DNA of 64,000 bases from Candidatus Latescibacterota bacterium (GCA_965261395.1 OZ253462.1:1920001-1984000); one strand, 5' to 3'; positions 1 to 64,000 are shown, counted from the stretch's first letter. Translations and numbers: made by a program. Notes: generated by a model from the sequence alone, not told the origin.

Positions 1-842
1 GCAAAGACCTGCTTCTCGCCGATGCAGAGAATGTTGTTATCGAAGCCCCCCCCGTCGATGATGTCGCGCGCGGCCTTGGCTAAATCGGCGGTTTCATCGA
101 CGACCGCGGGCGGATTACCTGGTCCGGCGACGATGGCCTTTTTGGGGCTACCCAGCGCGGCCTTGGCCACGCCCGGCCCGCCTGTGACCAGCAGCAGGCG
201 GACGCCTGGGTGGTTGAACAATTCGTTGGCCGTCTCAATGGTCGGCGTTTCGACCGCGGTCACCAAGTTGGCCGGCCCGCCGGCTGCGACGATGGCTTGA
301 TTGATCAAGTCCACCGCGAACATGGAGACCTTGCGGCCCGCCGGATGTACGTTGAAGACGACCGAGTTACCCGCGGCGATAATGCAAATGGCGTTGTTGA
401 CCATCGTCGGCACGGGATGCGTCGATGGAGTGACCGCGCCGATGACCCCGTAGGGGGCCATTTCGACTACGGTCAGCCCGTGATCGCCGGTCCACGAAGT
501 GGCCTCTAGGTCTTCGACGCCGGGCGTGGTGTCGGCCGCGACTTGGTGCTTGAGGATCTTGTCTTCCAACCGCCCCATGCCCGTCTCGGCCAAGGCCCGC
601 CGCGAAAACTCCTCGGCGTGGACGTGCACCGTCTGCCGGAGGGCCTCGACGATCTTTTTGCGCTCCTCCAGCGACAGGGCCACCAACTGCTGCTGGGCGC
701 GGGTCGCGCCTTGGACGGCCGCGTCGATCGTCGCGAAGACGCCGGTGTTCCCGCTCTCGCTGCCGTTCCCGCCGCTGACGACGCGCTGCACCACTTCTTC
801 GACTATCTTGCGTACGTGTTCTTCGCTGACGTTTTGAGGCAC
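1..842 (-). CDS. CoA-acylating aldehyde dehydrogenase, EutE/PduP family (3' end runs off window)
   Basis: Manual translation from GTG at 842: MPQNVSEEHVRKIVEEVVQRVV...EMAPYGVIGAVTPSTHP...VTGGPGV...GPGNPPAVVDETAD...FDNNILCIGEK; GAGGA RBS upstream. Absent from the ORF track because there is no stop in the window. Confidence 0.9.
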   Translation of the reverse strand, partial: MPQNVSEEHVRKIVEEVVQRVVSGGNGSESGNTGVFATIDAAVQGATRAQQQLVALSLEERKKIVEALRQTVHVHAEEFSRRALAETGMGRLEDKILKHQVAADTTPGVEDLEATSWTGDHGLTVVEMAPYGVIGAVTPSTHPVPTMVNNAICIIAAGNSVVFNVHPAGRKVSMFAVDLINQAIVAAGGPANLVTAVETPTIETANELFNHPGVRLLLVTGGPGVAKAALGSPKKAIVAGPGNPPAVVDETADLAKAARDIIDGGGFDNNILCIGEKQVF

Positions 843-979
843 GCTCTTTTCCTCGGGTTGTGTTTAATATTTAGCATGGGGAAAATAGGCGGCCCCACCC
901 CAAGCGTCAAGGTTATTTGACGGGCTGCCAGCCCTGCCTTAAGGTTTGTGCAAGTGCTGGAAAAACAAAGGAGAAAGAC

Positions 980-1783
980 ATGCGCATCATCCGCTTTATC
1001 GACGCTGAAGACGCCGTCCGTTGGGGCCTCGAAGCCGAGGAGGGCCAAGCCTCCGTCCTCACCGGCGATCTATTCGCAGAACTAGTGCCCACGGACGAAC
1101 AGGTAGCCGTCAAAAGGCGGCTCGCCCCGCTCGCCCCGACCAACATTTTCTGCATTGGGCTAAACTATCGAGAACACGCGGCCGAATCCGGCCTCGAGCC
1201 GCCCGAGCAGCCCGTAGTCTTTGCCAAGCCCACGAGCGCGGTCTGCGGCCCGGGCGACCCGATCCTGCTGCCAGCCTGCTGTCGCCGCGGCCCGGAAGTT
1301 GACTACGAGTGCGAGCTCGCAGTGGTGATCGGCAAAGCCGCCCGCAACGTCTCCCGCGCCGACGCCCTCAGCCACGTGCTCGGATACACGTGCGCCAACG
1401 ACGTCTCGGCCCGCAAGTGGCAGCTCAACGGCGGCGGCGGCCAGTGGATCCGCGGCAAGGGCTTTGACACCTTCTGCCCTTTGGGGCCGGTGCTGGTCAC
1501 TGCCGACGAAATCCCCGACCCGCAAACCCTCGGCATCCGCACGATCCTCAACGGCGCGACCATGCAGGACCACACCACCGGCGACATGATCTTCCCGGTC
1601 GCCGAACTGATCGAATTTCTCAGCGAAGATACGACCTTGCTGCCGGGCACGGTCATTCTCACCGGTACCCCGCAGGGCGTGGGCTTTGCGCGCAAGCCGC
1701 CCGTGTGGCTCGCAGCCGGCGACGAGGTAATCGTGGAAATAGACCAGATCGGCCGGCTGCAAAATCCAGTGGAGGCAGCCTAG
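980..1783 (+). CDS. Fumarylacetoacetate hydrolase family protein
   Basis: CIGLNYREH, DYECEL, NDVSAR, KGFDTFCPLGP, ILTGTPQGVG motifs; AAGGAG RBS before ATG 980. Confidence 0.92.
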   Translation: MRIIRFIDAEDAVRWGLEAEEGQASVLTGDLFAELVPTDEQVAVKRRLAPLAPTNIFCIGLNYREHAAESGLEPPEQPVVFAKPTSAVCGPGDPILLPACCRRGPEVDYECELAVVIGKAARNVSRADALSHVLGYTCANDVSARKWQLNGGGGQWIRGKGFDTFCPLGPVLVTADEIPDPQTLGIRTILNGATMQDHTTGDMIFPVAELIEFLSEDTTLLPGTVILTGTPQGVGFARKPPVWLAAGDEVIVEIDQIGRLQNPVEAA

Positions 1784-1786
1784 GGT

Positions 1787-2107
1787 TCACGCCTCCTTGA
1801 ACATCCCGAAGGCAAAGGCTTCGGGTAACTCCTCGAAGATGATCTGCCCCTCGTCGTCGGTCTCCAACAATTGGGCCATGTAGTCGTACCACTTTTCTAG
1901 GATGGGAACTTGGCGGCTCTTGAGCCAGTCTTCCTCAGTGGGGGCGACCGCGTGGATGACGAGGTGTTCGCCCAAGCGATAGATGGCCATGCTGACCTCG
2001 TTGTCGGTCATGCTGTCGGCGATTTCGGGCCACAGGTCGTCGTGGGCCTGTTTGTACTCGGCGTACGCGTCGGGGCGCAGCCGCATGCCTAAGCCAATCG
2101 AATACAT
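1787..2107 (-). CDS. L-rhamnose mutarotase family protein
   Basis: EYKQAHDDLWPEI, KWYDYMA motifs; ~106 aa; AAGGAG RBS. Confidence 0.8.
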   Translation of the reverse strand: MYSIGLGMRLRPDAYAEYKQAHDDLWPEIADSMTDNEVSMAIYRLGEHLVIHAVAPTEEDWLKSRQVPILEKWYDYMAQLLETDDEGQIIFEELPEAFAFGMFKEA

Positions 2108-2681
2108 AATGGTCTCCTTGGTCGTTAGAGGATTCGCGCCGTCCAACGCGGACGACGATGTCGTGGTGATTGATAAATATGCGGATTAATTAAGAGATAT
2201 TCAGAAAATGACGTAAAGTGCCTTTTTTTCTATTCTTAGGTATTTTTTCCTTGACAATATATCACCTTGAAAGTGAAACTAAAAGGCAATCAAGAACCGT
2301 GCAAAGCAAATTGCACATCACCATAGAGAGGAGGGCCTCAAGTAATGATTCTCTTCGCACATCAATTCTCGTGTAGTACTCTTAGGAGCCAGCTCCCCGA
2401 CGGGGGCGGCCATAAGGTCCCAAATATGCGGGCTAAAAACAGCATCCGAGCGTTGCGCGTTCGTCCCAATCCCTAGAATACACGCACGACTCTTCAGGTT
2501 GCGTGCATCGGCTGGCTAAAACGCCCAGCCGAATCGGGAATTCACCTCGCATTCGCAATGTAATCGTCTCAGGCGATTGACCGCGCGTGCAAGGGCTTTC
2601 CCACGGGGTTTTCGGGACAGCGCTTTCGATAAGGAGGGCACTTTTGCGTCCCGGAAACCGGCGATACATCGAACTCGATAT

Positions 2682-2738
2682 AGCCGCTTTCCAGCGGCTT
2701 TTTTAATGGCTGCGGCGCAAAAATGCTGCGGCTTTTTT
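2682..2738 (+). terminator. Two tandem hairpin + U-tract terminator-like elements
   Basis: AGCCGCT-ttcc-AGCGGCT-TTTTT, then GGCTGCGGCG-caaaaa-TGCTGCGGCT-TTTTT (G-U pairs). Confidence 0.5.
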
Positions 2739-2792
2739 CGTTGAATTTCGTCGAACTTTGCACCAATTGAAGATCTGGAGAGAACACAACTC

Positions 2793-3050
2793 ATGCGCAA
2801 AATCGAGCCAGAACGCATCAAGCGCGCGGCGCGCATCTACGCGAGCAACCAAGAAGCCAGCCGTGCGCTGGGTATCGCCCCGGGCAGTTTCAGCCGGCTT
2901 TGCCGGCTCTACAACATCGAGACCCCCTATGCGCGTAAGCGCCGGCGGCGCGAGGAGTTCTGCCGCCAGCGCGACGACGATCTCTTAGAAGATATCGACC
3001 TCGACCTGCAAGAGATGGAGGCGCTAGAGGAGGTGCTCAACCTCAACTAA
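2793..3050 (+). CDS. Small HTH-like DNA-binding protein with acidic tail
   Basis: NQEASRALGIAPGSFSRLCR resembles a Fis-type HTH; basic then acidic C-terminus. Confidence 0.65.
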   Translation: MRKIEPERIKRAARIYASNQEASRALGIAPGSFSRLCRLYNIETPYARKRRRREEFCRQRDDDLLEDIDLDLQEMEALEEVLNLN

Positions 3051-3074
3051 ATAGGCATCGCATATCGCTCGGTT

Positions 3075-3121
3075 AGTGGGGAGTTGGTGGACGTTTTCGT
3101 CCGCTAGCTCCCCGCTTTTTT
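3075..3121 (+). terminator. Rho-independent terminator
   Basis: AGTGGGGAGTTGGTGGACG-tttt-CGTCCGCTAGCTCCCCGCT-TTTTT. Confidence 0.8.
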
Positions 3122-3172
3122 GTTGTAATCCAAGCGCTGACCTTTATTAGATGCCAAAACAAGGAGGAGATC

Positions 3173-5818
3173 ATGGCTAGCGCGAAATCGTTGCAGCGGC
3201 TCTGCCGCCAAACCTTGCCGCTGATGTTGCAGGCGGCGAATGGACGAGAAATGATGGGGGCGGTGCGGGAAGTGGTCGCTACCGATCGCTGGAATTCGTT
3301 TGACCGCTTTCACGAGACGACCGCGACGCTGGTGCGGCGGTACGAGGCCGCCGGGGCGCGCGCCGAGGTCGAAGCGATTCAGACGGGAGGGCGGATCGGC
3401 TCTGGGCGGTGGATCATCCAGGAGGCGGCCGATGTCCAAGGAGCAACCGTCGATGTGGTGCATCCAGTCGCGGAGCGGGTACTGGATTGGCAGGTCAACC
3501 CCTGGCACCTCATCCAATGGAGCGCAGCGACGCCACCGGGCGGCTTGCGGCTGCGGCTATTTATCCTCGACCACGTTGAGGAAATCGAGCGGCAGCCGGC
3601 CGACGGACTCGCCGGAGCGCTCGTGCTGACGAAACTAGACCCGCGCACTCACCTCAAGCTGCTCGCCGATAAGGGCGCTGCTGCGGTCATCTCCGACCAA
3701 CAGGTTCCCAACCTGCCCGATGCAGTCGCCTGGACCAAGTTCGGGTGGGGCGCGATCCCCCCGCAGCAGGGAACGGCGCGCCTAGTGGGCTTTGCGATCT
3801 CTGCCAGACAAGGAGCACAGCTCAGACGGCTGGCACAGCAGCATGGAGTGCTGACGGTACAGGTGGTGGCCGATGTCCGCAAATACGTGGGCAGCCACGA
3901 TGTGGTTAGCGGAATCATCGCCGGAGCCGACGACCCCCAAGACGAAGTTTGGGTCATTGCCCATAGCGCCGAGCCGGGGGCCGTAGATAACGCGTCGGGC
4001 GTAGCTGTGACCTTGGAAATCGCCCGAATAATCGAAGGGCTTATCCAAGCCGGCGAGATCGAGCGACCGAAGCGCACCATCCGCCTGCTCAACGCGTACG
4101 AGTGTTACGGGTTTTTTGCTTACCTAGAGCGGACGCGGAGATTGCAGACGCCGTTGGCCGGTGCTTGTATCGACACGGTCGGATCCCGGCCCGAAGTCTG
4201 CGACGGCCGCTTGGAGTGGCACGGGACGATCCCAATGTCGGCCAGTTTCGTCGATCGCGTCGGCGCGGCGATCCTGCGCGCCGGAGTGCGGCAGCACCAA
4301 CCCGGCTACCGCGTATATCCGGCGCACTTTATGTCCACTTCCGACACCCTGATCGGCGACCCGCAATACGGATTCCCCTGTCCCTGGCTGACGACGCACC
4401 ACCAAAAGAGCGGGCGCGGCTTTGATGCCTATCACTCTTCGGCCGACGTGGAAAAATTGCTCAGTCCCAAGGGCCTGGAGACCTGCGCCGCCGCTATGGC
4501 GGCCTATGTGTACTACTTGGCCGACATCGGTAGTGCGGAGGTGGGGGAACTGGTCCGCACCGAAAACGAGTACTTTCTCGGGGTGCTAAAACGCCAAAAA
4601 GGCTCCCGCGTTGAAGCCGAGTACACCCGCGACGCGCACAGCCGCAGTATGCAGCGACTGACGCGCTGGCTCTGGGGCGGTGGGCGCAGCGAGGTCATGG
4701 GAGCAATCGCCGAGGGCAAGCGACAAATTGCGGCAGCCTCCGAGGACATATCACCGACAAAGCGCCCGCGCCGACCTGCCGAGGCGCGGCTGGTACCCCA
4801 GCGCACGGCGGTGCTCTCGCCGACGGCGGAGAACGCGCCGGAGGCCATAAGCAAGCGCATCGCCGCCACGCAGCTTACCCCTTGGGCGCTGTTTTGGGCC
4901 GATGGCCGCCGCAGCTTGGGCGAAATCGCCGAGCGCATCGCCTGCGAGGAGGCCGACTCCGGCGCAGGACCGCGGCAGCAAGCAAAAGAGCCTATCGCCA
5001 TAGACCGGGTCCACGCCTACTTTGCGGCCCACGCCGAATTGGGTTACGCCCAGTTGATCGACCCAGCCAATATGATCGGCCGCAAGGAACTGGTGAGGGA
5101 TTTGCGTCGCTTGGGCGTCGCCCCGGGCATGGACCTGATGGTACACAGTTCCCTCTCGGCCATCGGCTTTGTGGAGGGCGGTGCCGAGACCGTCGTCGAT
5201 GCGCTCTTGCAAGCCGTCGGCAAGCGCGGAACCCTACTGGCCCCCTCGTTCAATCACCGCGTGGCGACTGTCTTCAACCGGCTGGCCACTCCCACCACTA
5301 ACGGCGCGATCCCGGACGCGCTATGGCGGCGCGCCGAGGCCGAGCGCAGCGCGCATCCTACCCATGCGGTAGCGGCGATCGGGCCGCAGGCCAGACACTA
5401 CTGCCGTGGCCATCTCGAAGCCGGCATCTGGGCCGCGGATAGCCCGATCGGCAAATTGGTACACGGCGGCGGCTATATCCTCGCGCTGGGTACGACGCAC
5501 GACACCAGCACGGCCTACCACATAGCCGAGATGTCCGTGCCCTGCGGCTGCATCGAGTCCTTTGCTCTCCCGGACCGGATCGTGCGCCAAAACGGAGCTG
5601 TGGAGGAGGTCTTGGGGCTAGCCTTTCGCAGCGGCCACTGCCCAGTCCCAACCCACAAGCTGGACTCAACACTCGACCGGAGGAAGTTGCAGCGGCGGGG
5701 TAAGGTGGGGCAGGCCGAATGCGAATTAGTAAAGGCCCACGACCTGTGGCAGGTGCGGCGCGAACACTTGCGGCGCGTCTGTCCCACCTGCACCGTCAAA
5801 CCCCAAGCCGCGCGGTGA
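3173..5818 (+). CDS. M28/DUF4910-like metallopeptidase-fold protein fused to a C-terminal AAC(3)-family acetyltransferase
   Basis: AHSAEPGAVDNASG and YHSSAD; wHTH-like WADGRRSLGEIA; then LRRLGVAPGMDLMVHSSLSAIG, RSAHPTHAVAAIG, TSTAYHIAE. Confidence 0.85.
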   Translation: MASAKSLQRLCRQTLPLMLQAANGREMMGAVREVVATDRWNSFDRFHETTATLVRRYEAAGARAEVEAIQTGGRIGSGRWIIQEAADVQGATVDVVHPVAERVLDWQVNPWHLIQWSAATPPGGLRLRLFILDHVEEIERQPADGLAGALVLTKLDPRTHLKLLADKGAAAVISDQQVPNLPDAVAWTKFGWGAIPPQQGTARLVGFAISARQGAQLRRLAQQHGVLTVQVVADVRKYVGSHDVVSGIIAGADDPQDEVWVIAHSAEPGAVDNASGVAVTLEIARIIEGLIQAGEIERPKRTIRLLNAYECYGFFAYLERTRRLQTPLAGACIDTVGSRPEVCDGRLEWHGTIPMSASFVDRVGAAILRAGVRQHQPGYRVYPAHFMSTSDTLIGDPQYGFPCPWLTTHHQKSGRGFDAYHSSADVEKLLSPKGLETCAAAMAAYVYYLADIGSAEVGELVRTENEYFLGVLKRQKGSRVEAEYTRDAHSRSMQRLTRWLWGGGRSEVMGAIAEGKRQIAAASEDISPTKRPRRPAEARLVPQRTAVLSPTAENAPEAISKRIAATQLTPWALFWADGRRSLGEIAERIACEEADSGAGPRQQAKEPIAIDRVHAYFAAHAELGYAQLIDPANMIGRKELVRDLRRLGVAPGMDLMVHSSLSAIGFVEGGAETVVDALLQAVGKRGTLLAPSFNHRVATVFNRLATPTTNGAIPDALWRRAEAERSAHPTHAVAAIGPQARHYCRGHLEAGIWAADSPIGKLVHGGGYILALGTTHDTSTAYHIAEMSVPCGCIESFALPDRIVRQNGAVEEVLGLAFRSGHCPVPTHKLDSTLDRRKLQRRGKVGQAECELVKAHDLWQVRREHLRRVCPTCTVKPQAAR

Positions 5819-5890
5819 ATAGATCGCTCCCCGTATGGCCAGCACCTCCAGGGCAGCCAAAACGACGGACTCACCGATGCCGCCGGCCGC

Positions 5891-6049
5891 TCTCATCTGA
5901 TTTTGCGTTTTGGCGGGGCGGCGCACTATCGGACGAGCCAGCATTTCTTTATGGGCCTGATCATGGGCGAGGCCCTGTGCAACGGGCTGTGGCTGGTCAT
6001 CGACTACTTCACCGGCAAGGTCGGCAACGCTGTCTTTATTCTGGGGTGA
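5891..6049 (+). pseudogene. 3' remnant of a DUF6784/DUF6785-like membrane protein
   Basis: LILRFGGAAHYRTSQHFFMGLIMGEALCNGLWLVIDYFTGKVGNAVFILG* with no in-frame start seen for the N-terminal part. Confidence 0.6.
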
Positions 6050-6137
6050 TCCCATATTCCTTGACAGCCCTGTACGAGTGGAACTACCAGCGTCAACTCT
6101 TGCGTCTTTATTCTGGGGTGACCCGCATTCCTTGACA
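6032..6137 (+). repeat. ~35-bp imperfect direct repeat pair with a 37-bp spacer
   Basis: GTCTTTATTCTGGGGTGAtcccatATTCCTTGACA (6032-6066) vs GTCTTTATTCTGGGGTGAcccgcATTCCTTGACA (6104-6137). Confidence 0.9.
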
Positions 6138-6160
6138 TTGGGGGCGGGCGGGGCTATCTC
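6132..6160 (+). promoter_or_regulatory. Putative sigma70 promoter, nearly leaderless
   Basis: TTGACA-17 bp-TATCTC ending 9 bp before ATG 6170; no SD seen. Confidence 0.4.
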
Positions 6161-6169
6161 TTTTGCCCT

Positions 6170-7459
6170 ATGAAGCGACTCATCTTTTTCCTAGTAGCAG
6201 CGCTCGCCGCCTGCGTCGGCCCTTTCGCCGGCAAGAAGGTTCCGCCTTGGCTTGCGCCCTCCCCCGTGCTCACAGCGACCTTCTCCAGCGAGGAAGCCGC
6301 CGCGCATCTGGTCTGGCACCCGGTGTCTTCAGCGGGCTTTCTCTACGGCGAAATTCAGCGCGCCGCAGGGGGAGAGTTCGCAGCCATAGCGCGCGTGGAA
6401 TCCGTGGCCGACACCACCTTTACAGACGCCGACCTGTGGGCCAACACGCATTACAGCTACCGGATAGTCATCTTCTTCGGTGAGGACGAGACCGTACACG
6501 AACTGGTCAGCACAACGGCCGCGGGCGGATTCCACCGCCGCATCGCAAGCTGGGCACTGGACGAGGGCGTGGCCCCCACGCGGCTAGCCATCGGCCGCAA
6601 CGGCACGGTCTTTGTCGTCGGCGCGGGCGAGGGACGCGTCGAGCGCTTCGACCGCGCGGGGCACGCTTTGGACGCATGGGTCTATACCACTGAGCCTCTA
6701 GCCTGTATGGAAACAAGTGCGCTAGACGGGCCGGCGCTGGCCTTCGACGACGACGACCACCTCTACGTGGTGTACAACCTACACCGCCCGAGCCAGAAGC
6801 CAGAGGCCTTTTGGGCGAAATTCGCCCCGGATGGTCGGCTGTTGTGGACGCGTCCACTAGCCGGGCTGTTCGCCCGCCACATCGTCATCGACGGCGATGC
6901 CATCTACATCGAGAGCATCAGCCAATTGCAGCTATTCGACCAAGCCGGCGAGCAGCAGGTCCAGTACGCCATCCCGGCCCTGCTGGTGGCCAGTCTGCGG
7001 CTTTGGCAAGGGCGATTCGCCGCGCTGATTGAGCCATTGGCCCTGCGCGCCGGCGACTGGCAGGCACCCCGGCTAGTCGTGTACGACGACCCGCAGCGCG
7101 CCGCGGCCAGCCGCGTCATTGGCCGCGATCCCAAATCGTATCAGGACCGCGGCAGCGGGCTTTTACTGCGGCCCACTGATTTTGCCGTCGATGAAGCGGC
7201 TGATCGGGCTTTCGTGGTTAACGCCGGCCACAGCCGCATCGAGGTGTTCCAGCAAGGACACTACCTGACGCGCTGGGGTGAGGAAGGCGACGGGGAAGAC
7301 CAGTTCCGCTTCAAGGGCCGCCTCCAAGTCATCGTCGATATGGCCACTGGCAAAGAGGGTGAGCGCGAGGTGGTAGCCGGCGGCATTGCCCGCGACGCCG
7401 AGGGGTTCATTTATGTGGCCGATACGTTCAACGATCGGATTCATAAGTTCCAACCATGA
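6170..7459 (+). CDS. Lipoprotein with FN3-like and NHL-repeat beta-propeller domains
   Basis: Lipobox LAAC; FTDADLWANTHYSYRI; GIARDAEGFIYVADTFNDRIHKF. Confidence 0.8.
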   Translation: MKRLIFFLVAALAACVGPFAGKKVPPWLAPSPVLTATFSSEEAAAHLVWHPVSSAGFLYGEIQRAAGGEFAAIARVESVADTTFTDADLWANTHYSYRIVIFFGEDETVHELVSTTAAGGFHRRIASWALDEGVAPTRLAIGRNGTVFVVGAGEGRVERFDRAGHALDAWVYTTEPLACMETSALDGPALAFDDDDHLYVVYNLHRPSQKPEAFWAKFAPDGRLLWTRPLAGLFARHIVIDGDAIYIESISQLQLFDQAGEQQVQYAIPALLVASLRLWQGRFAALIEPLALRAGDWQAPRLVVYDDPQRAAASRVIGRDPKSYQDRGSGLLLRPTDFAVDEAADRAFVVNAGHSRIEVFQQGHYLTRWGEEGDGEDQFRFKGRLQVIVDMATGKEGEREVVAGGIARDAEGFIYVADTFNDRIHKFQP

Positions 7460-8391
7460 GGGCCTCACTCGCGTTTCTATTGCTGGCCTTGCTGTACAGC
7501 GAGGGCCAAGCCCAGCTCCAAGACAAGCGGGGGTACAATCTCTGGGCCAAAGAGAAGATCCGCTACCTCAACGCCAAGGTCACCATCAACCCTTACAACC
7601 CGCAACTGCGCGTCCTCCTCGCCAACGCGTACTTTGACGACGGGCAAAAGTACGAGGCCAAAAGGCTGTTGCTCGAAGCCTTGCAACTCGACCCCAACTA
7701 CGCCGAGGCGCATTGCAATCTCGCAGTCATGCTCCACGGCCAGGGATACGACCGCGAGGCTAAGCACCACTATGAGGAAGCCCTGCGGCTGGATTCGCTG
7801 ATGGTCGAAGCCATGGCCGGGCTGGGGACCTTGCTCTGCCGCACTGAGCACCAAGCCGAGGGCCTCGAATACCTCGAAAAAGTCATCGCGATTCAGCCCG
7901 ACCACGTCGGTGCTCGCTTCAACATGGCCGTGGCGTATCACAAGGTCGGCGACTTCAAAAAGTCCATCGAACACCTAGAGACCTTGTTGCAGGTCGATTT
8001 CCAGTATCGCGGTGCGCGCCGCGCGCTGGCTCGCGCTTATTACAGCCTTGGGCTCGTGCGGCTGCAAGCCCAACAGCCCGAGTTGGCACTCGCCGCGCTG
8101 GCCCAGGCCGTCGAATACGAGCAAGACAACAAGAGCATGTTCTTCGCCAAGGGCCTCGCCCACCTCGACAGCGGCGACCTCACTGAGGCCGAAGCTGCCT
8201 TTAAGCAGGTCATCGCGCTGTCCGGAGATCACATCCCAGCCCTGCACAACCTCGGCGTGATCTGCGAAAAGACCGAGCGATATGCGGAAGCCGTCCAATA
8301 CTACGGTAAAATCCAGCAACTAGCCCCTCATCTAGCGACGATCGAAGCGGTCAAACACGCCTCGTACGATGTGAATTACTTGGTCGAATGA
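7456..8391 (+). CDS. Exported TPR-repeat protein
   Basis: Signal peptide; multiple TPR units (ALQLDPNYAEAHCNLA, ARFNMAVAY, ALHNLGVI). Confidence 0.88.
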   Translation: MRASLAFLLLALLYSEGQAQLQDKRGYNLWAKEKIRYLNAKVTINPYNPQLRVLLANAYFDDGQKYEAKRLLLEALQLDPNYAEAHCNLAVMLHGQGYDREAKHHYEEALRLDSLMVEAMAGLGTLLCRTEHQAEGLEYLEKVIAIQPDHVGARFNMAVAYHKVGDFKKSIEHLETLLQVDFQYRGARRALARAYYSLGLVRLQAQQPELALAALAQAVEYEQDNKSMFFAKGLAHLDSGDLTEAEAAFKQVIALSGDHIPALHNLGVICEKTERYAEAVQYYGKIQQLAPHLATIEAVKHASYDVNYLVE

Positions 8392-8393
8392 GT

Positions 8394-8422
8394 TTGACTT
8401 TTGCTCGGCTAACGCGTACAAT
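8394..8422 (+). promoter_or_regulatory. sigma70 promoter of infA
   Basis: TTGACT-17 bp-TACAAT. Confidence 0.7.
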
Positions 8423-8508
8423 TCGTATTCTTTGTGAGTCGCTTTAGCGGCTACTTTTTGGTGGTGCCGATGACGCCACCACCATCCCATCTCCTTTAGG
8501 CGAGAGCA

Positions 8509-8727
8509 ATGGCTAAAGAAGAAGCAATCGAAGTCCAAGCAGTGGTCAAAGAGGCCCTGCCCAACGGCTTTTTCAAGTGCGAGATGGAGAACAGCCACAA
8601 GATCATGGCCCATGTCTCCGGCAAGATGCGCAAGTACTACATTCGCGTGCTGCCGGGCGACCAGGTCACCGTGGCCCTTTCGCCCTATGATTTGAGCCGC
8701 GGACGCATCACTTTCCGCAATCGCTGA
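8509..8727 (+). CDS. infA: Translation initiation factor IF-1
   Basis: MAKEEAIE...[33 protein letters not shown]. Confidence 0.98.
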
Positions 8728-8784
8728 GACGCCGCACGACCACCCAAGTGCCGTCTCGATGAGCCTCACACCAGACCAAGGCAC

Positions 8785-10359
8785 ATGGAGAGGAACCAGA
8801 CCAGTACGCATCGGGCTTGGCCCTTCCAAGAGGCGGCACAGATCGTCAAGCAGCGCCGGCCCAGCGGGGACCGCCCGGTACTATTCGAGACCGGCTTTGG
8901 CCCCAGCGGCTTCCCCCATCTAGGGCACTTTTCAGAAGGCGTCCGCACCTCTTGGGTGCGCAACGCCTGTGAATACCTCTACGGGACAAAAACCCGCCTA
9001 CTCTGCTTCAGCGACGACATGGATGGCCTGCGCAAGGTGCCTAGCAACTTGCCGCAGCCCGAGATGCTCGCCGCCCACCTCGGCAAACCCCTACACGCCG
9101 TCCCAGATCCCTTTGGTTGCTGTGCGAGTTTCAGCGACCATATGAACGCCAAGCTGTGCGAGTTTTTCGACGCCTCCGGCTTTGACTACGAGTTTCAAAG
9201 CTCGCGCGAAGCCTACGTGCGCGGCGACTTCGACGAAGGGCTTTCGATTCTCCTAGAAAAAGCCGAAGAAGTTCGCCAAATCATCGTGCCGACGCTGCGG
9301 GAACAAAATCGCCAGCACTGGTCGCCCTTCTTTCCGATTTGTACCAACTGTGGCTCGATCATGGCCACGCGCGTCACCGCCTACCATCCCAGCCGGGGCA
9401 GCGTGAGCTTTACTTGCGACCTCGATACCGGCCCCTACACCGGGTGTGGCGAGAGCGGCGAGCAGTCGGTGCTCGACGGCAGTGCCAAGGTGGGCTGGAA
9501 AGTCGATTGGGCCCTGCGCTGGTACACCTACGAGGTCGATTATGAAATGTACGGCAAAGACCTCGTCGACTCGGTTCGCCAGTCCTCCCGCATCGTGCGC
9601 CTGATGGGCAAGCAGCAGCCGGTCGGCTTGTGCTACGAGTTTTTTCTCGACGAGGAAGGGCGGGGATTGGCGAGCAGCGCCGGCCGCATGGGGGTGACAG
9701 TAGATGCGTGGAAGGCGTACGCGCCGATAGAATCCCTGCTCTTTTTCTTGTTCCAGAATCCCAAGCGGGCCAAGCGGCTGCACTGGGATATCGTCCCCAA
9801 GTGCGTTGATGACTATCTCGATGCGCTGCGGCGCTATCCCGAAATGGCAACGGAGAAGCAGCCCGAGCAGGCCGTGTGGCATATCGGCGACTGCGGCAAG
9901 GACGTACCCGAGTACGCATCCCGGATCAACTTCTCGACAGTCAACAATCTGATCGCAGCCTTGGGAGTGGATTCGGTCGAGGTGTTGGGCGACTATCTGG
10001 CGCGCTACGATGCGCAGGCTTCTACTTATCCCCAGGTAACGCAGGCGCTGGTGGAGAAGGGGCTTAATTACTACCGAGACGTGGTGCTGCCGAACAAGCA
10101 GTTTCGTCCGCCCACGGACGAGGAGCGGGCGCTGCTAGGACAGTTGGCCGAGCGGCTGAACGCGACCAACGGGGCCACCGAGGAAGAGTTGCAGGCCATT
10201 CCGTTCGACTTGGCCCGCGAGGCCGGAGTATCCCCCAAGTCGCTGTTTCGGATGTTTTACGAGGTGGTGCTGGGGCAGGAGCAAGGGCCGCGGTTTGGGT
10301 CGCTTGTGCAGCTAGTGGGGCGGGAACAGGTGGTGCAGATGGTGCGGGAGAAAGCGTAG
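8785..10359 (+). CDS. lysS: Class I lysyl-tRNA synthetase (divergent KMSKS loop)
   Basis: FETGFGPSGFPHLG, SDDMDGLRKVP, KVGWKVDWALRW, YEMYGKDL, GQEQGPRFGS. Confidence 0.9.
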   Translation: MERNQTSTHRAWPFQEAAQIVKQRRPSGDRPVLFETGFGPSGFPHLGHFSEGVRTSWVRNACEYLYGTKTRLLCFSDDMDGLRKVPSNLPQPEMLAAHLGKPLHAVPDPFGCCASFSDHMNAKLCEFFDASGFDYEFQSSREAYVRGDFDEGLSILLEKAEEVRQIIVPTLREQNRQHWSPFFPICTNCGSIMATRVTAYHPSRGSVSFTCDLDTGPYTGCGESGEQSVLDGSAKVGWKVDWALRWYTYEVDYEMYGKDLVDSVRQSSRIVRLMGKQQPVGLCYEFFLDEEGRGLASSAGRMGVTVDAWKAYAPIESLLFFLFQNPKRAKRLHWDIVPKCVDDYLDALRRYPEMATEKQPEQAVWHIGDCGKDVPEYASRINFSTVNNLIAALGVDSVEVLGDYLARYDAQASTYPQVTQALVEKGLNYYRDVVLPNKQFRPPTDEERALLGQLAERLNATNGATEEELQAIPFDLAREAGVSPKSLFRMFYEVVLGQEQGPRFGSLVQLVGREQVVQMVREKA

Positions 10360-10418
10360 CGCATACAGGGATATTCGCGGAATTGCGAGGGTGCGGTAGG
10401 TGCCGCGCCCTCTTTTTT

Positions 10419-11366
10419 ATGGAGCGAACCGTGGGAGAGCAACAGGACCTTTTTCCCGAGATCATGCCGCCGGCCAAGCCTCGGCACGCCGGGCGGATGC
10501 AGCAGGTGCAGGAGGGGCTGCCCGCGCAGCTTTTTTTGGGGACGACGAGTTGGTCGAATGAGGATTGGGAAGGACTGATCTATCCAGAGGGCTGCGCCGC
10601 GGCCGATTACATCGAACACTACGCCAAGGTCTTCAGAAGTGTGGAGATCGACTCGACTTGGTATCGGGTGCCGACGCCCAAGGCGATAGAGGGGTGGCTA
10701 CGGCGGACGCCGCCACACTTTCGCTTTACCGCCAAAATTCCCCGCGTGATCAGTCACGAGAAAATGCTCATGGACTGCATGGGGGAAATGGAATCCTTCC
10801 TCGACGCGATGGCCCCGCTGGGCGAGCGGTTGGGGCCGCTGCTGATGCAGTTTCCATACATTGCGCGGGGACAGGACGCGCACGAAAACGAGTACGGCAG
10901 CGCGTTCACCGAGCGCCTAGCGGCATTTTTGCCGCAGCTACCTACGGGCGAGTTTAGCTTTGCGGTGGAGGTGCGCAACGGAAGCTGGCTGCGGGCGGAA
11001 CTGTTGGACTTGCTGCGCGAACACGGGGTGGCGCTGGTGTTGAATAACTACTACACCATGCCGAGCTTAGCCGACACTACCAAGCGCGTCGATCCCATAA
11101 CGGCCGACTTTCTCTACGTGCGCTTTTTGGGAGACCGCAAAAAGATGGACGCCTATGTCGAAGAGCGGATTAGCCGCGGCGAGCAGGAGCGGCATTGGGA
11201 CCGCCTCGTCTGGGACCGCGCCGCCGAGACCCAGCAGTGGGCACAACAGGTGCGGGAGTTGGCACAGGCCGCGCCGGAACGGCCCGCGTACGTGTTTTTC
11301 AACAACCACTACGCCGGATACGCGCCCGGTTCACTCGGCCTTTTTGCCCAGGCATGGAAGGAATGA
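10419..11366 (+). CDS. DUF72 family protein
   Basis: GTTSWS..DW.G.IYP, SVEIDSTWY, FRFTAKIP, AVEVRN, YVFFNNH. Confidence 0.9.
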   Translation: MERTVGEQQDLFPEIMPPAKPRHAGRMQQVQEGLPAQLFLGTTSWSNEDWEGLIYPEGCAAADYIEHYAKVFRSVEIDSTWYRVPTPKAIEGWLRRTPPHFRFTAKIPRVISHEKMLMDCMGEMESFLDAMAPLGERLGPLLMQFPYIARGQDAHENEYGSAFTERLAAFLPQLPTGEFSFAVEVRNGSWLRAELLDLLREHGVALVLNNYYTMPSLADTTKRVDPITADFLYVRFLGDRKKMDAYVEERISRGEQERHWDRLVWDRAAETQQWAQQVRELAQAAPERPAYVFFNNHYAGYAPGSLGLFAQAWKE

Positions 11367-11372
11367 GCGACA

Positions 11373-11450
11373 ACTTCGCCGTCGAGACCGGGTTTGTCGC
11401 GAACGGCGAGATAGCCCACTTCTTGCACCCAAGGGTCGGCGACGAGTTCG
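11373..11450. repeat. 78-bp displaced copy of the enolase gene 3' region (partner at 14047-14124)
   Basis: Manual alignment gives 74/78 identity, direct orientation. Confidence 0.92.
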
Positions 11451-11500
11451 GTTAGCGAGGATGGGACGGACTATACACGGTTAATGAACATATAATGATG

Positions 11501-11542
11501 AAGCGGCGCGGCTCTAATCGGGAGCCGCGCCGCTTGTCTTTT
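11501..11542 (+). terminator. Rho-independent terminator
   Basis: AAGCGGCGCGGCTC-taatcgg-GAGCCGCGCCGCTT-gtctttt. Confidence 0.85.
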
Positions 11543-11710
11543 GAGCCCATACTCTACCCCATTCTCCTGCAATATACCCTTCTGAAGCTGCTACAAGTTA
11601 GGATCCAAGTTCAGCATTGGGAATCCATCCGCAAAATTGTGATATGTAGTGGATACTAGATGATTTTTTTGAAAAATATCATTTTTTATTTGCACTTTAT
11701 TTGCAATATA

Positions 11711-11734
11711 TGTATTATTAGTTCAAGTAGTACA
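11711..11734. promoter_or_regulatory. Candidate GntR/YtrA operator
   Basis: Imperfect inverted repeat TGTATTATT-N6-AGTAGTACA in AT-rich DNA just before the RBS. Confidence 0.45.
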
Positions 11735-11751
11735 AGATAAGGAGCATATTT

Positions 11752-12132
11752 ATGGAAATAGTCATCGACACCAGCGATTCAGTGCCGGTGTTTGCTCAAT
11801 TGATCGATCAAATCAAAAAGGCCGTTCTCAGCGGTGAACTTAGCTCAGGGGCTGCCTTGCCTTCCATCCGGCAACTTGCAAACGACATGGGTCTGAACCA
11901 CAACACGGTGGCCAAGGCTTATCGGCTATTGGAACGCGATGCGGTCATTGAAACCAAAGGATATCGCGGTACGTTCATCCACCCGGACGCCAAGGCCAAT
12001 AGCGCTGTCGATTTAAACGCATGGGTGACGTCCACATTAAGCGAAACAATCAAGACATTAAGAGGATCCGGCGCAACGGATTCCGAAATCCGGATTGCAT
12101 TCGGGAATGTCATGAATAACCGAGACCAGTGA
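11752..12132 (+). CDS. GntR family regulator, YtrA subfamily
   Basis: LPSIRQLA.DMGLNHNTVAKAYRLLE; short C-terminal domain. Confidence 0.92.
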   Translation: MEIVIDTSDSVPVFAQLIDQIKKAVLSGELSSGAALPSIRQLANDMGLNHNTVAKAYRLLERDAVIETKGYRGTFIHPDAKANSAVDLNAWVTSTLSETIKTLRGSGATDSEIRIAFGNVMNNRDQ

Positions 12133-12142
12133 GGAGCTAGCG

Positions 12143-13201
12143 ATGCCAGACAACATCTTATTTTACGCCGTATTTCTGAGCCAGATTCTTCTTCTTTCTT
12201 TTTATTTTCCTAGAAAAATGCTCAAGCGGATAAGTTACGTGCTCGCAACGTACCCGCCATCGCAATATCCCAAGCTCTACCCGGAACCGATCGAATATTA
12301 CGAGAAAGCGCGGCGCAATTACCGAAATTTAAACGTGGGTGTACTGCTAGTTGGCTTGTCGTTGCTAGCGGTGCTCTTAGGCAATTCGCGTAGTGGTGAA
12401 TGGGACGTAGGCAATTTCGTGTTTCCGTATTTTATGATCCAGTTTTTCCCTATGATGCTCCTAGAAATAAGGTCTTTCAAATATTATCGGCTGATGAGAA
12501 AAGCCGATTCGCGCACCACTCGCAAGGCCGAGCTGCAACCCCGCCATTTGTTTGATTTTATTTCACCTACAATGATCGGCTTGGCAGTACTGGTGTATTT
12601 CGCTTTTATAGCGCTCATTCTCTATATCCGACAATTCGACTTCCCCTGGTTTGGCGGATATTGGAATATCGTCGGAGTGACCGCGGGCAATGTCTTTTTT
12701 GCGGCAATAGTGGTCTGGAACATGTATGGGAAAAAACTGGACCCGTACCAGGCCTATGAAGATCGCAAAAGGCAAATAGAACTCGTCGTGCAACAGATGG
12801 TTTTTATGAGTATTGCGGCGACGACGTTTATGGCGCTAGAAGTGGTCCTAGCCAGTCTGGATCTGCGCGATCTCCAGCCTACGGCGATGAGTCTGTATTT
12901 TCAGTTAATAGCCGTGGTCTGCTTGCGGACCCTGCGCATAGACAACATAAATTTTGCGGTGTATAAAGGAGACCCCTCCCAAGAAAGGACTGAAATACGG
13001 AACTATGCGGCGAGTGCCCACAATCTTGCCGGCGTGGGTCTATGGGTAGGTCTAGGTCTAGGTCTATTATTCGGTGTTCTTATTCTCCTAGAAGGCGGGA
13101 CCGTAAAAGGTTTTGTAATGGGAGTGGGGATTGGGACGGTTTTGGGGATAGTTATCGGCAGCTTCTTAGAATGGCGAAGGGGCACTTCCCCAACGGTATG
13201 A
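12143..13201 (+). CDS. Multi-pass membrane protein of unknown function
   Basis: About 9 hydrophobic segments; visibly lower GC than flanks; Gly-rich C-terminal helices. Confidence 0.8.
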   Translation: MPDNILFYAVFLSQILLLSFYFPRKMLKRISYVLATYPPSQYPKLYPEPIEYYEKARRNYRNLNVGVLLVGLSLLAVLLGNSRSGEWDVGNFVFPYFMIQFFPMMLLEIRSFKYYRLMRKADSRTTRKAELQPRHLFDFISPTMIGLAVLVYFAFIALILYIRQFDFPWFGGYWNIVGVTAGNVFFAAIVVWNMYGKKLDPYQAYEDRKRQIELVVQQMVFMSIAATTFMALEVVLASLDLRDLQPTAMSLYFQLIAVVCLRTLRIDNINFAVYKGDPSQERTEIRNYAASAHNLAGVGLWVGLGLGLLFGVLILLEGGTVKGFVMGVGIGTVLGIVIGSFLEWRRGTSPTV

Positions 13202-13219
13202 CCGTTCGGATCTGGTTTA

Positions 13220-14017
13220 CTAGCCATCGGCAACGCCGGGCAGGGTCGAGGTGCTGAGCAGACCGCCATCGACATCGAGCGCGACTCCGGTCAAGAAGGA
13301 CGATTCCTCGGCGAGGAAAAACAGAATGGCGTTGACGACATCGTCCTCGGTGGGGTTGCGGCCGAGCGGGATATCCGCCGCCGTCGCGGCGAGGATCGCT
13401 GCGTTGGCCGTGCCGGTCGCCTGTCGTTTGTAGGCGAGTACGTCTTGGCCCATGCCGGTGGTCGAGACGCCGACCGGACAGACGCAGTTGACGGTGACGC
13501 CGGCGGGGGCTAGTTCGCCGGCCAGCGCCTTGCTCAAGCCGACGACGCCGAACTTGGCGGCGCAATAGGAGGCGATCAGCGCGCAGCCGATCTTGGACAC
13601 GTCCGAGCCGATATTGACGATGCGGCCGCGCTGACCGCTTTGGCGCAGGAGCGGGGCGGCGGCCTGGCAGCAGAGGAAAACCCCCTTGAGGTCAATGTCG
13701 ATGACCCGATCCCAATCCGCTTCGGTGGTTTCTGCCAAGGAGCCGAAGTGGATGACACCGGCGGAATTGACGAGGGCGTCCAACCCCCCAAAGCGCGTCT
13801 GGCAGGCGGCTACGGTCTGTTGGACGGATGTCGGCGAGGTGACATCGAGCACTAGGGCCAGCACGCGGTCGCTGTGCAATTCATCGGCGGTCGCCCGTAG
13901 TTTTTCGCCGTCGATATCGGCGATGGCGACTTGGGCACCTTGGGCGAGCAGGGCCTTGGCGGTGCTCAGGCCGAAGCCGCTGGCCCCGCCGGTAATCAGC
14001 GCGCGTCTAGGCTTCAA
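13220..14017 (-). CDS. SDR family oxidoreductase
   Basis: TGGASGFG, VNSAG, YCAAK, VTVNCVCP; probable TTG start overlapping the enolase stop. Confidence 0.9.
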   Translation of the reverse strand: MKPRRALITGGASGFGLSTAKALLAQGAQVAIADIDGEKLRATADELHSDRVLALVLDVTSPTSVQQTVAACQTRFGGLDALVNSAGVIHFGSLAETTEADWDRVIDIDLKGVFLCCQAAAPLLRQSGQRGRIVNIGSDVSKIGCALIASYCAAKFGVVGLSKALAGELAPAGVTVNCVCPVGVSTTGMGQDVLAYKRQATGTANAAILAATAADIPLGRNPTEDDVVNAILFFLAEESSFLTGVALDVDGGLLSTSTLPGVADG

Positions 14018-15137
14018 AGTGATATTTCTCGACGATGTCTTCGTTGACTTCGACGCCGAGACCGGGTTTGTCGCGGACGGCGAGATAGCCCGCTTCTTGC
14101 ACCCAAGGGTCGGCGACGAGTTCGTGTTGCATTGGGGACGCATGAGGTTTGAAGTCGAGGGCGACCCCGTGAGTCGAGTTGGCCATTAGGTGTAGGCTGG
14201 CGGCGGTGTTGAGCGCGCTGCTCCAGGTGTGGGCGCTCCACTGTAGATTCTCGGCCTCGATCAGCTTGATATACTGGCGGCAGCCGGTGATGCCGTGACA
14301 GCGGCCCGGATCCATTTGGATCACGTCGACGCCGCCCGAATGGATCAGGCGGCGATAGCTGTCGAGGTCCCATTCGTCCTCGCCGGTGCCGATCGGCGTC
14401 GAGGTCGCGTCGCGTAGCCGAGCGTGAGCGTCGAGGTCCGAGGGCAGTAGGGGCTGTTCGATCCAGCGCAGGCGGTAGGGTTCCAAGTCGCGGAAGCGCT
14501 GGATCGCGGTATTGAGGTCCCAAATATTGCGCGCACCGGGGGTGTCGACGATGAGTTCGAGTTCGTCGCCGATGACTTCGCGGACCCGGCGGACCATGTC
14601 GATGTCTTTATTGCGGTCGAGCCCGAAGACGGCTTCGGGCCGCATGCCCCAACCCGCTTTGACCACCTCGTAGCCTTGCGCTTTGAGCCAGCGAAACTCG
14701 TCGAGGGTCCAGTCGACATCTTCCATGTCGAAGATAAAGGAGGCCATGGCGACGACCTTGTCGTGGAGCTGGCCGCCGAGCAGCCGGCAGACGGGTTGTC
14801 CGAGCGCTTTGCCGGCGAGGTCCCATAGCGCCATGTCGATGGCGCTGATGGCGAAGGCGGCGATGCCTTCGGGACCGTACCACCAGACGTGGTCGCGCAT
14901 TGCATGCCAGTGGCGCTCGACATCGAGGGCGTTTGCGCCGATTAAGAGAGGCGCTAGGCCTTGTTCGACGATGAGCTTGCTCGCCAAGGTCGCCTCGCGA
15001 AATTGCGAGATGCACTCGCCCCAGCCGATCTGGCCGTCCTCGCCCTCGATGCGGACGAGAGTGATATAGCGTTCGATGCCCTTGTAGTGGGGCTCGGGAT
15101 AGGCCAGGGGGTAGGCTTGGATTTGCTGGATTTTCAC
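14007..15137 (-). CDS. Mandelate racemase/muconate-lactonizing enzyme family protein
   Basis: AISAIDMALWDLAGK, WIEQP, PIGTGE, DKPGLGVEV. Confidence 0.93.
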   Translation of the reverse strand: MKIQQIQAYPLAYPEPHYKGIERYITLVRIEGEDGQIGWGECISQFREATLASKLIVEQGLAPLLIGANALDVERHWHAMRDHVWWYGPEGIAAFAISAIDMALWDLAGKALGQPVCRLLGGQLHDKVVAMASFIFDMEDVDWTLDEFRWLKAQGYEVVKAGWGMRPEAVFGLDRNKDIDMVRRVREVIGDELELIVDTPGARNIWDLNTAIQRFRDLEPYRLRWIEQPLLPSDLDAHARLRDATSTPIGTGEDEWDLDSYRRLIHSGGVDVIQMDPGRCHGITGCRQYIKLIEAENLQWSAHTWSSALNTAASLHLMANSTHGVALDFKPHASPMQHELVADPWVQEAGYLAVRDKPGLGVEVNEDIVEKYHFEA

Positions 15138-15304
15138 GATAGTGGTCCTCTTTAGCAGTGATCTGTAGGTGGCTCAACTACCTCTATTTCAGGATAGACG
15201 AATACGACGCTGTGGCGGCGATTTGAATTTGAAATCGAGTCTAGTCCCTCTCAATCCGCGACCGGCACCGGCGGCGTACATAAAGCGGCTGGGCAGCGTT
15301 GCCT

Positions 15305-15616
15305 CTATTCGGGCAGCACTATTTGGGGATCGTCGGGATCGGGGCGGTAGAGGAGTAGGGTGTTGCCCAAAACCTGCACTAGATGTGCCTCGGTAGCGGC
15401 GGCAAGCTGCTCGCCGGCTTCGCGGCGGTCGAGTGGGCTGTTGCGCTCGCAGCGCACCTTGACCAACTCGCTGTTGGCGTAGGCTTCGTTGAGCGAGCGG
15501 ATAACGGCGGCGGAAAGGCCCTCTTTGCCCAAGTACACGGTCGGGCGTAGCGCGTTGCCTAAGCCGCGCAAGTGGCGGCGGTCTTTGCCGCGCAGCTTAG
15601 GTGAAAAGTCTGTCAT
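15305..15616 (-). CDS. yhbY: YhbY/CRM-domain RNA-binding protein
   Basis: LRPTVYLGKEGL, ELVKV, LVQVLGNTLLLYR. Confidence 0.88.
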   Translation of the reverse strand: MTDFSPKLRGKDRRHLRGLGNALRPTVYLGKEGLSAAVIRSLNEAYANSELVKVRCERNSPLDRREAGEQLAAATEAHLVQVLGNTLLLYRPDPDDPQIVLPE

Positions 15617-15731
15617 GATCTATCGGCTCTATCTGTAGCGGCTTGTTAAGCCCTGACAGATATGACTTGTCCTTTGCTTCAAAAAGTGGCCTCAGTTTGT
15701 ACGGTATATTCTCGTCAAGCAGCACGCGCAT
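15597..15731 (-). pseudogene. Truncated DUF5615 (VapC45-like PIN) toxin
   Basis: MRVLLDENIPYKLRPLF, then unrelated sequence to a stop at 44 aa; start overlaps the DUF433 3' end. Confidence 0.7.
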
Positions 15732-15927
15732 CCGCTACTTCCAGCGTCATCTCTAGATAGGCGATGGCTTGCTCACGTGATACAGTGGGGAAGTCTGCAA
15801 GGAATTTGTCGAGCGAGTCCCCAGCGACAATATGCTGAATCAAAATTTCAACGGGAACGCGGGTTCCGGCAAAAACTAAGGTGCCGTTCATAACCGCCGG
15901 ATTACGGGAGATAATTGCCTTTTTCAT
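15715..15927 (-). CDS. DUF433 antitoxin
   Basis: ISRNPAVMNGTLVFAGTRVPV...FLADFPTVSREQ. Confidence 0.9.
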   Translation of the reverse strand: MKKAIISRNPAVMNGTLVFAGTRVPVEILIQHIVAGDSLDKFLADFPTVSREQAIAYLEMTLEVADARAA

Positions 15928-16041
15928 AGGTTGAACCTCCGTCTCTAAGGCTGAGGTGCAAAGTGCGATAGCCTAGGCATTGAATATAGACGCGCCCGCC
16001 GCTCTTGTCGAAGTGGAACGATTTTTGCCGTTGGACTTGGT

Positions 16042-18441
16042 ATGTCCGCGAGCAAAAAGACGCGACGACGACCCGCATTGTGGACGGCCCTCGGATTCGG
16101 AATCGGCATTTTCTTGGGGCGGACCGTGGAGATGGGCTTGGTCGCAGCAGCGGCTCTAAGCGGGTTGGCCTTTCTCGGCGCGGCTGTATGCTTCTACCGC
16201 CAGGCACGTTGGGCAGGTTGGTTGCTGTGGATGACCGTCGTCCTGTTAGGCGCGCTGCGTTACCACATCGACACAGCCCTGTCCCCTTTGCCGCACCTAG
16301 TCGCGCTCGAGGTCTTTGGCCAGCGCGGCGTGGTCACCGGACGCATCGTCCAAGAGCCGGAGCGCGGCGACGAGCGAGTGCGCTTTGCCATAGAGCTGGA
16401 ACAGGTGGTCGCTGACAGCGCCATCTACCACTTGGGCGGACAGGTGCTAGTCACGGTGAAAGACGTGTACTTGCCAGCCGACTACGGCGACCGCGTGTCC
16501 CTGCGCGGGAGGCTACAAAGGCCCCGACCAGTCCGCAATCCAGGCGGCTTCGACTACCGAGCCTTTTTAGCCCAGCAGGATATCTACGGCACACTTTTCA
16601 TTGGCAAACCCGAGCAGGTCGTTTCCGTAGAGCGCTTGCCCGGGCACTGGCTGTACGAAGGCGTGGTGCTGCCCCTCAGACGCGCCGTGCGCCAGAGCAT
16701 TGAGCGCAATCTCGCAGGAGCACCGGCCGGGCTGTTGTTGGGCGTGCTCTTGGGAGAGAAGCAGCGGATTCCCGAGGAGGTGCGCGCTGCGTTTCGCAGC
16801 ACCGGGCTGGCGCACGCGCTGGTGGTCAGCGGACTCCACGTCGGGATGGTGGGCGGGTTTTTCTTCTTCGGGTTCCGGCTCCTGCGGCTCGCCGATCGGC
16901 CAAGTTCCGCGGCCACCATCGCCGCGCTGGTGCTCTATGCCCTCGCAACCGGGGCGCAGGTGCCGGTGGTGCGGGCGGTGCTGATGGGAGCGGTGGTGCT
17001 GTTGGGGCGGGTGCTCCGGCGGCAGGGCGACATTTACAACACCCTTGGGCTGGCGGCGCTAGCGATCTTGGTGATATGGCCAGAGAGTCCGTGGAGCCTG
17101 AGCTTCCAACTCTCCTTTGGCGCGACGTGGGCCATCGTCGCCTTGCACGGGCCGCTCGCCTCGCTTTTCCCCGCAACCTATCAACGCGCCGATAGCCGAG
17201 TCGGCCGCTGGATCGCCACTCCGCTGTGCGCCTCGCTGGCGGCCCAGCTCGGCACTGGGCCTTTGATCGCCTATTCCTTTCAACAGCTAGCCTTGGGGGC
17301 CGTGGTGGCCAATATAGTGGTAGTGCCGCTCTTGGCGCTCGCTGTGGGCTTGGGCCTGCTGGCCGCATTGACGGGGTGGATTTTGCCCTGGATAGCCACC
17401 GCGTTCAACGCCGCCAATTACTTGGTCCTCGTGGGGCTGATCGAGCTAGTCTCGTGGTGGGCCGCGCTGCCCTTTGCGTCTGTGACGGTGCCGCGCCCGG
17501 GGATGCTCTTCGTCGCAGTGACCGCCGCGCTCTGCCTACTCGGCCCACTCCTACCCCACAGGGCGTGGGCGCGCAAGGCCGCCATCTTCACAGCCCTCAT
17601 CTGGCTCAATGTCGCGGTGTGGTCCTACGCGCTCCGCTCCCGCGACTTGGAAATCGTCTTTTTGGACGTGGGGCAAGGCGACGCGGCTTTGGTGCGCTTC
17701 CCCAACGGCAAAACCATGGTCGTCGATGGCGGCCAGCGCAGCGAATACTTCGACCACGGCGAACAGGTGCTGTTGCCTTTCTTGCGCTACATGGGCGTCC
17801 GGCGGGTCGATATCGTCGTGGCTTCGCATCCGCACAACGACCATATCGGCGGGCTGGTAGCCCTGCTGGAGCAAATGGAAGTCGGCCACTTTCTCGACAG
17901 CGGGCAAGGCTATGGCTCGTGGACAGCGCGGCGGCTGCAGGAACTCATCGCCGAGCGGGGGGTACGCTACCACCGAGTCGCGGCGGGCGACAGCTTGGCG
18001 GGCTTGGGCGGGGTCGCGGGGCTGGTCCTACATCCGACTGCGGACTTTGTCGATACAGACGGCAACTCCCCTTTTGGCCTCAATAACGGCTCGGTAGCCT
18101 TTAGCTTGCAGCACGGAGCCGTGCGGGTGCTCTTTACCGGCGACGTAGAGCAGGAGACCGATCCTTCGATTCTCGCTTGGGGAGCGCGGCTGCAAGCGCA
18201 ATTGCTCAAGGTGGCTCACCACGGCTCGCGCACCTCGTCGCAGCCGCTTTTTGTCGCGGCGGTTGCGCCCGCAGTGGCGGTAATGTCGCTGGGGGAGGGC
18301 AACAAGTTCAAACACCCGGCCCCGGAGGTCGTCGCGCGCTACACAGCGCACGGGGCGCGGGTACTGCGCACCGACCACACCGGCGCGGTGCAAGTGCGGA
18401 TTGACGGCACGGGCATGGCCGTGCAGACGATGCTGGAGTGA
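16042..18441 (+). CDS. comEC: DNA uptake protein ComEC/Rec2
   Basis: NPGGFDY, GLAHALVVSGLHVG, SFQLSF, LDVGQGD, SHPHNDHIGG, KVAHHGS. Confidence 0.95.
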   Translation: MSASKKTRRRPALWTALGFGIGIFLGRTVEMGLVAAAALSGLAFLGAAVCFYRQARWAGWLLWMTVVLLGALRYHIDTALSPLPHLVALEVFGQRGVVTGRIVQEPERGDERVRFAIELEQVVADSAIYHLGGQVLVTVKDVYLPADYGDRVSLRGRLQRPRPVRNPGGFDYRAFLAQQDIYGTLFIGKPEQVVSVERLPGHWLYEGVVLPLRRAVRQSIERNLAGAPAGLLLGVLLGEKQRIPEEVRAAFRSTGLAHALVVSGLHVGMVGGFFFFGFRLLRLADRPSSAATIAALVLYALATGAQVPVVRAVLMGAVVLLGRVLRRQGDIYNTLGLAALAILVIWPESPWSLSFQLSFGATWAIVALHGPLASLFPATYQRADSRVGRWIATPLCASLAAQLGTGPLIAYSFQQLALGAVVANIVVVPLLALAVGLGLLAALTGWILPWIATAFNAANYLVLVGLIELVSWWAALPFASVTVPRPGMLFVAVTAALCLLGPLLPHRAWARKAAIFTALIWLNVAVWSYALRSRDLEIVFLDVGQGDAALVRFPNGKTMVVDGGQRSEYFDHGEQVLLPFLRYMGVRRVDIVVASHPHNDHIGGLVALLEQMEVGHFLDSGQGYGSWTARRLQELIAERGVRYHRVAAGDSLAGLGGVAGLVLHPTADFVDTDGNSPFGLNNGSVAFSLQHGAVRVLFTGDVEQETDPSILAWGARLQAQLLKVAHHGSRTSSQPLFVAAVAPAVAVMSLGEGNKFKHPAPEVVARYTAHGARVLRTDHTGAVQVRIDGTGMAVQTMLE

Positions 18442-18450
18442 GGGATGCGC

Positions 18451-19539
18451 CTAGTCTTGCAGCCCCAATTCGGGCCGCTCAATCAAGGACCGCAGGCGGT
18501 CGAGGAAACGGGCCGCCGCGCCGTTTTCGAGCAGTCGGCTCTCAACCGTCAGGCTTAAAGCGATCAACGCTCGTGGCACCACTCGGCCCTCGCGCACGGC
18601 CGGGCGCTCGGCAATGCGCCCCAGTCCCAAGGTCGCGTGGTAGGGTGGACGGAGGATCGGGGTAAAGGCGTCGATGCCGTACATGCCGAAGTTGGCGATG
18701 GCAAAGGTGCCACCCTGCGTGGCCTCCGGCTTCAAGACACGCCGCCGCACCTGAAGCGCTAGGGAGCGCGCCGCGGCCGCGAGTTCGGCCCAGCTCTTGG
18801 TATGCGCGTCGCGGATAACCGGAGTCACCAAATCTTCGCCCGTATCTACGGCGAGGCTGAGATGGACGGCCTCAGTCTCTGCGGCATTCAACTGAGGATG
18901 CTCGGCCAAGGCGACGACCACCAGCTTGGCAATCAGATGGTGATAGGCAGGTGCCGGTGCACCCTCCGCCTTGAGCAGCGGGCGCAACGTCACCAACTCG
19001 GTGGCGTCTGCTTCGGTAGTCAGGATCGCGGGGGCCGCTTGGCCACTGCGGACGGCAGCCGCGCGGACATCGCGCTCGACGATCCGGCCCGTGCGGCCGC
19101 TGCCGGTGAGCGCGCGCCATTCCACCCCGAGCGCCGAGGCCACGCGCCGGGCGCGTGGGCTGATGGTCGGCTCTCCGGAACGGGCCGGCGCAGGGGTTGG
19201 GGCCGGCTCTGGCTTTGCTACGGGCGCGGGTTCCGCAGGCGTTGGCACCGATTCTACTGAGGGAGTTGAGGCTGGTGCGGTCGGCATTTCCTCGCCGGGC
19301 TGCAACAGATAACCCAACAGGGTACCCACCGGCACGGTATCGCCGGGTTGGGGCGCGTCCGGGGGAATGCACAGGATGCCACCGGAGAAGGTCTCGATCT
19401 CGTTGAGGGCCTTGTCGCTTTCCACCGTAAAGAGGATTTCGCCCGCCTCGACTGTGTCGCCATCGGCTTTGAGCCACTCGACGAGGGTGCCCTCCTCCAT
19501 GGTCCACCCCAAGCGGGGCATTGCGATTGCCTCGGCCAT
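18451..19539 (-). CDS. 2-oxoacid dehydrogenase E2-like protein (lipoyl + PSBD + degenerate catalytic domain)
   Basis: VESDKA lipoyl Lys; ISPRARRVA...GSGRTGRI PSBD; DHRxxDG replaced by ESRLLENG. Confidence 0.85.
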   Translation of the reverse strand: MAEAIAMPRLGWTMEEGTLVEWLKADGDTVEAGEILFTVESDKALNEIETFSGGILCIPPDAPQPGDTVPVGTLLGYLLQPGEEMPTAPASTPSVESVPTPAEPAPVAKPEPAPTPAPARSGEPTISPRARRVASALGVEWRALTGSGRTGRIVERDVRAAAVRSGQAAPAILTTEADATELVTLRPLLKAEGAPAPAYHHLIAKLVVVALAEHPQLNAAETEAVHLSLAVDTGEDLVTPVIRDAHTKSWAELAAAARSLALQVRRRVLKPEATQGGTFAIANFGMYGIDAFTPILRPPYHATLGLGRIAERPAVREGRVVPRALIALSLTVESRLLENGAAARFLDRLRSLIERPELGLQD

Positions 19540-19548
19540 GACTTGCTC

Positions 19549-20526
19549 TTACTCGGCCATCAAGTCGCGGATGGCCCGTTCGATGTCCTTCCTGTTGGGC
19601 GCGACCACGGCCTCTAAAGGTGCGCTGTACGGCGTGGGCACGTGCGCGCCGTTGAGGCGGCGCACCGGCGCGTCGAGGTCGTCGAAGGCCCGGTCAACCA
19701 CTGCGGCGGCGATTTCTGCGCCCATGCCGCAGGGGGCAAAGGTCTCATCGACGATCAGCAGGCGGCCCGTCCGGTGTACGGATTCGAGCACAGTGTCGAT
19801 GTCGAGGGGGGACGTAGTGCGGGGGTCGATGACTTCGACCGAAATGCCCTCGCCGGACAGGGCCTCGGCGACTTGGAGCGTCTCGGGCACCATGGTCGTC
19901 AAAGCCACGACGGTCAGGTGCTCTCCGCGGCGGCAGACAGCGGCTTGGCCAAAGGGGATACAGTACTCCTCTTCCGGAACTTCGCCACGGCTGTTGAGCA
20001 AGGACTTGTGTTCGAGGAAGAGCACTGGGTCGTCGCCGCGCAGGGCCGTCTTGAGCAGGCCCTTGGCGTCGTACGGATTGGACGGCACCGCGACCTTGAA
20101 GCCGGGCAGATGCGTAAAGATCGGATAGTAATTGCCCGAGTGATGGGTGGCAGCCGCACCGCCGACGCCAATGCAGCCGCGCAGGACGATGGGCATTTTC
20201 AGGCGACCGCTGCTCATGTACTGCATCTTGGCGATCTGGTTGATCAGTTCGCCGAACGCATCGAGGATAAAGTCCAAGAACATGAAATCCACGACGGGCC
20301 GCGTACCGGTCATGGCCGCGCCAGCGCACAGACCGACGAAGCCGCGTTCGCATATTGGGGTGTCGCGCAGGCGCTCCGGGCCGTACAGGTCGAAGAGGCC
20401 GACGGTGGTGTTGAAGTTGCCGCCGCGCGGACCAACGCCCTCGCCAACGACGAAAATGGTCTCGTCGCGCGCCATCTCCTCGGCTAGGGCTTGGCGCGCC
20501 GCTTCTACATACGTGAGTTCGGGCAT
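19549..20526 (-). CDS. 2-oxoacid/acetoin dehydrogenase E1 beta
   Basis: DTPICE, PYDAKGLL, PVLFLEHK, EVIDPRT. Confidence 0.93.
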   Translation of the reverse strand: MPELTYVEAARQALAEEMARDETIFVVGEGVGPRGGNFNTTVGLFDLYGPERLRDTPICERGFVGLCAGAAMTGTRPVVDFMFLDFILDAFGELINQIAKMQYMSSGRLKMPIVLRGCIGVGGAAATHHSGNYYPIFTHLPGFKVAVPSNPYDAKGLLKTALRGDDPVLFLEHKSLLNSRGEVPEEEYCIPFGQAAVCRRGEHLTVVALTTMVPETLQVAEALSGEGISVEVIDPRTTSPLDIDTVLESVHRTGRLLIVDETFAPCGMGAEIAAAVVDRAFDDLDAPVRRLNGAHVPTPYSAPLEAVVAPNRKDIERAIRDLMAE

Positions 20527-21524
20527 TACGCGCCGCCCCTTTGGCTAAAGACGTGGTCGGCCACGGTGGCCGGGTCGGGCCACGGGCTGTCGTGAGCAAA
20601 TTGCAGGGCCTCGGCGATTAGTGCGGTGACATCCGCGGTGATCGCGTCGAGTTCTTCTTGGCGGGCGTGGCCTACATCTAGCAGCCTCTGGGCAAAGGCC
20701 GGGATGGGATCGCGCTCTTTCCACTCGTCGATTTCTTCGGTGGAGCGATAGCCCCCGTCGCGCATTCCCTCGGCGTGTGGCCGGGTGCGGTAGGTCTTGC
20801 ACTCAAGGAGGGTCGGGCCGCCGCCTTGGCGCGCGCGCGTTAACGCTTCGTCGGCCGCCGCGTACACCGCAGCCACGTCATTGCCGTCGACAGCAATGCC
20901 GGGCAGTCCGTAGGCTGCGGCGCGGTTGGCCACCTGCGGATTGCGGGTGGTATCGACAAAGGCCACTTCCGTGGCGTAGAGGTTGTTTTCGCAGACGAAG
21001 AGCGCTGGCAACTGCCAGTTGGTCGCCAGGTTGATGCCCTCGTGGAAGGCTCCGTTGGCTACCGCCCCGTCGCCAAAGAAGGCCACGCCGACCTTGGGGA
21101 CGCCCAAGAGTTTAAAGGAGTAGCCAGCACCGGCGGCTTGGAGGATGCAGGGACCGACGATGCCGCTGGTGCCCATCATCCCCACTTGCGGCGAGAAAAG
21201 GTGCATAGAGCCGCCGCGCCCCTGCGAGCAGCCCGTGGCTTTGCCGAAAAGTTCGGCGATCAGCTCCTTGGGGGGGACGCCTTTGGCGAGGGCATGGCCG
21301 TGGCCGCGATGGGTGCTAAAAACCGCATCGTCGTCGTTGAGGTGAGCGCAAACGCCGGTGGCGATGGCTTCCTCGCCGACGTAGGTATGGCAAGCACCGG
21401 GAATCAAGCCGGCTTGGTAGGAACGAGCGAGCTGTTCTTCGCAGCGGCGGATGACCAGCATCTGGCGATAGAGCGCCAGACAGGTATCCTTGTCGGGCAG
21501 AACTGCTTCGGTTGAGGTAGGCAT
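20526..21524 (-). CDS. 2-oxoacid/acetoin dehydrogenase E1 alpha (TPP-dependent)
   Basis: STHRGHGH, GRGGSMH, FFGDGA...ENN TPP motif. Confidence 0.93.
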   Translation of the reverse strand: MPTSTEAVLPDKDTCLALYRQMLVIRRCEEQLARSYQAGLIPGACHTYVGEEAIATGVCAHLNDDDAVFSTHRGHGHALAKGVPPKELIAELFGKATGCSQGRGGSMHLFSPQVGMMGTSGIVGPCILQAAGAGYSFKLLGVPKVGVAFFGDGAVANGAFHEGINLATNWQLPALFVCENNLYATEVAFVDTTRNPQVANRAAAYGLPGIAVDGNDVAAVYAAADEALTRARQGGGPTLLECKTYRTRPHAEGMRDGGYRSTEEIDEWKERDPIPAFAQRLLDVGHARQEELDAITADVTALIAEALQFAHDSPWPDPATVADHVFSQRGGA

Positions 21525-21625
21525 GGCGGCGAATATAGCGATTGTCCGCTGCCATGCCAAAGACATCCGTGGGATCTGTCGCTATAGTTCCCCATTGCGG
21601 GAGAAACGCCCGCGACCCAAGATCT

Positions 21626-22807
21626 CTACTGCGTTTCCCACACCGCCTTTTTGCGAAAGGCGTCGAGGTCCAAGTCGCCGCGGGCGTAGGCGTCAATAGC
21701 GGACTTGGGCACCTTGAGCAGTGCGCTGCGGGCGGAGAACGGGGAGCGATATTCGACGATGACGTGCTCATCGGCCTGGACTTGGTGGAGGGTCGCGCCG
21801 TAGTCGGCGACGGCTTCGACAATTTTGGCTTTGACGGTGGCGCGGGGCAAAGGGTTGGCAATGCGCATCGGGTCACTCATAAAAAATAGGGCACCTACGT
21901 CCGGCTGATACATCCCCAAAGTGCGTTGGATGCGTGACCAGGGAGGATACGAGCCGTGCCTAAAGACTTGGTCGAGGATGCCAGCCATGATGTCGATTTT
22001 CCTCAAGTCCTTGTACTCGGCAAAGGCGATGCGCTGGCGGAAGGTAACCGAATCGATCCGCCCCTCGCGAAAGGCGTCAATAGCAGATTTTTTGACGGTG
22101 GCCGCGATTGCAGCGGAGTGTACGTTATAGAAGCGGACGTGAACTTTGACTGGAGAATCTGCTTCTCCGACTGCCTCCGCTAGCGACTTGTCGATTTGGC
22201 CCCCCGCTACCAGCTTCTCTAGGGACTCCTGTAGGTACTCCCGCGCTTTAGCTATCGTTGGGATTTGCTCGTCGTCAATTGAGAAATGGAACTCGAAACG
22301 GGACTTCTTTAAAGAGTCAGGGACAGCCACGACTAATTCTTTAAAATCGAAGCGGCTCCCCCTAAGTTCAGGTATCGCTTCGACTTGCTTGGGAAGGTCG
22401 AAAGACACGGTATCTGCGACGGCGGGACGTGGGGGCCACTTAGGCTGATAGCAGACCGTTATCCGGTCGTCTTGGTCGAGTTGGCTGATAGTGCCGCCGT
22501 AGTCGCCCAGAAATTCGGCGAGCAGGTCGTGGATTGCAGCCAGCAATTCCCCCTGCGATAGCGATTTGTCCCATCTCTCCGCCCCAGGTGCTAGCCGAGC
22601 CGCCACAAAGAGCACCCCATAGCCGTCGAGATACAGGCCACGGGCACGGAAGTTAGCACCATCAGGCACGTCGTAATACAGGTTCTCGTTGGAGAGCACC
22701 CCCTCCATGATGCGGATGTCGCGCTGCATGCGCTGGGGATTGACGTCGGCGAGGCTGGTAGTGGCCATGAAGCCAGCGACTAGGATGGCGCGGTAGAGCG
22801 TGGTCAT
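21626..22807 (-). CDS. Exported hypothetical protein of the ECF operon
   Basis: Signal peptide; internal pseudo-repeat (GLYLDGYGVLF / GMYQPDVGALF; KSAIDAF / KSAIDAY). Confidence 0.7.
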   Translation of the reverse strand: MTTLYRAILVAGFMATTSLADVNPQRMQRDIRIMEGVLSNENLYYDVPDGANFRARGLYLDGYGVLFVAARLAPGAERWDKSLSQGELLAAIHDLLAEFLGDYGGTISQLDQDDRITVCYQPKWPPRPAVADTVSFDLPKQVEAIPELRGSRFDFKELVVAVPDSLKKSRFEFHFSIDDEQIPTIAKAREYLQESLEKLVAGGQIDKSLAEAVGEADSPVKVHVRFYNVHSAAIAATVKKSAIDAFREGRIDSVTFRQRIAFAEYKDLRKIDIMAGILDQVFRHGSYPPWSRIQRTLGMYQPDVGALFFMSDPMRIANPLPRATVKAKIVEAVADYGATLHQVQADEHVIVEYRSPFSARSALLKVPKSAIDAYARGDLDLDAFRKKAVWETQ

Positions 22808-22816
22808 GGCAATCTC

Positions 22817-23425
22817 CTATGGGTTGGTATAGCGCGCTGCCGGCAGCACTTCCAGCACGGGTGCTTCGTTGCGACGCAAGTGGATGTAGATCTCGCGGTC
22901 GAACTGTTCGAACTGGCGGTTGATGAGCTGCAAGTCTTGGTAGCGCTGGGCTTGGATCTCGGTCAGCAAATGGTCGAGGACTCTCTGCTGTCGCACCTCA
23001 GAAGCCCGCAGAAGCTGGTTCATTAACGCGAGGGTGCCCTCCTGTGTCGCCAGCACTTCCGCCCGCGTGGGGGTTCGTCCGCCAGCGCTTCCCCCCCACT
23101 TGAGGTCGAGTTCGCCGGCGCGGTAGCTGAGTTCAAACTCCGGCCACGCCAAAAAGAGAGCCAGCGCAACCACCGCTACAGCAGCTAAACCCGCCATCAG
23201 GCGGAAGCGCCGACGCGGCACCTCGGCCTCGACAAACGTCAAGTCGAGGCGCGGAGCCTCGTCCGGCCAAGCTCGGAGCAATGCCTGTGTGCTAGCGAGC
23301 GCGTCGAGTTCGCGGCGGCACGTCGCACAAGTGGCCACGTGCTCTTTAATGCGCTCCTGCTCGCCTTCCTCGCATTCGCCGTAAAAAAAGGTGAGCAAGT
23401 CTTCTTTTCTTACGTTACAGTCCAT
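22817..23425 (-). CDS. Zinc-finger (ZAS) membrane anti-sigma factor
   Basis: HVATCATC (HxxxCxxC), one TM helix, overlaps the sigma gene. Confidence 0.88.
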   Translation of the reverse strand: MDCNVRKEDLLTFFYGECEEGEQERIKEHVATCATCRRELDALASTQALLRAWPDEAPRLDLTFVEAEVPRRRFRLMAGLAAVAVVALALFLAWPEFELSYRAGELDLKWGGSAGGRTPTRAEVLATQEGTLALMNQLLRASEVRQQRVLDHLLTEIQAQRYQDLQLINRQFEQFDREIYIHLRRNEAPVLEVLPAARYTNP

Positions 23426-23972
23426 CTTCGTCAATGTCCCACTGGTTAAAGGTTTTTCGCAGGGCCTTAAGGCCGTAGTAAAGGCGCGATTTGACCGTGT
23501 TGATCGGGGCGTCGAGCACTTCGGCAATTTCCCGAAACTTCAGCCCCTCGTATTCCTTGAGCACCACGACGACGCGCTGTTCTTCGGGCAGGGTCTGCAA
23601 GGCGCGGTTGAGCAGATCGCGTAGCTCGTCCTTGTGCATATCGGCAGCTTGGCACAGTGCCGGATGGGGACCGCCGCTTGCTTCCTCATAGGCATCAAGC
23701 GAGACGTGCTGCGCTCGCTGGCGCAAATGGTCACGGCACAGATTGGCAGCGATCTGGTAGAGCCACGTAGAAAAGCGCTCGGGGTCGCGCAGTCGGTGCA
23801 ACTGGTCATAGGCGCGGATAAAGCTCTGCTGGCAGAGGTCTCGCGCTTCTTCGGAATCGCCGCTGTAGCGGAGCGCGAAGCGGTAGAGGCGGCCCTGCCA
23901 GCGCCAAACCAAGGCATTGAACGCTTGGTGCTGGCCGGCCTTGAAGCGCTGGATGAGATCGGCGTCGCTCAT
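23415..23972 (-). CDS. ECF RNA polymerase sigma factor
   Basis: ARDLCQQSF, FSTWLYQIAANLCRD, EIAEVLDAPINTVKSRL. Confidence 0.95.
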   Translation of the reverse strand: MSDADLIQRFKAGQHQAFNALVWRWQGRLYRFALRYSGDSEEARDLCQQSFIRAYDQLHRLRDPERFSTWLYQIAANLCRDHLRQRAQHVSLDAYEEASGGPHPALCQAADMHKDELRDLLNRALQTLPEEQRVVVVLKEYEGLKFREIAEVLDAPINTVKSRLYYGLKALRKTFNQWDIDEDGL

Positions 23973-24055
23973 ACCCCTCTAAGACGAGGGACGAGCACAA
24001 AAAGTTTTACGCGAGGAAGATGTTAGCGAAAAAAGTAGCGGAAAAATTAAGACCA

Positions 24056-25006
24056 CTAGCGCCCCAGCCGCGCCAGCACGTGTATCCCAATCGCGGCGGC
24101 GGCCTCGTCCCAGAAGGGGGCCAACTCGCGGGCGGTAGCCGAGCCGTGCTGTTCGCTACAGAAGGAGAACGGTTCCTCCATCAAGCGGACTTGAGATTCC
24201 CACTGCGTCACTTCGAGGGTGGTTTCAATACAGGGCTTGAGGTCGAGGTTGGAGCCAGCGAAGCGGAGCTCGGCGATTCCGACCCGAAGTTGGTAGTCGG
24301 GGATCACGAGAGCGTTAGACTCGCGTTCGCGCATGGCCCAGCGAATGGCGTCCAATTCGGGTAGCCGCCGGACCAGTGCCGGCACGAGAAATCGCTGGAC
24401 TTCGCGGACCTGTTCGCGCACGAAGGCTTCGTCCTCGGTGTCAAAGAACAGGAAAAGGGGATCAAGCGCGACCTCAAAGGGGGTGGTATGGCCGACGACC
24501 AAGAAGTGCAGGAGTGGATCCCCCTGCTCTTGAGGTGCGCTGCTGGCGACCGCCCATGCGAGGGCTCTGAGGATATAGGCGCGGCTCTGGAAGAAGGGCA
24601 CCTTGGCCTTGCGCGCCACCTTTTTGATCCTCTTTTCGAGTAGGATGTTGTTTTCGTTGGCGAGCACACTGCGGCTCTCCTGGGCCAAATAGGCGATTAG
24701 CTTGCCAGCGCGCTCGGGCGCGATGTCTGGCCCGCCCTGCAAAAGCAGCATTCCCCAAGCATCCGTCTCGGCTTTGCGCTGAGCCATTAGTGAGTCGAGC
24801 ATTCCCTGGAGCCGGGGGCGCAACTCTTCTACGGGGACGCCACTTCCTTGCACGATCCTATTTAGGAGGTCCTGCGAATAGCTGGCCTGTTGTGCGAGTT
24901 GCTCTTGCAGGGTGGCGTAGAGTGTGCGACGCAGCGCTGCGTCGCCTTGGTCCGCTAGAGCCAAACCAGCGGTGGGCAGCAAGAAAGCAATGGCTAAGGC
25001 AATCAT
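24056..25006 (-). CDS. Exported hypothetical protein
   Basis: 316-aa ORF with signal peptide, overlapping the GNAT stop. Confidence 0.65.
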   Translation of the reverse strand: MIALAIAFLLPTAGLALADQGDAALRRTLYATLQEQLAQQASYSQDLLNRIVQGSGVPVEELRPRLQGMLDSLMAQRKAETDAWGMLLLQGGPDIAPERAGKLIAYLAQESRSVLANENNILLEKRIKKVARKAKVPFFQSRAYILRALAWAVASSAPQEQGDPLLHFLVVGHTTPFEVALDPLFLFFDTEDEAFVREQVREVQRFLVPALVRRLPELDAIRWAMRERESNALVIPDYQLRVGIAELRFAGSNLDLKPCIETTLEVTQWESQVRLMEEPFSFCSEQHGSATARELAPFWDEAAAAIGIHVLARLGR

Positions 25007-25569
25007 AGGTCAATCCAGTAGCGCAACTTCTCAACGCGCCGCGCCGGTTTGCGGCCCTCGGCGCGAAATGTTTGGCTGGGCATGGCCATCGCGCTCTCGA
25101 ATTGGCCGCCGTTGTGCTCGATGATCTTGCGCGAGCCAATGTTGTCCGAGTCACAGGTGACCAGCACGCGGCGCAGCCCAATCTCCCGCGATACTACCAG
25201 CGTCAGGGCGAGGATGGCCTTGCCGTAGCCGCGGCACCGCCGAGAGGGTCGGATGCTGTAGCCAATGTGCCCTCCGTAGGTGAGCAAATACGGGGTGCAA
25301 AGCTCGGGCCTTATGGAGGTTTGGCCGATGTACTCGCCATCGTGTACGAGCCAGAGCACTCGGTCCGGGTACGGCACCCGCGAACCCGTCGCATCGGCGA
25401 GGGCCTTGAGGTCGCGCACGAATTGCGGGAATTGGTCGGCGAGGGCGTCGCTGTCGTAGCCGAGGGATCGGGCGTACGTCGAGTCGAAACGGCCTTCAGC
25501 TAAGAACTCGGCCGCGCCCTCCAGGAAGCTATCCCGGTACAGGACGGAGGGGGTGGCGAGGGATTGCAT
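25003..25569 (-). CDS. GNAT family acetyltransferase
   Basis: GGHIGYSIRPSRRCRGYG, VLVTCDSDNIGSRKIIEHNGG. Confidence 0.9.
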   Translation of the reverse strand: MQSLATPSVLYRDSFLEGAAEFLAEGRFDSTYARSLGYDSDALADQFPQFVRDLKALADATGSRVPYPDRVLWLVHDGEYIGQTSIRPELCTPYLLTYGGHIGYSIRPSRRCRGYGKAILALTLVVSREIGLRRVLVTCDSDNIGSRKIIEHNGGQFESAMAMPSQTFRAEGRKPARRVEKLRYWIDL

Positions 25570-25800
25570 GATAGGTTGGATATAACATGGCTGGGCAGGA
25601 TTGCTTGGGGTGGGGCAAGGTAGGGAGTGGAGGTACGACCGTCAACTTAGCGGGACGCGCTTGCCGATTCGCAGGTGTGTATCTTAATTGGCTAATAGCT
25701 AAATCACCCCTCCCTTGGGAGCAGTCGGCGCATCAACCGCGACCGGTGGAGGCCGTATCTAAAGTGTATAACATGGCTTATCGACAGCGGAACTAAAACC

Positions 25801-27378
25801 ATGAGCAAAATCATCCAGCTCGACGAGATCTCAGTCGACGAGATTCTCCGCAACATGACGCCGGCCAGGCTCTACGAAGAAGCGCTGCGCCACGAGCGCG
25901 GCTCCATCATTTCCGACCAAGGCGCCCTCGTGGTTTCCTCGGGCAACAAGACCGGGCGCAGCCCCAGCGACAAGCGCATCGTCTTCGACCCACAGAGCAG
26001 CGCGGACATCTGGTGGGGGGCGGTCAACATCAAGCTCCAAAAGCACACCTTTATGATCAACCTAGCGCGCGCCATCGACTATCTCAACACCTGCGAGCGA
26101 TTGTACGTAGTCGATGGATTCGCCGGCTGGGATCCCCAATATCGGCTCAAAATTCGCGTGCTTTGCTCCCGCGCATACCACGCGCTCTTCATGCACAACA
26201 TGCTCATCCGCCCGTCCGAGGCCGAGCTGGCCCAATTCGAGACGCCGGATTTTACCATCTACAATGCCGGCCGCTTTCCGGCCAACCGCTACACCCCGGA
26301 GATGACCTCCTCGACCAGTATCGACCTGAGCTTCGAGCGCCGGGAAATGGTGATTTTGGGAACCGAGTACGCGGGCGAAATGAAAAAGGGCGTGTTCACG
26401 GTAATGAACTTCCTCATGCCCAGAGCCGGCCTGCTGCCCATGCACTGTTCGGCCAATGCGGGAACTAGCGGCGACACCGCGTTGTTCTTTGGCTTGTCGG
26501 GCACGGGTAAGACCACGCTCTCGACCAATCCGCAGCGGCGGTTGATCGGCGACGACGAGCACGTCTGGAGCGCGGAGGGAATTTTCAATATCGAGGGCGG
26601 CTGCTACGCCAAGTGCATCGACTTGACCCCGGAGCAAGAGCCTGAGATTTTTCGCGCCATCCGCTTTGGCACGGTCTTGGAAAACGTCGTCTGCGACGAG
26701 GAGAGCCGCCGAGTCGATTACGCCGACGGCACGGTCACCGAAAACACTCGCGCGGCCTATCCCATCGACTACATCCCCAACGCGGCGATCCCCTGCACAG
26801 GTGGCCATCCTCGCGACATTGTCTTCCTCACCTGCGATGCCTTCGGCGTGCTGCCGCCGGTCAGCCGCCTGACGCCCGACCAAGCCATGTACCACTTCAT
26901 GAGCGGGTACACGGCTAAAGTCGCCGGCACCGAGATGGGTGTCACCGAACCAGAGGTCACGTTTTCGGCCTGTTTTGGCGCGGCCTTCATGGTCTGTCAT
27001 CCGAACAAGTACGCCGCCCTGTTGGCCGACAAGATCCGCACCCACAACGCGCAGGTCTGGCTGGTCAACACGGGCTGGACGGGCGGGCCGTACGGGGTGG
27101 GTACGCGCCTCTCGCTCCAGCACACCCGGGCGATTATCAGCGCGATTCACGCCGGAGCCCTCGCCGACGCGCCCACAGAGCCGGACCCGCGCTTCGGTTT
27201 TGACGTGGTGTGCGCGTGTCCAGACGTGCCCAGCGCGCTGATGGTGCCGCGGCAGACTTGGGCCGACGGATCAGCTTATGACGAGCGCGCTGGTCAACTC
27301 GCCGAGCTATTCAAGGCCAACTTCGCCGCTTTTGAGGACGGGGCTTCAGCGTCCGTAAAGCGGGCCGGGCCGGCGTGA
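25801..27378 (+). CDS. pckA: PEP carboxykinase (ATP)
   Basis: [40 protein letters not shown]. Confidence 0.97.
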
Positions 27379-27425
27379 GAATTTGCCACCCAACAAAACC
27401 TTTCATCACCCATAAGGAGGAATCA

Positions 27426-28748
<1,323 letters not shown>

Positions 28749-28758
28749 GTGGCACCCC

Positions 28759-29811
28759 ATGAACGTCGCCGTCCTGCTCTCCGGTGGGGTCGATAGCTCC
28801 GTGGCCTTGGCGCTTTTGAGCCGCCAAAAGGGTCTCGCGCTCAAAGCCTACTATCTCAAGATATGGCTCGAAGAGGAGCTGTCCTTCTTGGGGGATTGCC
28901 CTTGGGAGACGGACTTGGCCTATGCACGTGCGACCTGCGAGCGGCTGGGGGTGCCGCTTGAGATCGTGCCGCTGCAAAGCGAGTACCGGGCGCAGATCGT
29001 CGAGCACGCTCTCACCGAATTGCGCCGGGGACGCACGCCTAGCCCGGACATCTTTTGCAATCAGCGCATCAAGTTCGGGGCCTTTTATCAACGGGTGGCC
29101 GGTGAGTGCGACCAAATTGCTTCGGGGCACTACGCTCGCGTCGAGGAGGACGCGGGCGGCTATCGGCTCCGCCGCGCCCCTGACCCGGTCAAGGACCAGA
29201 CCTATTTCCTCTCTAACCTGAGTCAGGCGCAACTGGCCCACATCCGCTTCCCCATCGGCCACCTGCACAAAGACCAAGTGCGCGCCCACGCCGCTGAATT
29301 CGACCTGCCGGCCAAGAACCGCCCCGACAGCCAAGGCATGTGCTTTTTGGGCAAGATCAACTACCGGGACTTCGTCCGCTTCCACTTGGGAGAGGCTCGC
29401 GGCGACATCGTCGAGCAGGCGAGCGGGCAAAAGAAGGGCGAGCACCCCGGCTATTGGTTCTATACCATCGGCCAGCGGCACGGCCTGCAACTCGGCGGCG
29501 GCCCCTGGTATGTGATCGACAAAGACATCGCCAACAACATCGTGTACATCGCCCACGGCAGCGCGCCGACGCGAGCCGGACGCCGCGAGCTAATCGCCGA
29601 ACAAATCCATTGGATTGCCGGAGCACCGGAGCAGGCCGTGCTCCAAGTCAAGCTGCGGCATGGGCCGGCCCTGACTCCTTGTCAGGTGCAGATGCTCGCG
29701 CCAGATCGCGCCCACGTTGCCTTATCCACGCCCGACCCCGGCATTGCTCCAGGCCAGCACGCAGTGTTCTACGACGGTGACGTTTGCCTCGGCGGTGGTG
29801 TCATTGCCTAG
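28759..29811 (+). CDS. mnmA: tRNA 2-thiouridylase
   Basis: SGGVDS, PDIFCNQRIKFG, KDQTYFL, DSQGMCF, PGQHAVFY. Confidence 0.96.
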   Translation: MNVAVLLSGGVDSSVALALLSRQKGLALKAYYLKIWLEEELSFLGDCPWETDLAYARATCERLGVPLEIVPLQSEYRAQIVEHALTELRRGRTPSPDIFCNQRIKFGAFYQRVAGECDQIASGHYARVEEDAGGYRLRRAPDPVKDQTYFLSNLSQAQLAHIRFPIGHLHKDQVRAHAAEFDLPAKNRPDSQGMCFLGKINYRDFVRFHLGEARGDIVEQASGQKKGEHPGYWFYTIGQRHGLQLGGGPWYVIDKDIANNIVYIAHGSAPTRAGRRELIAEQIHWIAGAPEQAVLQVKLRHGPALTPCQVQMLAPDRAHVALSTPDPGIAPGQHAVFYDGDVCLGGGVIA

Positions 29812-30157
29812 CCTAGCAGCCCTATAAACGTCCTCTCGCAACCGTACGTGTCTCCGCCCGCACTATGGCGCATTATTATTTTCTTGATGCGCGTCTGATA
29901 ATACCGTATCTCTCTACAGTATCCAGCAGAATTATGGGTGCGGCGCTGAATGGTTCAGCTATTCTTGTACCGAGTTGACCAAGCTGCACCAAGCTACAGA
30001 TTCGATCCCGGCGAAGCGGCATATCTGCATATTCGATTTTTTCCGAGACAGTTTTTCTCCATTGGCGGTGTGGTTCCTGCGGCCGCGTTATATCTTCGGT
30101 GATCGTCACGGGAGGTTGAGGGCGCTGGTCGCTATCAACTTACTCTAGGAGGGAGAA

Positions 30158-30490
30158 ATGGCACTCAGAATTATCGTTGGCCTGACGGCTCTTGTGGCCA
30201 TCATTCAGGGCTTGGCAGGGGACCCGATCGCAGGGGGCATCCTGACGCTCGCGCTAGTCGTCCTAGGCCTAGTGTACGGGGCGATAGCGATTGATGCCGA
30301 GGACGCGACAGCCTACTTGGCAGTCACAATTGCGGTCGGCGCTGCCGCAAGTGCGAACGTGCTGGACCAGGATATTCTCGACATGATAGGCGATCGCCTA
30401 GACGCCATCGTCGATCAGGCCAGCATCGCTCTATACGCCGGCGCTATAACCATACTCATCAGGAGGACAATCAACCGGCTCAAGGGTTAA
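30158..30490 (+). CDS. Small 4-TM membrane protein
   Basis: Hydrophobic 110-aa ORF with GGAGGGAG RBS. Confidence 0.7.
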   Translation: MALRIIVGLTALVAIIQGLAGDPIAGGILTLALVVLGLVYGAIAIDAEDATAYLAVTIAVGAAASANVLDQDILDMIGDRLDAIVDQASIALYAGAITILIRRTINRLKG

Positions 30491-30554
30491 AAACAGGCGG
30501 ATGAGCGGCTGCAAGCGCAAGTCCGCCTCGATACCCGACCAGCCATGCATGACG

Positions 30555-30586
30555 CGCGTTGCATCTGCGAGAGTGGGTGCAACGCG
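30555..30586. terminator. Hairpin between convergent genes
   Basis: CGCGTTGCA...TGCAACGCG; no U-tract. Confidence 0.4.
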
Positions 30587-30612
30587 GTGTCGCTTGGTGT
30601 GCTTCTGCGATC

Positions 30613-31614
30613 CTATCTTGTCTTTTCTGCGCTGGCTCGACATCGCAGACGACGATTATCCACGTCCTTCGCCACCTCAACCATCACTTTGAGTGCCTCT
30701 TGGGAGCTCGCCTCGTGCTCATCGGGCTTCTGGTTCAGCCCCCACGACGAACCCATGATCTTGTCGCAGAAGGCACCCGCAAACATCCGCTCCTCGTTTT
30801 CCCCCAGCACGTCGCTGAAAATTGTCACCGCCTCAAGCAAGATCTCCCGCTTCTGCGCAGCGGTCTCTCCGAATCCCATCGCGTTGTTGATGAACCGGCC
30901 GACGTCCAGACACGAGGCACCGATGACACCCTTAGGATCAATCGCCATCCATCCGCGATCTGCGTCAGACAGAATATTCCAGTGATGGAGATCGCCGTGT
31001 AGCAGCATTTGGGGTTCATCCGGCTCCATCAGGACTTCCATCATGGACTCCACGCGCGGAATCTGCTCGATATAGCCCCGTGCTCTCTCGGAATCCTTGC
31101 AGCTTCTGGCGTCCTCAAACGCACCTTGCATCCAATCCATAAAGTGCGGCAGTGTGTGGTTCGACGGCGGCGGAGTCGCGTGTAAATCTTGGAGGATACG
31201 CGCGGTGATCTCACTTTGCGCGCGCGCGTTCTCAACAGAATCTAGCATCTTGCCAGGATGCAGTCGTTCGAGCAGCATGGCGTTGAGCGCTTGGTCGCAG
31301 TCGATGAGCCGGTTGATCCCACGGCCTTCATAAATAGCCAACGCTTCCATTTCCGAGCTGAAATCGTCGTGTGGGACCCCCACCTTGAGCACGGCCTCTG
31401 TTCCATTGCCCATCTCGACATAGGCGATATAGTTGGCCTTGATCTCCTCGGTCGGCCGACCGAGTGCTAGGCCCCATTTATCGCAGCATCGCCTGAGAAT
31501 GGACGGCAGTTCCTCAAGCCATGCCTCGCCTTCCTTTCCAAAGCCGCTGGTCGCGTATCGAAGGAATCTCTCGGGAAATTTCGGTGCGTCCGAATCGGTT
31601 GCGTCGATTGGCAT
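30613..31614 (-). CDS. Aminoglycoside/hydroxyurea resistance kinase family (APH(6)-like)
   Basis: AVLKVG, MLLERLHPG, LLHGDLHHWNIL, AIDPKG. Confidence 0.85.
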   Translation of the reverse strand: MPIDATDSDAPKFPERFLRYATSGFGKEGEAWLEELPSILRRCCDKWGLALGRPTEEIKANYIAYVEMGNGTEAVLKVGVPHDDFSSEMEALAIYEGRGINRLIDCDQALNAMLLERLHPGKMLDSVENARAQSEITARILQDLHATPPPSNHTLPHFMDWMQGAFEDARSCKDSERARGYIEQIPRVESMMEVLMEPDEPQMLLHGDLHHWNILSDADRGWMAIDPKGVIGASCLDVGRFINNAMGFGETAAQKREILLEAVTIFSDVLGENEERMFAGAFCDKIMGSSWGLNQKPDEHEASSQEALKVMVEVAKDVDNRRLRCRASAEKTR

Positions 31615-31702
31615 CTGCCTCCCTCTTTCTCAAAGGATCGAGGTCAGCCGCCTACAGGGTGGCCGCCGGCCGCCGGGGGTTGCAGACGGCTTTTCAGGAG
31701 TT

Positions 31703-32740
31703 TTACTCAAACAGGGGATTTTTCGCCCGGGTTAGCGGCAGGTCCACGGGCCGTTCTTCGAGGATGGATTGGTACGCGCCGCACAGCACCTCCACGCCTC
31801 TAGCCGCCGTGGCTATGTCGCTCTGGGGTGCAGGACCCCCTTCCAAGGCCGCGAGCAACTGGTCGATGGAGGAGGGGCATTGATGGCCGTCCAGATACTG
31901 GTCGAGCGGGCGGGCCCGGCCGGTCTCAACGACTAGGCCGGCGCCCGGGTCGAGGAAGAAATTGGCCCCTTCGAATTCAACGGTCAAGGCGTTGCGCGGA
32001 CCCCGCTGGCCCTCGACGGCCTGTTTGCCCACTGCCAACACGGCCCAGAAGCGGCCGTAGTCGAGACAGATCTGGCCAAAGTTCTCCACATCGGCTTCGA
32101 CATAGGGTCGCCAGAACTTCTGCCAGCGCGCTTCCACCCGGCGGGGCACGCCCAGCAGGTGCAGGGCGTAGTCGATGGCGTAGCAGCCCATATTGGTCAT
32201 TTCGCCGCCGCCGACCGTGGCCGCTGGATCAAAGCGCTCGGGCCAGGTGTCCCGGATCGGGAAGTCCGGGGCAAAGGTCATGCCAAAGGTGTGGTAGTAG
32301 CTCACCACTTGGCCGTATAGTCCGGCCCGCACCTGGTGCAGCAGCTTGTCAAAGGCGGGTTGGAATTTGACCATGGGGACGTCGAAGACAGCGAGGACCC
32401 CCGCGGCCCGCACCTGGTCTTCAATGCGTCGGGCGGCGGCTGGATTGTGGCACAGGGGTTTGTTGATCCAGAGCGCCTTACCGGCCCGAGCGGCCAATTC
32501 GACCATCTCGGCTTTGTCGCAGGGATCGGTCGCCAGGGCCAGGATCTCGACCTGAGCATGGCCCACCACGGCCTCGTAACTGGCGGCGAGGGGCGCTCGC
32601 ATGGCCTGCTGCAATTCCCCGGCCCGCTGCGCCCTGGGCTCGTATCCCGTCACCACCCAGGTCCGAGGATGCGCGGCGAACTGCCCGGCGATCCCGGCCC
32701 CGTGGGTGCAGCAATTGCCCAATACACCAACGCCGTACAT
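31703..32740 (-). CDS. Gfo/Idh/MocA family oxidoreductase
   Basis: N-terminal Rossmann fold, AGKALWINKP, GGGEMTNMGCYAID. Confidence 0.85.
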   Translation of the reverse strand: MYGVGVLGNCCTHGAGIAGQFAAHPRTWVVTGYEPRAQRAGELQQAMRAPLAASYEAVVGHAQVEILALATDPCDKAEMVELAARAGKALWINKPLCHNPAAARRIEDQVRAAGVLAVFDVPMVKFQPAFDKLLHQVRAGLYGQVVSYYHTFGMTFAPDFPIRDTWPERFDPAATVGGGEMTNMGCYAIDYALHLLGVPRRVEARWQKFWRPYVEADVENFGQICLDYGRFWAVLAVGKQAVEGQRGPRNALTVEFEGANFFLDPGAGLVVETGRARPLDQYLDGHQCPSSIDQLLAALEGGPAPQSDIATAARGVEVLCGAYQSILEERPVDLPLTRAKNPLFE

Positions 32741-32854
32741 GAAGTCCTCCTCGGTCTAGACCGTCGTCGGTTGCGGCAGCGGCCCGCCTGGCCTGTCCAC
32801 ACCCACATCCACCAGCGCACTTGCAGCCAAGCCCCGTCAGCAGGTCGGTTTGCG

Positions 32855-33724
32855 CTACTCGAGAAACATCTCCCCGGTGAAGGGCAGCGGCCCGCTTGGG
32901 CGCTCGTAGCGAATTTGTTGGGGCGTTTTTTCGAGCGCGGCGGCCCACTGGTCGCGCCAGTCTTCATAGACGGTCTCCGAGGCGGGGTCGCGCCGGCTGC
33001 GGGCGACGAGACTGGGCCACTCCGGTCGCGGGGAAGGCTCACCCGTCTTCTGGTAGCGCAGATCCATGCTCCAGCGCACGGCGTCAGTGTTGTTCGGGCC
33101 TGATCCGTGAGGCGTCAGCTTGTGTACGAACAAGACGTCCCCTTTCTGCATGGGCAAGCTAATCCGCTCGGTTTGGGGCAGGTCCTGCCCGTACGACCAA
33201 TAGACCATGCGCTGCTGGTGAACTCGGGGTTGGACCTGCAAGCAGCCGTTTTCTTCGGTCGCCTCGACTAGGGGGACCCAGACGGTCGCCTGTAGAATGC
33301 CTTGTGCTTGTTGGGTTGTGAACACAGCATCCTGATGAAAAATTACATCTGTTGACGGCATTTTTGGCCGGACGTGCGACACGGCATTGCAGGTGATTTC
33401 TGGACCGATGAAAGGCTCAATCAGATCGACGAGGTTCTGGTTGCGCAAAAACTCAAAGGTGCCGCGCCGGCGGGTTTCCCCTATGTCGGGACAGCCATCA
33501 ACCTCGTCGCACTCTTCTGCGAGGCAAGCCAAGCGCCGCTCAAAAGGCTCGTTTTCGTAGAGGTTGACGATCTTGCCTTGGCTGTGCAGATCGCGGGCAA
33601 TTTCATCGACGACGATATTGTGATCCTCGATTAGCGGCGCGAGATCGCCGTCGGTAAGCCCTCCTTTGATAATGACGTACCCTTCTTCTGCGAAAAAATC
33701 GAGCTGTTGGTTGGTTACTTTCAC
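32855..33724 (-). CDS. Phytanoyl-CoA dioxygenase (PhyH) family
   Basis: FHQD, WVPLVEATEENGCL, HGSGPN..D.VRWSMDLRY. Confidence 0.9.
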   Translation of the reverse strand: MKVTNQQLDFFAEEGYVIIKGGLTDGDLAPLIEDHNIVVDEIARDLHSQGKIVNLYENEPFERRLACLAEECDEVDGCPDIGETRRRGTFEFLRNQNLVDLIEPFIGPEITCNAVSHVRPKMPSTDVIFHQDAVFTTQQAQGILQATVWVPLVEATEENGCLQVQPRVHQQRMVYWSYGQDLPQTERISLPMQKGDVLFVHKLTPHGSGPNNTDAVRWSMDLRYQKTGEPSPRPEWPSLVARSRRDPASETVYEDWRDQWAAALEKTPQQIRYERPSGPLPFTGEMFLE

Positions 33725-33898
33725 GGTTGGTCTCCTTCTGTTCAAATCAGCTAGGTTTTGTTGTCTTGCCTCCAAGTCCTTTATAACGACTCAACCGGCG
33801 GGAAACAAGACCCATCGGCCTGCCTTACCTCGACTTGTAAGGGTCCTGGATTGCCTCTACAATAAAAGCCGCATTTCCTCTTAAACAAAGACTATGGC

Positions 33899-35026
33899 AT
33901 GTTTGCGCTGATTTTCTTGGCGCTGCTCGGCTCAATCTACGGCTATTCGGGCTGGCGGCTCATCCCCTATCTCTCTCCGCCTGTACATATCGGTGCCGCA
34001 CTGGCGCTGGTGTTCCTACTATTGACGCCCTTATTGCTCTTTCGCCTGCGGTCTCGTCCTCATCTGGCCTGGCTGACGGATCCCCTCGCCTGGGTGGCCT
34101 ATCTCGGCATGGGCTTTTTCATCGTCTGTTCGACCCTGCTGATCCTGCGCGATATAGGGGGCCTGCTCCTGGACCTAGTCTATCCTATCGACGCAACACT
34201 CAATGCCAGCATCGACTTGGCGACCTTCGTCCTGACTCTGGTCATGGCGGGCTATGGCTGCTACCAAGCCCGACGTACGCCAGCGGTCCGCCAAGTCGAT
34301 GTCCCTATCGAGAATCTCCCAAATGCGCTGGTCGGGCTGCGCATCGTCCAAATCAGCGATCTCCACGTCGGCCCGACCATCAAGGCTCCTTTTGTGGAGC
34401 GCGTTGTCGCCCGGGTCAACGAATTGCAACCCGACCTAATCGTCTTCACCGGTGACCTCGCCGACGGAACTGTTGAACGACTCGCCCCTCACACGGCGGC
34501 CTTAGCCGAACTCACCGCCCCGCTCGGGGTCTATTTCTGTACCGGCAACCACGAATACTACTCGGGCGTGGAGGGCTGGACCGAGCAGGCGCGCCGCCTC
34601 GGCTTCGACGTCTTGGTCAACGAGAGTCGCCAGATCGACTGCGGCAGCGGACGGATCGCCTTGGCCGGCGCGACCGACTTCAGCGCCGGCGAGCTAGTCC
34701 CCGACCACGCATCGGACCCGGCCAAGGCCCTTGCCGCCAGCGACGGGGCCGATGTGCGCATCCTGCTCGCGCACCAGCCGCGCAGCATAGAGGCTGCCAG
34801 CCAAGCCAATTGCCACCTGCAACTGTCGGGCCACACCCACGGCGGCCAGTTCGTGCCGTGGAAGTACGTAGTCTCCCTACAACAGCCCTATGTCGCGGGC
34901 CTGCACAAATTTCGCGACACTTGGATTTACATCCACCGAGGCACCGGCTACTGGGGACCCCCGCTGCGGCTTGGGGTCCCTTCCGAAATCGCGGTGCTCA
35001 CCCTGAGCCGGGCTGGGTCCGCATGA
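33899..35026 (+). CDS. Membrane-anchored metallophosphoesterase
   Basis: SDLHVG, TGDLAD, GNHE, HQP, SGHTHGGQ. Confidence 0.92.
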   Translation: MFALIFLALLGSIYGYSGWRLIPYLSPPVHIGAALALVFLLLTPLLLFRLRSRPHLAWLTDPLAWVAYLGMGFFIVCSTLLILRDIGGLLLDLVYPIDATLNASIDLATFVLTLVMAGYGCYQARRTPAVRQVDVPIENLPNALVGLRIVQISDLHVGPTIKAPFVERVVARVNELQPDLIVFTGDLADGTVERLAPHTAALAELTAPLGVYFCTGNHEYYSGVEGWTEQARRLGFDVLVNESRQIDCGSGRIALAGATDFSAGELVPDHASDPAKALAASDGADVRILLAHQPRSIEAASQANCHLQLSGHTHGGQFVPWKYVVSLQQPYVAGLHKFRDTWIYIHRGTGYWGPPLRLGVPSEIAVLTLSRAGSA

Positions 35027-35193
35027 AGTCGCTTGACTAAGTCGCCAAACGGCTGACTCAGTTCGCTAATCTTCCGACGACAGATGGAAATTATGCGACC
35101 AATGAGATATGGCGCGCCATCATCCCCTTGACACACTGCGGATGACACTGTTTATCCACACTATCCGTCCGGCCCATCCCCTGGAGATGATCC

Positions 35194-36297
35194 ATGACTG
35201 CCAATGTCCAAGCTGTCCCAACCACAAACGGCCGCGCGGCCACTCAATTCCGCCTCATCGACTGCGACGTGCATCACACCCTGCCCAACGACAAAGCCCT
35301 CTTTCCCTACTTACCGCGCCACTATGTCGAGCGCATTGAGGACTTCGGCTCCATGATGCCGCAGTTAGGCCACACCAATATGCCCAAACATGGCAACCGC
35401 CAAGAATTGTGGGAGGACCAAGAGACCAATCCAGCGGCCAATGTCGAAGTGGCGCGCCAAAGACATCTCGACGAATACGATATCGACGTGGCCGTGTTGA
35501 CGGGCGGGCCGTACAGCGCGGCCGTGCATTCGGATTGCGATTATGCGGCGGCTTATTGCCGGGCCTTCAACGATTGGACCCTAGAGCATTGGGTAGGCGC
35601 GGACTCGCGCTTTAGATCCTCCATCCACATCGCTCCCCAAGACCCGCAGTTGGCCGTGGCGGAAATAGACCGCCTAGGCCCCAAGCCTGAGTGCGTCCAA
35701 GTGATGATGCCGGCTGGCTCGCGCCAACCTTTTGGCCACCGCTTTTACCATCCCATCTACGAGGCCTGCCAGCGCCACAGTCTGCCACTGAGCATCCACT
35801 TCGGGGGCGAGGGAGCCGGCATTGCTGCGCCGCCTACGGCCGCGGGGTATCCCTCGCATTATCTGGAGATGCGCATGGCCCGGCCGCAGATCGCCATGGC
35901 GCATACGGTCAGCTTCATCTGCGAGGGAGTATTTGAAAAATTCCCCGACTTCCGCGTCCTCTTCATCGAGCACGACGTGTTTTGGGTTCCGGGATTGATG
36001 TGGCACATGGATTCCGACTGGAAGGGCCTGCGCGATTATACGCCGTGGGTCAAGCGCCTGCCCAGCGAGTACTTGCGGCAGCACATCCGCTTTGGCACCC
36101 AGCCCATGATCCAGCCGCCCACGCGCGACGATATGAAGCGCTTTTTGGAGTGGCTGCACGCCGATGAGGTCCTAGTTTTCGCCAGCGACTACCCGCACTG
36201 GGACTGGGACGAGCCAACGGGTTTCCTCGCCGATTTTGACGCGGACTACCGCCACCGCATCATGGCACAAAACGCGACGGAACTCTATGGCTTCTAA
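35194..36297 (+). CDS. Amidohydrolase-2 fold protein (probable dinuclear oxygenase)
   Basis: DCDVHH, HFGG, GVFEKFP, FASDYPHWD. Confidence 0.85.
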   Translation: MTANVQAVPTTNGRAATQFRLIDCDVHHTLPNDKALFPYLPRHYVERIEDFGSMMPQLGHTNMPKHGNRQELWEDQETNPAANVEVARQRHLDEYDIDVAVLTGGPYSAAVHSDCDYAAAYCRAFNDWTLEHWVGADSRFRSSIHIAPQDPQLAVAEIDRLGPKPECVQVMMPAGSRQPFGHRFYHPIYEACQRHSLPLSIHFGGEGAGIAAPPTAAGYPSHYLEMRMARPQIAMAHTVSFICEGVFEKFPDFRVLFIEHDVFWVPGLMWHMDSDWKGLRDYTPWVKRLPSEYLRQHIRFGTQPMIQPPTRDDMKRFLEWLHADEVLVFASDYPHWDWDEPTGFLADFDADYRHRIMAQNATELYGF

Positions 36298-36646
36298 GCG
36301 CCATGTGGTCGCCCGGGCCGAGGAACTGCCCGATGGAGCGCGCAAGATCCTCAGCGTGGGCAACAGAGAGATCGGCGTCTTCAATATCGGGGGCAGCTAC
36401 TACGCCCTGCGCAATAGCTGCCCGCACAAAAACGGACCCTTGTGCCGAGGCCGGTTGCGGCCCTTGGTCGTGTCGCTAGGCGTGTACCAGATCGACTATC
36501 GGCAAGAGGACTTGGTGCTCAAGTGCCCTTGGCATCAGTGGGAATTCGACTTGGCCACCGGGCAGGCGCTGTATGACGAGACCATGCGGGTGAAGACGTA
36601 CGCGGCAGGGCGCGAAGGGGAAGAAGTGGTCGTATATGTGGAGTGA
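36287..36646 (+). CDS. Rieske [2Fe-2S] ferredoxin
   Basis: CPHK...CPWH; overlaps the upstream stop. Confidence 0.92.
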   Translation: MASKRHVVARAEELPDGARKILSVGNREIGVFNIGGSYYALRNSCPHKNGPLCRGRLRPLVVSLGVYQIDYRQEDLVLKCPWHQWEFDLATGQALYDETMRVKTYAAGREGEEVVVYVE

Positions 36647-36814
36647 TGCAGGGGGCCGCTCGGTTTCCTAGCGCACGGGTGCAGGACGACGAGGAATAGG
36701 ATGACCCATTAGCCGACGGACCGGCCCATAAAAACAAGCCCTCGGTACGCCATGTAGCGGTTGTGATCCGCCGCTACCCTTGTTAATTTGCACGCCTCAA
36801 ATAGGAGGATAAAC

Positions 36815-37606
36815 ATGACCACAGCCCCGTCCGTTACCCAGCTCCACAAAGCACTCGACCAAGAGCAAATTGACCTATTCCGCCGCCGCGGCTTCATCGT
36901 CATCGGCAAGCTGCTCGACGACGACCTCGTCGCCTTGCTGCGCGATGAATACGACCGGCTCTTTGCCGAGGCGCGCCAAAACGGGCGCTTCCGCAACCTG
37001 TCCATCAACAACACCGACGACCTCGACGAAAAGAACAGTGCCGACGAGCAGATGTTGCAGATCATGCAAATGTGCGAGCGCAGCATCCACTTCCGGCAAC
37101 TGCTCTACGACGCCCGCATCCTCGACATTGCCGAAGACCTCATCGGCCCGAATATCCAGCTCTTCCACGACCAAGCCCTCTACAAACCCGCCCACCACGG
37201 CGGCCCCGTCTTTTGGCACCAAGACAACGCCTACTGGAAATGTATGCCAGCCAACTTGGTTAGTTGCTGGATGACGCTCGACGATGTCGATGTGACCAAC
37301 GGTGCCATGCACCTGCTGCCCAGCTCGCACCTGACGCCCGTCGGGCACGAGCGCTCAGAGCAGACCAGTGCCTTGCTCGACTACGGCGACCAAGTCGATG
37401 CAACCCAAGCCGCCGTCATAGACCTGCCCGCGGGCGGCGCGCTTTTCCACCACTGCCAAACCCTCCACTACACCCCGCCGAACCAAACCGATCGCCAGCG
37501 CCGCGCCTTTGTCATCCACTTTATGCCCCCTGGCACGCGCTCGGCACACACCGGGCAATTCCTCGAAGTGTCTTTTGGCCGACCCATGCTGCGGATGCGG
37601 GTCTGA
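36815..37606 (+). CDS. PhyH family dioxygenase
   Basis: WHQDNAYW, NGAMHLLP, HYTPPNQTDRQRRA. Confidence 0.9.
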   Translation: MTTAPSVTQLHKALDQEQIDLFRRRGFIVIGKLLDDDLVALLRDEYDRLFAEARQNGRFRNLSINNTDDLDEKNSADEQMLQIMQMCERSIHFRQLLYDARILDIAEDLIGPNIQLFHDQALYKPAHHGGPVFWHQDNAYWKCMPANLVSCWMTLDDVDVTNGAMHLLPSSHLTPVGHERSEQTSALLDYGDQVDATQAAVIDLPAGGALFHHCQTLHYTPPNQTDRQRRAFVIHFMPPGTRSAHTGQFLEVSFGRPMLRMRV

Positions 37607-37621
37607 TCACGGCAGTCAGAG

Positions 37622-38347
37622 TCAGGCCAAATAACGCTCGGGGCTTTCCACGACCTCGGCCAGCAGGGCATCGACATAGGCGTCTATAGAAAAAAGCCGG
37701 CACGGGGATGCGCCAACGAGGCCCCGTGTCAGTGGGCCGGTAGCGTCCCAATACGCCCCCAGAAGCGGGCGGTCCAAGGCGGGATAGGCGGCTTGGGAAT
37801 CGGTTCGACGCAAGTGATGCCAGTAGAGCACTTCGACCAGATGGATGTAGGTGGAAGTTTGGTAATCGACGCCCAGCATGAGAATTTTGCCGCCGCGTCG
37901 ATAGGCGCGGAACATGGGCGAGTGGGTGCCGTAGGTCCGTCCCCAAGGAGCCAGATCCCACGGCGAAGTATGACCTTCCTCACGCAGGTGATCCGCGACA
38001 AAATCCTCAGCACCTCGCCCTCGGGCCGCTACCGAATGGGAATAGTGGTCGGAACGGTAAGTATCAGGTAGGCGGCGAAAGAATTCGCTCAGCCAGCCCA
38101 CGGTCGAGGGGGTAGTAGCCCAGTCCCAGCGGCGCGCTCGTTCGCTTCGCTCTATCAGATGAAACGAGGGCATCAGGATAAGTCCGTCAGGGTCGACCGC
38201 CGCTTGGAGCGCATCAATCACAGTCTGCGCTCCGCCAGCGACAGCCCCCAGACTCTTAAACGAGGAATGAATAAAGAGCGTATCCCCCGCTTCGACGCCC
38301 AAGGCTTCTAAATGGCTCTGTAGATCGGCTTGGGTGTAGGCGTCCAT
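37622..38347 (-). CDS. AAC(3) family N-acetyltransferase
   Basis: FIHSSFKSLG, RSDHYSHSVAARG, ILMLGV, STYIHLVE. Confidence 0.88.
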   Translation of the reverse strand: MDAYTQADLQSHLEALGVEAGDTLFIHSSFKSLGAVAGGAQTVIDALQAAVDPDGLILMPSFHLIERSERARRWDWATTPSTVGWLSEFFRRLPDTYRSDHYSHSVAARGRGAEDFVADHLREEGHTSPWDLAPWGRTYGTHSPMFRAYRRGGKILMLGVDYQTSTYIHLVEVLYWHHLRRTDSQAAYPALDRPLLGAYWDATGPLTRGLVGASPCRLFSIDAYVDALLAEVVESPERYLA

Positions 38348-38359
38348 CGCAGTGCGCGG

Positions 38360-40354
38360 TTAGGCTTTGTCCAGACGTATCTTGGTCAGCCCCAGTTCTT
38401 TCAGTTGGGCACGCAGACGGCGACTCGGTACGGGCTGCATGTCGGGGCTCCACGGCTGTACTAAACGAACTTTGCTGCCCAAGGCGCGCAGGCAGTCGGG
38501 CAAGTCGAAATCGGCCAGCACGCCGGGGATGAAACAAGCGGCCGGCCATGCCACCAGCGGCGTCTGGGTCCACTCTTGGTAGGAAAGCGGGGCGTTTTTC
38601 AGGGTTGCCGAGGCGATCTTATCGTGCAGCAAGGCCGCGTACAGGGCGAGCAAGGCACCTTGCCCGCGACCGTACAGCCGCACGCGGCGGGCACCGGCCG
38701 CGACGAGCAGATCGAGCACACTCAATACGTCGTGCAGGCGACGGCCCAGATAGCTCTGTCCCAGCATGAGACCGTGGCCGTGGAACATGTAGTCCATGCC
38801 ATAGGGATGAAAGAAAGCCGCTTCTGCGGGCGTAGGGATGGATTCGCCCAAGCCGCGCACGTCGAGAGCGTAGAGCGAGTGCTGTCGGCGTAGAGCAATG
38901 GCCAAGGCGTCGCCCTGCAAGTCGTCTTCGGCTGCCACGTGAGGCAAGTAAAGATGCACTTCCCCTTCCACGTCGAGGCTATAGGGACGCGGCGGGTCGG
39001 CTAGGCATTTGTGGAGTAGAGCCTGGATGCCGTCTTCGGTCTCGACCCCGTACCGGGCTATCGTTTGCCCGTCCAAGTGGGCGGGGCGCAGCACCCTGTA
39101 GTGAGGCAAGGGGCGCTTGCGAGGCAACTGGAGGCGGACAGTTAGGCGCTGCGCCAGCCGGGCTTTGTCCAGCTTGGTGCGCTTTTGCTCCAAGCGGCAG
39201 GCCGCAGCCGCGGTCAGATCGTAGATGGGCACCGCGCCAGCCTCGACCGTATTGCCGCGAGGCGTGACATTGAGCTGATCTGCGGTCAAAACGGCGGGAC
39301 GGTGAATCTTGCGCGACTGCGGCAAACCAGCTTGGCGGGCGAAAAAGTCCACCATGGCTTCTTGGTTGTGCCGCGAAAAACCGTGTCCCTCCGGGCCGAT
39401 GAAGAGCTGGGCGTCTTCTTGGGACGCGCCCAACAGGTCGTAAAAGCGGCGCACTTCCTCATGGGCTTCCCGCAAACCCCGCCGGTCGAAGAAATCGTAG
39501 TTCTGTCCCAGCAACAGAACCGGCTCGGGGGCGCGGGCGATGCAGAAGTCGGCCAGTTCCAAACCAGCGCCGATGACGCCGGGGGGATATTGCTCGCAGT
39601 CGGCCGGCAATTCGTTTTCGAGGTTGGACAGGAAAGTCGTTACAAAGCAGCTCGGGGCGGCCATGGTGAAGCGATTTTCTATCGCCCACAGCCAAGTGGT
39701 CATGGTGCCACCGCCCGAATTGCCCGTCAGCCCGACGTGGGCGGGATCGACTTCCGGGCGGCTGAGCAAGTAGTCGAGGGCGCGAATGCCGTCCCAAGCG
39801 CGCCAAGAGCCGAACCACTCGCCCACCAATTCGAGCTGTTTGCCCATCATATTGTGAGCGTGGCAGCAGTTGGCCACGGCGCTTTTGTCGCTCAGCTTCC
39901 AGTATTGGTCGCGTTCGCCTTGGTTGAAAGGATCGTAAATCAGCACCACAAAACCAGCGCGGGCGAGGCGTTGGCAAAAAGCCTGATAAAGTTCGTCGTT
40001 TTTGCCGTTGTCGCTGTGGCCGCAGGTGCCAATGACGCCGGGTGCAGGGCCGATCAGTTTGTCGGGTATGTAGAGATGTCCCGAGACCAAGCATCCGGGC
40101 CGGCTGGCGTAGAGGAGCTTTTCAATGCGATACCCCTGCTGCTGCACCGTGCCGGTGATTTGAGCGCTGAGGGGCGTGCGGCGAGGGCGGGGGCGAAAGG
40201 CTTTGGCAATGGCTTGGCGCACGTGACGTTGATACTCGATAGCTTGGCCGCGAGTGCGGATGTCGGTGAGGCGCTGGCGACGGTCCGCGCGTAGCTCCCG
40301 CAGGCGACCGACGTAGTATTCGAGCACCATGTGCTGATAGCCGTTGCGGGTCAC
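38360..40354 (-). CDS. Alpha/beta hydrolase (acetylxylan esterase-like, two-domain)
   Basis: RALDYLLSRPEVD, GNSGGG nucleophile elbow, DCEQ. Confidence 0.85.
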   Translation of the reverse strand: MTRNGYQHMVLEYYVGRLRELRADRRQRLTDIRTRGQAIEYQRHVRQAIAKAFRPRPRRTPLSAQITGTVQQQGYRIEKLLYASRPGCLVSGHLYIPDKLIGPAPGVIGTCGHSDNGKNDELYQAFCQRLARAGFVVLIYDPFNQGERDQYWKLSDKSAVANCCHAHNMMGKQLELVGEWFGSWRAWDGIRALDYLLSRPEVDPAHVGLTGNSGGGTMTTWLWAIENRFTMAAPSCFVTTFLSNLENELPADCEQYPPGVIGAGLELADFCIARAPEPVLLLGQNYDFFDRRGLREAHEEVRRFYDLLGASQEDAQLFIGPEGHGFSRHNQEAMVDFFARQAGLPQSRKIHRPAVLTADQLNVTPRGNTVEAGAVPIYDLTAAAACRLEQKRTKLDKARLAQRLTVRLQLPRKRPLPHYRVLRPAHLDGQTIARYGVETEDGIQALLHKCLADPPRPYSLDVEGEVHLYLPHVAAEDDLQGDALAIALRRQHSLYALDVRGLGESIPTPAEAAFFHPYGMDYMFHGHGLMLGQSYLGRRLHDVLSVLDLLVAAGARRVRLYGRGQGALLALYAALLHDKIASATLKNAPLSYQEWTQTPLVAWPAACFIPGVLADFDLPDCLRALGSKVRLVQPWSPDMQPVPSRRLRAQLKELGLTKIRLDKA

Positions 40355-40725
40355 GAGCGGTCTGCTTCCAAGACGAATTGGCGGTCCCCTTCCGAGTAGG
40401 CTACGATCATATCCGCGTCCTCGGGGCCGAGGCTAATGCCATTGTGAAAGACGCCGGCCGGGATGGCGAGGGTATCGCCCGCTTCTAAAGTGAAGGACTG
40501 GTCGCCCAAGCTATGCTCTACGCGGCCAGCGAGCAGATAGAGCACTTCTTCGCAATTGGGGTGGGCGTGGCGCGGGTTGGCTTGGCCAGCTTTGAGGACG
40601 ACGCGGCCCAAAGTGAGGCCCTCGACATTGCCCTGTGGACGGCCCGCCAACCAGGTCAGATGACCCCATGATTCGTCTATGCGGTTCTGGCGGCTCTCGG
40701 CGGCGCTGAGAAGAGGATGCGACAT
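40351..40725 (-). CDS. Cupin domain protein
   Basis: HAHPNCEE...IPAGVFH. Confidence 0.88.
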   Translation of the reverse strand: MSHPLLSAAESRQNRIDESWGHLTWLAGRPQGNVEGLTLGRVVLKAGQANPRHAHPNCEEVLYLLAGRVEHSLGDQSFTLEAGDTLAIPAGVFHNGISLGPEDADMIVAYSEGDRQFVLEADRS

Positions 40726-40917
40726 GGTGGGTTTAGGCTCCGGTTAGGGATGAGCTATAGAAGAAAACGATAATGCAACTTTCCTCCTATGCCGAATTCG
40801 CAAATAGCGAACAGTTTGTCAAGAGCTATTACTGTGCCCTATGGTCGGCGCGCCGTACTCACCTATTGTAATCGACTTTTTTGACGACCCTCCAGCCATT
40901 GGACATATTACCGGCCC

Positions 40918-42300
40918 ATGAACTCCATAGACCCCCAGGCCCTGTTGGCGCTTGCCGCTCTTCTCGGCCCGCGCTTGAACGCAACTTCTGAGGTGTGCCG
41001 CGCACACGCCGCCGACGCCTCCTACCACGCGCCGCAACCGCCACAGGCCGTAGCCTTTCCCGCCAGCGTTGAAGAAGTAGCCCAGATCGCCCGGATATGC
41101 ACCGCGCACCAGGTACCGATTGTGCCCTTTGGCACCGGCACGGCTGTCGAAGGCGGTATCGTCGCCGTGCGCGGCGGCCTTTGCGTCGATCTCTCGCGCA
41201 TGAACCGCATCCTCCGCGTCAGTGCGGCCGACATGGACGCCACGGTCGAAGCCGGCGTCACTCGCCAGCAGCTCAACGAACATCTCCGAGCACAAGACAC
41301 CGGCCTGCACTTCCCGGTTGATCCCGGAGCCGATGCCTCCTTGGGCGGCATGGCCGCCACCCGTGCCTCTGGCAGCGCTGCGGTTGGCTATGGCACCATG
41401 CGCGACAATGTCTTGGGCCTCAAGGCCGTCTTCGCCGACGGCACAGTCGTCGAAGTCGGGGGTCGGGCACGCAAATCCTCGGCAGGTTACGACCTAACCG
41501 CCCTGCTAGTCGGCAGCGAAGGCACGCTGGCCCTTATCACCGAAGTAACCCTGCGCCTAGCCAAGCTGCCGGCGGCCATCTCCGCAGCGGTCTGCCCCTT
41601 TGCCGACCTCGACACGGCCGTCGGCGCTGCCATCGACGTCTTGAGCGCGGGGATCCCCGTCGCGCGGCTCGAATTGCTCGACGAAGTGCAAATGCAGGCC
41701 TGTAACCAATACGCGGGCCTCGATTACGAGGTGGCACCGACGCTCTTTTTTGAATTTCACGACTCGGAAAAGGGGGTTGTCGAACAAGCTGAAACTGCTG
41801 GCGCGCACGTAGCCCGGAGGGGCGGCGGTCCCTTCCGCTGGGCCACCGCCGCCGGTGAGCGCGACCGCTTGTGGCAGGCGCGCTACGACGCCTATTACGC
41901 CTCACGTGCGCTCCGCCCCGGCTCGGTGGGCTATGTAACCGATGTCTGCGTGCCGATTACGGCCCTTGCTCGCTGCATCCACCAAACGAGAGCCGCGCTG
42001 GCCGACCTCGACTTTCCCGCGCCGCTCTTCGGCCACGTCGGTGACGGCAACTTTCACGTCGTCTGCCTCATCGAGCCGGGCAACGCCGAAGAGCTAGCGC
42101 AGGTACAGCGGCTGGGCGAGCAGATCGTCGAGTGGGCACTCCAGGCCGGAGGAACTTGCACCGGCGAACACGGCATCGGCTTGGGCAAGCTCGACGCGCT
42201 TGAAGCCGAGTGCGGCCCAGGCGTCGAGATCATGCGCCGCATCAAAAAAGCACTCGACCCCGACCACCTTATGAACCCCGGCAAAGTCCTGCGCATCTGA
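40918..42300 (+). CDS. FAD-linked D-2-hydroxyacid dehydrogenase (GlcD/D-LDH family)
   Basis: FPVDPGADASLGG, GSEGTL, GHVGDGNFH, GEHGIG, MNPGK. Confidence 0.92.
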   Translation: MNSIDPQALLALAALLGPRLNATSEVCRAHAADASYHAPQPPQAVAFPASVEEVAQIARICTAHQVPIVPFGTGTAVEGGIVAVRGGLCVDLSRMNRILRVSAADMDATVEAGVTRQQLNEHLRAQDTGLHFPVDPGADASLGGMAATRASGSAAVGYGTMRDNVLGLKAVFADGTVVEVGGRARKSSAGYDLTALLVGSEGTLALITEVTLRLAKLPAAISAAVCPFADLDTAVGAAIDVLSAGIPVARLELLDEVQMQACNQYAGLDYEVAPTLFFEFHDSEKGVVEQAETAGAHVARRGGGPFRWATAAGERDRLWQARYDAYYASRALRPGSVGYVTDVCVPITALARCIHQTRAALADLDFPAPLFGHVGDGNFHVVCLIEPGNAEELAQVQRLGEQIVEWALQAGGTCTGEHGIGLGKLDALEAECGPGVEIMRRIKKALDPDHLMNPGKVLRI

Positions 42301-42335
42301 AGCCACCATCCCCCTCAACTTAGCGAGATTGCATT

Positions 42336-43550
42336 ATGAAAATCACCAACGTCGAATTCTTCCATCTCAACCCGCGCCTCTGTGACCGCTATCAGGGTCA
42401 CGAGGTCCGCTTCTCCGGCATCGACACCCAGACCGTCTTCCGCGTAACCCTCGACAACGGCGTCGTCGGCTACGGCGACGAGCGCGGCCACACCTCGCTT
42501 TCCGAAGGACAGATCGCGGGCATGATCGACCAATCGCCATTCAACTATGTGGCTGGTGCGCTCAGCACCGGCCTGATGGGGGCACTGTACGACGCCATGG
42601 GCAAGGCCATCGAAGAGCCTGCGTACAAGCTATTGGGCCAGAAGGTGCGCGATCGCGTGCCGGTGGCGGCGTGGACCCGGCCGGCGGCTCCCGAGGACTT
42701 TGCCCGCGAAATCCAACGCGCCGCCCAAGAGGGCTACACCCTCTTCAAGATGCATTCAGCCGAACAGCACGACGTGATCGAGCAGACGCGCGCCGCCCAA
42801 GAGGTCGCCCCGCCCGGCTTTAAGGTCCACTGGGACTTCAACCACAATCGGCCCTCTACCGCCGTGCTGCGCATCGTCGATGAGCTGGAAAAATTTCCGG
42901 TCGTCGGCTTCTTGGAAGACCCGCTCTATCCCTACGACATCGAGGGCTGGCGTCTGTTGCGTTCAAAGACCTGCCTACCACTTTTGATGCACGTGCCGCA
43001 GCTCGGGGGCGGCCCGGAGATTCAGCGAGATGTGGCCGACCTCTACATGATCGGCGAAATGGGCATTGGCCACTCCATTCGCCGGGGCTTGGCTGCGGCG
43101 GCCGCCGGTCTTTCGACCGTGATTCAGCTTACTGGCGGCACCCTGTGCAAGGCCATGGCCATGCACTTGGGCGCGGTCATTCCCAATGTCTCGCATTCGA
43201 CCAACTTAGACGATCAGTACGCAGAGGATGTGACCGGAGGCCGCCTCGAAGTCAGCGAGGGCAGCACGCCGGTGCCCGAGGGGCCGGGGCTGGGCGTGGA
43301 AGTAGATGAGCAGATATTGGCAGAACTAGCCGCGCGGCCCAAGAGCGAACTGCCGCGCCACGTCGGCGTCTTGCACCTGCCTGGCGGCACCACGTACTAC
43401 ACCCCGAGCATCCCGGCGGTCGAGCGGCTGACCGGATTTGTCGAAGGCAATGTGCGCGGCGTGCGCACCGAGGTCTGGAACGACGACGGCTCGGAAGAAT
43501 TCGCGCGTATTTATGAACAGGTGCAAAAAGAAGGCAAAGTCAAGACTTAG
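42336..43550 (+). CDS. Enolase superfamily (MR/MLE-like) protein
   Basis: ALYDAMGK, FKMH, DFNH, FLEDP, PEGPGLGVEVD. Confidence 0.85.
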   Translation: MKITNVEFFHLNPRLCDRYQGHEVRFSGIDTQTVFRVTLDNGVVGYGDERGHTSLSEGQIAGMIDQSPFNYVAGALSTGLMGALYDAMGKAIEEPAYKLLGQKVRDRVPVAAWTRPAAPEDFAREIQRAAQEGYTLFKMHSAEQHDVIEQTRAAQEVAPPGFKVHWDFNHNRPSTAVLRIVDELEKFPVVGFLEDPLYPYDIEGWRLLRSKTCLPLLMHVPQLGGGPEIQRDVADLYMIGEMGIGHSIRRGLAAAAAGLSTVIQLTGGTLCKAMAMHLGAVIPNVSHSTNLDDQYAEDVTGGRLEVSEGSTPVPEGPGLGVEVDEQILAELAARPKSELPRHVGVLHLPGGTTYYTPSIPAVERLTGFVEGNVRGVRTEVWNDDGSEEFARIYEQVQKEGKVKT

Positions 43551-43563
43551 AAAGGAACACTTC

Positions 43564-44688
43564 ATGCTCGACCAACTCGCCTATCTCCGCGACGCTCAAA
43601 CTGGGCGCGCCTCGTCTTGGGACGAAACCGGCCGCAACAGCGACGCCTGGTGGATCGAACCCGGTGAGAGCGCAGTCCTCGCCGACATCAAAGGCCCCGG
43701 CCGCATCACCCACCTCTGGCTGACTCAAGCCAACCACTACCGAGAGTGCTTGCTCAAAATCACCTACGACGACGCAGATTTCCCCAGCGTGGTCTGCCCT
43801 TTAGGCGATTTCTTTGGCCTCGGCCACGGCATCGTCAACTCCTACCAGTCCCTGCTCTTTTCCACCTCGACGCGCAGCAACAATGTTTTTAATACCGGCT
43901 GCGCCCTCAACGCCTACGTGCAAATGCCCTTCCGCCAGCGGGCAGTCGTCGAACTGGTCAACGAGAGCAGCGAACGGCACCGCCAGTACTTCTACGTCGA
44001 TTACGAGACCGGCGACGTGCCGAGCGAGGCCGGGTATTTCCACGCGGAGTTCCGCCGCGAAAACCCCTTTGGCGGGTGGGGGCACGAGATCCGCGTCAAC
44101 GCGCCGGAAGCCAACATCGTCAACAAGGAACAGACTGCTTGGGATAACAACTACGTCATCTTGGAAACCCAAGGACGCGGCCACTACATCGGCTGCAACA
44201 TCAGCGTCACCAACTTCCAGGGCACTTGGTGGGGCGAGGGCGACGACATAATCTGGGTCGATGGCTACAAGTGGCCCCCCGAACTGCACGGCACCGGCAG
44301 CGAGGACTACCTCAACCAAGCGTGGGGCATGCAGGACAACGCCTTTTTGCGCAACGGCTCCTCCATCCACGAAAACAACACCAACGGCTACCAAACTTCG
44401 TACGTCCACCACCTCGAAAATCCCGTCCATTTCCAGCGGGAAATCAAGGCCACCATCGAACACGGCCACGGCAATCACCTCTGCAACGAGATGAGCAGCG
44501 TCGCCTACTGGTACGCGGCCGAACCCACCCGTGTGGCCGAACCCCCCGCCGTCGCCCAGCGCATGCCCGTCCTCCGCGACGACCAAGGCCAGTGGTTGTA
44601 CGATCCAGAGAATCAAATCACCAGTAGGAAAATTCGCCCCAACGCGGAAATGGAGCAGATGAAAAAGCAGTGGGCGGCCAGAGACTAG
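43564..44688 (+). CDS. DUF2961 / glycoside hydrolase family 172
   Basis: PLGDFFG, WWGEGDD, HGTGSEDY, TIEHGH, SSVAYWY. Confidence 0.9.
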   Translation: MLDQLAYLRDAQTGRASSWDETGRNSDAWWIEPGESAVLADIKGPGRITHLWLTQANHYRECLLKITYDDADFPSVVCPLGDFFGLGHGIVNSYQSLLFSTSTRSNNVFNTGCALNAYVQMPFRQRAVVELVNESSERHRQYFYVDYETGDVPSEAGYFHAEFRRENPFGGWGHEIRVNAPEANIVNKEQTAWDNNYVILETQGRGHYIGCNISVTNFQGTWWGEGDDIIWVDGYKWPPELHGTGSEDYLNQAWGMQDNAFLRNGSSIHENNTNGYQTSYVHHLENPVHFQREIKATIEHGHGNHLCNEMSSVAYWYAAEPTRVAEPPAVAQRMPVLRDDQGQWLYDPENQITSRKIRPNAEMEQMKKQWAARD

Positions 44689-45335
44689 TGAGTGCGACGC
44701 TAACAACCACAGCCAAAGTTCAGATCGTCCTCGACGTACTCCAGCGGCTCTATCCCAGTCCCTCAATCCCGCTCAAAAGTCGGGACCCCTACACGCATCT
44801 CATTGCCGTGTTGCTTTCGGCGCAATGCACGGATGCGCGCGTCAACCAAGTAACGCCCGCGCTCTTTGCCCGCGCCGACCGGCCCGAGCGCATGGTCGAG
44901 CTGGCCGTGGAAGAGATCGAACAGATCATTCACCCTTGCGGATTGGCCCCTCGCAAGTCCAAGGCCATCTGGACGCTCTCGCAGATACTGCTCGCCGAAC
45001 ACGGCGGCCAAGTCCCGCCCGATCTGGCCGCGCTCGAACGCCTGCCTGGAGTGGGGCACAAAACCGCGCAAGTCGTTCTGGCGCAGAATTTCGGTGTGCC
45101 GACCTTCCCCGTGGACACCCACATCCATCGGCTGATCTACCGTTGGGGGCTGTCCAGCGGCAAGAGCGTCGAGCGAACAGAACGGGACTGCAAGCGCCTC
45201 TTCCCCCAGGCGCGTTGGAACGACCTGCACCTACAAATCATCTACTTTGGCCGCGAGCATTGCCCAGCGCGCGGACACCAACCTGCTGAGTGCCTTTTGT
45301 GTAGCAGGATAGGCCGCAAGAGCCTGTTCAAATAG
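44688..45335 (+). CDS. nth: Endonuclease III
   Basis: LLSAQCTDARVN, LPGVGHKTA, FPVDTHIHR, GREHCPAR. Confidence 0.93.
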   Translation: MSATLTTTAKVQIVLDVLQRLYPSPSIPLKSRDPYTHLIAVLLSAQCTDARVNQVTPALFARADRPERMVELAVEEIEQIIHPCGLAPRKSKAIWTLSQILLAEHGGQVPPDLAALERLPGVGHKTAQVVLAQNFGVPTFPVDTHIHRLIYRWGLSSGKSVERTERDCKRLFPQARWNDLHLQIIYFGREHCPARGHQPAECLLCSRIGRKSLFK

Positions 45336-45364
45336 GGACATCCCTACGAAAGGAGAACTTCTTT

Positions 45365-46228
45365 ATGAGCGATAATCTACGTTTGTTATCCATCGGCGCG
45401 CATCCGGCCGACATCTTCGACCAGTCGGGCGGCACCATGGCCCATCACGTTGCCCGCGGCGACTGGGTCGGCTGCGTGGTGCTGACACACGGAGCGAGGG
45501 TTCACGACAAGGTGATCAGCGACGAGATGTTCCACCGGGCCGAAGTCCCGCAAGCGGACCAACTAACGGCGCTGATGGCCGAGCGCGCCGACGTCAAGGC
45601 CGACGAGGTGCGGCGAGCCTGTGCCCTGCTCGGAGTCGAGGAAATCCACTTTTTCGGGGCCGACGACGCGGTGTTGCAAGTTACCGAGGAGGCCGTGCGC
45701 CGCCTAGCGCGGCTGGTGCGCCAACTGCGGCCGGATGTGGTGCTGACCCACTTTCCCAAGGAAGGCGACGGGCTGACCAACGCCCATGCCATCTGCGGTC
45801 AAATCGTCCTCCACGCGCTTGCGCTGGCCAATGGGGTGGATCCCGGCGACAGCCGTCCGCCGCATCGGGTCGCCCAAGTTTTTTATTTTGGCACCGGGGC
45901 GGCAGCGATCCCGCGCAGTGTTTGGGATTCGGAGGGCGGCTACTACAACGATGTTTTTATCGACATTACCGACGTGGTCGCCAAGAAGCTGGCAGCGCTG
46001 GATTGCCTAGAAAGCCAAGGCTACGGCGGGGCGTATGCGCGCAAGCGGATCGAGACCAGCGACGGGGCCTTTGGCTCAGCCGCCGGATGCGCTTACGCCG
46101 AGGGCTTTATCAAAGCCAACGCCGAGACCCATTACTACCTGCCGCTGACCGAGCACGCCATAAAGCAGGCACGGACGTCTGATCACGAGCATATCGCCAC
46201 ACAGTCGTTCAAGATCCAGACCGATTGA
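45365..46228 (+). CDS. PIG-L family deacetylase
   Basis: GAHPADIFD, LTHG, RPDVVLTH, IDITD...YAEGF. Confidence 0.82.
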   Translation: MSDNLRLLSIGAHPADIFDQSGGTMAHHVARGDWVGCVVLTHGARVHDKVISDEMFHRAEVPQADQLTALMAERADVKADEVRRACALLGVEEIHFFGADDAVLQVTEEAVRRLARLVRQLRPDVVLTHFPKEGDGLTNAHAICGQIVLHALALANGVDPGDSRPPHRVAQVFYFGTGAAAIPRSVWDSEGGYYNDVFIDITDVVAKKLAALDCLESQGYGGAYARKRIETSDGAFGSAAGCAYAEGFIKANAETHYYLPLTEHAIKQARTSDHEHIATQSFKIQTD

Positions 46229-46240
46229 TCCGGCGTCCGC

Positions 46241-47434
46241 CTACTGCATCCCAGCCAGTCGCTCCGCCAAGTCCTCCTGCGTCGTCCCAATGTCGAGGGA
46301 GCCAATGTCCCGTCCGTCCAAGCTGTTGGCTAATCCGCCCAGATCGTCCTGCGTCGTCGGCTTGGCCACTACGCCCACATAGTCTAGCACTTCGTGAATT
46401 TTGTCGGCGCGAATGCCGAACCCCAAGGCGGTTTGTGGGACGCGCGTAGGTGCGCCGCCTATGCTGAGAACCAGATTCTCAATACCCGCGTTGTTGATGG
46501 CCACCACTTGGCCGGAATCATCGAAAATGGGGCTGCCGCTGGTGCCGCCAGAAAGGTCGAGATTGTGCTGGACGATGTAGGTGTCGGACGCGGTGTACGA
46601 CTCGCCTTGGAAGGGCGGACGCAAGGCACTGATCGTGCCGTTCTTGAAGGTGGCAATCGGGAAAAGGTGGGACAGCTCGCCGCCTTGGAGTTCACCGGGA
46701 AATCCTACAGTCGCTATCGGCGCACCGATTCTCAATCGGCGAACCGCGTTGCTCGTCGCCAAGGAGACGCGCCGCCCAATGAAGCCTTCGGAGATGTGTA
46801 GCGTACCTACATCGGGCGACCTCAGATCGTCGGGGTCCCATTGTGGGTGTGCCCAATAAGTACTAATAAAAAAATAATTTTCTTGGTATGAGAGATCGGT
46901 CGTCAGGTTTCGCACTACTATCCACAAACTGTGTAGATCGGTTCCATACCTGTTATTGAACGCCGCTACTTGACCATCCAATTCAAGCAGTCCATCTATG
47001 ATGTGTCCATTGGTGACAAGCGTACCGCTTTCCACGGCAAAGCTTGTGCCGATGAATGTAATAGTCACATCCTCTATGTTGCCGTTGTACACACCGTGGA
47101 GCACGGCGTAGATAGAGTACTGCAAAGAATGGACGATCCCGCTCCAATCCCCAATCTGGCCTTCCAACTCGTCCACGCGATCTTGCAGATCCTCAAATTC
47201 CCGCCGCGTAATACTCGTCTGCGTCAGCTTGGCGCGCACTTGGCCGATCTCCTCGGCATTGTCCGCCGTCACCGCGAGAGCGTCGAGCCGCGCCAACAGG
47301 CTCAGCCGGTCCTCCTCTTGGGCGGCTTCAACTTCGGAAAGACGCTGCTCTAATTCATCCACTCGCTCCGCGAGCGGATTATCCGCGCAGGCGAAAAAGA
47401 CCGCGCCTAGCAGGACGGAGAAAAACAGACGCAT
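46241..47434 (-). CDS. Trypsin-like serine protease lipoprotein with coiled coil
   Basis: Lipobox FFAC; VTNGH, PDVG, GGTSGSP. Confidence 0.85.
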   Translation of the reverse strand: MRLFFSVLLGAVFFACADNPLAERVDELEQRLSEVEAAQEEDRLSLLARLDALAVTADNAEEIGQVRAKLTQTSITRREFEDLQDRVDELEGQIGDWSGIVHSLQYSIYAVLHGVYNGNIEDVTITFIGTSFAVESGTLVTNGHIIDGLLELDGQVAAFNNRYGTDLHSLWIVVRNLTTDLSYQENYFFISTYWAHPQWDPDDLRSPDVGTLHISEGFIGRRVSLATSNAVRRLRIGAPIATVGFPGELQGGELSHLFPIATFKNGTISALRPPFQGESYTASDTYIVQHNLDLSGGTSGSPIFDDSGQVVAINNAGIENLVLSIGGAPTRVPQTALGFGIRADKIHEVLDYVGVVAKPTTQDDLGGLANSLDGRDIGSLDIGTTQEDLAERLAGMQ

Positions 47435-47556
47435 GAAAAGCTCCTTTCGGGGTTGGCGCATTGCTTGCAGATACGCCTAAACGTAGTTTGTCAACAGCAC
47501 GCGCCGTGCGATAATGCCCAATTCTATTCCTGTGAACAAGACCCTGTACCCTCTAC

Positions 47557-48810
47557 ATGCCATTAGCCCTTTCGCTCCTCCTCGTCCTTTCATCCTGCAG
47601 CCCTGAGCCGCGCCAAGACGCCACCGTCACCCTCGAGTTCTGGACCATTGCCCTCGGCGATGCATTCGCCGACTACATCTTGGGCATGATCGCCGAGTAC
47701 GAGCAGGCCCACCCCGGCGTAAAAGTCAAGTGGGTCGATGTCAGCGGCGGCGAAGTGGCCGAGAAGTTCCTCGCCGCCTTGGTCGGCGACGCGCCCCCAG
47801 ACTTGGCCAACATCTACGACCTGCCCCGCTTCCTGCAATACGACATCCTCGTCAACATGGACGAGGCGGTCGCGCCAGCCGCAAAGGCCAAACGGCTCGA
47901 AAATTTCTGGCGCGGCGTCGGCTACTTCCAAGGCAGCAACTACGCCATCCCTTGGTACGTCGGCGTCTCCATGCTCTGGTACAACAAAGACCTCTTCGCC
48001 CAGGCCGGCCTCGACCCCGAGCGCCCGCCGACCACCATCGACGAGATGCTCGCCATGGGCCGCCAAATCCGCGAGCGCACCGGCAAATACGGCGTCTCTT
48101 GGCGGCTGCATCCCTCCCTCATAGCCCCTCCTTGGGCGCTGTTGCGTCTAGACGGCTTCTGGCCGCTCTTCGTTCCCAACGCCCGCCGCACCCGCATCAA
48201 CCACCCCGAGGCCAAGGCTATCTTTCAGCAGTGGATTGACGCCTATCAGCAGGGGATCGTTCCGCCCGAGGCCCTCGCCGCCTCCCACCGCGACGAGGTC
48301 AATTGGTTCATCGAAGGCCGCGCGGCCATGCTGCCCTTTTCCGGCGGCTGGATCACTCGCTACTTCGACGATTCCTTTGCCAAAAAGGCGGTACCAGCAC
48401 CCATGCCGCGAGGCCGCCTCGGCCAAGTGCCGGCCACCAACCAAGTCTTGGTCGTGCCTAAAGCCTCGCCCCACGTAGAGCAAGCCGTTGACTTCGGGCT
48501 GTTTGTCACCAACGACGCCAACCAGCTCGAATTCTGCCGCCTAGTCGCCATTTTGCCCTCGACCGTCCAAGCGGCTGCCGACCCCTATTTTCGCCGCCCG
48601 CCCACCACGCTAGCCGACGCCGCCAACCAGCTTTCCGCGGCCGACATCGCCCACTCCTTTGTCATGGCCCCGCCCGACGTCAAAAGCTGGAGCCGGATGG
48701 AGGACATTCTCCACGAGGAATTCGCCAAAGCATTGGCCGGCCAGCAGAGCGCGGACGCGGCCCTGAGCCGCATCGAATCCAAGTGGAACCACCTGTCGCG
48801 CTTCCATTGA
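47557..48810 (+). CDS. Sugar ABC transporter substrate-binding lipoprotein
   Basis: LSSC lipobox; YAIPWY, YNKDLFAQAGLDP..PPTT. Confidence 0.9.
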   Translation: MPLALSLLLVLSSCSPEPRQDATVTLEFWTIALGDAFADYILGMIAEYEQAHPGVKVKWVDVSGGEVAEKFLAALVGDAPPDLANIYDLPRFLQYDILVNMDEAVAPAAKAKRLENFWRGVGYFQGSNYAIPWYVGVSMLWYNKDLFAQAGLDPERPPTTIDEMLAMGRQIRERTGKYGVSWRLHPSLIAPPWALLRLDGFWPLFVPNARRTRINHPEAKAIFQQWIDAYQQGIVPPEALAASHRDEVNWFIEGRAAMLPFSGGWITRYFDDSFAKKAVPAPMPRGRLGQVPATNQVLVVPKASPHVEQAVDFGLFVTNDANQLEFCRLVAILPSTVQAAADPYFRRPPTTLADAANQLSAADIAHSFVMAPPDVKSWSRMEDILHEEFAKALAGQQSADAALSRIESKWNHLSRFH

Positions 48811-48821
48811 GACCAAACGCC

Positions 48822-49742
48822 ATGTACGGACGCTACGTACCTTATTACTTTGTCGCCCCCGGGCTGTTGTTCCTAGCCGTGTTCTTCGCCTATCCCTTGC
48901 TCGATACGCTCTATCTCAGCCTGCACCGCTACAACATCTTCTCGCCGCCCACCTTCGTCGGCCTCGACAATTTTCGCCGCGCTTGGGGCGACGAGCTGTT
49001 TTGGCGGGTCTTGGCCAATACTCTGCTCTACGCGATCATCGTCGTGCCCGCGCTCGTCGTGCTCTCGTTTTTCATGGCCCTCCTACTCGACAACTCGCTG
49101 CGGCTGATCAAGATATTTCGCACGCTGTACTACATTCCGGTCGTCACCTCCATCGTCGTCGCTGGCATCGTCTGGAAGTGGCTCTACAATGCCGACGGCC
49201 TGATCAACGCCTTCCTCAAGGGGCTGGGCGTCAGCGGCCCATCGTGGCTGGCCGATGTGCGCGGCGTCCCCGAGGCACTCTTGGGCCTGTTGGGCGTGGA
49301 GACCCAGTCCGCGTGGTTGACTGAGCCGGCGATTGCCCTGTCTGCGGTGGCCATGGTCACCGTGTGGAAGGCCACGCCGTACTACATGATCATCTATCTG
49401 GCCGGCTTGCAGGGCATCCCGGCCCAGCTCAAAGAAGCCGCCCGCGTCGATGGGGCCGGTTGGTGGCAGGTCGTGCGCCACGTCATCATCCCGACGATCA
49501 AGCCCTACACCCTCGTGGTCTCCATCATCGCCACCATTGCCGCCTTGCGCACCTTTGGCGAAGTGTACGTGATGACCGGCGGCGGCCCCTTCCACCGCAC
49601 CAACCTATTGTCCTACTACATCTACACGCTCGGGTTCAAATACCTCGAAGTAGGGTACGCCGCGGCCGTCTCGCTCTGCTTGCTGGTCGTCATATTGATC
49701 TTTGCCCTGCTCAACTTTCGCCTCGCTGGCCGAGGAGCTTGA
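48822..49742 (+). CDS. Sugar ABC transporter permease
   Basis: FVGLDNF, LAGLQGIP..LKEAARVDGA. Confidence 0.92.
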   Translation: MYGRYVPYYFVAPGLLFLAVFFAYPLLDTLYLSLHRYNIFSPPTFVGLDNFRRAWGDELFWRVLANTLLYAIIVVPALVVLSFFMALLLDNSLRLIKIFRTLYYIPVVTSIVVAGIVWKWLYNADGLINAFLKGLGVSGPSWLADVRGVPEALLGLLGVETQSAWLTEPAIALSAVAMVTVWKATPYYMIIYLAGLQGIPAQLKEAARVDGAGWWQVVRHVIIPTIKPYTLVVSIIATIAALRTFGEVYVMTGGGPFHRTNLLSYYIYTLGFKYLEVGYAAAVSLCLLVVILIFALLNFRLAGRGA

Positions 49743-49743
49743 G

Positions 49744-50559
49744 ATGGTTCAGCGCATTCTGCTCTACGCGATCCTGTGCGCAGTCGGCGCGGTCTTGCTG
49801 GTTCCTTTCGCTTGGCTACTATCCACCGCGCTCAAAGCCGAGTCGGCCGATCTGTTCGCCCATCCTCCGCAGTGGATTCCCGACCCCATCGTCTGGGGCA
49901 ACTTCGCCAAGGCTTGGAACATCCTCCCGTTTGTGCGCTACCTCTTCAATACCTTCTACATTGCCATCGCCACGGTCCTGCTCAACTTGACGTGTTGTTC
50001 GCTGGCCGGCTACGCCCTCGCCCGCATGCACTTTCGCGGACGCCAAGCCATCTTCTACTGCATATTGGCCACGACCATGGTGCCGTTCCAAGTTCTCTTA
50101 ATCCCGCTCTTTATCGTCACCTTGAAGCTGGGTCTCGTGGATTCGTACGCCGGCGTCATTTTGCCAGTGGCGGTCAACGCCTTTGGCATCTTCCTCCTGC
50201 GCCAAGCCTTCACCACTATTCCCACCGATCTCGAAGATGCCGCGCGCATCGACGGCTGCGGCCCGTGGACCATCTATGCGCGCATTATGATGCCCTTGGT
50301 CAAACCAGCCCTCGCCGTGCAGGCGGCGTTTACGTTCGTAGCCCAGTGGAACGATTTTCTGTGGCCGCTGGTGGTGCTCAAAAGCCGCGAGCTGTACACC
50401 CTGCAATTGGGACTGGCCAGCCTCCAGGGCGTCTTTGGGGTCAACTGGCGCTACATTTCAGCGGCTTCGATCATCGCCTTGGTGCCGACGGTGCTGTTCT
50501 TTCTCTTCACCCAGCGATTTTTCACGCAGGGGCTGACGGCTGGTGCTGTGAAGGAATAG
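49744..50559 (+). CDS. Sugar ABC transporter permease
   Basis: IPTDLEDAARIDGC, WNDFLWP, GLTAGAVK. Confidence 0.92.
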   Translation: MVQRILLYAILCAVGAVLLVPFAWLLSTALKAESADLFAHPPQWIPDPIVWGNFAKAWNILPFVRYLFNTFYIAIATVLLNLTCCSLAGYALARMHFRGRQAIFYCILATTMVPFQVLLIPLFIVTLKLGLVDSYAGVILPVAVNAFGIFLLRQAFTTIPTDLEDAARIDGCGPWTIYARIMMPLVKPALAVQAAFTFVAQWNDFLWPLVVLKSRELYTLQLGLASLQGVFGVNWRYISAASIIALVPTVLFFLFTQRFFTQGLTAGAVKE

Positions 50560-50604
50560 CGGGGTCGTCATCTTCGGCATCTGAGTGAGGAGATAGCAAG
50601 GCGC

Positions 50605-53600
50605 ATGTCATCCGTTATGTTAGCCGATTTGCCCATGGACTTCGCTGCCGACCCGGATGCTGTCTCGGCCGTCGCCGAGGCGCATCGTCTCGCCTATGGA
50701 CACCTTTTTAATTCCGCGTTCGCCGCGGAAACGTCGCTAATTGACCCGCTCCCGCATCAGCGCATTGCCGTGTACGAGCAGATGCTGCAACAGGCTCCCC
50801 TGCGATTCTTGCTGGCCGACGACGCGGGGGCTGGCAAGACCATCATGACGGGCCTATACGTACGCGAGATGCTGTCCCGCCGTCTCATCCGTCGCGTGCT
50901 CATCGTGCCGCCGGCTGGCTTGGTCGGCAACTGGGAGCGGGAAATGCGCACCCTGTTTCGCCTGTCATTCCGCATCGTCAGCGGCGAAGACGCACGCACC
51001 GGCAATCCCTTCCTCGGCCCAGAGAGCGACCAAGTAATCGTCAGCATCGACACCTTGGCCGGGGAACGCATGTTTGGCCACCTCAAAGACTCGCAAACCG
51101 ACGCCTACGACCTCGTCGTCTTCGACGAGGCGCACAAGCTGTCTGCGGATCGTCTGCCGGATTTCCGGGTGCGCAAGACGGATCGGTACAAGCTGGCGGA
51201 AGCCCTAGCCGGTGCCGAGGTAGAAGATGAGCGCTGGGAGCTTCCTTGGTCGGTCCAACACCTGCTGTTGCTGACGGCCACGCCGCACATGGGCAAGGAT
51301 TATCCCTATTACTTCCTGTGGCGTCTGTTGCTGCCGGACGCGCTCTCGACCTACGACGCGTTCGACACTTTTCCCCGCGACTCTCGGCAGAGGCACTTCA
51401 TCCGCCGGACCAAGGAGGAGATGGTCCGCTTCGATGGTGCTCCGCTGTATCCACAGCGAAATTGCGCCACTCTGAGCTACGATCTCTCGCAGGGGCCAGA
51501 GAGCGAACAGGAGCTCTACGACGAGACGACCGAATACATCGGGTATTATTACAACCGCGCCGGAGTGTTGAACCAGTCCGCTGCCCGCTTGGCGATGAGC
51601 GTCTTTCAGCGGCGTCTCGCTAGTTCCACCTATGCCCTTCTACGCTCCTTTGAGCGTCGGCAAGAAAAGCTCGCAGGGCTGATTGACGACATTCGGAATG
51701 GACGACTTACCGAGGAACAGCTCGTGCGCCAGCAACGGAGCCTCGACAAGCTCGACGACATCTTTGAAACGCGGACCGCCGATGAGGACGCCGCAAGCGA
51801 GGACGGAGGCGAGCAACACGAGGAGTTCGAGGGCAAGGCTCTAAGCGGCACCGTTGCAGTCAACCTCAGCGAACTTGAGGTAGAACGTCGCCAAGTCGAA
51901 GCGTTGCTCAACAAGACTCGGAGCCTGTTCGACACCGGCGAGGAGTCCAAGTTCGAGAAGCTGCGCGAAGTGCTCCGCGACCCGCAATACCTCGACGAGA
52001 AGCTCATCATCTTCACCGAGCACCGCGACACTGCGGAGTTTTTGGTGCGCCGGCTCGAAGGGCTTGGCTTCACAGGTCAAGTTGCTCTGATCCACGGCGG
52101 CCTGCCCTACCAGGAGCGCGAGCGCCAAGTTGAGTTTTTTCGTCAATCAGCAGCGGAAGGCGGGGCCAACTACCTAGTGGCCACCGACGCTGCTGGCGAA
52201 GGGATTAACCTGCAATTCTGCTGGCTGATGGTGAACTACGACATCCCCTGGAACCCGGCGCGGCTCGAACAGCGGATGGGGCGCATCCATCGCTACGGCC
52301 AGAAACACGATCCAGTGGTCATCGTCAATCTGGTGGCCGGCGGTACGCGCGAGGGGCGGGTGCTGAAGACCCTGCTCGACAAGCTCGAAGCGATCCGTCG
52401 CCAGCTTCAATCCGATAAGGTGTTTGACGTGGTGGGTCGGCTGTTTGAGGGGTTGTCCATGCGGGACTATCTGGAGCAGGCGGTCACTGGAGATGCCGAC
52501 AGCATTGCCGAGCGCTTGGAGGGCGACCTTACAGAGCAACAAGTCCAAGCTCTTGCGGAGCGAGAGCGCGTACTCTTTGGAGAAGGCGGCGAGGTTCGCC
52601 GGCGACTGGCGCAGCTCAACGACGAGGCAGAGCAGGAAAACTATCGCCGCTTGCTGCCCGGATACGTGCGCCGTTTTGTGGAGCGAGCCGCGCCGCTGCT
52701 CGACTTGCGCATCGAGGGCGACTTAGGAGCCACTTTTGCGCTGGTGCCCGGCCGGCCCCGCGCGGCTGATGCCTTGTTGCCCGCACTTGAGGTCTATCCC
52801 GAGGAAGCGCGCGAGCGGCTGACGGTGTATAAGCCGACGGACCACGAAAGCGCGGTCTGGATGCACCCCGGCGAGCCGGTGTTCGACGCCCTCTCAGCCG
52901 CGATCCTGAGTCGCTTCGGGCGCGACGGGCTCAAGGGTGCCGTGTTCACCGACCCTTATGCGACCGAGGCATATCTATTTCATATCGCACTGATTTCTGT
53001 CGAACAGCACAGCCAAGGCAACGCAGGGCCGACCGCCCCGCAGCCCCTCGAATCGCGCCTAATCGGGCTGCGCCAATCGAGCAACGGCACCATAGAGGAG
53101 TGCCCGGTCGAGCATCTACTTCTGCTCAGAGGTGCCCACGGCTTCGCGCCAAGCCGGGTGCCACTGGCTACCCTAGCTCGCGACATGGTCGCTGATACTG
53201 CCCAGTTCATCCGCGAGGACGTGAACGAGCGCGTCGTGCAAGCGCATCGCCAGCGCCGCCTCGACGATCTGCCCGCACGCCTAAAGTTCGTCAATCGCGG
53301 CTTCGACTTTCAGGCTGCCGAACTCGCCGCCGCCCGATCCCGCCTTAGCAAAATGGCCCGCGATGGTAATCGCCACGCCCAAGGGGAACTCTCCAAGGTC
53401 AAGGAACGGCAGCGGAGCTTGACGGCTTCCCGCAATCATCGCCTCGACGATCTGCGGGCCGAACCAGACCTCATCCAGGCCGGTGAGATCGAGTTCCTCG
53501 TTCACGCCCTCGTGGTGCCGGCCCAAGATTCCGAGGAGACTGAGCGCTACGATGCCGATGTCGAAGCTATCGCTGTGGAGGTGGCTACCGATTATGAGAA

Positions 53601-53949
53601 GCGCTTCGGTGCCGAGGTACAGGATGTTTCGCGGCCCGAGCTAGCGCGGCGCGCCGGGCTAACCGACTGGCCAGGCTTTGATCTGCTTTCCCGCCACGCC
53701 GGAGAAGAACGACGCGCCATAGAAGTCAAGGGACGGGCCGGTACCGGCGGCATTGAAATGAGTGATAATGAATGGGCCAAGGCTTGCAATCTCCGCGACG
53801 AATACTGGCTCTACGTCGTCTTTGACTGCGCCACGCCTCACCCGCGTTTGGTGCGGGTGCGCGATCCATTTGCCAAGCTGCTCGTCAGGAGCCGCGAGTC
53901 TATCGCCTATATTATCAACCCAAGGGCTGTTATAGAGGCAGCCGAGTGA
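50605..53949 (+). CDS. SNF2-family helicase with C-terminal DUF3883 nuclease-like domain
   Basis: LLADDAGAGKT, DEAH, TATPH, TDAAGEGINLQ, EQRMGRIHR; GFDLLS...AIEVKG...NEW..A...YWLYVV. Confidence 0.93.
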   Translation: MSSVMLADLPMDFAADPDAVSAVAEAHRLAYGHLFNSAFAAETSLIDPLPHQRIAVYEQMLQQAPLRFLLADDAGAGKTIMTGLYVREMLSRRLIRRVLIVPPAGLVGNWEREMRTLFRLSFRIVSGEDARTGNPFLGPESDQVIVSIDTLAGERMFGHLKDSQTDAYDLVVFDEAHKLSADRLPDFRVRKTDRYKLAEALAGAEVEDERWELPWSVQHLLLLTATPHMGKDYPYYFLWRLLLPDALSTYDAFDTFPRDSRQRHFIRRTKEEMVRFDGAPLYPQRNCATLSYDLSQGPESEQELYDETTEYIGYYYNRAGVLNQSAARLAMSVFQRRLASSTYALLRSFERRQEKLAGLIDDIRNGRLTEEQLVRQQRSLDKLDDIFETRTADEDAASEDGGEQHEEFEGKALSGTVAVNLSELEVERRQVEALLNKTRSLFDTGEESKFEKLREVLRDPQYLDEKLIIFTEHRDTAEFLVRRLEGLGFTGQVALIHGGLPYQERERQVEFFRQSAAEGGANYLVATDAAGEGINLQFCWLMVNYDIPWNPARLEQRMGRIHRYGQKHDPVVIVNLVAGGTREGRVLKTLLDKLEAIRRQLQSDKVFDVVGRLFEGLSMRDYLEQAVTGDADSIAERLEGDLTEQQVQALAERERVLFGEGGEVRRRLAQLNDEAEQENYRRLLPGYVRRFVERAAPLLDLRIEGDLGATFALVPGRPRAADALLPALEVYPEEARERLTVYKPTDHESAVWMHPGEPVFDALSAAILSRFGRDGLKGAVFTDPYATEAYLFHIALISVEQHSQGNAGPTAPQPLESRLIGLRQSSNGTIEECPVEHLLLLRGAHGFAPSRVPLATLARDMVADTAQFIREDVNERVVQAHRQRRLDDLPARLKFVNRGFDFQAAELAAARSRLSKMARDGNRHAQGELSKVKERQRSLTASRNHRLDDLRAEPDLIQAGEIEFLVHALVVPAQDSEETERYDADVEAIAVEVATDYEKRFGAEVQDVSRPELARRAGLTDWPGFDLLSRHAGEERRAIEVKGRAGTGGIEMSDNEWAKACNLRDEYWLYVVFDCATPHPRLVRVRDPFAKLLVRSRESIAYIINPRAVIEAAE

Positions 53950-53955
53950 CGCAGA
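53894..53955 (+). repeat. Helicase 3' tail, copied at 59561-59622
   Basis: 53/62 identity by manual alignment; ESIAYIINPRAVIEAAE* vs ESIADTITPRAFIEAAE*. Confidence 0.9.
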
Positions 53956-54060
53956 CGCGATTGCATGAATCAAACCCATAGGGAAAATTCTGAGGTAAGC
54001 GGTCTTGGCGGCACAGGTTGGCCGACAGCCGGCAGGACCCTCACCAGCGAGGAGTCACCC

Positions 54061-55662
54061 ATGATGACGACAACCATGCGTTTCTTCAACACCGCCGGTC
54101 CCATCAAGGCGGAAATGCACTACCACATATCGCCTCTAGCGCGGCTCGACTGCGACGACTTCCTACAGCTCATCCGGCAGGAAAAGTACTTCGTCCTGCA
54201 CGCGCCGCGCCAGACCGGCAAGACCTCCGCGCTCCTAGCGCTGCGCGATGAACTGAACGCCAGCGGCGAGTTTCGCTGTGTGTACGTCAACGTCGAGGTC
54301 GGCCAGACGGCGCGGGAGGATGTGGCCGCGGCTATGCGGGCGATACTCAGCGCATTGGCTCGTGCGGCGCGCCACGCGCTCGATGACTTGTTTGTCACCG
54401 ACATTTGGCGCGGCATTCTCGACGACGCTGGCCCCAACGACGCGCTGGGGGAGACCCTTGCCTGCTGGGCGGCCGCGGATCCAAAGCCGCTGGTACTGAT
54501 GATCGACGAGGTTGACGCCCTGATCGGCGACACCCTGCTAGCCGTGCTGCGGCAATTGCGCGCTGGCCACCCAGAGCGCCCGCGCCGGTTTCCCCAGAGC
54601 GTGATTCTGTGCGGGGTGCGCGACGTGCGCGACTACCGCATCCGCTCTACCGCCGAAAACGCAATCATCGCCGGGGGCAGCGCGTTCAACATCCGCGCCG
54701 AGTCCCTGCGCCTCGGGGACTTCTCGCGCGCCGAGGTTGAGTCCCTGTTGGCGCAGCACACCGAGGAGACCGGCCAAGCGTTCACCGAGGAGGCACGACG
54801 CGACATCTGGGAGCTAACCCAAGGCCAACCGTGGCTCGTGAACGCCCTCGCCTACGAAGCCTGCTGGGGCAACAAGGCCGGGCGTGACCGCAGCCGGTCG
54901 ATCACCGCCGACGCCATCCAGGACGCCCGCGAGCAGTTGATCCTGCGCCGCGAGACGCATCTGGATCAGCTCACCGACAAGCTGCAAGAAGAGCGGGTGC
55001 GGCGGGTGGTCGAGCCGCTGCTGAAAGGAGCCGATGATGCCGGCTCGTTTGCTGCCGCCGATCTGCAGTACGTGCGCGATCTCGGACTCGTGCGTACCGA
55101 CGATCCCATTGCCATCGCCAACCCGATCTACCGCGAGGTGATCCCGCGCGACCTCACCTACACCACCCAAGCAGGCTTTCACCACGACCCGGCTTGGTAC
55201 GTCGATGCAGACGGCACCCTGCAGGTGGGCAAGCTCCTAGCCGCGTTCCAAGAGTTTTTCCGCGAGCATTCCGAGCACTGGATGGAGCGGTTCCAGTACA
55301 AGGAGGCGGGGCCGCAGTTGCTACTCCAAGCGTTTTTACAGCGCATCGTGAACAGCGGCGGCCGGATCGAGCGGGAGTATGGCTTGGGTCGGATGCGCAC
55401 AGACTTGCTGCTGATATGGCCAGTGGGCGGGGATCGCGGCAAGACGCAGAAGGTCGTCATTGAGTGCAAGGTGCTGCGTCGAGGGCTGGAGCGGACGCTG
55501 CGCGAAGGGCTGGAGCAGACGCGCGCCTACATGGATCGCTGCGCGACGGCGGAAGGACACCTCGTGCTCTTTGACCGCAGCGAGGGCAAGTCGTGGGACG
55601 ACAAGGTGTATCGCCGCGAGGAAACTGAAGGCGGCGCACCGGTCGAGGTGTGGGGAATGTGA
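54061..55662 (+). CDS. AAA-like ATPase with C-terminal PD-(D/E)XK-like domain
   Basis: MRFFNTAGP, HAPRQTGKT, LMIDEVD, EREYGLGRMRTDL...VIECK. Confidence 0.88.
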   Translation: MMTTTMRFFNTAGPIKAEMHYHISPLARLDCDDFLQLIRQEKYFVLHAPRQTGKTSALLALRDELNASGEFRCVYVNVEVGQTAREDVAAAMRAILSALARAARHALDDLFVTDIWRGILDDAGPNDALGETLACWAAADPKPLVLMIDEVDALIGDTLLAVLRQLRAGHPERPRRFPQSVILCGVRDVRDYRIRSTAENAIIAGGSAFNIRAESLRLGDFSRAEVESLLAQHTEETGQAFTEEARRDIWELTQGQPWLVNALAYEACWGNKAGRDRSRSITADAIQDAREQLILRRETHLDQLTDKLQEERVRRVVEPLLKGADDAGSFAAADLQYVRDLGLVRTDDPIAIANPIYREVIPRDLTYTTQAGFHHDPAWYVDADGTLQVGKLLAAFQEFFREHSEHWMERFQYKEAGPQLLLQAFLQRIVNSGGRIEREYGLGRMRTDLLLIWPVGGDRGKTQKVVIECKVLRRGLERTLREGLEQTRAYMDRCATAEGHLVLFDRSEGKSWDDKVYRREETEGGAPVEVWGM

Positions 55663-55666
55663 GCGG

Positions 55667-55870
55667 ATGACGGCTTCTAAAAGGATGGCTATCGCCCGCG
55701 TCCGGCAGAGGATAGTAGAGGGTGGGCACGATGTGCCGGAGCCTGTGGTTCGTCGTCGGTTTTTAGCGGGCTAGCGCAATTTTGAATCAATCTATCGAGA
55801 GCTTGTAGATGAGTGGGCTGTTTACGATAATTCGGGTAATTTGAAAATCTTGAGGATATGGCCATTCTAG
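55667..55870 (+). pseudogene. C-terminal remnant of a zeta-toxin-like P-loop kinase
   Basis: AIARVRQRIVEGGHDVPEPVVRRRF.AG*RNFE.IY..LVDEW.VYDNSG; P-loop half missing; in-frame TAG at 55772. Confidence 0.75.
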
Positions 55871-55883
55871 ACGGAGGAGCAAT

Positions 55884-56108
55884 ATGAAGACGATTGGAGT
55901 CGCAAAATTCAAGGAGCAGTGCTTGGCCTTGCTCGACCAGCTCGATGACGATGGGTTGGTCATCACCAAGCACGGTAAGCCAATAGCCCGAGTCGTCCCC
56001 TGCGATCAGCAAGACGCCGACCTGATCGGCAGCCTACGACACAAGATCAAAATCCGGGGTGACATCCTCACGACCGGCGTCCGCTGGGATGCAGATGCTC
56101 AATCTTGA
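55884..56108 (+). CDS. Phd/YefM family antitoxin
   Basis: FKEQCLALLD...VITKHGKPIARVVP; GGAG RBS. Confidence 0.9.
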   Translation: MKTIGVAKFKEQCLALLDQLDDDGLVITKHGKPIARVVPCDQQDADLIGSLRHKIKIRGDILTTGVRWDADAQS

Positions 56109-56196
56109 CACACATATTCTCATCTTCGCGAATGTTCCGTTGCTCACGCGAGACCAAATCATACGGCGTTCGCAGGTTGTTCCGCTAGCCTCGTAG
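56095..56196 (+). pseudogene. VapC/PIN toxin with large internal deletion
   Basis: 33 aa: PIN N-terminus MLNLDTHILIF joined to C-terminus VPLLTRD..IRRS.VVPL. Confidence 0.8.
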
Positions 56197-56244
56197 AGCA
56201 AATACCCTAGAAATGGTGAGACATAGGTGCTCAATGTCAAATCA

Positions 56245-56370
56245 CGTTGCTCGGGGTAACGGCGCTGGAGTCCCTCGGTATCGAAGTTGACCCGCTCAAC
56301 CAGCGACTGAAGAAGCTGCCGGCTGTGCGGCTCAAGAGCCTGCGGACGAGATCGAGAAAGGAGAAGCAGC
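56245..56370 (+). repeat. Clan AA protease 3' fragment (copy A)
   Basis: LLGVTALESLGIEVDPLNQRLKKLPAVRLKS; near-identical to blocks starting at 58291 and 59183, similar to 59901. Confidence 0.92.
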
Positions 56371-56625
56371 ATGGGAGTACGACAGCCGCGTTATAGCAAA
56401 GAGGAGTTCGCCCGGCGCGGTCAGGCGCTCTACGAGCAACGAGTGAGGCCGCAGGTGGAAGAAGGCAATAGCGGTAGGATCGTGGCGATTGATATTGAGA
56501 CGGGCGAGTTCGAGGTAGCGGACGACCCACTTGCCGCATCTGACCAACTTTTTGCGCGTTGTCCAGATGCGCAGCCGTGTTAGTGCGTATCGGGCACCGG
56601 GCGCTACATTGGTTCGGGCAGTCGC
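56371..56625 (+). pseudogene. Small protease-partner protein, frameshifted
   Basis: RGQALYEQRVRPQVE..GRIVAIDIETGEFEV; homology to the 58423 paralog resumes in another frame (LVRIGHRA) after ~56579. Confidence 0.7.
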
Positions 56626-56662
56626 ATGCTAGTGCACGATATAAGGCAATGGAGACGCCAAC

Positions 56663-57973
56663 ATGCTGAAGCGCATACATATCCGAGGATACAAGTCTCT
56701 TGAAGACGTCGAAGTGTGTCTTACCCAGCTTGTGGTTCTGTTCGGACCGAATGCCGCTGGTAAGAGCAATTTGCTCGATGCTTTGCAACTGCTGTCGAAG
56801 CTGGGGACGAGCCGGACGCTCAAAGAGGCTTTTGATCCACCCTATCGCGGCAAGCCACTCGAATCCTTTACCATCGGGCAAAAAGGCATCAAGGGGCTGC
56901 TCGAACAGGAGCGGCTGTCGTTCTCGATTGAAGCCGACCTGAGCTTGTCGGATGCGGTCGTTGAGACCGTCAATCGCCAGATACTAGAAATGCGTCGTCC
57001 GCACGGCGAGGGCGAGTCTAAAGAGAGAAGCAAGCTCCCCGCCCGTGTCCGCGAACGCGACTTGCGCTACCGCATCGAGGTGGAGATGCTGCCCAGATCG
57101 GGTCTCCTGCGCGTGGCGGACGAATACCTAGCCGCCCTCAACAGCAAGGGCGAGCCCACGGGTAAACGCAAGCCCTTTCTCGAACGGCAAGACGAAAGAA
57201 TCCACCTGCGGCACGAAGGACAGGCGCACCCCACCTGTTATGACCGTTATCTGGATCACAGCATCCTCTCTATGCCGCATTATCCGCCGCACTATCCCCA
57301 CTTGGCGGCGGCGCGGCGCGAACTGGAGAGCTGGCTGTTCTTCTACTTTGAGCCACGCGAACGCATGCGCGCCGCCAATCCAGTAAAAGAAGTGCGCCAT
57401 ATCGGCTTGATGGGTGAAGAACTCGCCGCCTTCCTCAACACCATGAAGTCAACCGATGAAAGACAGTTCAGGGGAGTCGAGAAGGCGTTACATGCGCTGA
57501 TGCCGAACATCGACGGCATTGAGGTGGAGGTGAGCGATCTCGGCGAGGTCGAGCTTCGCCTCAAGGAAGGCGGTGTTGCGATACCGGCCCGCGTACTCTC
57601 CGAAGGTACGCTGCGGATGCTCGGACTGCTAGCTTTGACCGGCGTTGACGACGCCCCGGCATTGGTCGGGTTCGAGGAACCAGAAAACGGCGTCCACCCG
57701 CGCCGCATCCAGTTGATCGCGGAATTGCTGAAAACACAGGAGACCCTGCAACAGACTCAGTACATCGTCACCACGCACTCGCCGATCCTGCCCGATCTGC
57801 TCGCGGACAGCTCCCTGTTTGTGACGAACCGGATCGACCGCAAGACACGAATTGAGCCGTTTTCTACTTGGGGACCATTGGGACGGCGCGATGATTTTAG
57901 CCAAGTGCTCTCCGACGAGGAGGACGGACTTCCAGTTTCAACACGTATCTTGAGAGGGGACTTCGATGCGTGA
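56663..57973 (+). CDS. AAA_21/AbiEii-type ABC ATPase
   Basis: GYKSL, GPNAAGKS, LSEGT, FEEPENGVHP, TTHS. Confidence 0.92.
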   Translation: MLKRIHIRGYKSLEDVEVCLTQLVVLFGPNAAGKSNLLDALQLLSKLGTSRTLKEAFDPPYRGKPLESFTIGQKGIKGLLEQERLSFSIEADLSLSDAVVETVNRQILEMRRPHGEGESKERSKLPARVRERDLRYRIEVEMLPRSGLLRVADEYLAALNSKGEPTGKRKPFLERQDERIHLRHEGQAHPTCYDRYLDHSILSMPHYPPHYPHLAAARRELESWLFFYFEPRERMRAANPVKEVRHIGLMGEELAAFLNTMKSTDERQFRGVEKALHALMPNIDGIEVEVSDLGEVELRLKEGGVAIPARVLSEGTLRMLGLLALTGVDDAPALVGFEEPENGVHPRRIQLIAELLKTQETLQQTQYIVTTHSPILPDLLADSSLFVTNRIDRKTRIEPFSTWGPLGRRDDFSQVLSDEEDGLPVSTRILRGDFDA

Positions 57974-58016
57974 TTCGCCGCTTGAGGCGGCGGAGCAAAC
58001 TGAAAGTGAAAGGAGA

Positions 58017-58487
58017 ATGAAAATGGGTGCAGTAAACGCCAACGTAGTCATCAGCAACCCAGCTAATCGAGCCAAAAGCTGGGAAGAGGTTTTTCTGGTT
58101 GATACAGGCGCGACCGACAGCCTCGTCCCGCGACAACACCTGGAGGCCATCGGCCTCAAACCCGAAGCACCGCGGACGTACCTATTGGCCGATGGCAGTG
58201 AAGTCCAGATGGACATTGCGGTTGCGCGAATCGAACTCATGGGGGAAATCGTGGGAGGCACGGTTCTTTTTGGAGACGCAGACACCGAGCCGTTGCTCGG
58301 GATAACGGCCCTGGAGTCCCTCGGTATAGAAATTGATCCGCTCAACCAGCGACTGAAAAAGCTGCCGGCTGTGCGGCTCAAGGATCTGCGGAGGAAAGCG
58401 AGATTGGAGAAAGGAGAACAGCATGGGCACAGATCGCACTTACGGCCCCGGGGAGATAGCAGCCCAGGGGGAAGCCATTTATCGTGA
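58017..58487 (+). CDS. Clan AA aspartic (retropepsin-like) protease, type 1
   Basis: FLVDTGATDS, LADG, EPLLGITALE; AAGGAG RBS. Confidence 0.88.
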   Translation: MKMGAVNANVVISNPANRAKSWEEVFLVDTGATDSLVPRQHLEAIGLKPEAPRTYLLADGSEVQMDIAVARIELMGEIVGGTVLFGDADTEPLLGITALESLGIEIDPLNQRLKKLPAVRLKDLRRKARLEKGEQHGHRSHLRPRGDSSPGGSHLS

Positions 58488-58701
58488 ACAGATCCAGTCT
58501 AAAGTTGAGCCAACGGAGAAAGGGAAATTCGTAGTCATTGATGTTGAGACCGGAGACTATGAGATCGACGCAGGGGACGCGGTGGCTACGCGGCGGCTTT
58601 TGGAGCGGAGGCCGTCGGCCGTTACATACGGAGTGCGCGTCGGCCATCGCGCAGCATACAGCCACGTCGGTGGCTTCCGGAATCCCAAGCACGATGATTA
58701 A
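58423..58701 (+). CDS. Small protease-partner protein
   Basis: GEAIYREQIQ.KVE..KGKFVVIDVETGDYEI...VRVGHRA; overlaps the downstream protease start. Confidence 0.8.
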   Translation: MGTDRTYGPGEIAAQGEAIYREQIQSKVEPTEKGKFVVIDVETGDYEIDAGDAVATRRLLERRPSAVTYGVRVGHRAAYSHVGGFRNPKHDD

Positions 58702-59074
58702 GGGAAAGATTAGCGAGAATCAACAGGCGTTGCTTCCTATAGACATTATAGACGGTGAAGGCCGCCCGAGGTCATTGGAGGTTATCCTAGACACCGGGTT
58801 TACTGGGTATTTGACACTGCCTCCGGAATCCATCCGTCAATTGGGACTGACCTCCATTGGTCAACGGACCTTTGAGCTAGCTAATGGGGAACTCTTTGAG
58901 TTTGCGGCCTACCTCGCCATGGTGTCCTGGCATGGACGCCTCCGTGATGTGCTGGTGCTGCAGTCGGACAGTGTTCCGTTGCTGGGCATGACTCTGCTCT
59001 GGGGTAGTCGAGTTACTGTGGATGCGTTGGACGACGGAGAGGTTATCATTGAAGAGCTTCCACCAGCCCAGTGA
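58694..59074 (+). CDS. Clan AA aspartic protease, type 2 (AF_0612-like)
   Basis: ILDTGFTGYLTLP, LANG, PLLGMTLL. Confidence 0.88.
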   Translation: MIKGKISENQQALLPIDIIDGEGRPRSLEVILDTGFTGYLTLPPESIRQLGLTSIGQRTFELANGELFEFAAYLAMVSWHGRLRDVLVLQSDSVPLLGMTLLWGSRVTVDALDDGEVIIEELPPAQ

Positions 59075-59110
59075 CGGGAAGTCGAAGGCCCATGCGCCGC
59101 GGGCGACGTT

Positions 59111-59298
59111 CGGTTGCGCGAATCGAACTCAGGGGGGAAATCGTGGGAGGCACGGTTCTTTTCGGGGACGCAGACACCGAGCCGTTGCTCGGGGTAACGG
59201 CTCGGGAGTCCCTCGGTATCGAAGTCGATCCACTCAACCAGCGACTGGAGAAGCTGCCGGCCGTGCGGCTCAAGAGCTTGCGGAGGAAAACGAGATAG
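59111..59298 (+). pseudogene. Type 1 protease C-terminal half lacking the DTG active site
   Basis: VARIELRGEIVGGTVLFGDADTEPLLGVTARESLG... Confidence 0.85.
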
Positions 59299-59349
59299 GA
59301 TCAAGGATAACAACATGGGCACAGATCGCACTTACGGCCCCAGGGAGAA

Positions 59350-59520
59350 ATGTCGAGCAAGACTACCGAGCAACGTGACACCATTATGAAGTATTCAGAC
59401 GCTTTCGCCCGTATAGACGAGGAAGAAGAGAGAGAGGAGATAGAAAGCGCTTACTCTGCACTAATTGAGGATGTCCGTCGAGAGGTCGAGAGTCTTGAGG
59501 CGAATGAGCCGAAGAGATAG
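59350..59520 (+). CDS. Small acidic hypothetical protein or remnant (56 aa)
   Basis: GGGAGA RBS; MSSKTTEQRDTIMKYSDAFARIDEEEEREEIESAYSALIEDVRREVESLEANEPKR. Confidence 0.4.
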   Translation: MSSKTTEQRDTIMKYSDAFARIDEEEEREEIESAYSALIEDVRREVESLEANEPKR

Positions 59521-59626
59521 GCGAACCCGCCTAACATTCGGGATCGAGTATGCGGATGTAGCGAGTCTATCGCCGACACCATCACCCCAAGAGCTTTTAT
59601 AGAAGCAGCCGAGTAACGCAGAGGAA

Positions 59627-59959
59627 ATGAAAATGGGAGTCCCGCACGTCATGGGCACCATTCGCAATCCCGTCGAACCGGACAGAACCTGGGAAGGGCT
59701 ATTTCTGGTCGATACGGGAGCGACCGATTGCCTAGTACCGCGACCCTGCCTGGAGGCTATAGGTCTCGTCCCCAAAGGGCAACGGGTGTACGAACTGGCA
59801 GACGGGCGCGAGATCAGGATGGACATCACGACCGCCGATATCGAGTTCATGGGGGAGATCGTCGGCGGAACGATTGTATTTGGCAAGGCGAATGCCGAAC
59901 CGCTACTCGGGGTGACGGTCCTGGAATCGGTGGGAATTGAAGTCGATCCGAGTAGCTAG
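59627..59959 (+). CDS. Clan AA aspartic protease, diverged type 1 allele with premature TAG
   Basis: FLVDTGATDC, LADG, EPLLGVTVLE; homology continues past the TAG as TLKRLPSVRLKS. Confidence 0.85.
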   Translation: MKMGVPHVMGTIRNPVEPDRTWEGLFLVDTGATDCLVPRPCLEAIGLVPKGQRVYELADGREIRMDITTADIEFMGEIVGGTIVFGKANAEPLLGVTVLESVGIEVDPSS

Positions 59960-60943
59960 ACCCTGAAAAGGCTTCCCTCAGTGCGCCTCAAGAGCCTGCG
60001 GGCGAGATCGAGATGGAGTACGACACGCTTACCGTCTCTGACCACAAAACCGAGTCTGACGACTCCAAGATAATCTGCTTAGAAAGTACGAGGGCTATGA
60101 CGGATAGAAATTGGGAGAATGAGTTCAGCCAGTGGGCAAGACCACCTGGCAAAACCGAGGATGAGCGTTGTGAGAATGCGATCAAAGCTATTCGCAATGC
60201 GATTGCCAAAAGCGACAAGTTGAAAAACCGGAGCCTTATGGTCTTCCCGCATGGCTCGTATCGTAACCGCGTCAATGTCCGACAAGACAGCGACGTCGAC
60301 GTGGGGGTTCTTTGCTACGAGTCTTTTTTTTATCACCTCCCCGAAGGGACCACCAACGAGACTTTTGGCTTTTCTGTCCCAGCAGAGTACGGCTACACTC
60401 AGTTTAAAAATGAACTTGTGGAAGCCTTGGCTGAGCACTTCGGATCTGGAGCGGTCCGTCGTGGGAACAAAGCCATCGACGTGCGAGAGAACACATATCA
60501 CGTGGAAGCTGATGTTGCGCCGTTCTTTGAATATCGGCACTACTCAGAAAACAGAAATTATCTATGCGGAGTGGCCTTAAGTCCTGACAACGGCGAGATG
60601 ATCTACAATTACCCCGAGCGAATACTCGATAGCTGGCCGCATATACCACTGCACTACGAGAATGGGGTCTCCAAAAACAAAACAACCCATCGTTCCTACA
60701 AGGGAGTCGTGCGTATTCTTAAGAAAATACGCAACGAAATGGACGATGCTTTCATTGCTGCGGCTAAGCCGATTCCAGGATTTCTGATCGAGTGCATGGC
60801 TTGGAACGCACCGACCGCGTGTTTCAAAGGAGATACGTGGGACGGCAAAGTACAAGCTGTGCTTCTACACCTTTGGTCGAGCACCAAAGACGACGCGAGT
60901 TGTAAGGACTGGAAGGAGGTCAACGACATCAAGTTTCTCTTTA

Positions 60944-61875
60944 GAAGCCGTCTGAAAACCCTTGCTGTAGCCGGTATTTGAATCGGCGTACTCATCGAGC
61001 CATATTCAGGTTTCGCGACAAAATCTGAACAGAAAGGCTCGTATGATGAGTACGCCTAGTAGGCAATATGCCACCGATGTAACCGATGTGCAATGGCGTC
61101 GGATCGAACCGTTGCTGCCGGCTTCGACATGGCAGCCGAACGGTCCGGGTCGGCCACCGCGGGATCGACGCCAGATCGTCAACGGCCTTTTGTATCTGAC
61201 CAAGACCGGTTGTCCTTGGGCTTTGTTGCCTTCTTGTTTTGGACCGTGGAAAACGGTGTATGATTACTTTCGTCGCTGGAGTCTACAAGGGGTCTGGCCG
61301 CAGGTATTGGATCGACTCACCCAGCGGGAACGCCGCCTCAACGGACGGGCTCCAACGCCGTCGGCTGGCGTAGTCGATAGTCAGACGATCAAGACGGCAA
61401 CCCATGGTAAAACAACCGGTTATGACGCCGGAAAAAAGGTCAAGGGGCGCAAGCGTCATCTGTTGGTCGACACCTCGGGCTTGCTTAGACAGGTGGTGGT
61501 CACCGCCGCCGATGTAGAGGATCGGGACGGCCTCAAGCAGGTGTTGACCCGCTTGGGGGCCTCCGGCGTAGCCCGGTTACGCAAACTGTGGGGCGATGGC
61601 GGCTATCGAGGCGATCCGATCCGAACGTGGGTGGCTAACGTAAAAAAGACGCACAAAATAGACTTGGAAGTCGTCGCCAAACAAGGCCCCGGCTTTGAGG
61701 TGTTACCACGCCGTTGGGTCGTCGAGCGCACGTTTGCGTGGTTGATGAATTTTCGCCGACATGCCCGAGATTATGAGGTGTTGACCCACCATAGCGAAGC
61801 CTTGATCCAGATTGCTATGATCCACTTGCTGCTCAAACGGATCAAATAGAAAAAATATAGTTTTCAGACGGCTTC
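60944..61875 (+). mobile_element. IS5 family (IS1031-like) insertion sequence, 932 bp
   Basis: Perfect 16-bp IRs GAAGCCGTCTGAAAAC / GTTTTCAGACGGCTTC; TTA target duplication at 60941-60943 and 61876-61878. Confidence 0.95.
61043..61849 (+). CDS. IS5 family transposase
   Basis: TGCPWALLP, VVDSQTIK, GYDAGKKVKGRKRHLLVD, DGGY, RWVVERTFAW. Confidence 0.96.
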   Translation: MMSTPSRQYATDVTDVQWRRIEPLLPASTWQPNGPGRPPRDRRQIVNGLLYLTKTGCPWALLPSCFGPWKTVYDYFRRWSLQGVWPQVLDRLTQRERRLNGRAPTPSAGVVDSQTIKTATHGKTTGYDAGKKVKGRKRHLLVDTSGLLRQVVVTAADVEDRDGLKQVLTRLGASGVARLRKLWGDGGYRGDPIRTWVANVKKTHKIDLEVVAKQGPGFEVLPRRWVVERTFAWLMNFRRHARDYEVLTHHSEALIQIAMIHLLLKRIK

Positions 61876-61958
61876 TTAACTCAGCTCAACCGTGGAAGCG
61901 GTACGAGGCTCATGCTTTCATTGAAGCCGCGTGGAGCTATATCCAAGTAAGATAAAGA

Positions 61959-62603
61959 ATGAAAATCGAGCGCACCCATATCACTGTTTTCGTAGCTATA
62001 GCTGCGCTTGTGTGGTGGGGCACTTTGTTATGGCAGGATACGCCAGTTGCTTGGGAACACGGAAAGCCCTTCACTGTGGTCGTAAGTGTTCTTGGAGTGT
62101 TTGGGCTTGTCTTTGATCATTTTTTGTGGCGTTGCCGGTTGTTTCACGGATGGTTGGTTAAACGGCCAGATCTCCGCGGGACTTGGCGCGTCGAACTCCA
62201 GTCAAGCTATATCAATCCGGAGACCGGAGAGCGTGTGCCTATGATTGTCTGCTACATGGGGGTCAAGCAGACGCTATCGGAACTCAAGATGCACTTGATG
62301 ACACCAGAATCTGAATCCTGGTCTATCGCGAGCCACATTAGGCCCTCTCCAAGCGGAAACGGCTATCAGGTGATCTGTGTCTACAAAAACAAGCCTAACA
62401 TCCATCTTCGCGACGAACGAATTAGTGAGATACATAACGGAGCTCTCATCATCGATACTCATGGTTCTGGTGTTCGGCCCGATACCTTCACGGCAGAATA
62501 CTGGACCGACCGCAAGACGGTGGGGAGCATGAAATTTGAAAGTCGTATCAGCCAAGTTTTCACGCACTTTGAAGACGCGGATCAGCACTTCGAGCAAAAC
62601 TAA
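61959..62603 (+). CDS. CBASS Cap15-like 2TM beta-barrel effector
   Basis: Two N-terminal TM helices, PDLRGTW, VKQTL, TPESESWS, Y.NKP, HNGA, YWTDRKT.G; directly after the CD-NTase. Confidence 0.88.
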   Translation: MKIERTHITVFVAIAALVWWGTLLWQDTPVAWEHGKPFTVVVSVLGVFGLVFDHFLWRCRLFHGWLVKRPDLRGTWRVELQSSYINPETGERVPMIVCYMGVKQTLSELKMHLMTPESESWSIASHIRPSPSGNGYQVICVYKNKPNIHLRDERISEIHNGALIIDTHGSGVRPDTFTAEYWTDRKTVGSMKFESRISQVFTHFEDADQHFEQN

Positions 62604-62658
62604 CCGAGCAGTCTGATGCCATATGTGTTCACACAACCATGATGAAACCGACTAAAAC

Positions 62659-64000
62659 ATGACCGACAAACGCCTCATCGAAGTCGCCTTCCCCCTGAAG
62701 CAGGTCTCCCTCGACTCTGTCCACGAGAAGAATGTGCGTCACGGCCACATCTCCACGCTGCACATCTGGCCGGCGCGGCGACCGCTAGCCGCGGCGCGGG
62801 CGGCGCTGATTGCGACGTTGCTTGCCGATCCCGGCGATCCCAAGCAACGGCAGGAGATTCTGGATCGCATGGCGGGTCGCGTCGTCGAGAAAATTGAGCG
62901 CAAGCGGGTGAATGGGCGGGTGGTCGAGAAGGTGAAGGAGGAAACGGTCGGCGGCATTCTTCATTGGGGGCGCGAGAATGATCCCGATCTTGCGTGGTTC
63001 CGCGCAGAGATTCGCAAGGCGTACGGCGGGCGGGCACCCAAGGTGCTGGACCCGTTTGCCGGTGGCGGTGCCATTCCGCTCGAAGCCATGCGCCTCGGCT
63101 GCGACGTGACCGCCATGGACATCAACCCGGTGGCTTGGTTCATCCTCAAGTGTACCCTCGAATACCCGCAGAAGCTCGCTGGTCAGACCCGCCCGCTGCC
63201 CGAATTCGCGCTGGAGGACGGCGAATTCATGGAGGCGTTTCTGAAGGCGAAGGGGTTTAAGGGTGCCAGCTTGCGGACCTTCTTGGAGCGGCTCGGCCAC
63301 GGCGATGGCGGTGAAATCCAGCTCGATCTCTTGCAACAGGACGATCCCATACTGGAGGCGGATCTCGCTTGGCACGTGCGCGCTTGGGGCCGGTGGGTGC
63401 TGGCCAAGGCGCGCACGGAGTTGGCTGCGCACTATCCGACTTATGCTGAGTTCGAGCCGCTGAAGGCGGATGAGGAGTATGAGCCGCGTCCGATGCGACT
63501 CTTAGAGATTGATGATGCGGGAATTCCGCAGGTCGATCTGCTCAACGCCGAGTTCGACGCCGCCTATCTCAAGGACCCGCGCAACCCGCGCTGGATCGCC
63601 AAGCCGACGGTGGCCTATCTCTGGGCGCGGACTGTAACCTGCAAACAGTGCCGCGCCACCCTGCCGCTGCTCAAGACGCGCTGGTTGTGCAAGAAGGATC
63701 GCAAGCGCGTGCTGCTGACGATGGAGCCGAAGGCCGACCAGACTGGCGTTGTCTTCGGCGTGCAGAGCGACGTGCCGCACAACGGCGGCAACGCGGCGCA
63801 GCGGCGGGAGCACGACAAGCGCATCGGAGCGGGCACTATGTCGCGCACCGGCGCAACCTGCCCGTGCTGTGGCGCGATCACGACCATGGCGGATATCCGT
63901 TTTGAAGGCCGCGCTGGGCGGTTGGGCGCGGCGATGACGGCTGTGGTAGTGGATGGGCCGAAAGGCAAGGGTAAGGAATACCGCTTGCCGATGGACCACG
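62659..64000 (+). CDS. DUF1156 adenine DNA methyltransferase with Zn ribbon (runs off window)
   Basis: MTDKRLIEVAFP...HISTLHIWPARRPLAAARA, VLDPFAGGGAIPLEA, DINPVA, YLWARTVTCKQC; open to the window end. Confidence 0.93.
   Translation, partial: MTDKRLIEVAFPLKQVSLDSVHEKNVRHGHISTLHIWPARRPLAAARAALIATLLADPGDPKQRQEILDRMAGRVVEKIERKRVNGRVVEKVKEETVGGILHWGRENDPDLAWFRAEIRKAYGGRAPKVLDPFAGGGAIPLEAMRLGCDVTAMDINPVAWFILKCTLEYPQKLAGQTRPLPEFALEDGEFMEAFLKAKGFKGASLRTFLERLGHGDGGEIQLDLLQQDDPILEADLAWHVRAWGRWVLAKARTELAAHYPTYAEFEPLKADEEYEPRPMRLLEIDDAGIPQVDLLNAEFDAAYLKDPRNPRWIAKPTVAYLWARTVTCKQCRATLPLLKTRWLCKKDRKRVLLTMEPKADQTGVVFGVQSDVPHNGGNAAQRREHDKRIGAGTMSRTGATCPCCGAITTMADIRFEGRAGRLGAAMTAVVVDGPKGKGKEYRLPMDH

Follow-up and report, generated by a model that had tools for sequence, protein, structure and literature searches.

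How defence genes come to be stacked at one chromosomal site that carries no dedicated recombinase is the question raised by the window analysed here, a stretch of 64,000 nucleotides from a Candidatus Latescibacterota bacterium. About 8.7 kb of cargo, all on the + strand, lies between a helicase gene and a DUF1156 methyltransferase gene, an arrangement noted in a preliminary description of the locus and recovered by both ORF and profile searches. The helicase, a SNF2/DEAD protein with NOV_C (DUF3883) at its C-terminus (50605..53949, + strand; Pfam Helicase_C, NOV_C and SNF2-rel_dom), and the adenine methylase (62659..64000, + strand, continuing beyond the window; Pfam DUF1156) are identified by their profile matches as HmaA (PADLOC E 3.9e-167, profile positions 64-1151 of 1176) and HmaB (PADLOC E 7.5e-48 on the 447 aa within the window; 1073 aa at full length in the genome) of the three-gene anti-phage system Hma (helicase-methylase-ATPase). 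HmaC (PADLOC E 5e-76, Pfam DUF499; L016:4503-7790) is encoded just beyond the window, on the same strand and 2.6 kb downstream of hmaB, and the core of the system looks intact in this genome as judged from its genes. HmaA is conserved, with 83-94% amino acid identity in 10 of 30 genomes of the genus. On this annotation the region corresponds to the variable slot for cargo that hmaA and hmaB enclose, with CBASS, HEC-01A and antitoxin genes embedded in the + orientation; a second slot, between hmaB and hmaC, harbors PDC-M07A.

Hma-embedded defence genes, and thus the hotspot itself, are already known from the work of Payne et al. 2024 (10.1101/2024.01.29.577857), who report that 931 of 1485 Hma systems contain embedded genes and count 376 distinct cassettes. 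Those systems share with the present locus the helicase-methylase-ATPase core and the co-oriented nested defence genes, and the ABC ATPase of the window matches their candidate HEC-01A. Because their search admitted no more than three embedded genes in each gap, a stack of the length seen here falls outside it. In the portions of that article available to us no mechanism is given, the word "recombination" does not occur, and the discussion turns on the idea of a "genomic sink".

In order to gain insight into the variability of the slot, 18 other Hma loci (L018-L025, L031, L040, L043, L076-L079 and L087-L089) were compared by inspection of their gene maps. The cargo set of the window occurs in none of the 18, and no two of the 19 loci, window included, are alike in cargo, which comprises short pAgo, TIR-APAZ, NsnA/B, OLD-like, HEC-01, PDC-S19, PDC-S32 and CBASS genes in the related loci. 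The upstream ABC-transporter flank is 90-92% identical in L018, L020, L021, L022, L024, L040 and L043; variable cargo at what the alignments place as one and the same chromosomal site identifies the slot as a defence hotspot, as had been proposed. An intact protease gene directly follows hmaA in L076, L077, L078 and L088, and in L025 one small ORF intervenes. Stubs of the core genes recur within the cargo, in the form of hmaA tails (window, L031, L089), hmaB heads (L020, L023, L076, L079) and hmaB tails (L088, L089); the mirror-image hmaB stubs of the relatives lay outside the view of the preliminary description.

The four protease 3' blocks previously noticed at 56245, 58291, 59183 and 59901 were recovered by a repeat search as a 121-nt direct-repeat family (100, 88, 88 and 71% identity, respectively, to the reference copy), together with a 238-nt pair (58219-58456 and 59111-59348; 90% identity, 892 nt apart). 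Self-blastn of positions 50000-64000 returned the same pairs at E 1e-14 to 2e-89, which excludes chance. The blocks belong to clan-AA proteases, and the hmaA tail is found a second time among them. Each block is followed by different cargo, as had been stated.

Copy A (56245..56365, + strand) is a protease tail truncated at its 5' side at about aa 93, with the break inside a short palindrome, and matches the intact L040 protease gene at its 3' end with 94% nucleotide identity, against 87% to its neighbour B. Behind it follow partner A (56371..56583, + strand; 70 aa, 91 aa in relatives by tblastn and ORFs) and the ABC ATPase; an extra G after position 56578, present in a contig of all four sequencing runs, would restore the long form of the partner. 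Copy B is an intact aspartic protease gene (58023..58487, + strand; DTGA motif, NCBIfam TIGR03698 E 4.6e-22, Pfam gag-asp_proteas) whose ORF reads into partner B (58423..58701, + strand; 92 aa). The latter is without a known family in the Pfam and NCBIfam searches, and its structural model (pLDDT 76) has no PDB fold match at E<=0.001. Next comes a second, type 2 clan-AA protease (58694..59074, + strand; DTGF motif, TIGR03698 E 9e-13). Copy C (59111..59348, + strand) is truncated at about aa 69 and ends in a partner-B stub of 34 nt, not 27 bp as first reported, behind which stands an orphan ORF (59350..59520, + strand; 56 aa) with no Pfam, NCBIfam or PADLOC match and, across the 28 loci L018-L045, none by tblastn or blastn. 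Copy D (59633..60012, + strand; TIGR03698 E 3.6e-22) is a pseudogene, interrupted in frame by a TAG at 59957-59959 that the earlier account lacks, its tail reading to about 60012. A partner-A-like stub of about 16 nt (60013..60030, + strand), recognised by setting it beside the copy A-partner A junction, and some 70 nt separate it from CBASS; a 14-nt deletion has cost this stub its ribosome-binding site and the first base of its ATG. Alignment bears out that copies A and D share the same ending. PADLOC has no model for either the protease or the partner genes.

The second hmaA tail (59561..59622, + strand) is a 62-nt repeat, 85% identical to the resident tail (53894..53955, + strand; E 5e-14, repeat search and blastn). 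Behind it stands the CGCAGA spacer also seen after the resident tail, and the order of stop, CGCAGA, leader and protease is preserved at copy D; the second tail carries an allele signature common to L031, L040 and L087-L089, unlike the resident tail. A helicase-like tail had been proposed in front of both full-length proteases. The proposal holds at D, whereas before B there is a degenerate remnant with the protease 5' leader (57974..58016, + strand) that blastn does not detect, that is recognisable over about 20-45 nt only against the real hmaA-protease junctions and leaders of L076 and L077-L079, respectively, and that constitutes weak evidence. Both genes do begin with ATGAAAATGGG, as described, although comparison with relatives makes the second ATG the likelier start.

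A further trace lies behind the resident hmaA stop codon, where a mid-protease fragment of about 43 nt (53956..53998, + strand) aligns with protease B at 58219-58256. Its equivalent in L040 is 95% identical to that locus's own protease over 39 nt, in L022 the fragment continues into a protease tail and partner A, and it persists as well in L077 and L078, both members of another family. These alignments mark the fragment as the scar of an older hmaA-protease junction.

The remaining cargo looks, from its gene content, mostly decayed or incomplete, in agreement with the suggestion that older cargo is decaying. Nearest to hmaA is an AAA-type ATPase (53965..55662, + strand; 565 aa, Pfam AAA_22 and AAA_35) with a likely start near 54061, 98% amino acid identity to L018 and four paralogous stretches elsewhere in the genome, one of them (84%) directly after hmaC. 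It is followed by a zeta-toxin-like remnant (55716..55838, + strand; 89-93% nucleotide identity to L021, L031 and L024); in L021 and L031 the matching stretch lies within zeta-toxin ORFs, and about 345 nt of the gene are absent from the window. Then come a Phd/YefM-type antitoxin (55884..56108, + strand; Pfam PhdYeFM_antitox E 8e-8, NCBIfam phd_fam) and a 35-aa, toxin-like stub (56089..56196, + strand), recognised in translation and without a Pfam match, which presumably resembles the N-terminus of a PIN/VapC toxin. The HEC-01A ABC ATPase (56663..57973, + strand; PADLOC HEC-01A E 2e-54) stands without HEC-01B, the TOPRIM-like DUF4276 gene that comes after it in L020, L023, L040, L075 and L076, and its homology to L020, L023, L024 and L040 ends at its stop codon. 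The type I, 2TM CBASS operon is not intact either. Its CD-NTase (60097..60981, + strand; PADLOC Cyclase E 8e-109, profile positions 3-275 of 295; 87% nucleotide identity to L019) has its 3' end replaced by an IS5-family element (60940..61878, + strand), which separates it from the Cap15 (2TM) effector (61959..62603, + strand; Pfam Cap15_CD_rec E 4e-15, PADLOC 2TM effector E 1.3e-60). The element, a further addition to the earlier account, encodes a DDE transposase (61043-61849; Pfam DDE_Tnp_1 and DUF4096), has an inverted repeat and a 3-bp TTA target duplication, and occurs in nine further genome copies at >=99.8% identity; its empty site is seen in L019, and the IS-free joint 60940>61876 in runs X15, X16 and X19.

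Phylogenetic analysis of the proteases places copies B and C in one clade (support 100/99) and copy D in another (97/96), with L025 and L075-L078. Both clades include members from other genomes and families and, as they are old, the copies of the window are not local duplicates; modules of different lineages are stacked here, as had been supposed. All partial protease copies in the Hma loci have lost their 5' side and kept their 3' end, none being 3'-truncated, a polarity that rests on only about five break points (about aa 44, 68-69, 86 in L022, 93 and 130) in related loci that are not independent. Behind each copy stands a partner gene or a stub of it (16, 30, 34 or 66 nt). Exchange between copies has also left marks: in L018 the second tail is mosaic, changing from a C-like stretch to one of another type and from there to an A-like one, with the first of these switches at the palindrome where tail A breaks, and the B copy of the same locus bears C-specific changes. 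Block B, partner B, protease 2 and tail C recur at 92-96% in L018 and L031, which are independent assemblies, and part of the stack has therefore been inherited.

Observation establishes the anatomy of the slot, its variability between orthologous loci, the scars, the mosaics and the mixed descent of the protease copies. Taken together, these footprints probably reflect sequential displacement, in which recombination is homologous at one side and illegitimate at the other, and to which gene conversion, deletion and a single IS insertion have contributed; this route, with its direction and order, we infer from the scars. Several structural arrangements of the locus stand side by side in the sequencing runs, in keeping with this route. 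The ancestral layout in this lineage would have placed a small clan-AA protease gene immediately behind hmaA, with a partner gene of about 91 aa after it. New cargo would arrive as DNA from related Hma loci, one end of which would pair by homology with the left core gene hmaA or the right core gene hmaB, and the other would be joined illegitimately slightly into the resident DNA (homology-facilitated illegitimate recombination). Each event would shift the resident layer inward and leave as its scar a core-gene stub, or a 5'-truncated protease still accompanied by its partner gene or stub; homologous exchange and gene conversion between protease-partner copies, deletions and the IS insertion would later remodel the stack. 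Recombination through coding anchors, as first proposed, is borne out in so far as junctions and mosaic switches are located in the tails of protease and hmaA and in the head of the partner gene, but most junctions are gene-truncating illegitimate joins and not reciprocal exchanges at a defined site. Counts of break points in repeated blocks are partly circular, and junctions just outside hmaA and hmaB are also expected from selection for an intact Hma, whatever the mechanism. None of the loci compared qualifies as a near-identical donor, with 87-96% identity for the closest alleles. The footprints suggest a clue to how defence genes are stacked without a dedicated recombinase, and thereby address the gap in mechanism left by the available portions of Payne et al. 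2024 (10.1101/2024.01.29.577857).

Other histories could leave a similar pattern. A chimeric assembly of several strains, named beforehand as the case that would undo the account, might be suspected from the metagenome-type assembly with its 8% estimated contamination, from a likely 1-nt error or variant at 56578 and from the variant structures that the runs contain for this locus (joints 53994>55839, 53951>62665 and 56579>62658, plus the IS-free allele). Yet at the contig level, at which the runs were examined, a single X15 contig of 4243 nt covers 57529-60940 and 61876-62700 with 0 differences, and 57529-60668 is covered by overlapping X16 and X19 contigs, which come from a different study. 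The junctions of B, C and D are thus spanned unchanged in two studies and the repeated block occurs in the independent assemblies L018 and L031. The repeats are real, and that a chimera explains them is scarcely credible. Little more can be said for a site-specific, integron-like system whose recombinase has escaped recognition and targets the protease tail at a site such as the short palindrome, which we hold to be very improbable. Two independent junctions do fall at that palindrome, namely the mosaic switch of L018 and the 5' end at which tail A is broken off, and the protease family recurs in Hma, in type I RM and beside Zorya II. Against this, no integrase or recombinase domain was found in the 35 ORFs of 53.6-62.7 kb (20 plus-strand and 15 further, 13 of the latter minus-strand), nor, among genes scanned as far as 16 kb downstream, a tyrosine-recombinase integrase (IntI); the only mobility gene of the slot is the IS transposase, so that the earlier remark on a missing integrase stands. 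The repeat search, run without an attC model, recovered neither a recurring inverted-repeat family at the junctions nor conserved cassette-end repeats, the palindrome of 6 bp inside the protease tail being the only one found, and the region has no Rfam match. Protease break points are moreover scattered, and genes are truncated on both sides of the junctions.

A purely local history, with tandem duplication and divergence of the protease-partner module and unrelated indels but no DNA from other Hma loci, accounts for the closeness of B and C, for the conversion visible in L018 and for the block common to the window, L018 and L031. We nevertheless regard it as unlikely: the D and B clades split before families f1, f3 and f4 diverged, tail A is nearer to the L040 gene than to its own neighbours, the second hmaA tail bears the signature of other loci, and cargo types differ so widely among orthologous loci that gains are needed besides losses. 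Somewhat less probable still is that the protease tails and partner heads are selected leaders (ribosome-binding or regulatory) for the cargo downstream, that is, adaptors and not scars. The stretch up to the partner start is retained in every copy, four cargo junctions lie in the first 16-66 nt of the partner gene and the cargo is all co-oriented, as this explanation would have it; but at copy D the ribosome-binding site and the first base of the start codon are deleted, a scan of the slot found no promoter-like site, the tails contain stops and frameshifts, and the same pattern is seen in core-gene stubs, which could hardly serve as leaders.

For the displacement route, the closest parallel is in the orphan immunity arrays of the Vibrio cholerae T6SS, the C-terminal displacement of Rhs and the orphan modules of CDI, for which the available text of Kirchberger et al. 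2017 (PMC5361080) proposes homology-facilitated illegitimate recombination. There, too, a conserved upstream gene serves as homology anchor (here hmaA, with stubs inside the cargo), an incoming two-gene module displaces the resident one, of which the downstream partner survives and the first gene disappears or is truncated, the very configuration of the partial proteases and their partners. Their arrays are likewise heterogeneous, with members closest to the alleles of other strains, as are the window proteases in the tree and tail A in its affinity to L040 (94%, against 87% to copy B). By analogy, the stack may have formed in the same way. It differs in lying inside an anti-phage operon, in layers that include whole defence systems besides the small gene pair, in scars at both ends of the slot, and in a gene pair, protease and partner, that is not known to be a toxin-immunity pair. 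Integrons resemble the slot more loosely, in their co-oriented variable cassettes stacked at one site with older ones farther from the entry; here there is no integrase, attC-like repeat or promoter-like site to be found, the junctions are irregular and truncate genes, and the integron reading was rejected except as a loose analogy.

Single defence genes embedded in restriction-like operons, such as PrrC in EcoprrI and BrxU in BREX, are discussed in the available parts of Payne et al. 2024 (10.1101/2024.01.29.577857) and likewise add a second defence function, possibly as back-up; they are functionally linked to the host system, whereas the present stack is multi-layered and largely decayed. 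Of 29 related loci, 20 have a member of the slot's protease family between hsdM and hsdS, and the family adjoins Zorya II as well. In the type I RM locus L086, an hsdM-tail stub of 239 nt (93%) lies directly behind the protease.

The genome analysed is a single contig of 6.55 Mb (G000:C1), of which the window covers positions 1920001-1984000 and in which the cargo described here is bounded by a helicase gene, hmaA (50605-53949, + strand; PADLOC HmaA, E 3.9e-167), and a DUF1156 methylase gene, hmaB (+ strand, starting at 62659; PADLOC HmaB, E 7.5e-48), followed 2.6 kb downstream of hmaB by a DUF499 ATPase gene, hmaC (PADLOC HmaC, E 5e-76). The "RM-like operon" of the preliminary description is therefore retained as an operon, with its identity corrected to the helicase-methylase-ATPase (Hma) anti-phage system. 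All real genes of the 8.7-kb hmaA-hmaB gap (the cargo slot) lie on the + strand. They comprise, in order, an AAA-type ATPase of 565 aa (53965-55662); the remains (123 nt) of a zeta-toxin-like gene; a gene for a Phd antitoxin, accompanied by a toxin-like stub of 35 aa; protease tail A (56245) with partner A, one of the small genes that follow protease copies; HEC-01A, an ABC ATPase whose DUF4276 partner is missing; clan-AA protease B, which is intact (tail at 58291), together with partner B and another protease of clan AA (protease 2); protease tail C (59183) with a 34-nt partner stub and an orphan ORF of 56 aa; the hmaA tail in a second copy; protease D (tail at 59901), which carries an in-frame stop and has a partner stub of about 16 nt behind it; and a CBASS pair (CD-NTase, Cap15) with an IS5-family element in between. 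The insertion sequence within the CBASS pair (60940-61878) corrects the earlier account and has nine other copies of at least 99.8% identity in the genome, plus about ten at 87%. In a related locus (L019) the CBASS pair is the only cargo between hmaA and hmaB and shows the empty site of the element. No promoter-like site was predicted between 53800 and 62700, and terminator-like sites are rarer there than in shuffled sequences, an outcome that is uninformative.

Several features surrounding this arrangement were also recorded. The 565-aa ATPase has no PADLOC model match; a copy with 84% identity lies directly 3' of hmaC (L016:7696-9414), three further paralogous stretches (70-74%) occur in the genome, and locus L088 has two tandem copies of the gene behind hmaC. 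The hmaB-hmaC gap, just past the window, is occupied as well (L016:1819-4490); its genes encode a PIN-like protein, an ABC ATPase that matches PDC-M07A (E 1.7e-67) and a protein of 190 aa. Elsewhere in the genome there are three more full-length HmaA-like helicase genes (35-36% amino acid identity) and one apparently split (G000:C1:494521, 3226174-3229094, 3899638 and 5671268), with no protease match near any of them. Partner A is 70 aa long in the window and 91 aa in eight relatives; in each of the four sequencing runs compared, a contig carries an additional G after 56578, with which the long form would be regained, and this 1-nt difference is due to an assembly error or represents a variant.

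The repeat structure reported in the preliminary description is confirmed. The four-copy, 121-nt protease 3' block and the 62-nt hmaA-tail pair were both recovered by repeat search and by self-blastn (E 1e-14 to 2e-89 over repeat pairs), as was a 238-nt pair formed by copies B and C, and the alignment shows the common ending of A and D as well as the ATGAAAATGGG starts of the proteases. The helicase-like tail claimed ahead of copy B is present as a remnant, but a short and degenerate one, recognisable by comparison with the genuine hmaA-protease junctions of four other loci (L076-L079). The partner stub behind copy C, at 34 nt, differs in length from that first reported.

The junctions between these modules retain scars of earlier arrangements. 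The roughly 43 nt 3' of the resident hmaA stop are a fragment from the middle of the protease gene. In locus L022 this fragment runs on into a protease tail and partner A, and in two loci of another family (L077, L078) it is kept ahead of an intact protease. Intact proteases directly follow hmaA in L076, L077, L078 and L088, and in L025 with one small ORF between, while copy D presents the layout hmaA tail, stop, CGCAGA, leader, protease. Taken together, the fragment, the intact junctions and the layout of copy D indicate that the ancestral order was hmaA, protease, partner. Partial protease copies in Hma loci all lack the 5' end and all keep the 3' end, the reverse never being found, with break points at about aa 44, 68-69, 86 (L022), 93 and 130. 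Tail C and the fragment behind hmaA begin at the identical position, suggesting that tail C once formed the first layer and was then displaced inward. Behind each protease copy there is a partner gene or a stub of it (16, 30, 34 or 66 nt), and then unrelated cargo.

Stubs of the core genes themselves sit within the cargo at many loci. Tails of hmaA occur within the cargo of the window, L031 and L089; in mirror image, heads of hmaB precede embedded genes in L020, L023, L076 and L079, and tails of hmaB lie in the hmaB-hmaC gap ahead of hmaC in L088 and L089. The same core-gene-stub scar is present in a type I RM locus (L086), where the 3' part of hsdM is copied (239 nt, 93%; L086:5541-5779 and 6300-6534) directly behind the protease and before hsdS. 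Exchange between copies has also left traces in L018, whose second tail is a mosaic that starts C-like (72 columns), passes into another type and ends A-like, and whose B copy has changes otherwise specific to copy C of the window. The first switch in this mosaic coincides with a short palindrome at which tail A of the window breaks.

The protease tree (35 rows) resolves three well-supported clades: one linked to hsdM-hsdS (20 rows, support 98/96), a B-type clade that includes copies B and C (7 rows, 100/99), and a D-type clade that includes copy D (8 rows, 97/96). Other genera and families are represented in both Hma-linked clades. Tail A matches the intact gene of locus L040 at 94% identity but its neighbour B at 87%; between the two hmaA tails identity is 85%, and the second one carries an allele signature common to L031, L040 and L087-L089; and the G+C content of the modules ranges from 0.49 to 0.65. 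The stack therefore consists of alleles of different descent, and not of recent local duplicates.

A search with the HmaA C-terminus yielded 28 loci, and of 30 other genomes in the genus 10 have an hmaA ortholog. In seven close relatives the upstream ABC-transporter flank is shared at 90-92% identity, so that these loci represent the same chromosomal site. Nineteen Hma loci, including the window (the others being L018-L025, L031, L040, L043, L076-L079 and L087-L089), were compared by mapping the window genes onto them and scanning the remaining ORFs, the outcome being judged by inspection of the maps and not by a formal all-against-all comparison. By this inspection the cargo set of the window occurs in none of the 18 other loci and no two of the 19 are alike. 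Cargo elsewhere includes short pAgo with TIR-APAZ, NsnA/B, OLD-like ATPase-nucleases, HEC-01A/B, PDC-S19, PDC-S32, zeta toxin, CBASS and several large proteins without family.

A chimeric assembly of several strains, which the preliminary description had named as a possible source of the repeats, was evaluated on contigs only: six public sequencing runs contained at least half of the sampled words, and four runs were compared with the locus. One contig of run X15 (4243 nt) covers 57529-60940 and 61876-62700 with zero differences, which places copies B, C and D and all junctions between them on one piece. Overlapping contigs of runs X16 and X19, from another study, tile 57529-60668, and the block protease B-partner B-protease 2-tail C recurs with 92-96% identity in the independent assemblies of L018 and L031. 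These data argue against a chimera over this part of the slot, while places without a bridging contig, such as the 56245 junction, provide evidence neither for nor against it. The X15, X16 and X19 runs also contain an IS-free allele (joint 60940>61876, 3-nt overlap). Further contig joints, 53994>55839 (with 40 other letters), 53951>62665 and 56579>62658, have short sides of 23-59 letters and suggest that structural variants of the slot co-exist. Among these variants one is devoid of the AAA ATPase and others have different or less cargo. No back-joining joints, as expected of a circle or tandem, occur among the run contigs, which cannot show rare forms.

As to how the stack was built, the integron analogy of the preliminary description failed those integron tests that could be run. 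As in that description, no integrase was seen; the 35 ORFs of the region yielded no integrase-type domain, and Rfam (E≤0.1) and tRNA scans of the region gave no match. The remainder of that interpretation, namely a defence hotspot with stacking, decay of older cargo and recombination through coding anchors, is borne out, so that overall it is partly supported. Each layer would have entered by homology within a conserved gene on one side and by an irregular join on the other, truncating the resident first gene or leaving a core-gene stub, such that layers would pile up in a single orientation. One-sided homology, an irregular truncating join and co-oriented layers are the product expected of homology-facilitated illegitimate recombination. 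Homologous exchange among protease-partner copies, deletions and IS insertion would afterwards reshape the stack; deletion is exemplified by the part missing from within the zeta gene, by the missing HEC-01B and by L018, where window positions 55761 and 58142 are joined. All of these steps are inferred. None of the events was observed, and no donor of near-identical sequence came to light. Surviving junctions would lie just outside the core genes through selection for an intact Hma system alone, and a count of breakpoints inside versus outside the repeated blocks would be circular, the blocks themselves being defined by homology. The core-gene stubs, the 5'-truncated copies of the first embedded gene and the mosaic copies point to ordinary one-sided homologous recombination as the route. 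This is also the route put forward for the T6SS orphan immunity arrays of Vibrio cholerae, in a report that cites it for Rhs and CDI orphan modules as well (PMC5361080). Among the papers listed by a literature search on this route and defence systems, none contained the phrase "homology-facilitated illegitimate recombination".

The hotspot itself is already known. Embedded defence genes have been reported in 931 of 1485 Hma systems, in 376 distinct cassettes, HEC-01 being one of them, and in 434 embedded families, which may include a protease family, from a search that allowed at most three genes per gap (Payne et al. 2024, bioRxiv 10.1101/2024.01.29.577857). That study leaves the origin of embedding open, and the word "recombination" is absent from its text. 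What is new here is that the mechanism can be read from scars. Nesting in Hma, BREX, DISARM and type I RM systems is now exploited for finding new immune genes, and this locus and its relatives constitute a readable record of how nesting arises. If the route holds generally, the order of acquisition events and the limits of cassettes could be worked out from core-gene stubs in any embedded system.

The most interesting loose end is the steady presence of the protease at the first junction of restriction-like operons. The protease, a TIGR03698 match (clan AA, DTG motif) without PADLOC model match, belongs to a family found in 76 of 168 genomes of the phylum, mostly in multiple copies. Among the best 29 protease loci outside the window's genome, 20 have the gene between an HTH-fused hsdM (~610 aa) and hsdS (L052-L065, L067-L070, L072 and L073; also L081-L083, L085 and L086), six are Hma loci, and in one each the protease lies ahead of hsdR, behind the 565-aa ATPase and adjoining HEC-01, or next to Zorya II. 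No hsdR was found within the 12-kb stretches at five of the hsdM-protease-hsdS loci. Members of the partner family were found in 65 of 168 genomes from the phylum; the partner has no Pfam, NCBIfam or PADLOC family and no PDB sequence match below E 0.1; its Atlas neighbours are unnamed clusters of ~90 aa, and its AlphaFold model (pLDDT 76) has no Foldseek match in PDB at E≤0.001. A literature search for retropepsins in phage defence found no paper, and among the papers listed by one on anti-phage and restriction-modification systems none mentioned a retropepsin-like protease. It is conceivable, if doubtful, that the clan AA protease gene, often with its small partner, is a portable fixture of the phylum's restriction-like defence operons (behind hmaA, in hsdM-hsdS, near Zorya II), whose coding sequence, with the core-gene ends, would offer a recombinase-free homology handle for capturing, stacking and moving whole defence systems between kinds of locus, and which may also act on its host system, for instance by proteolytic control. 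Apart from this reading, its recurrence in such operons offers a lead to an accessory function that has yet to be described.

The protease is also present at a second variable site, beside a Peptidase_S9 gene, in all four genomes looked at (L075, L081, L082, L084), where its neighbours differ: in one they are an AAA ATPase, partner A and HEC-01A/B, in another Zorya II, and in the remaining two hsdM-hsdS. Two more protease-tail remnants (~73% nucleotide identity) lie in the window's genome at a distance from every Hma locus (G000:C1:773552-773663 and 778369-778477, in stretch L017). They occupy the opposite strand at the 3' ends of two secreted-protein genes of 1300 aa that stand in tandem.
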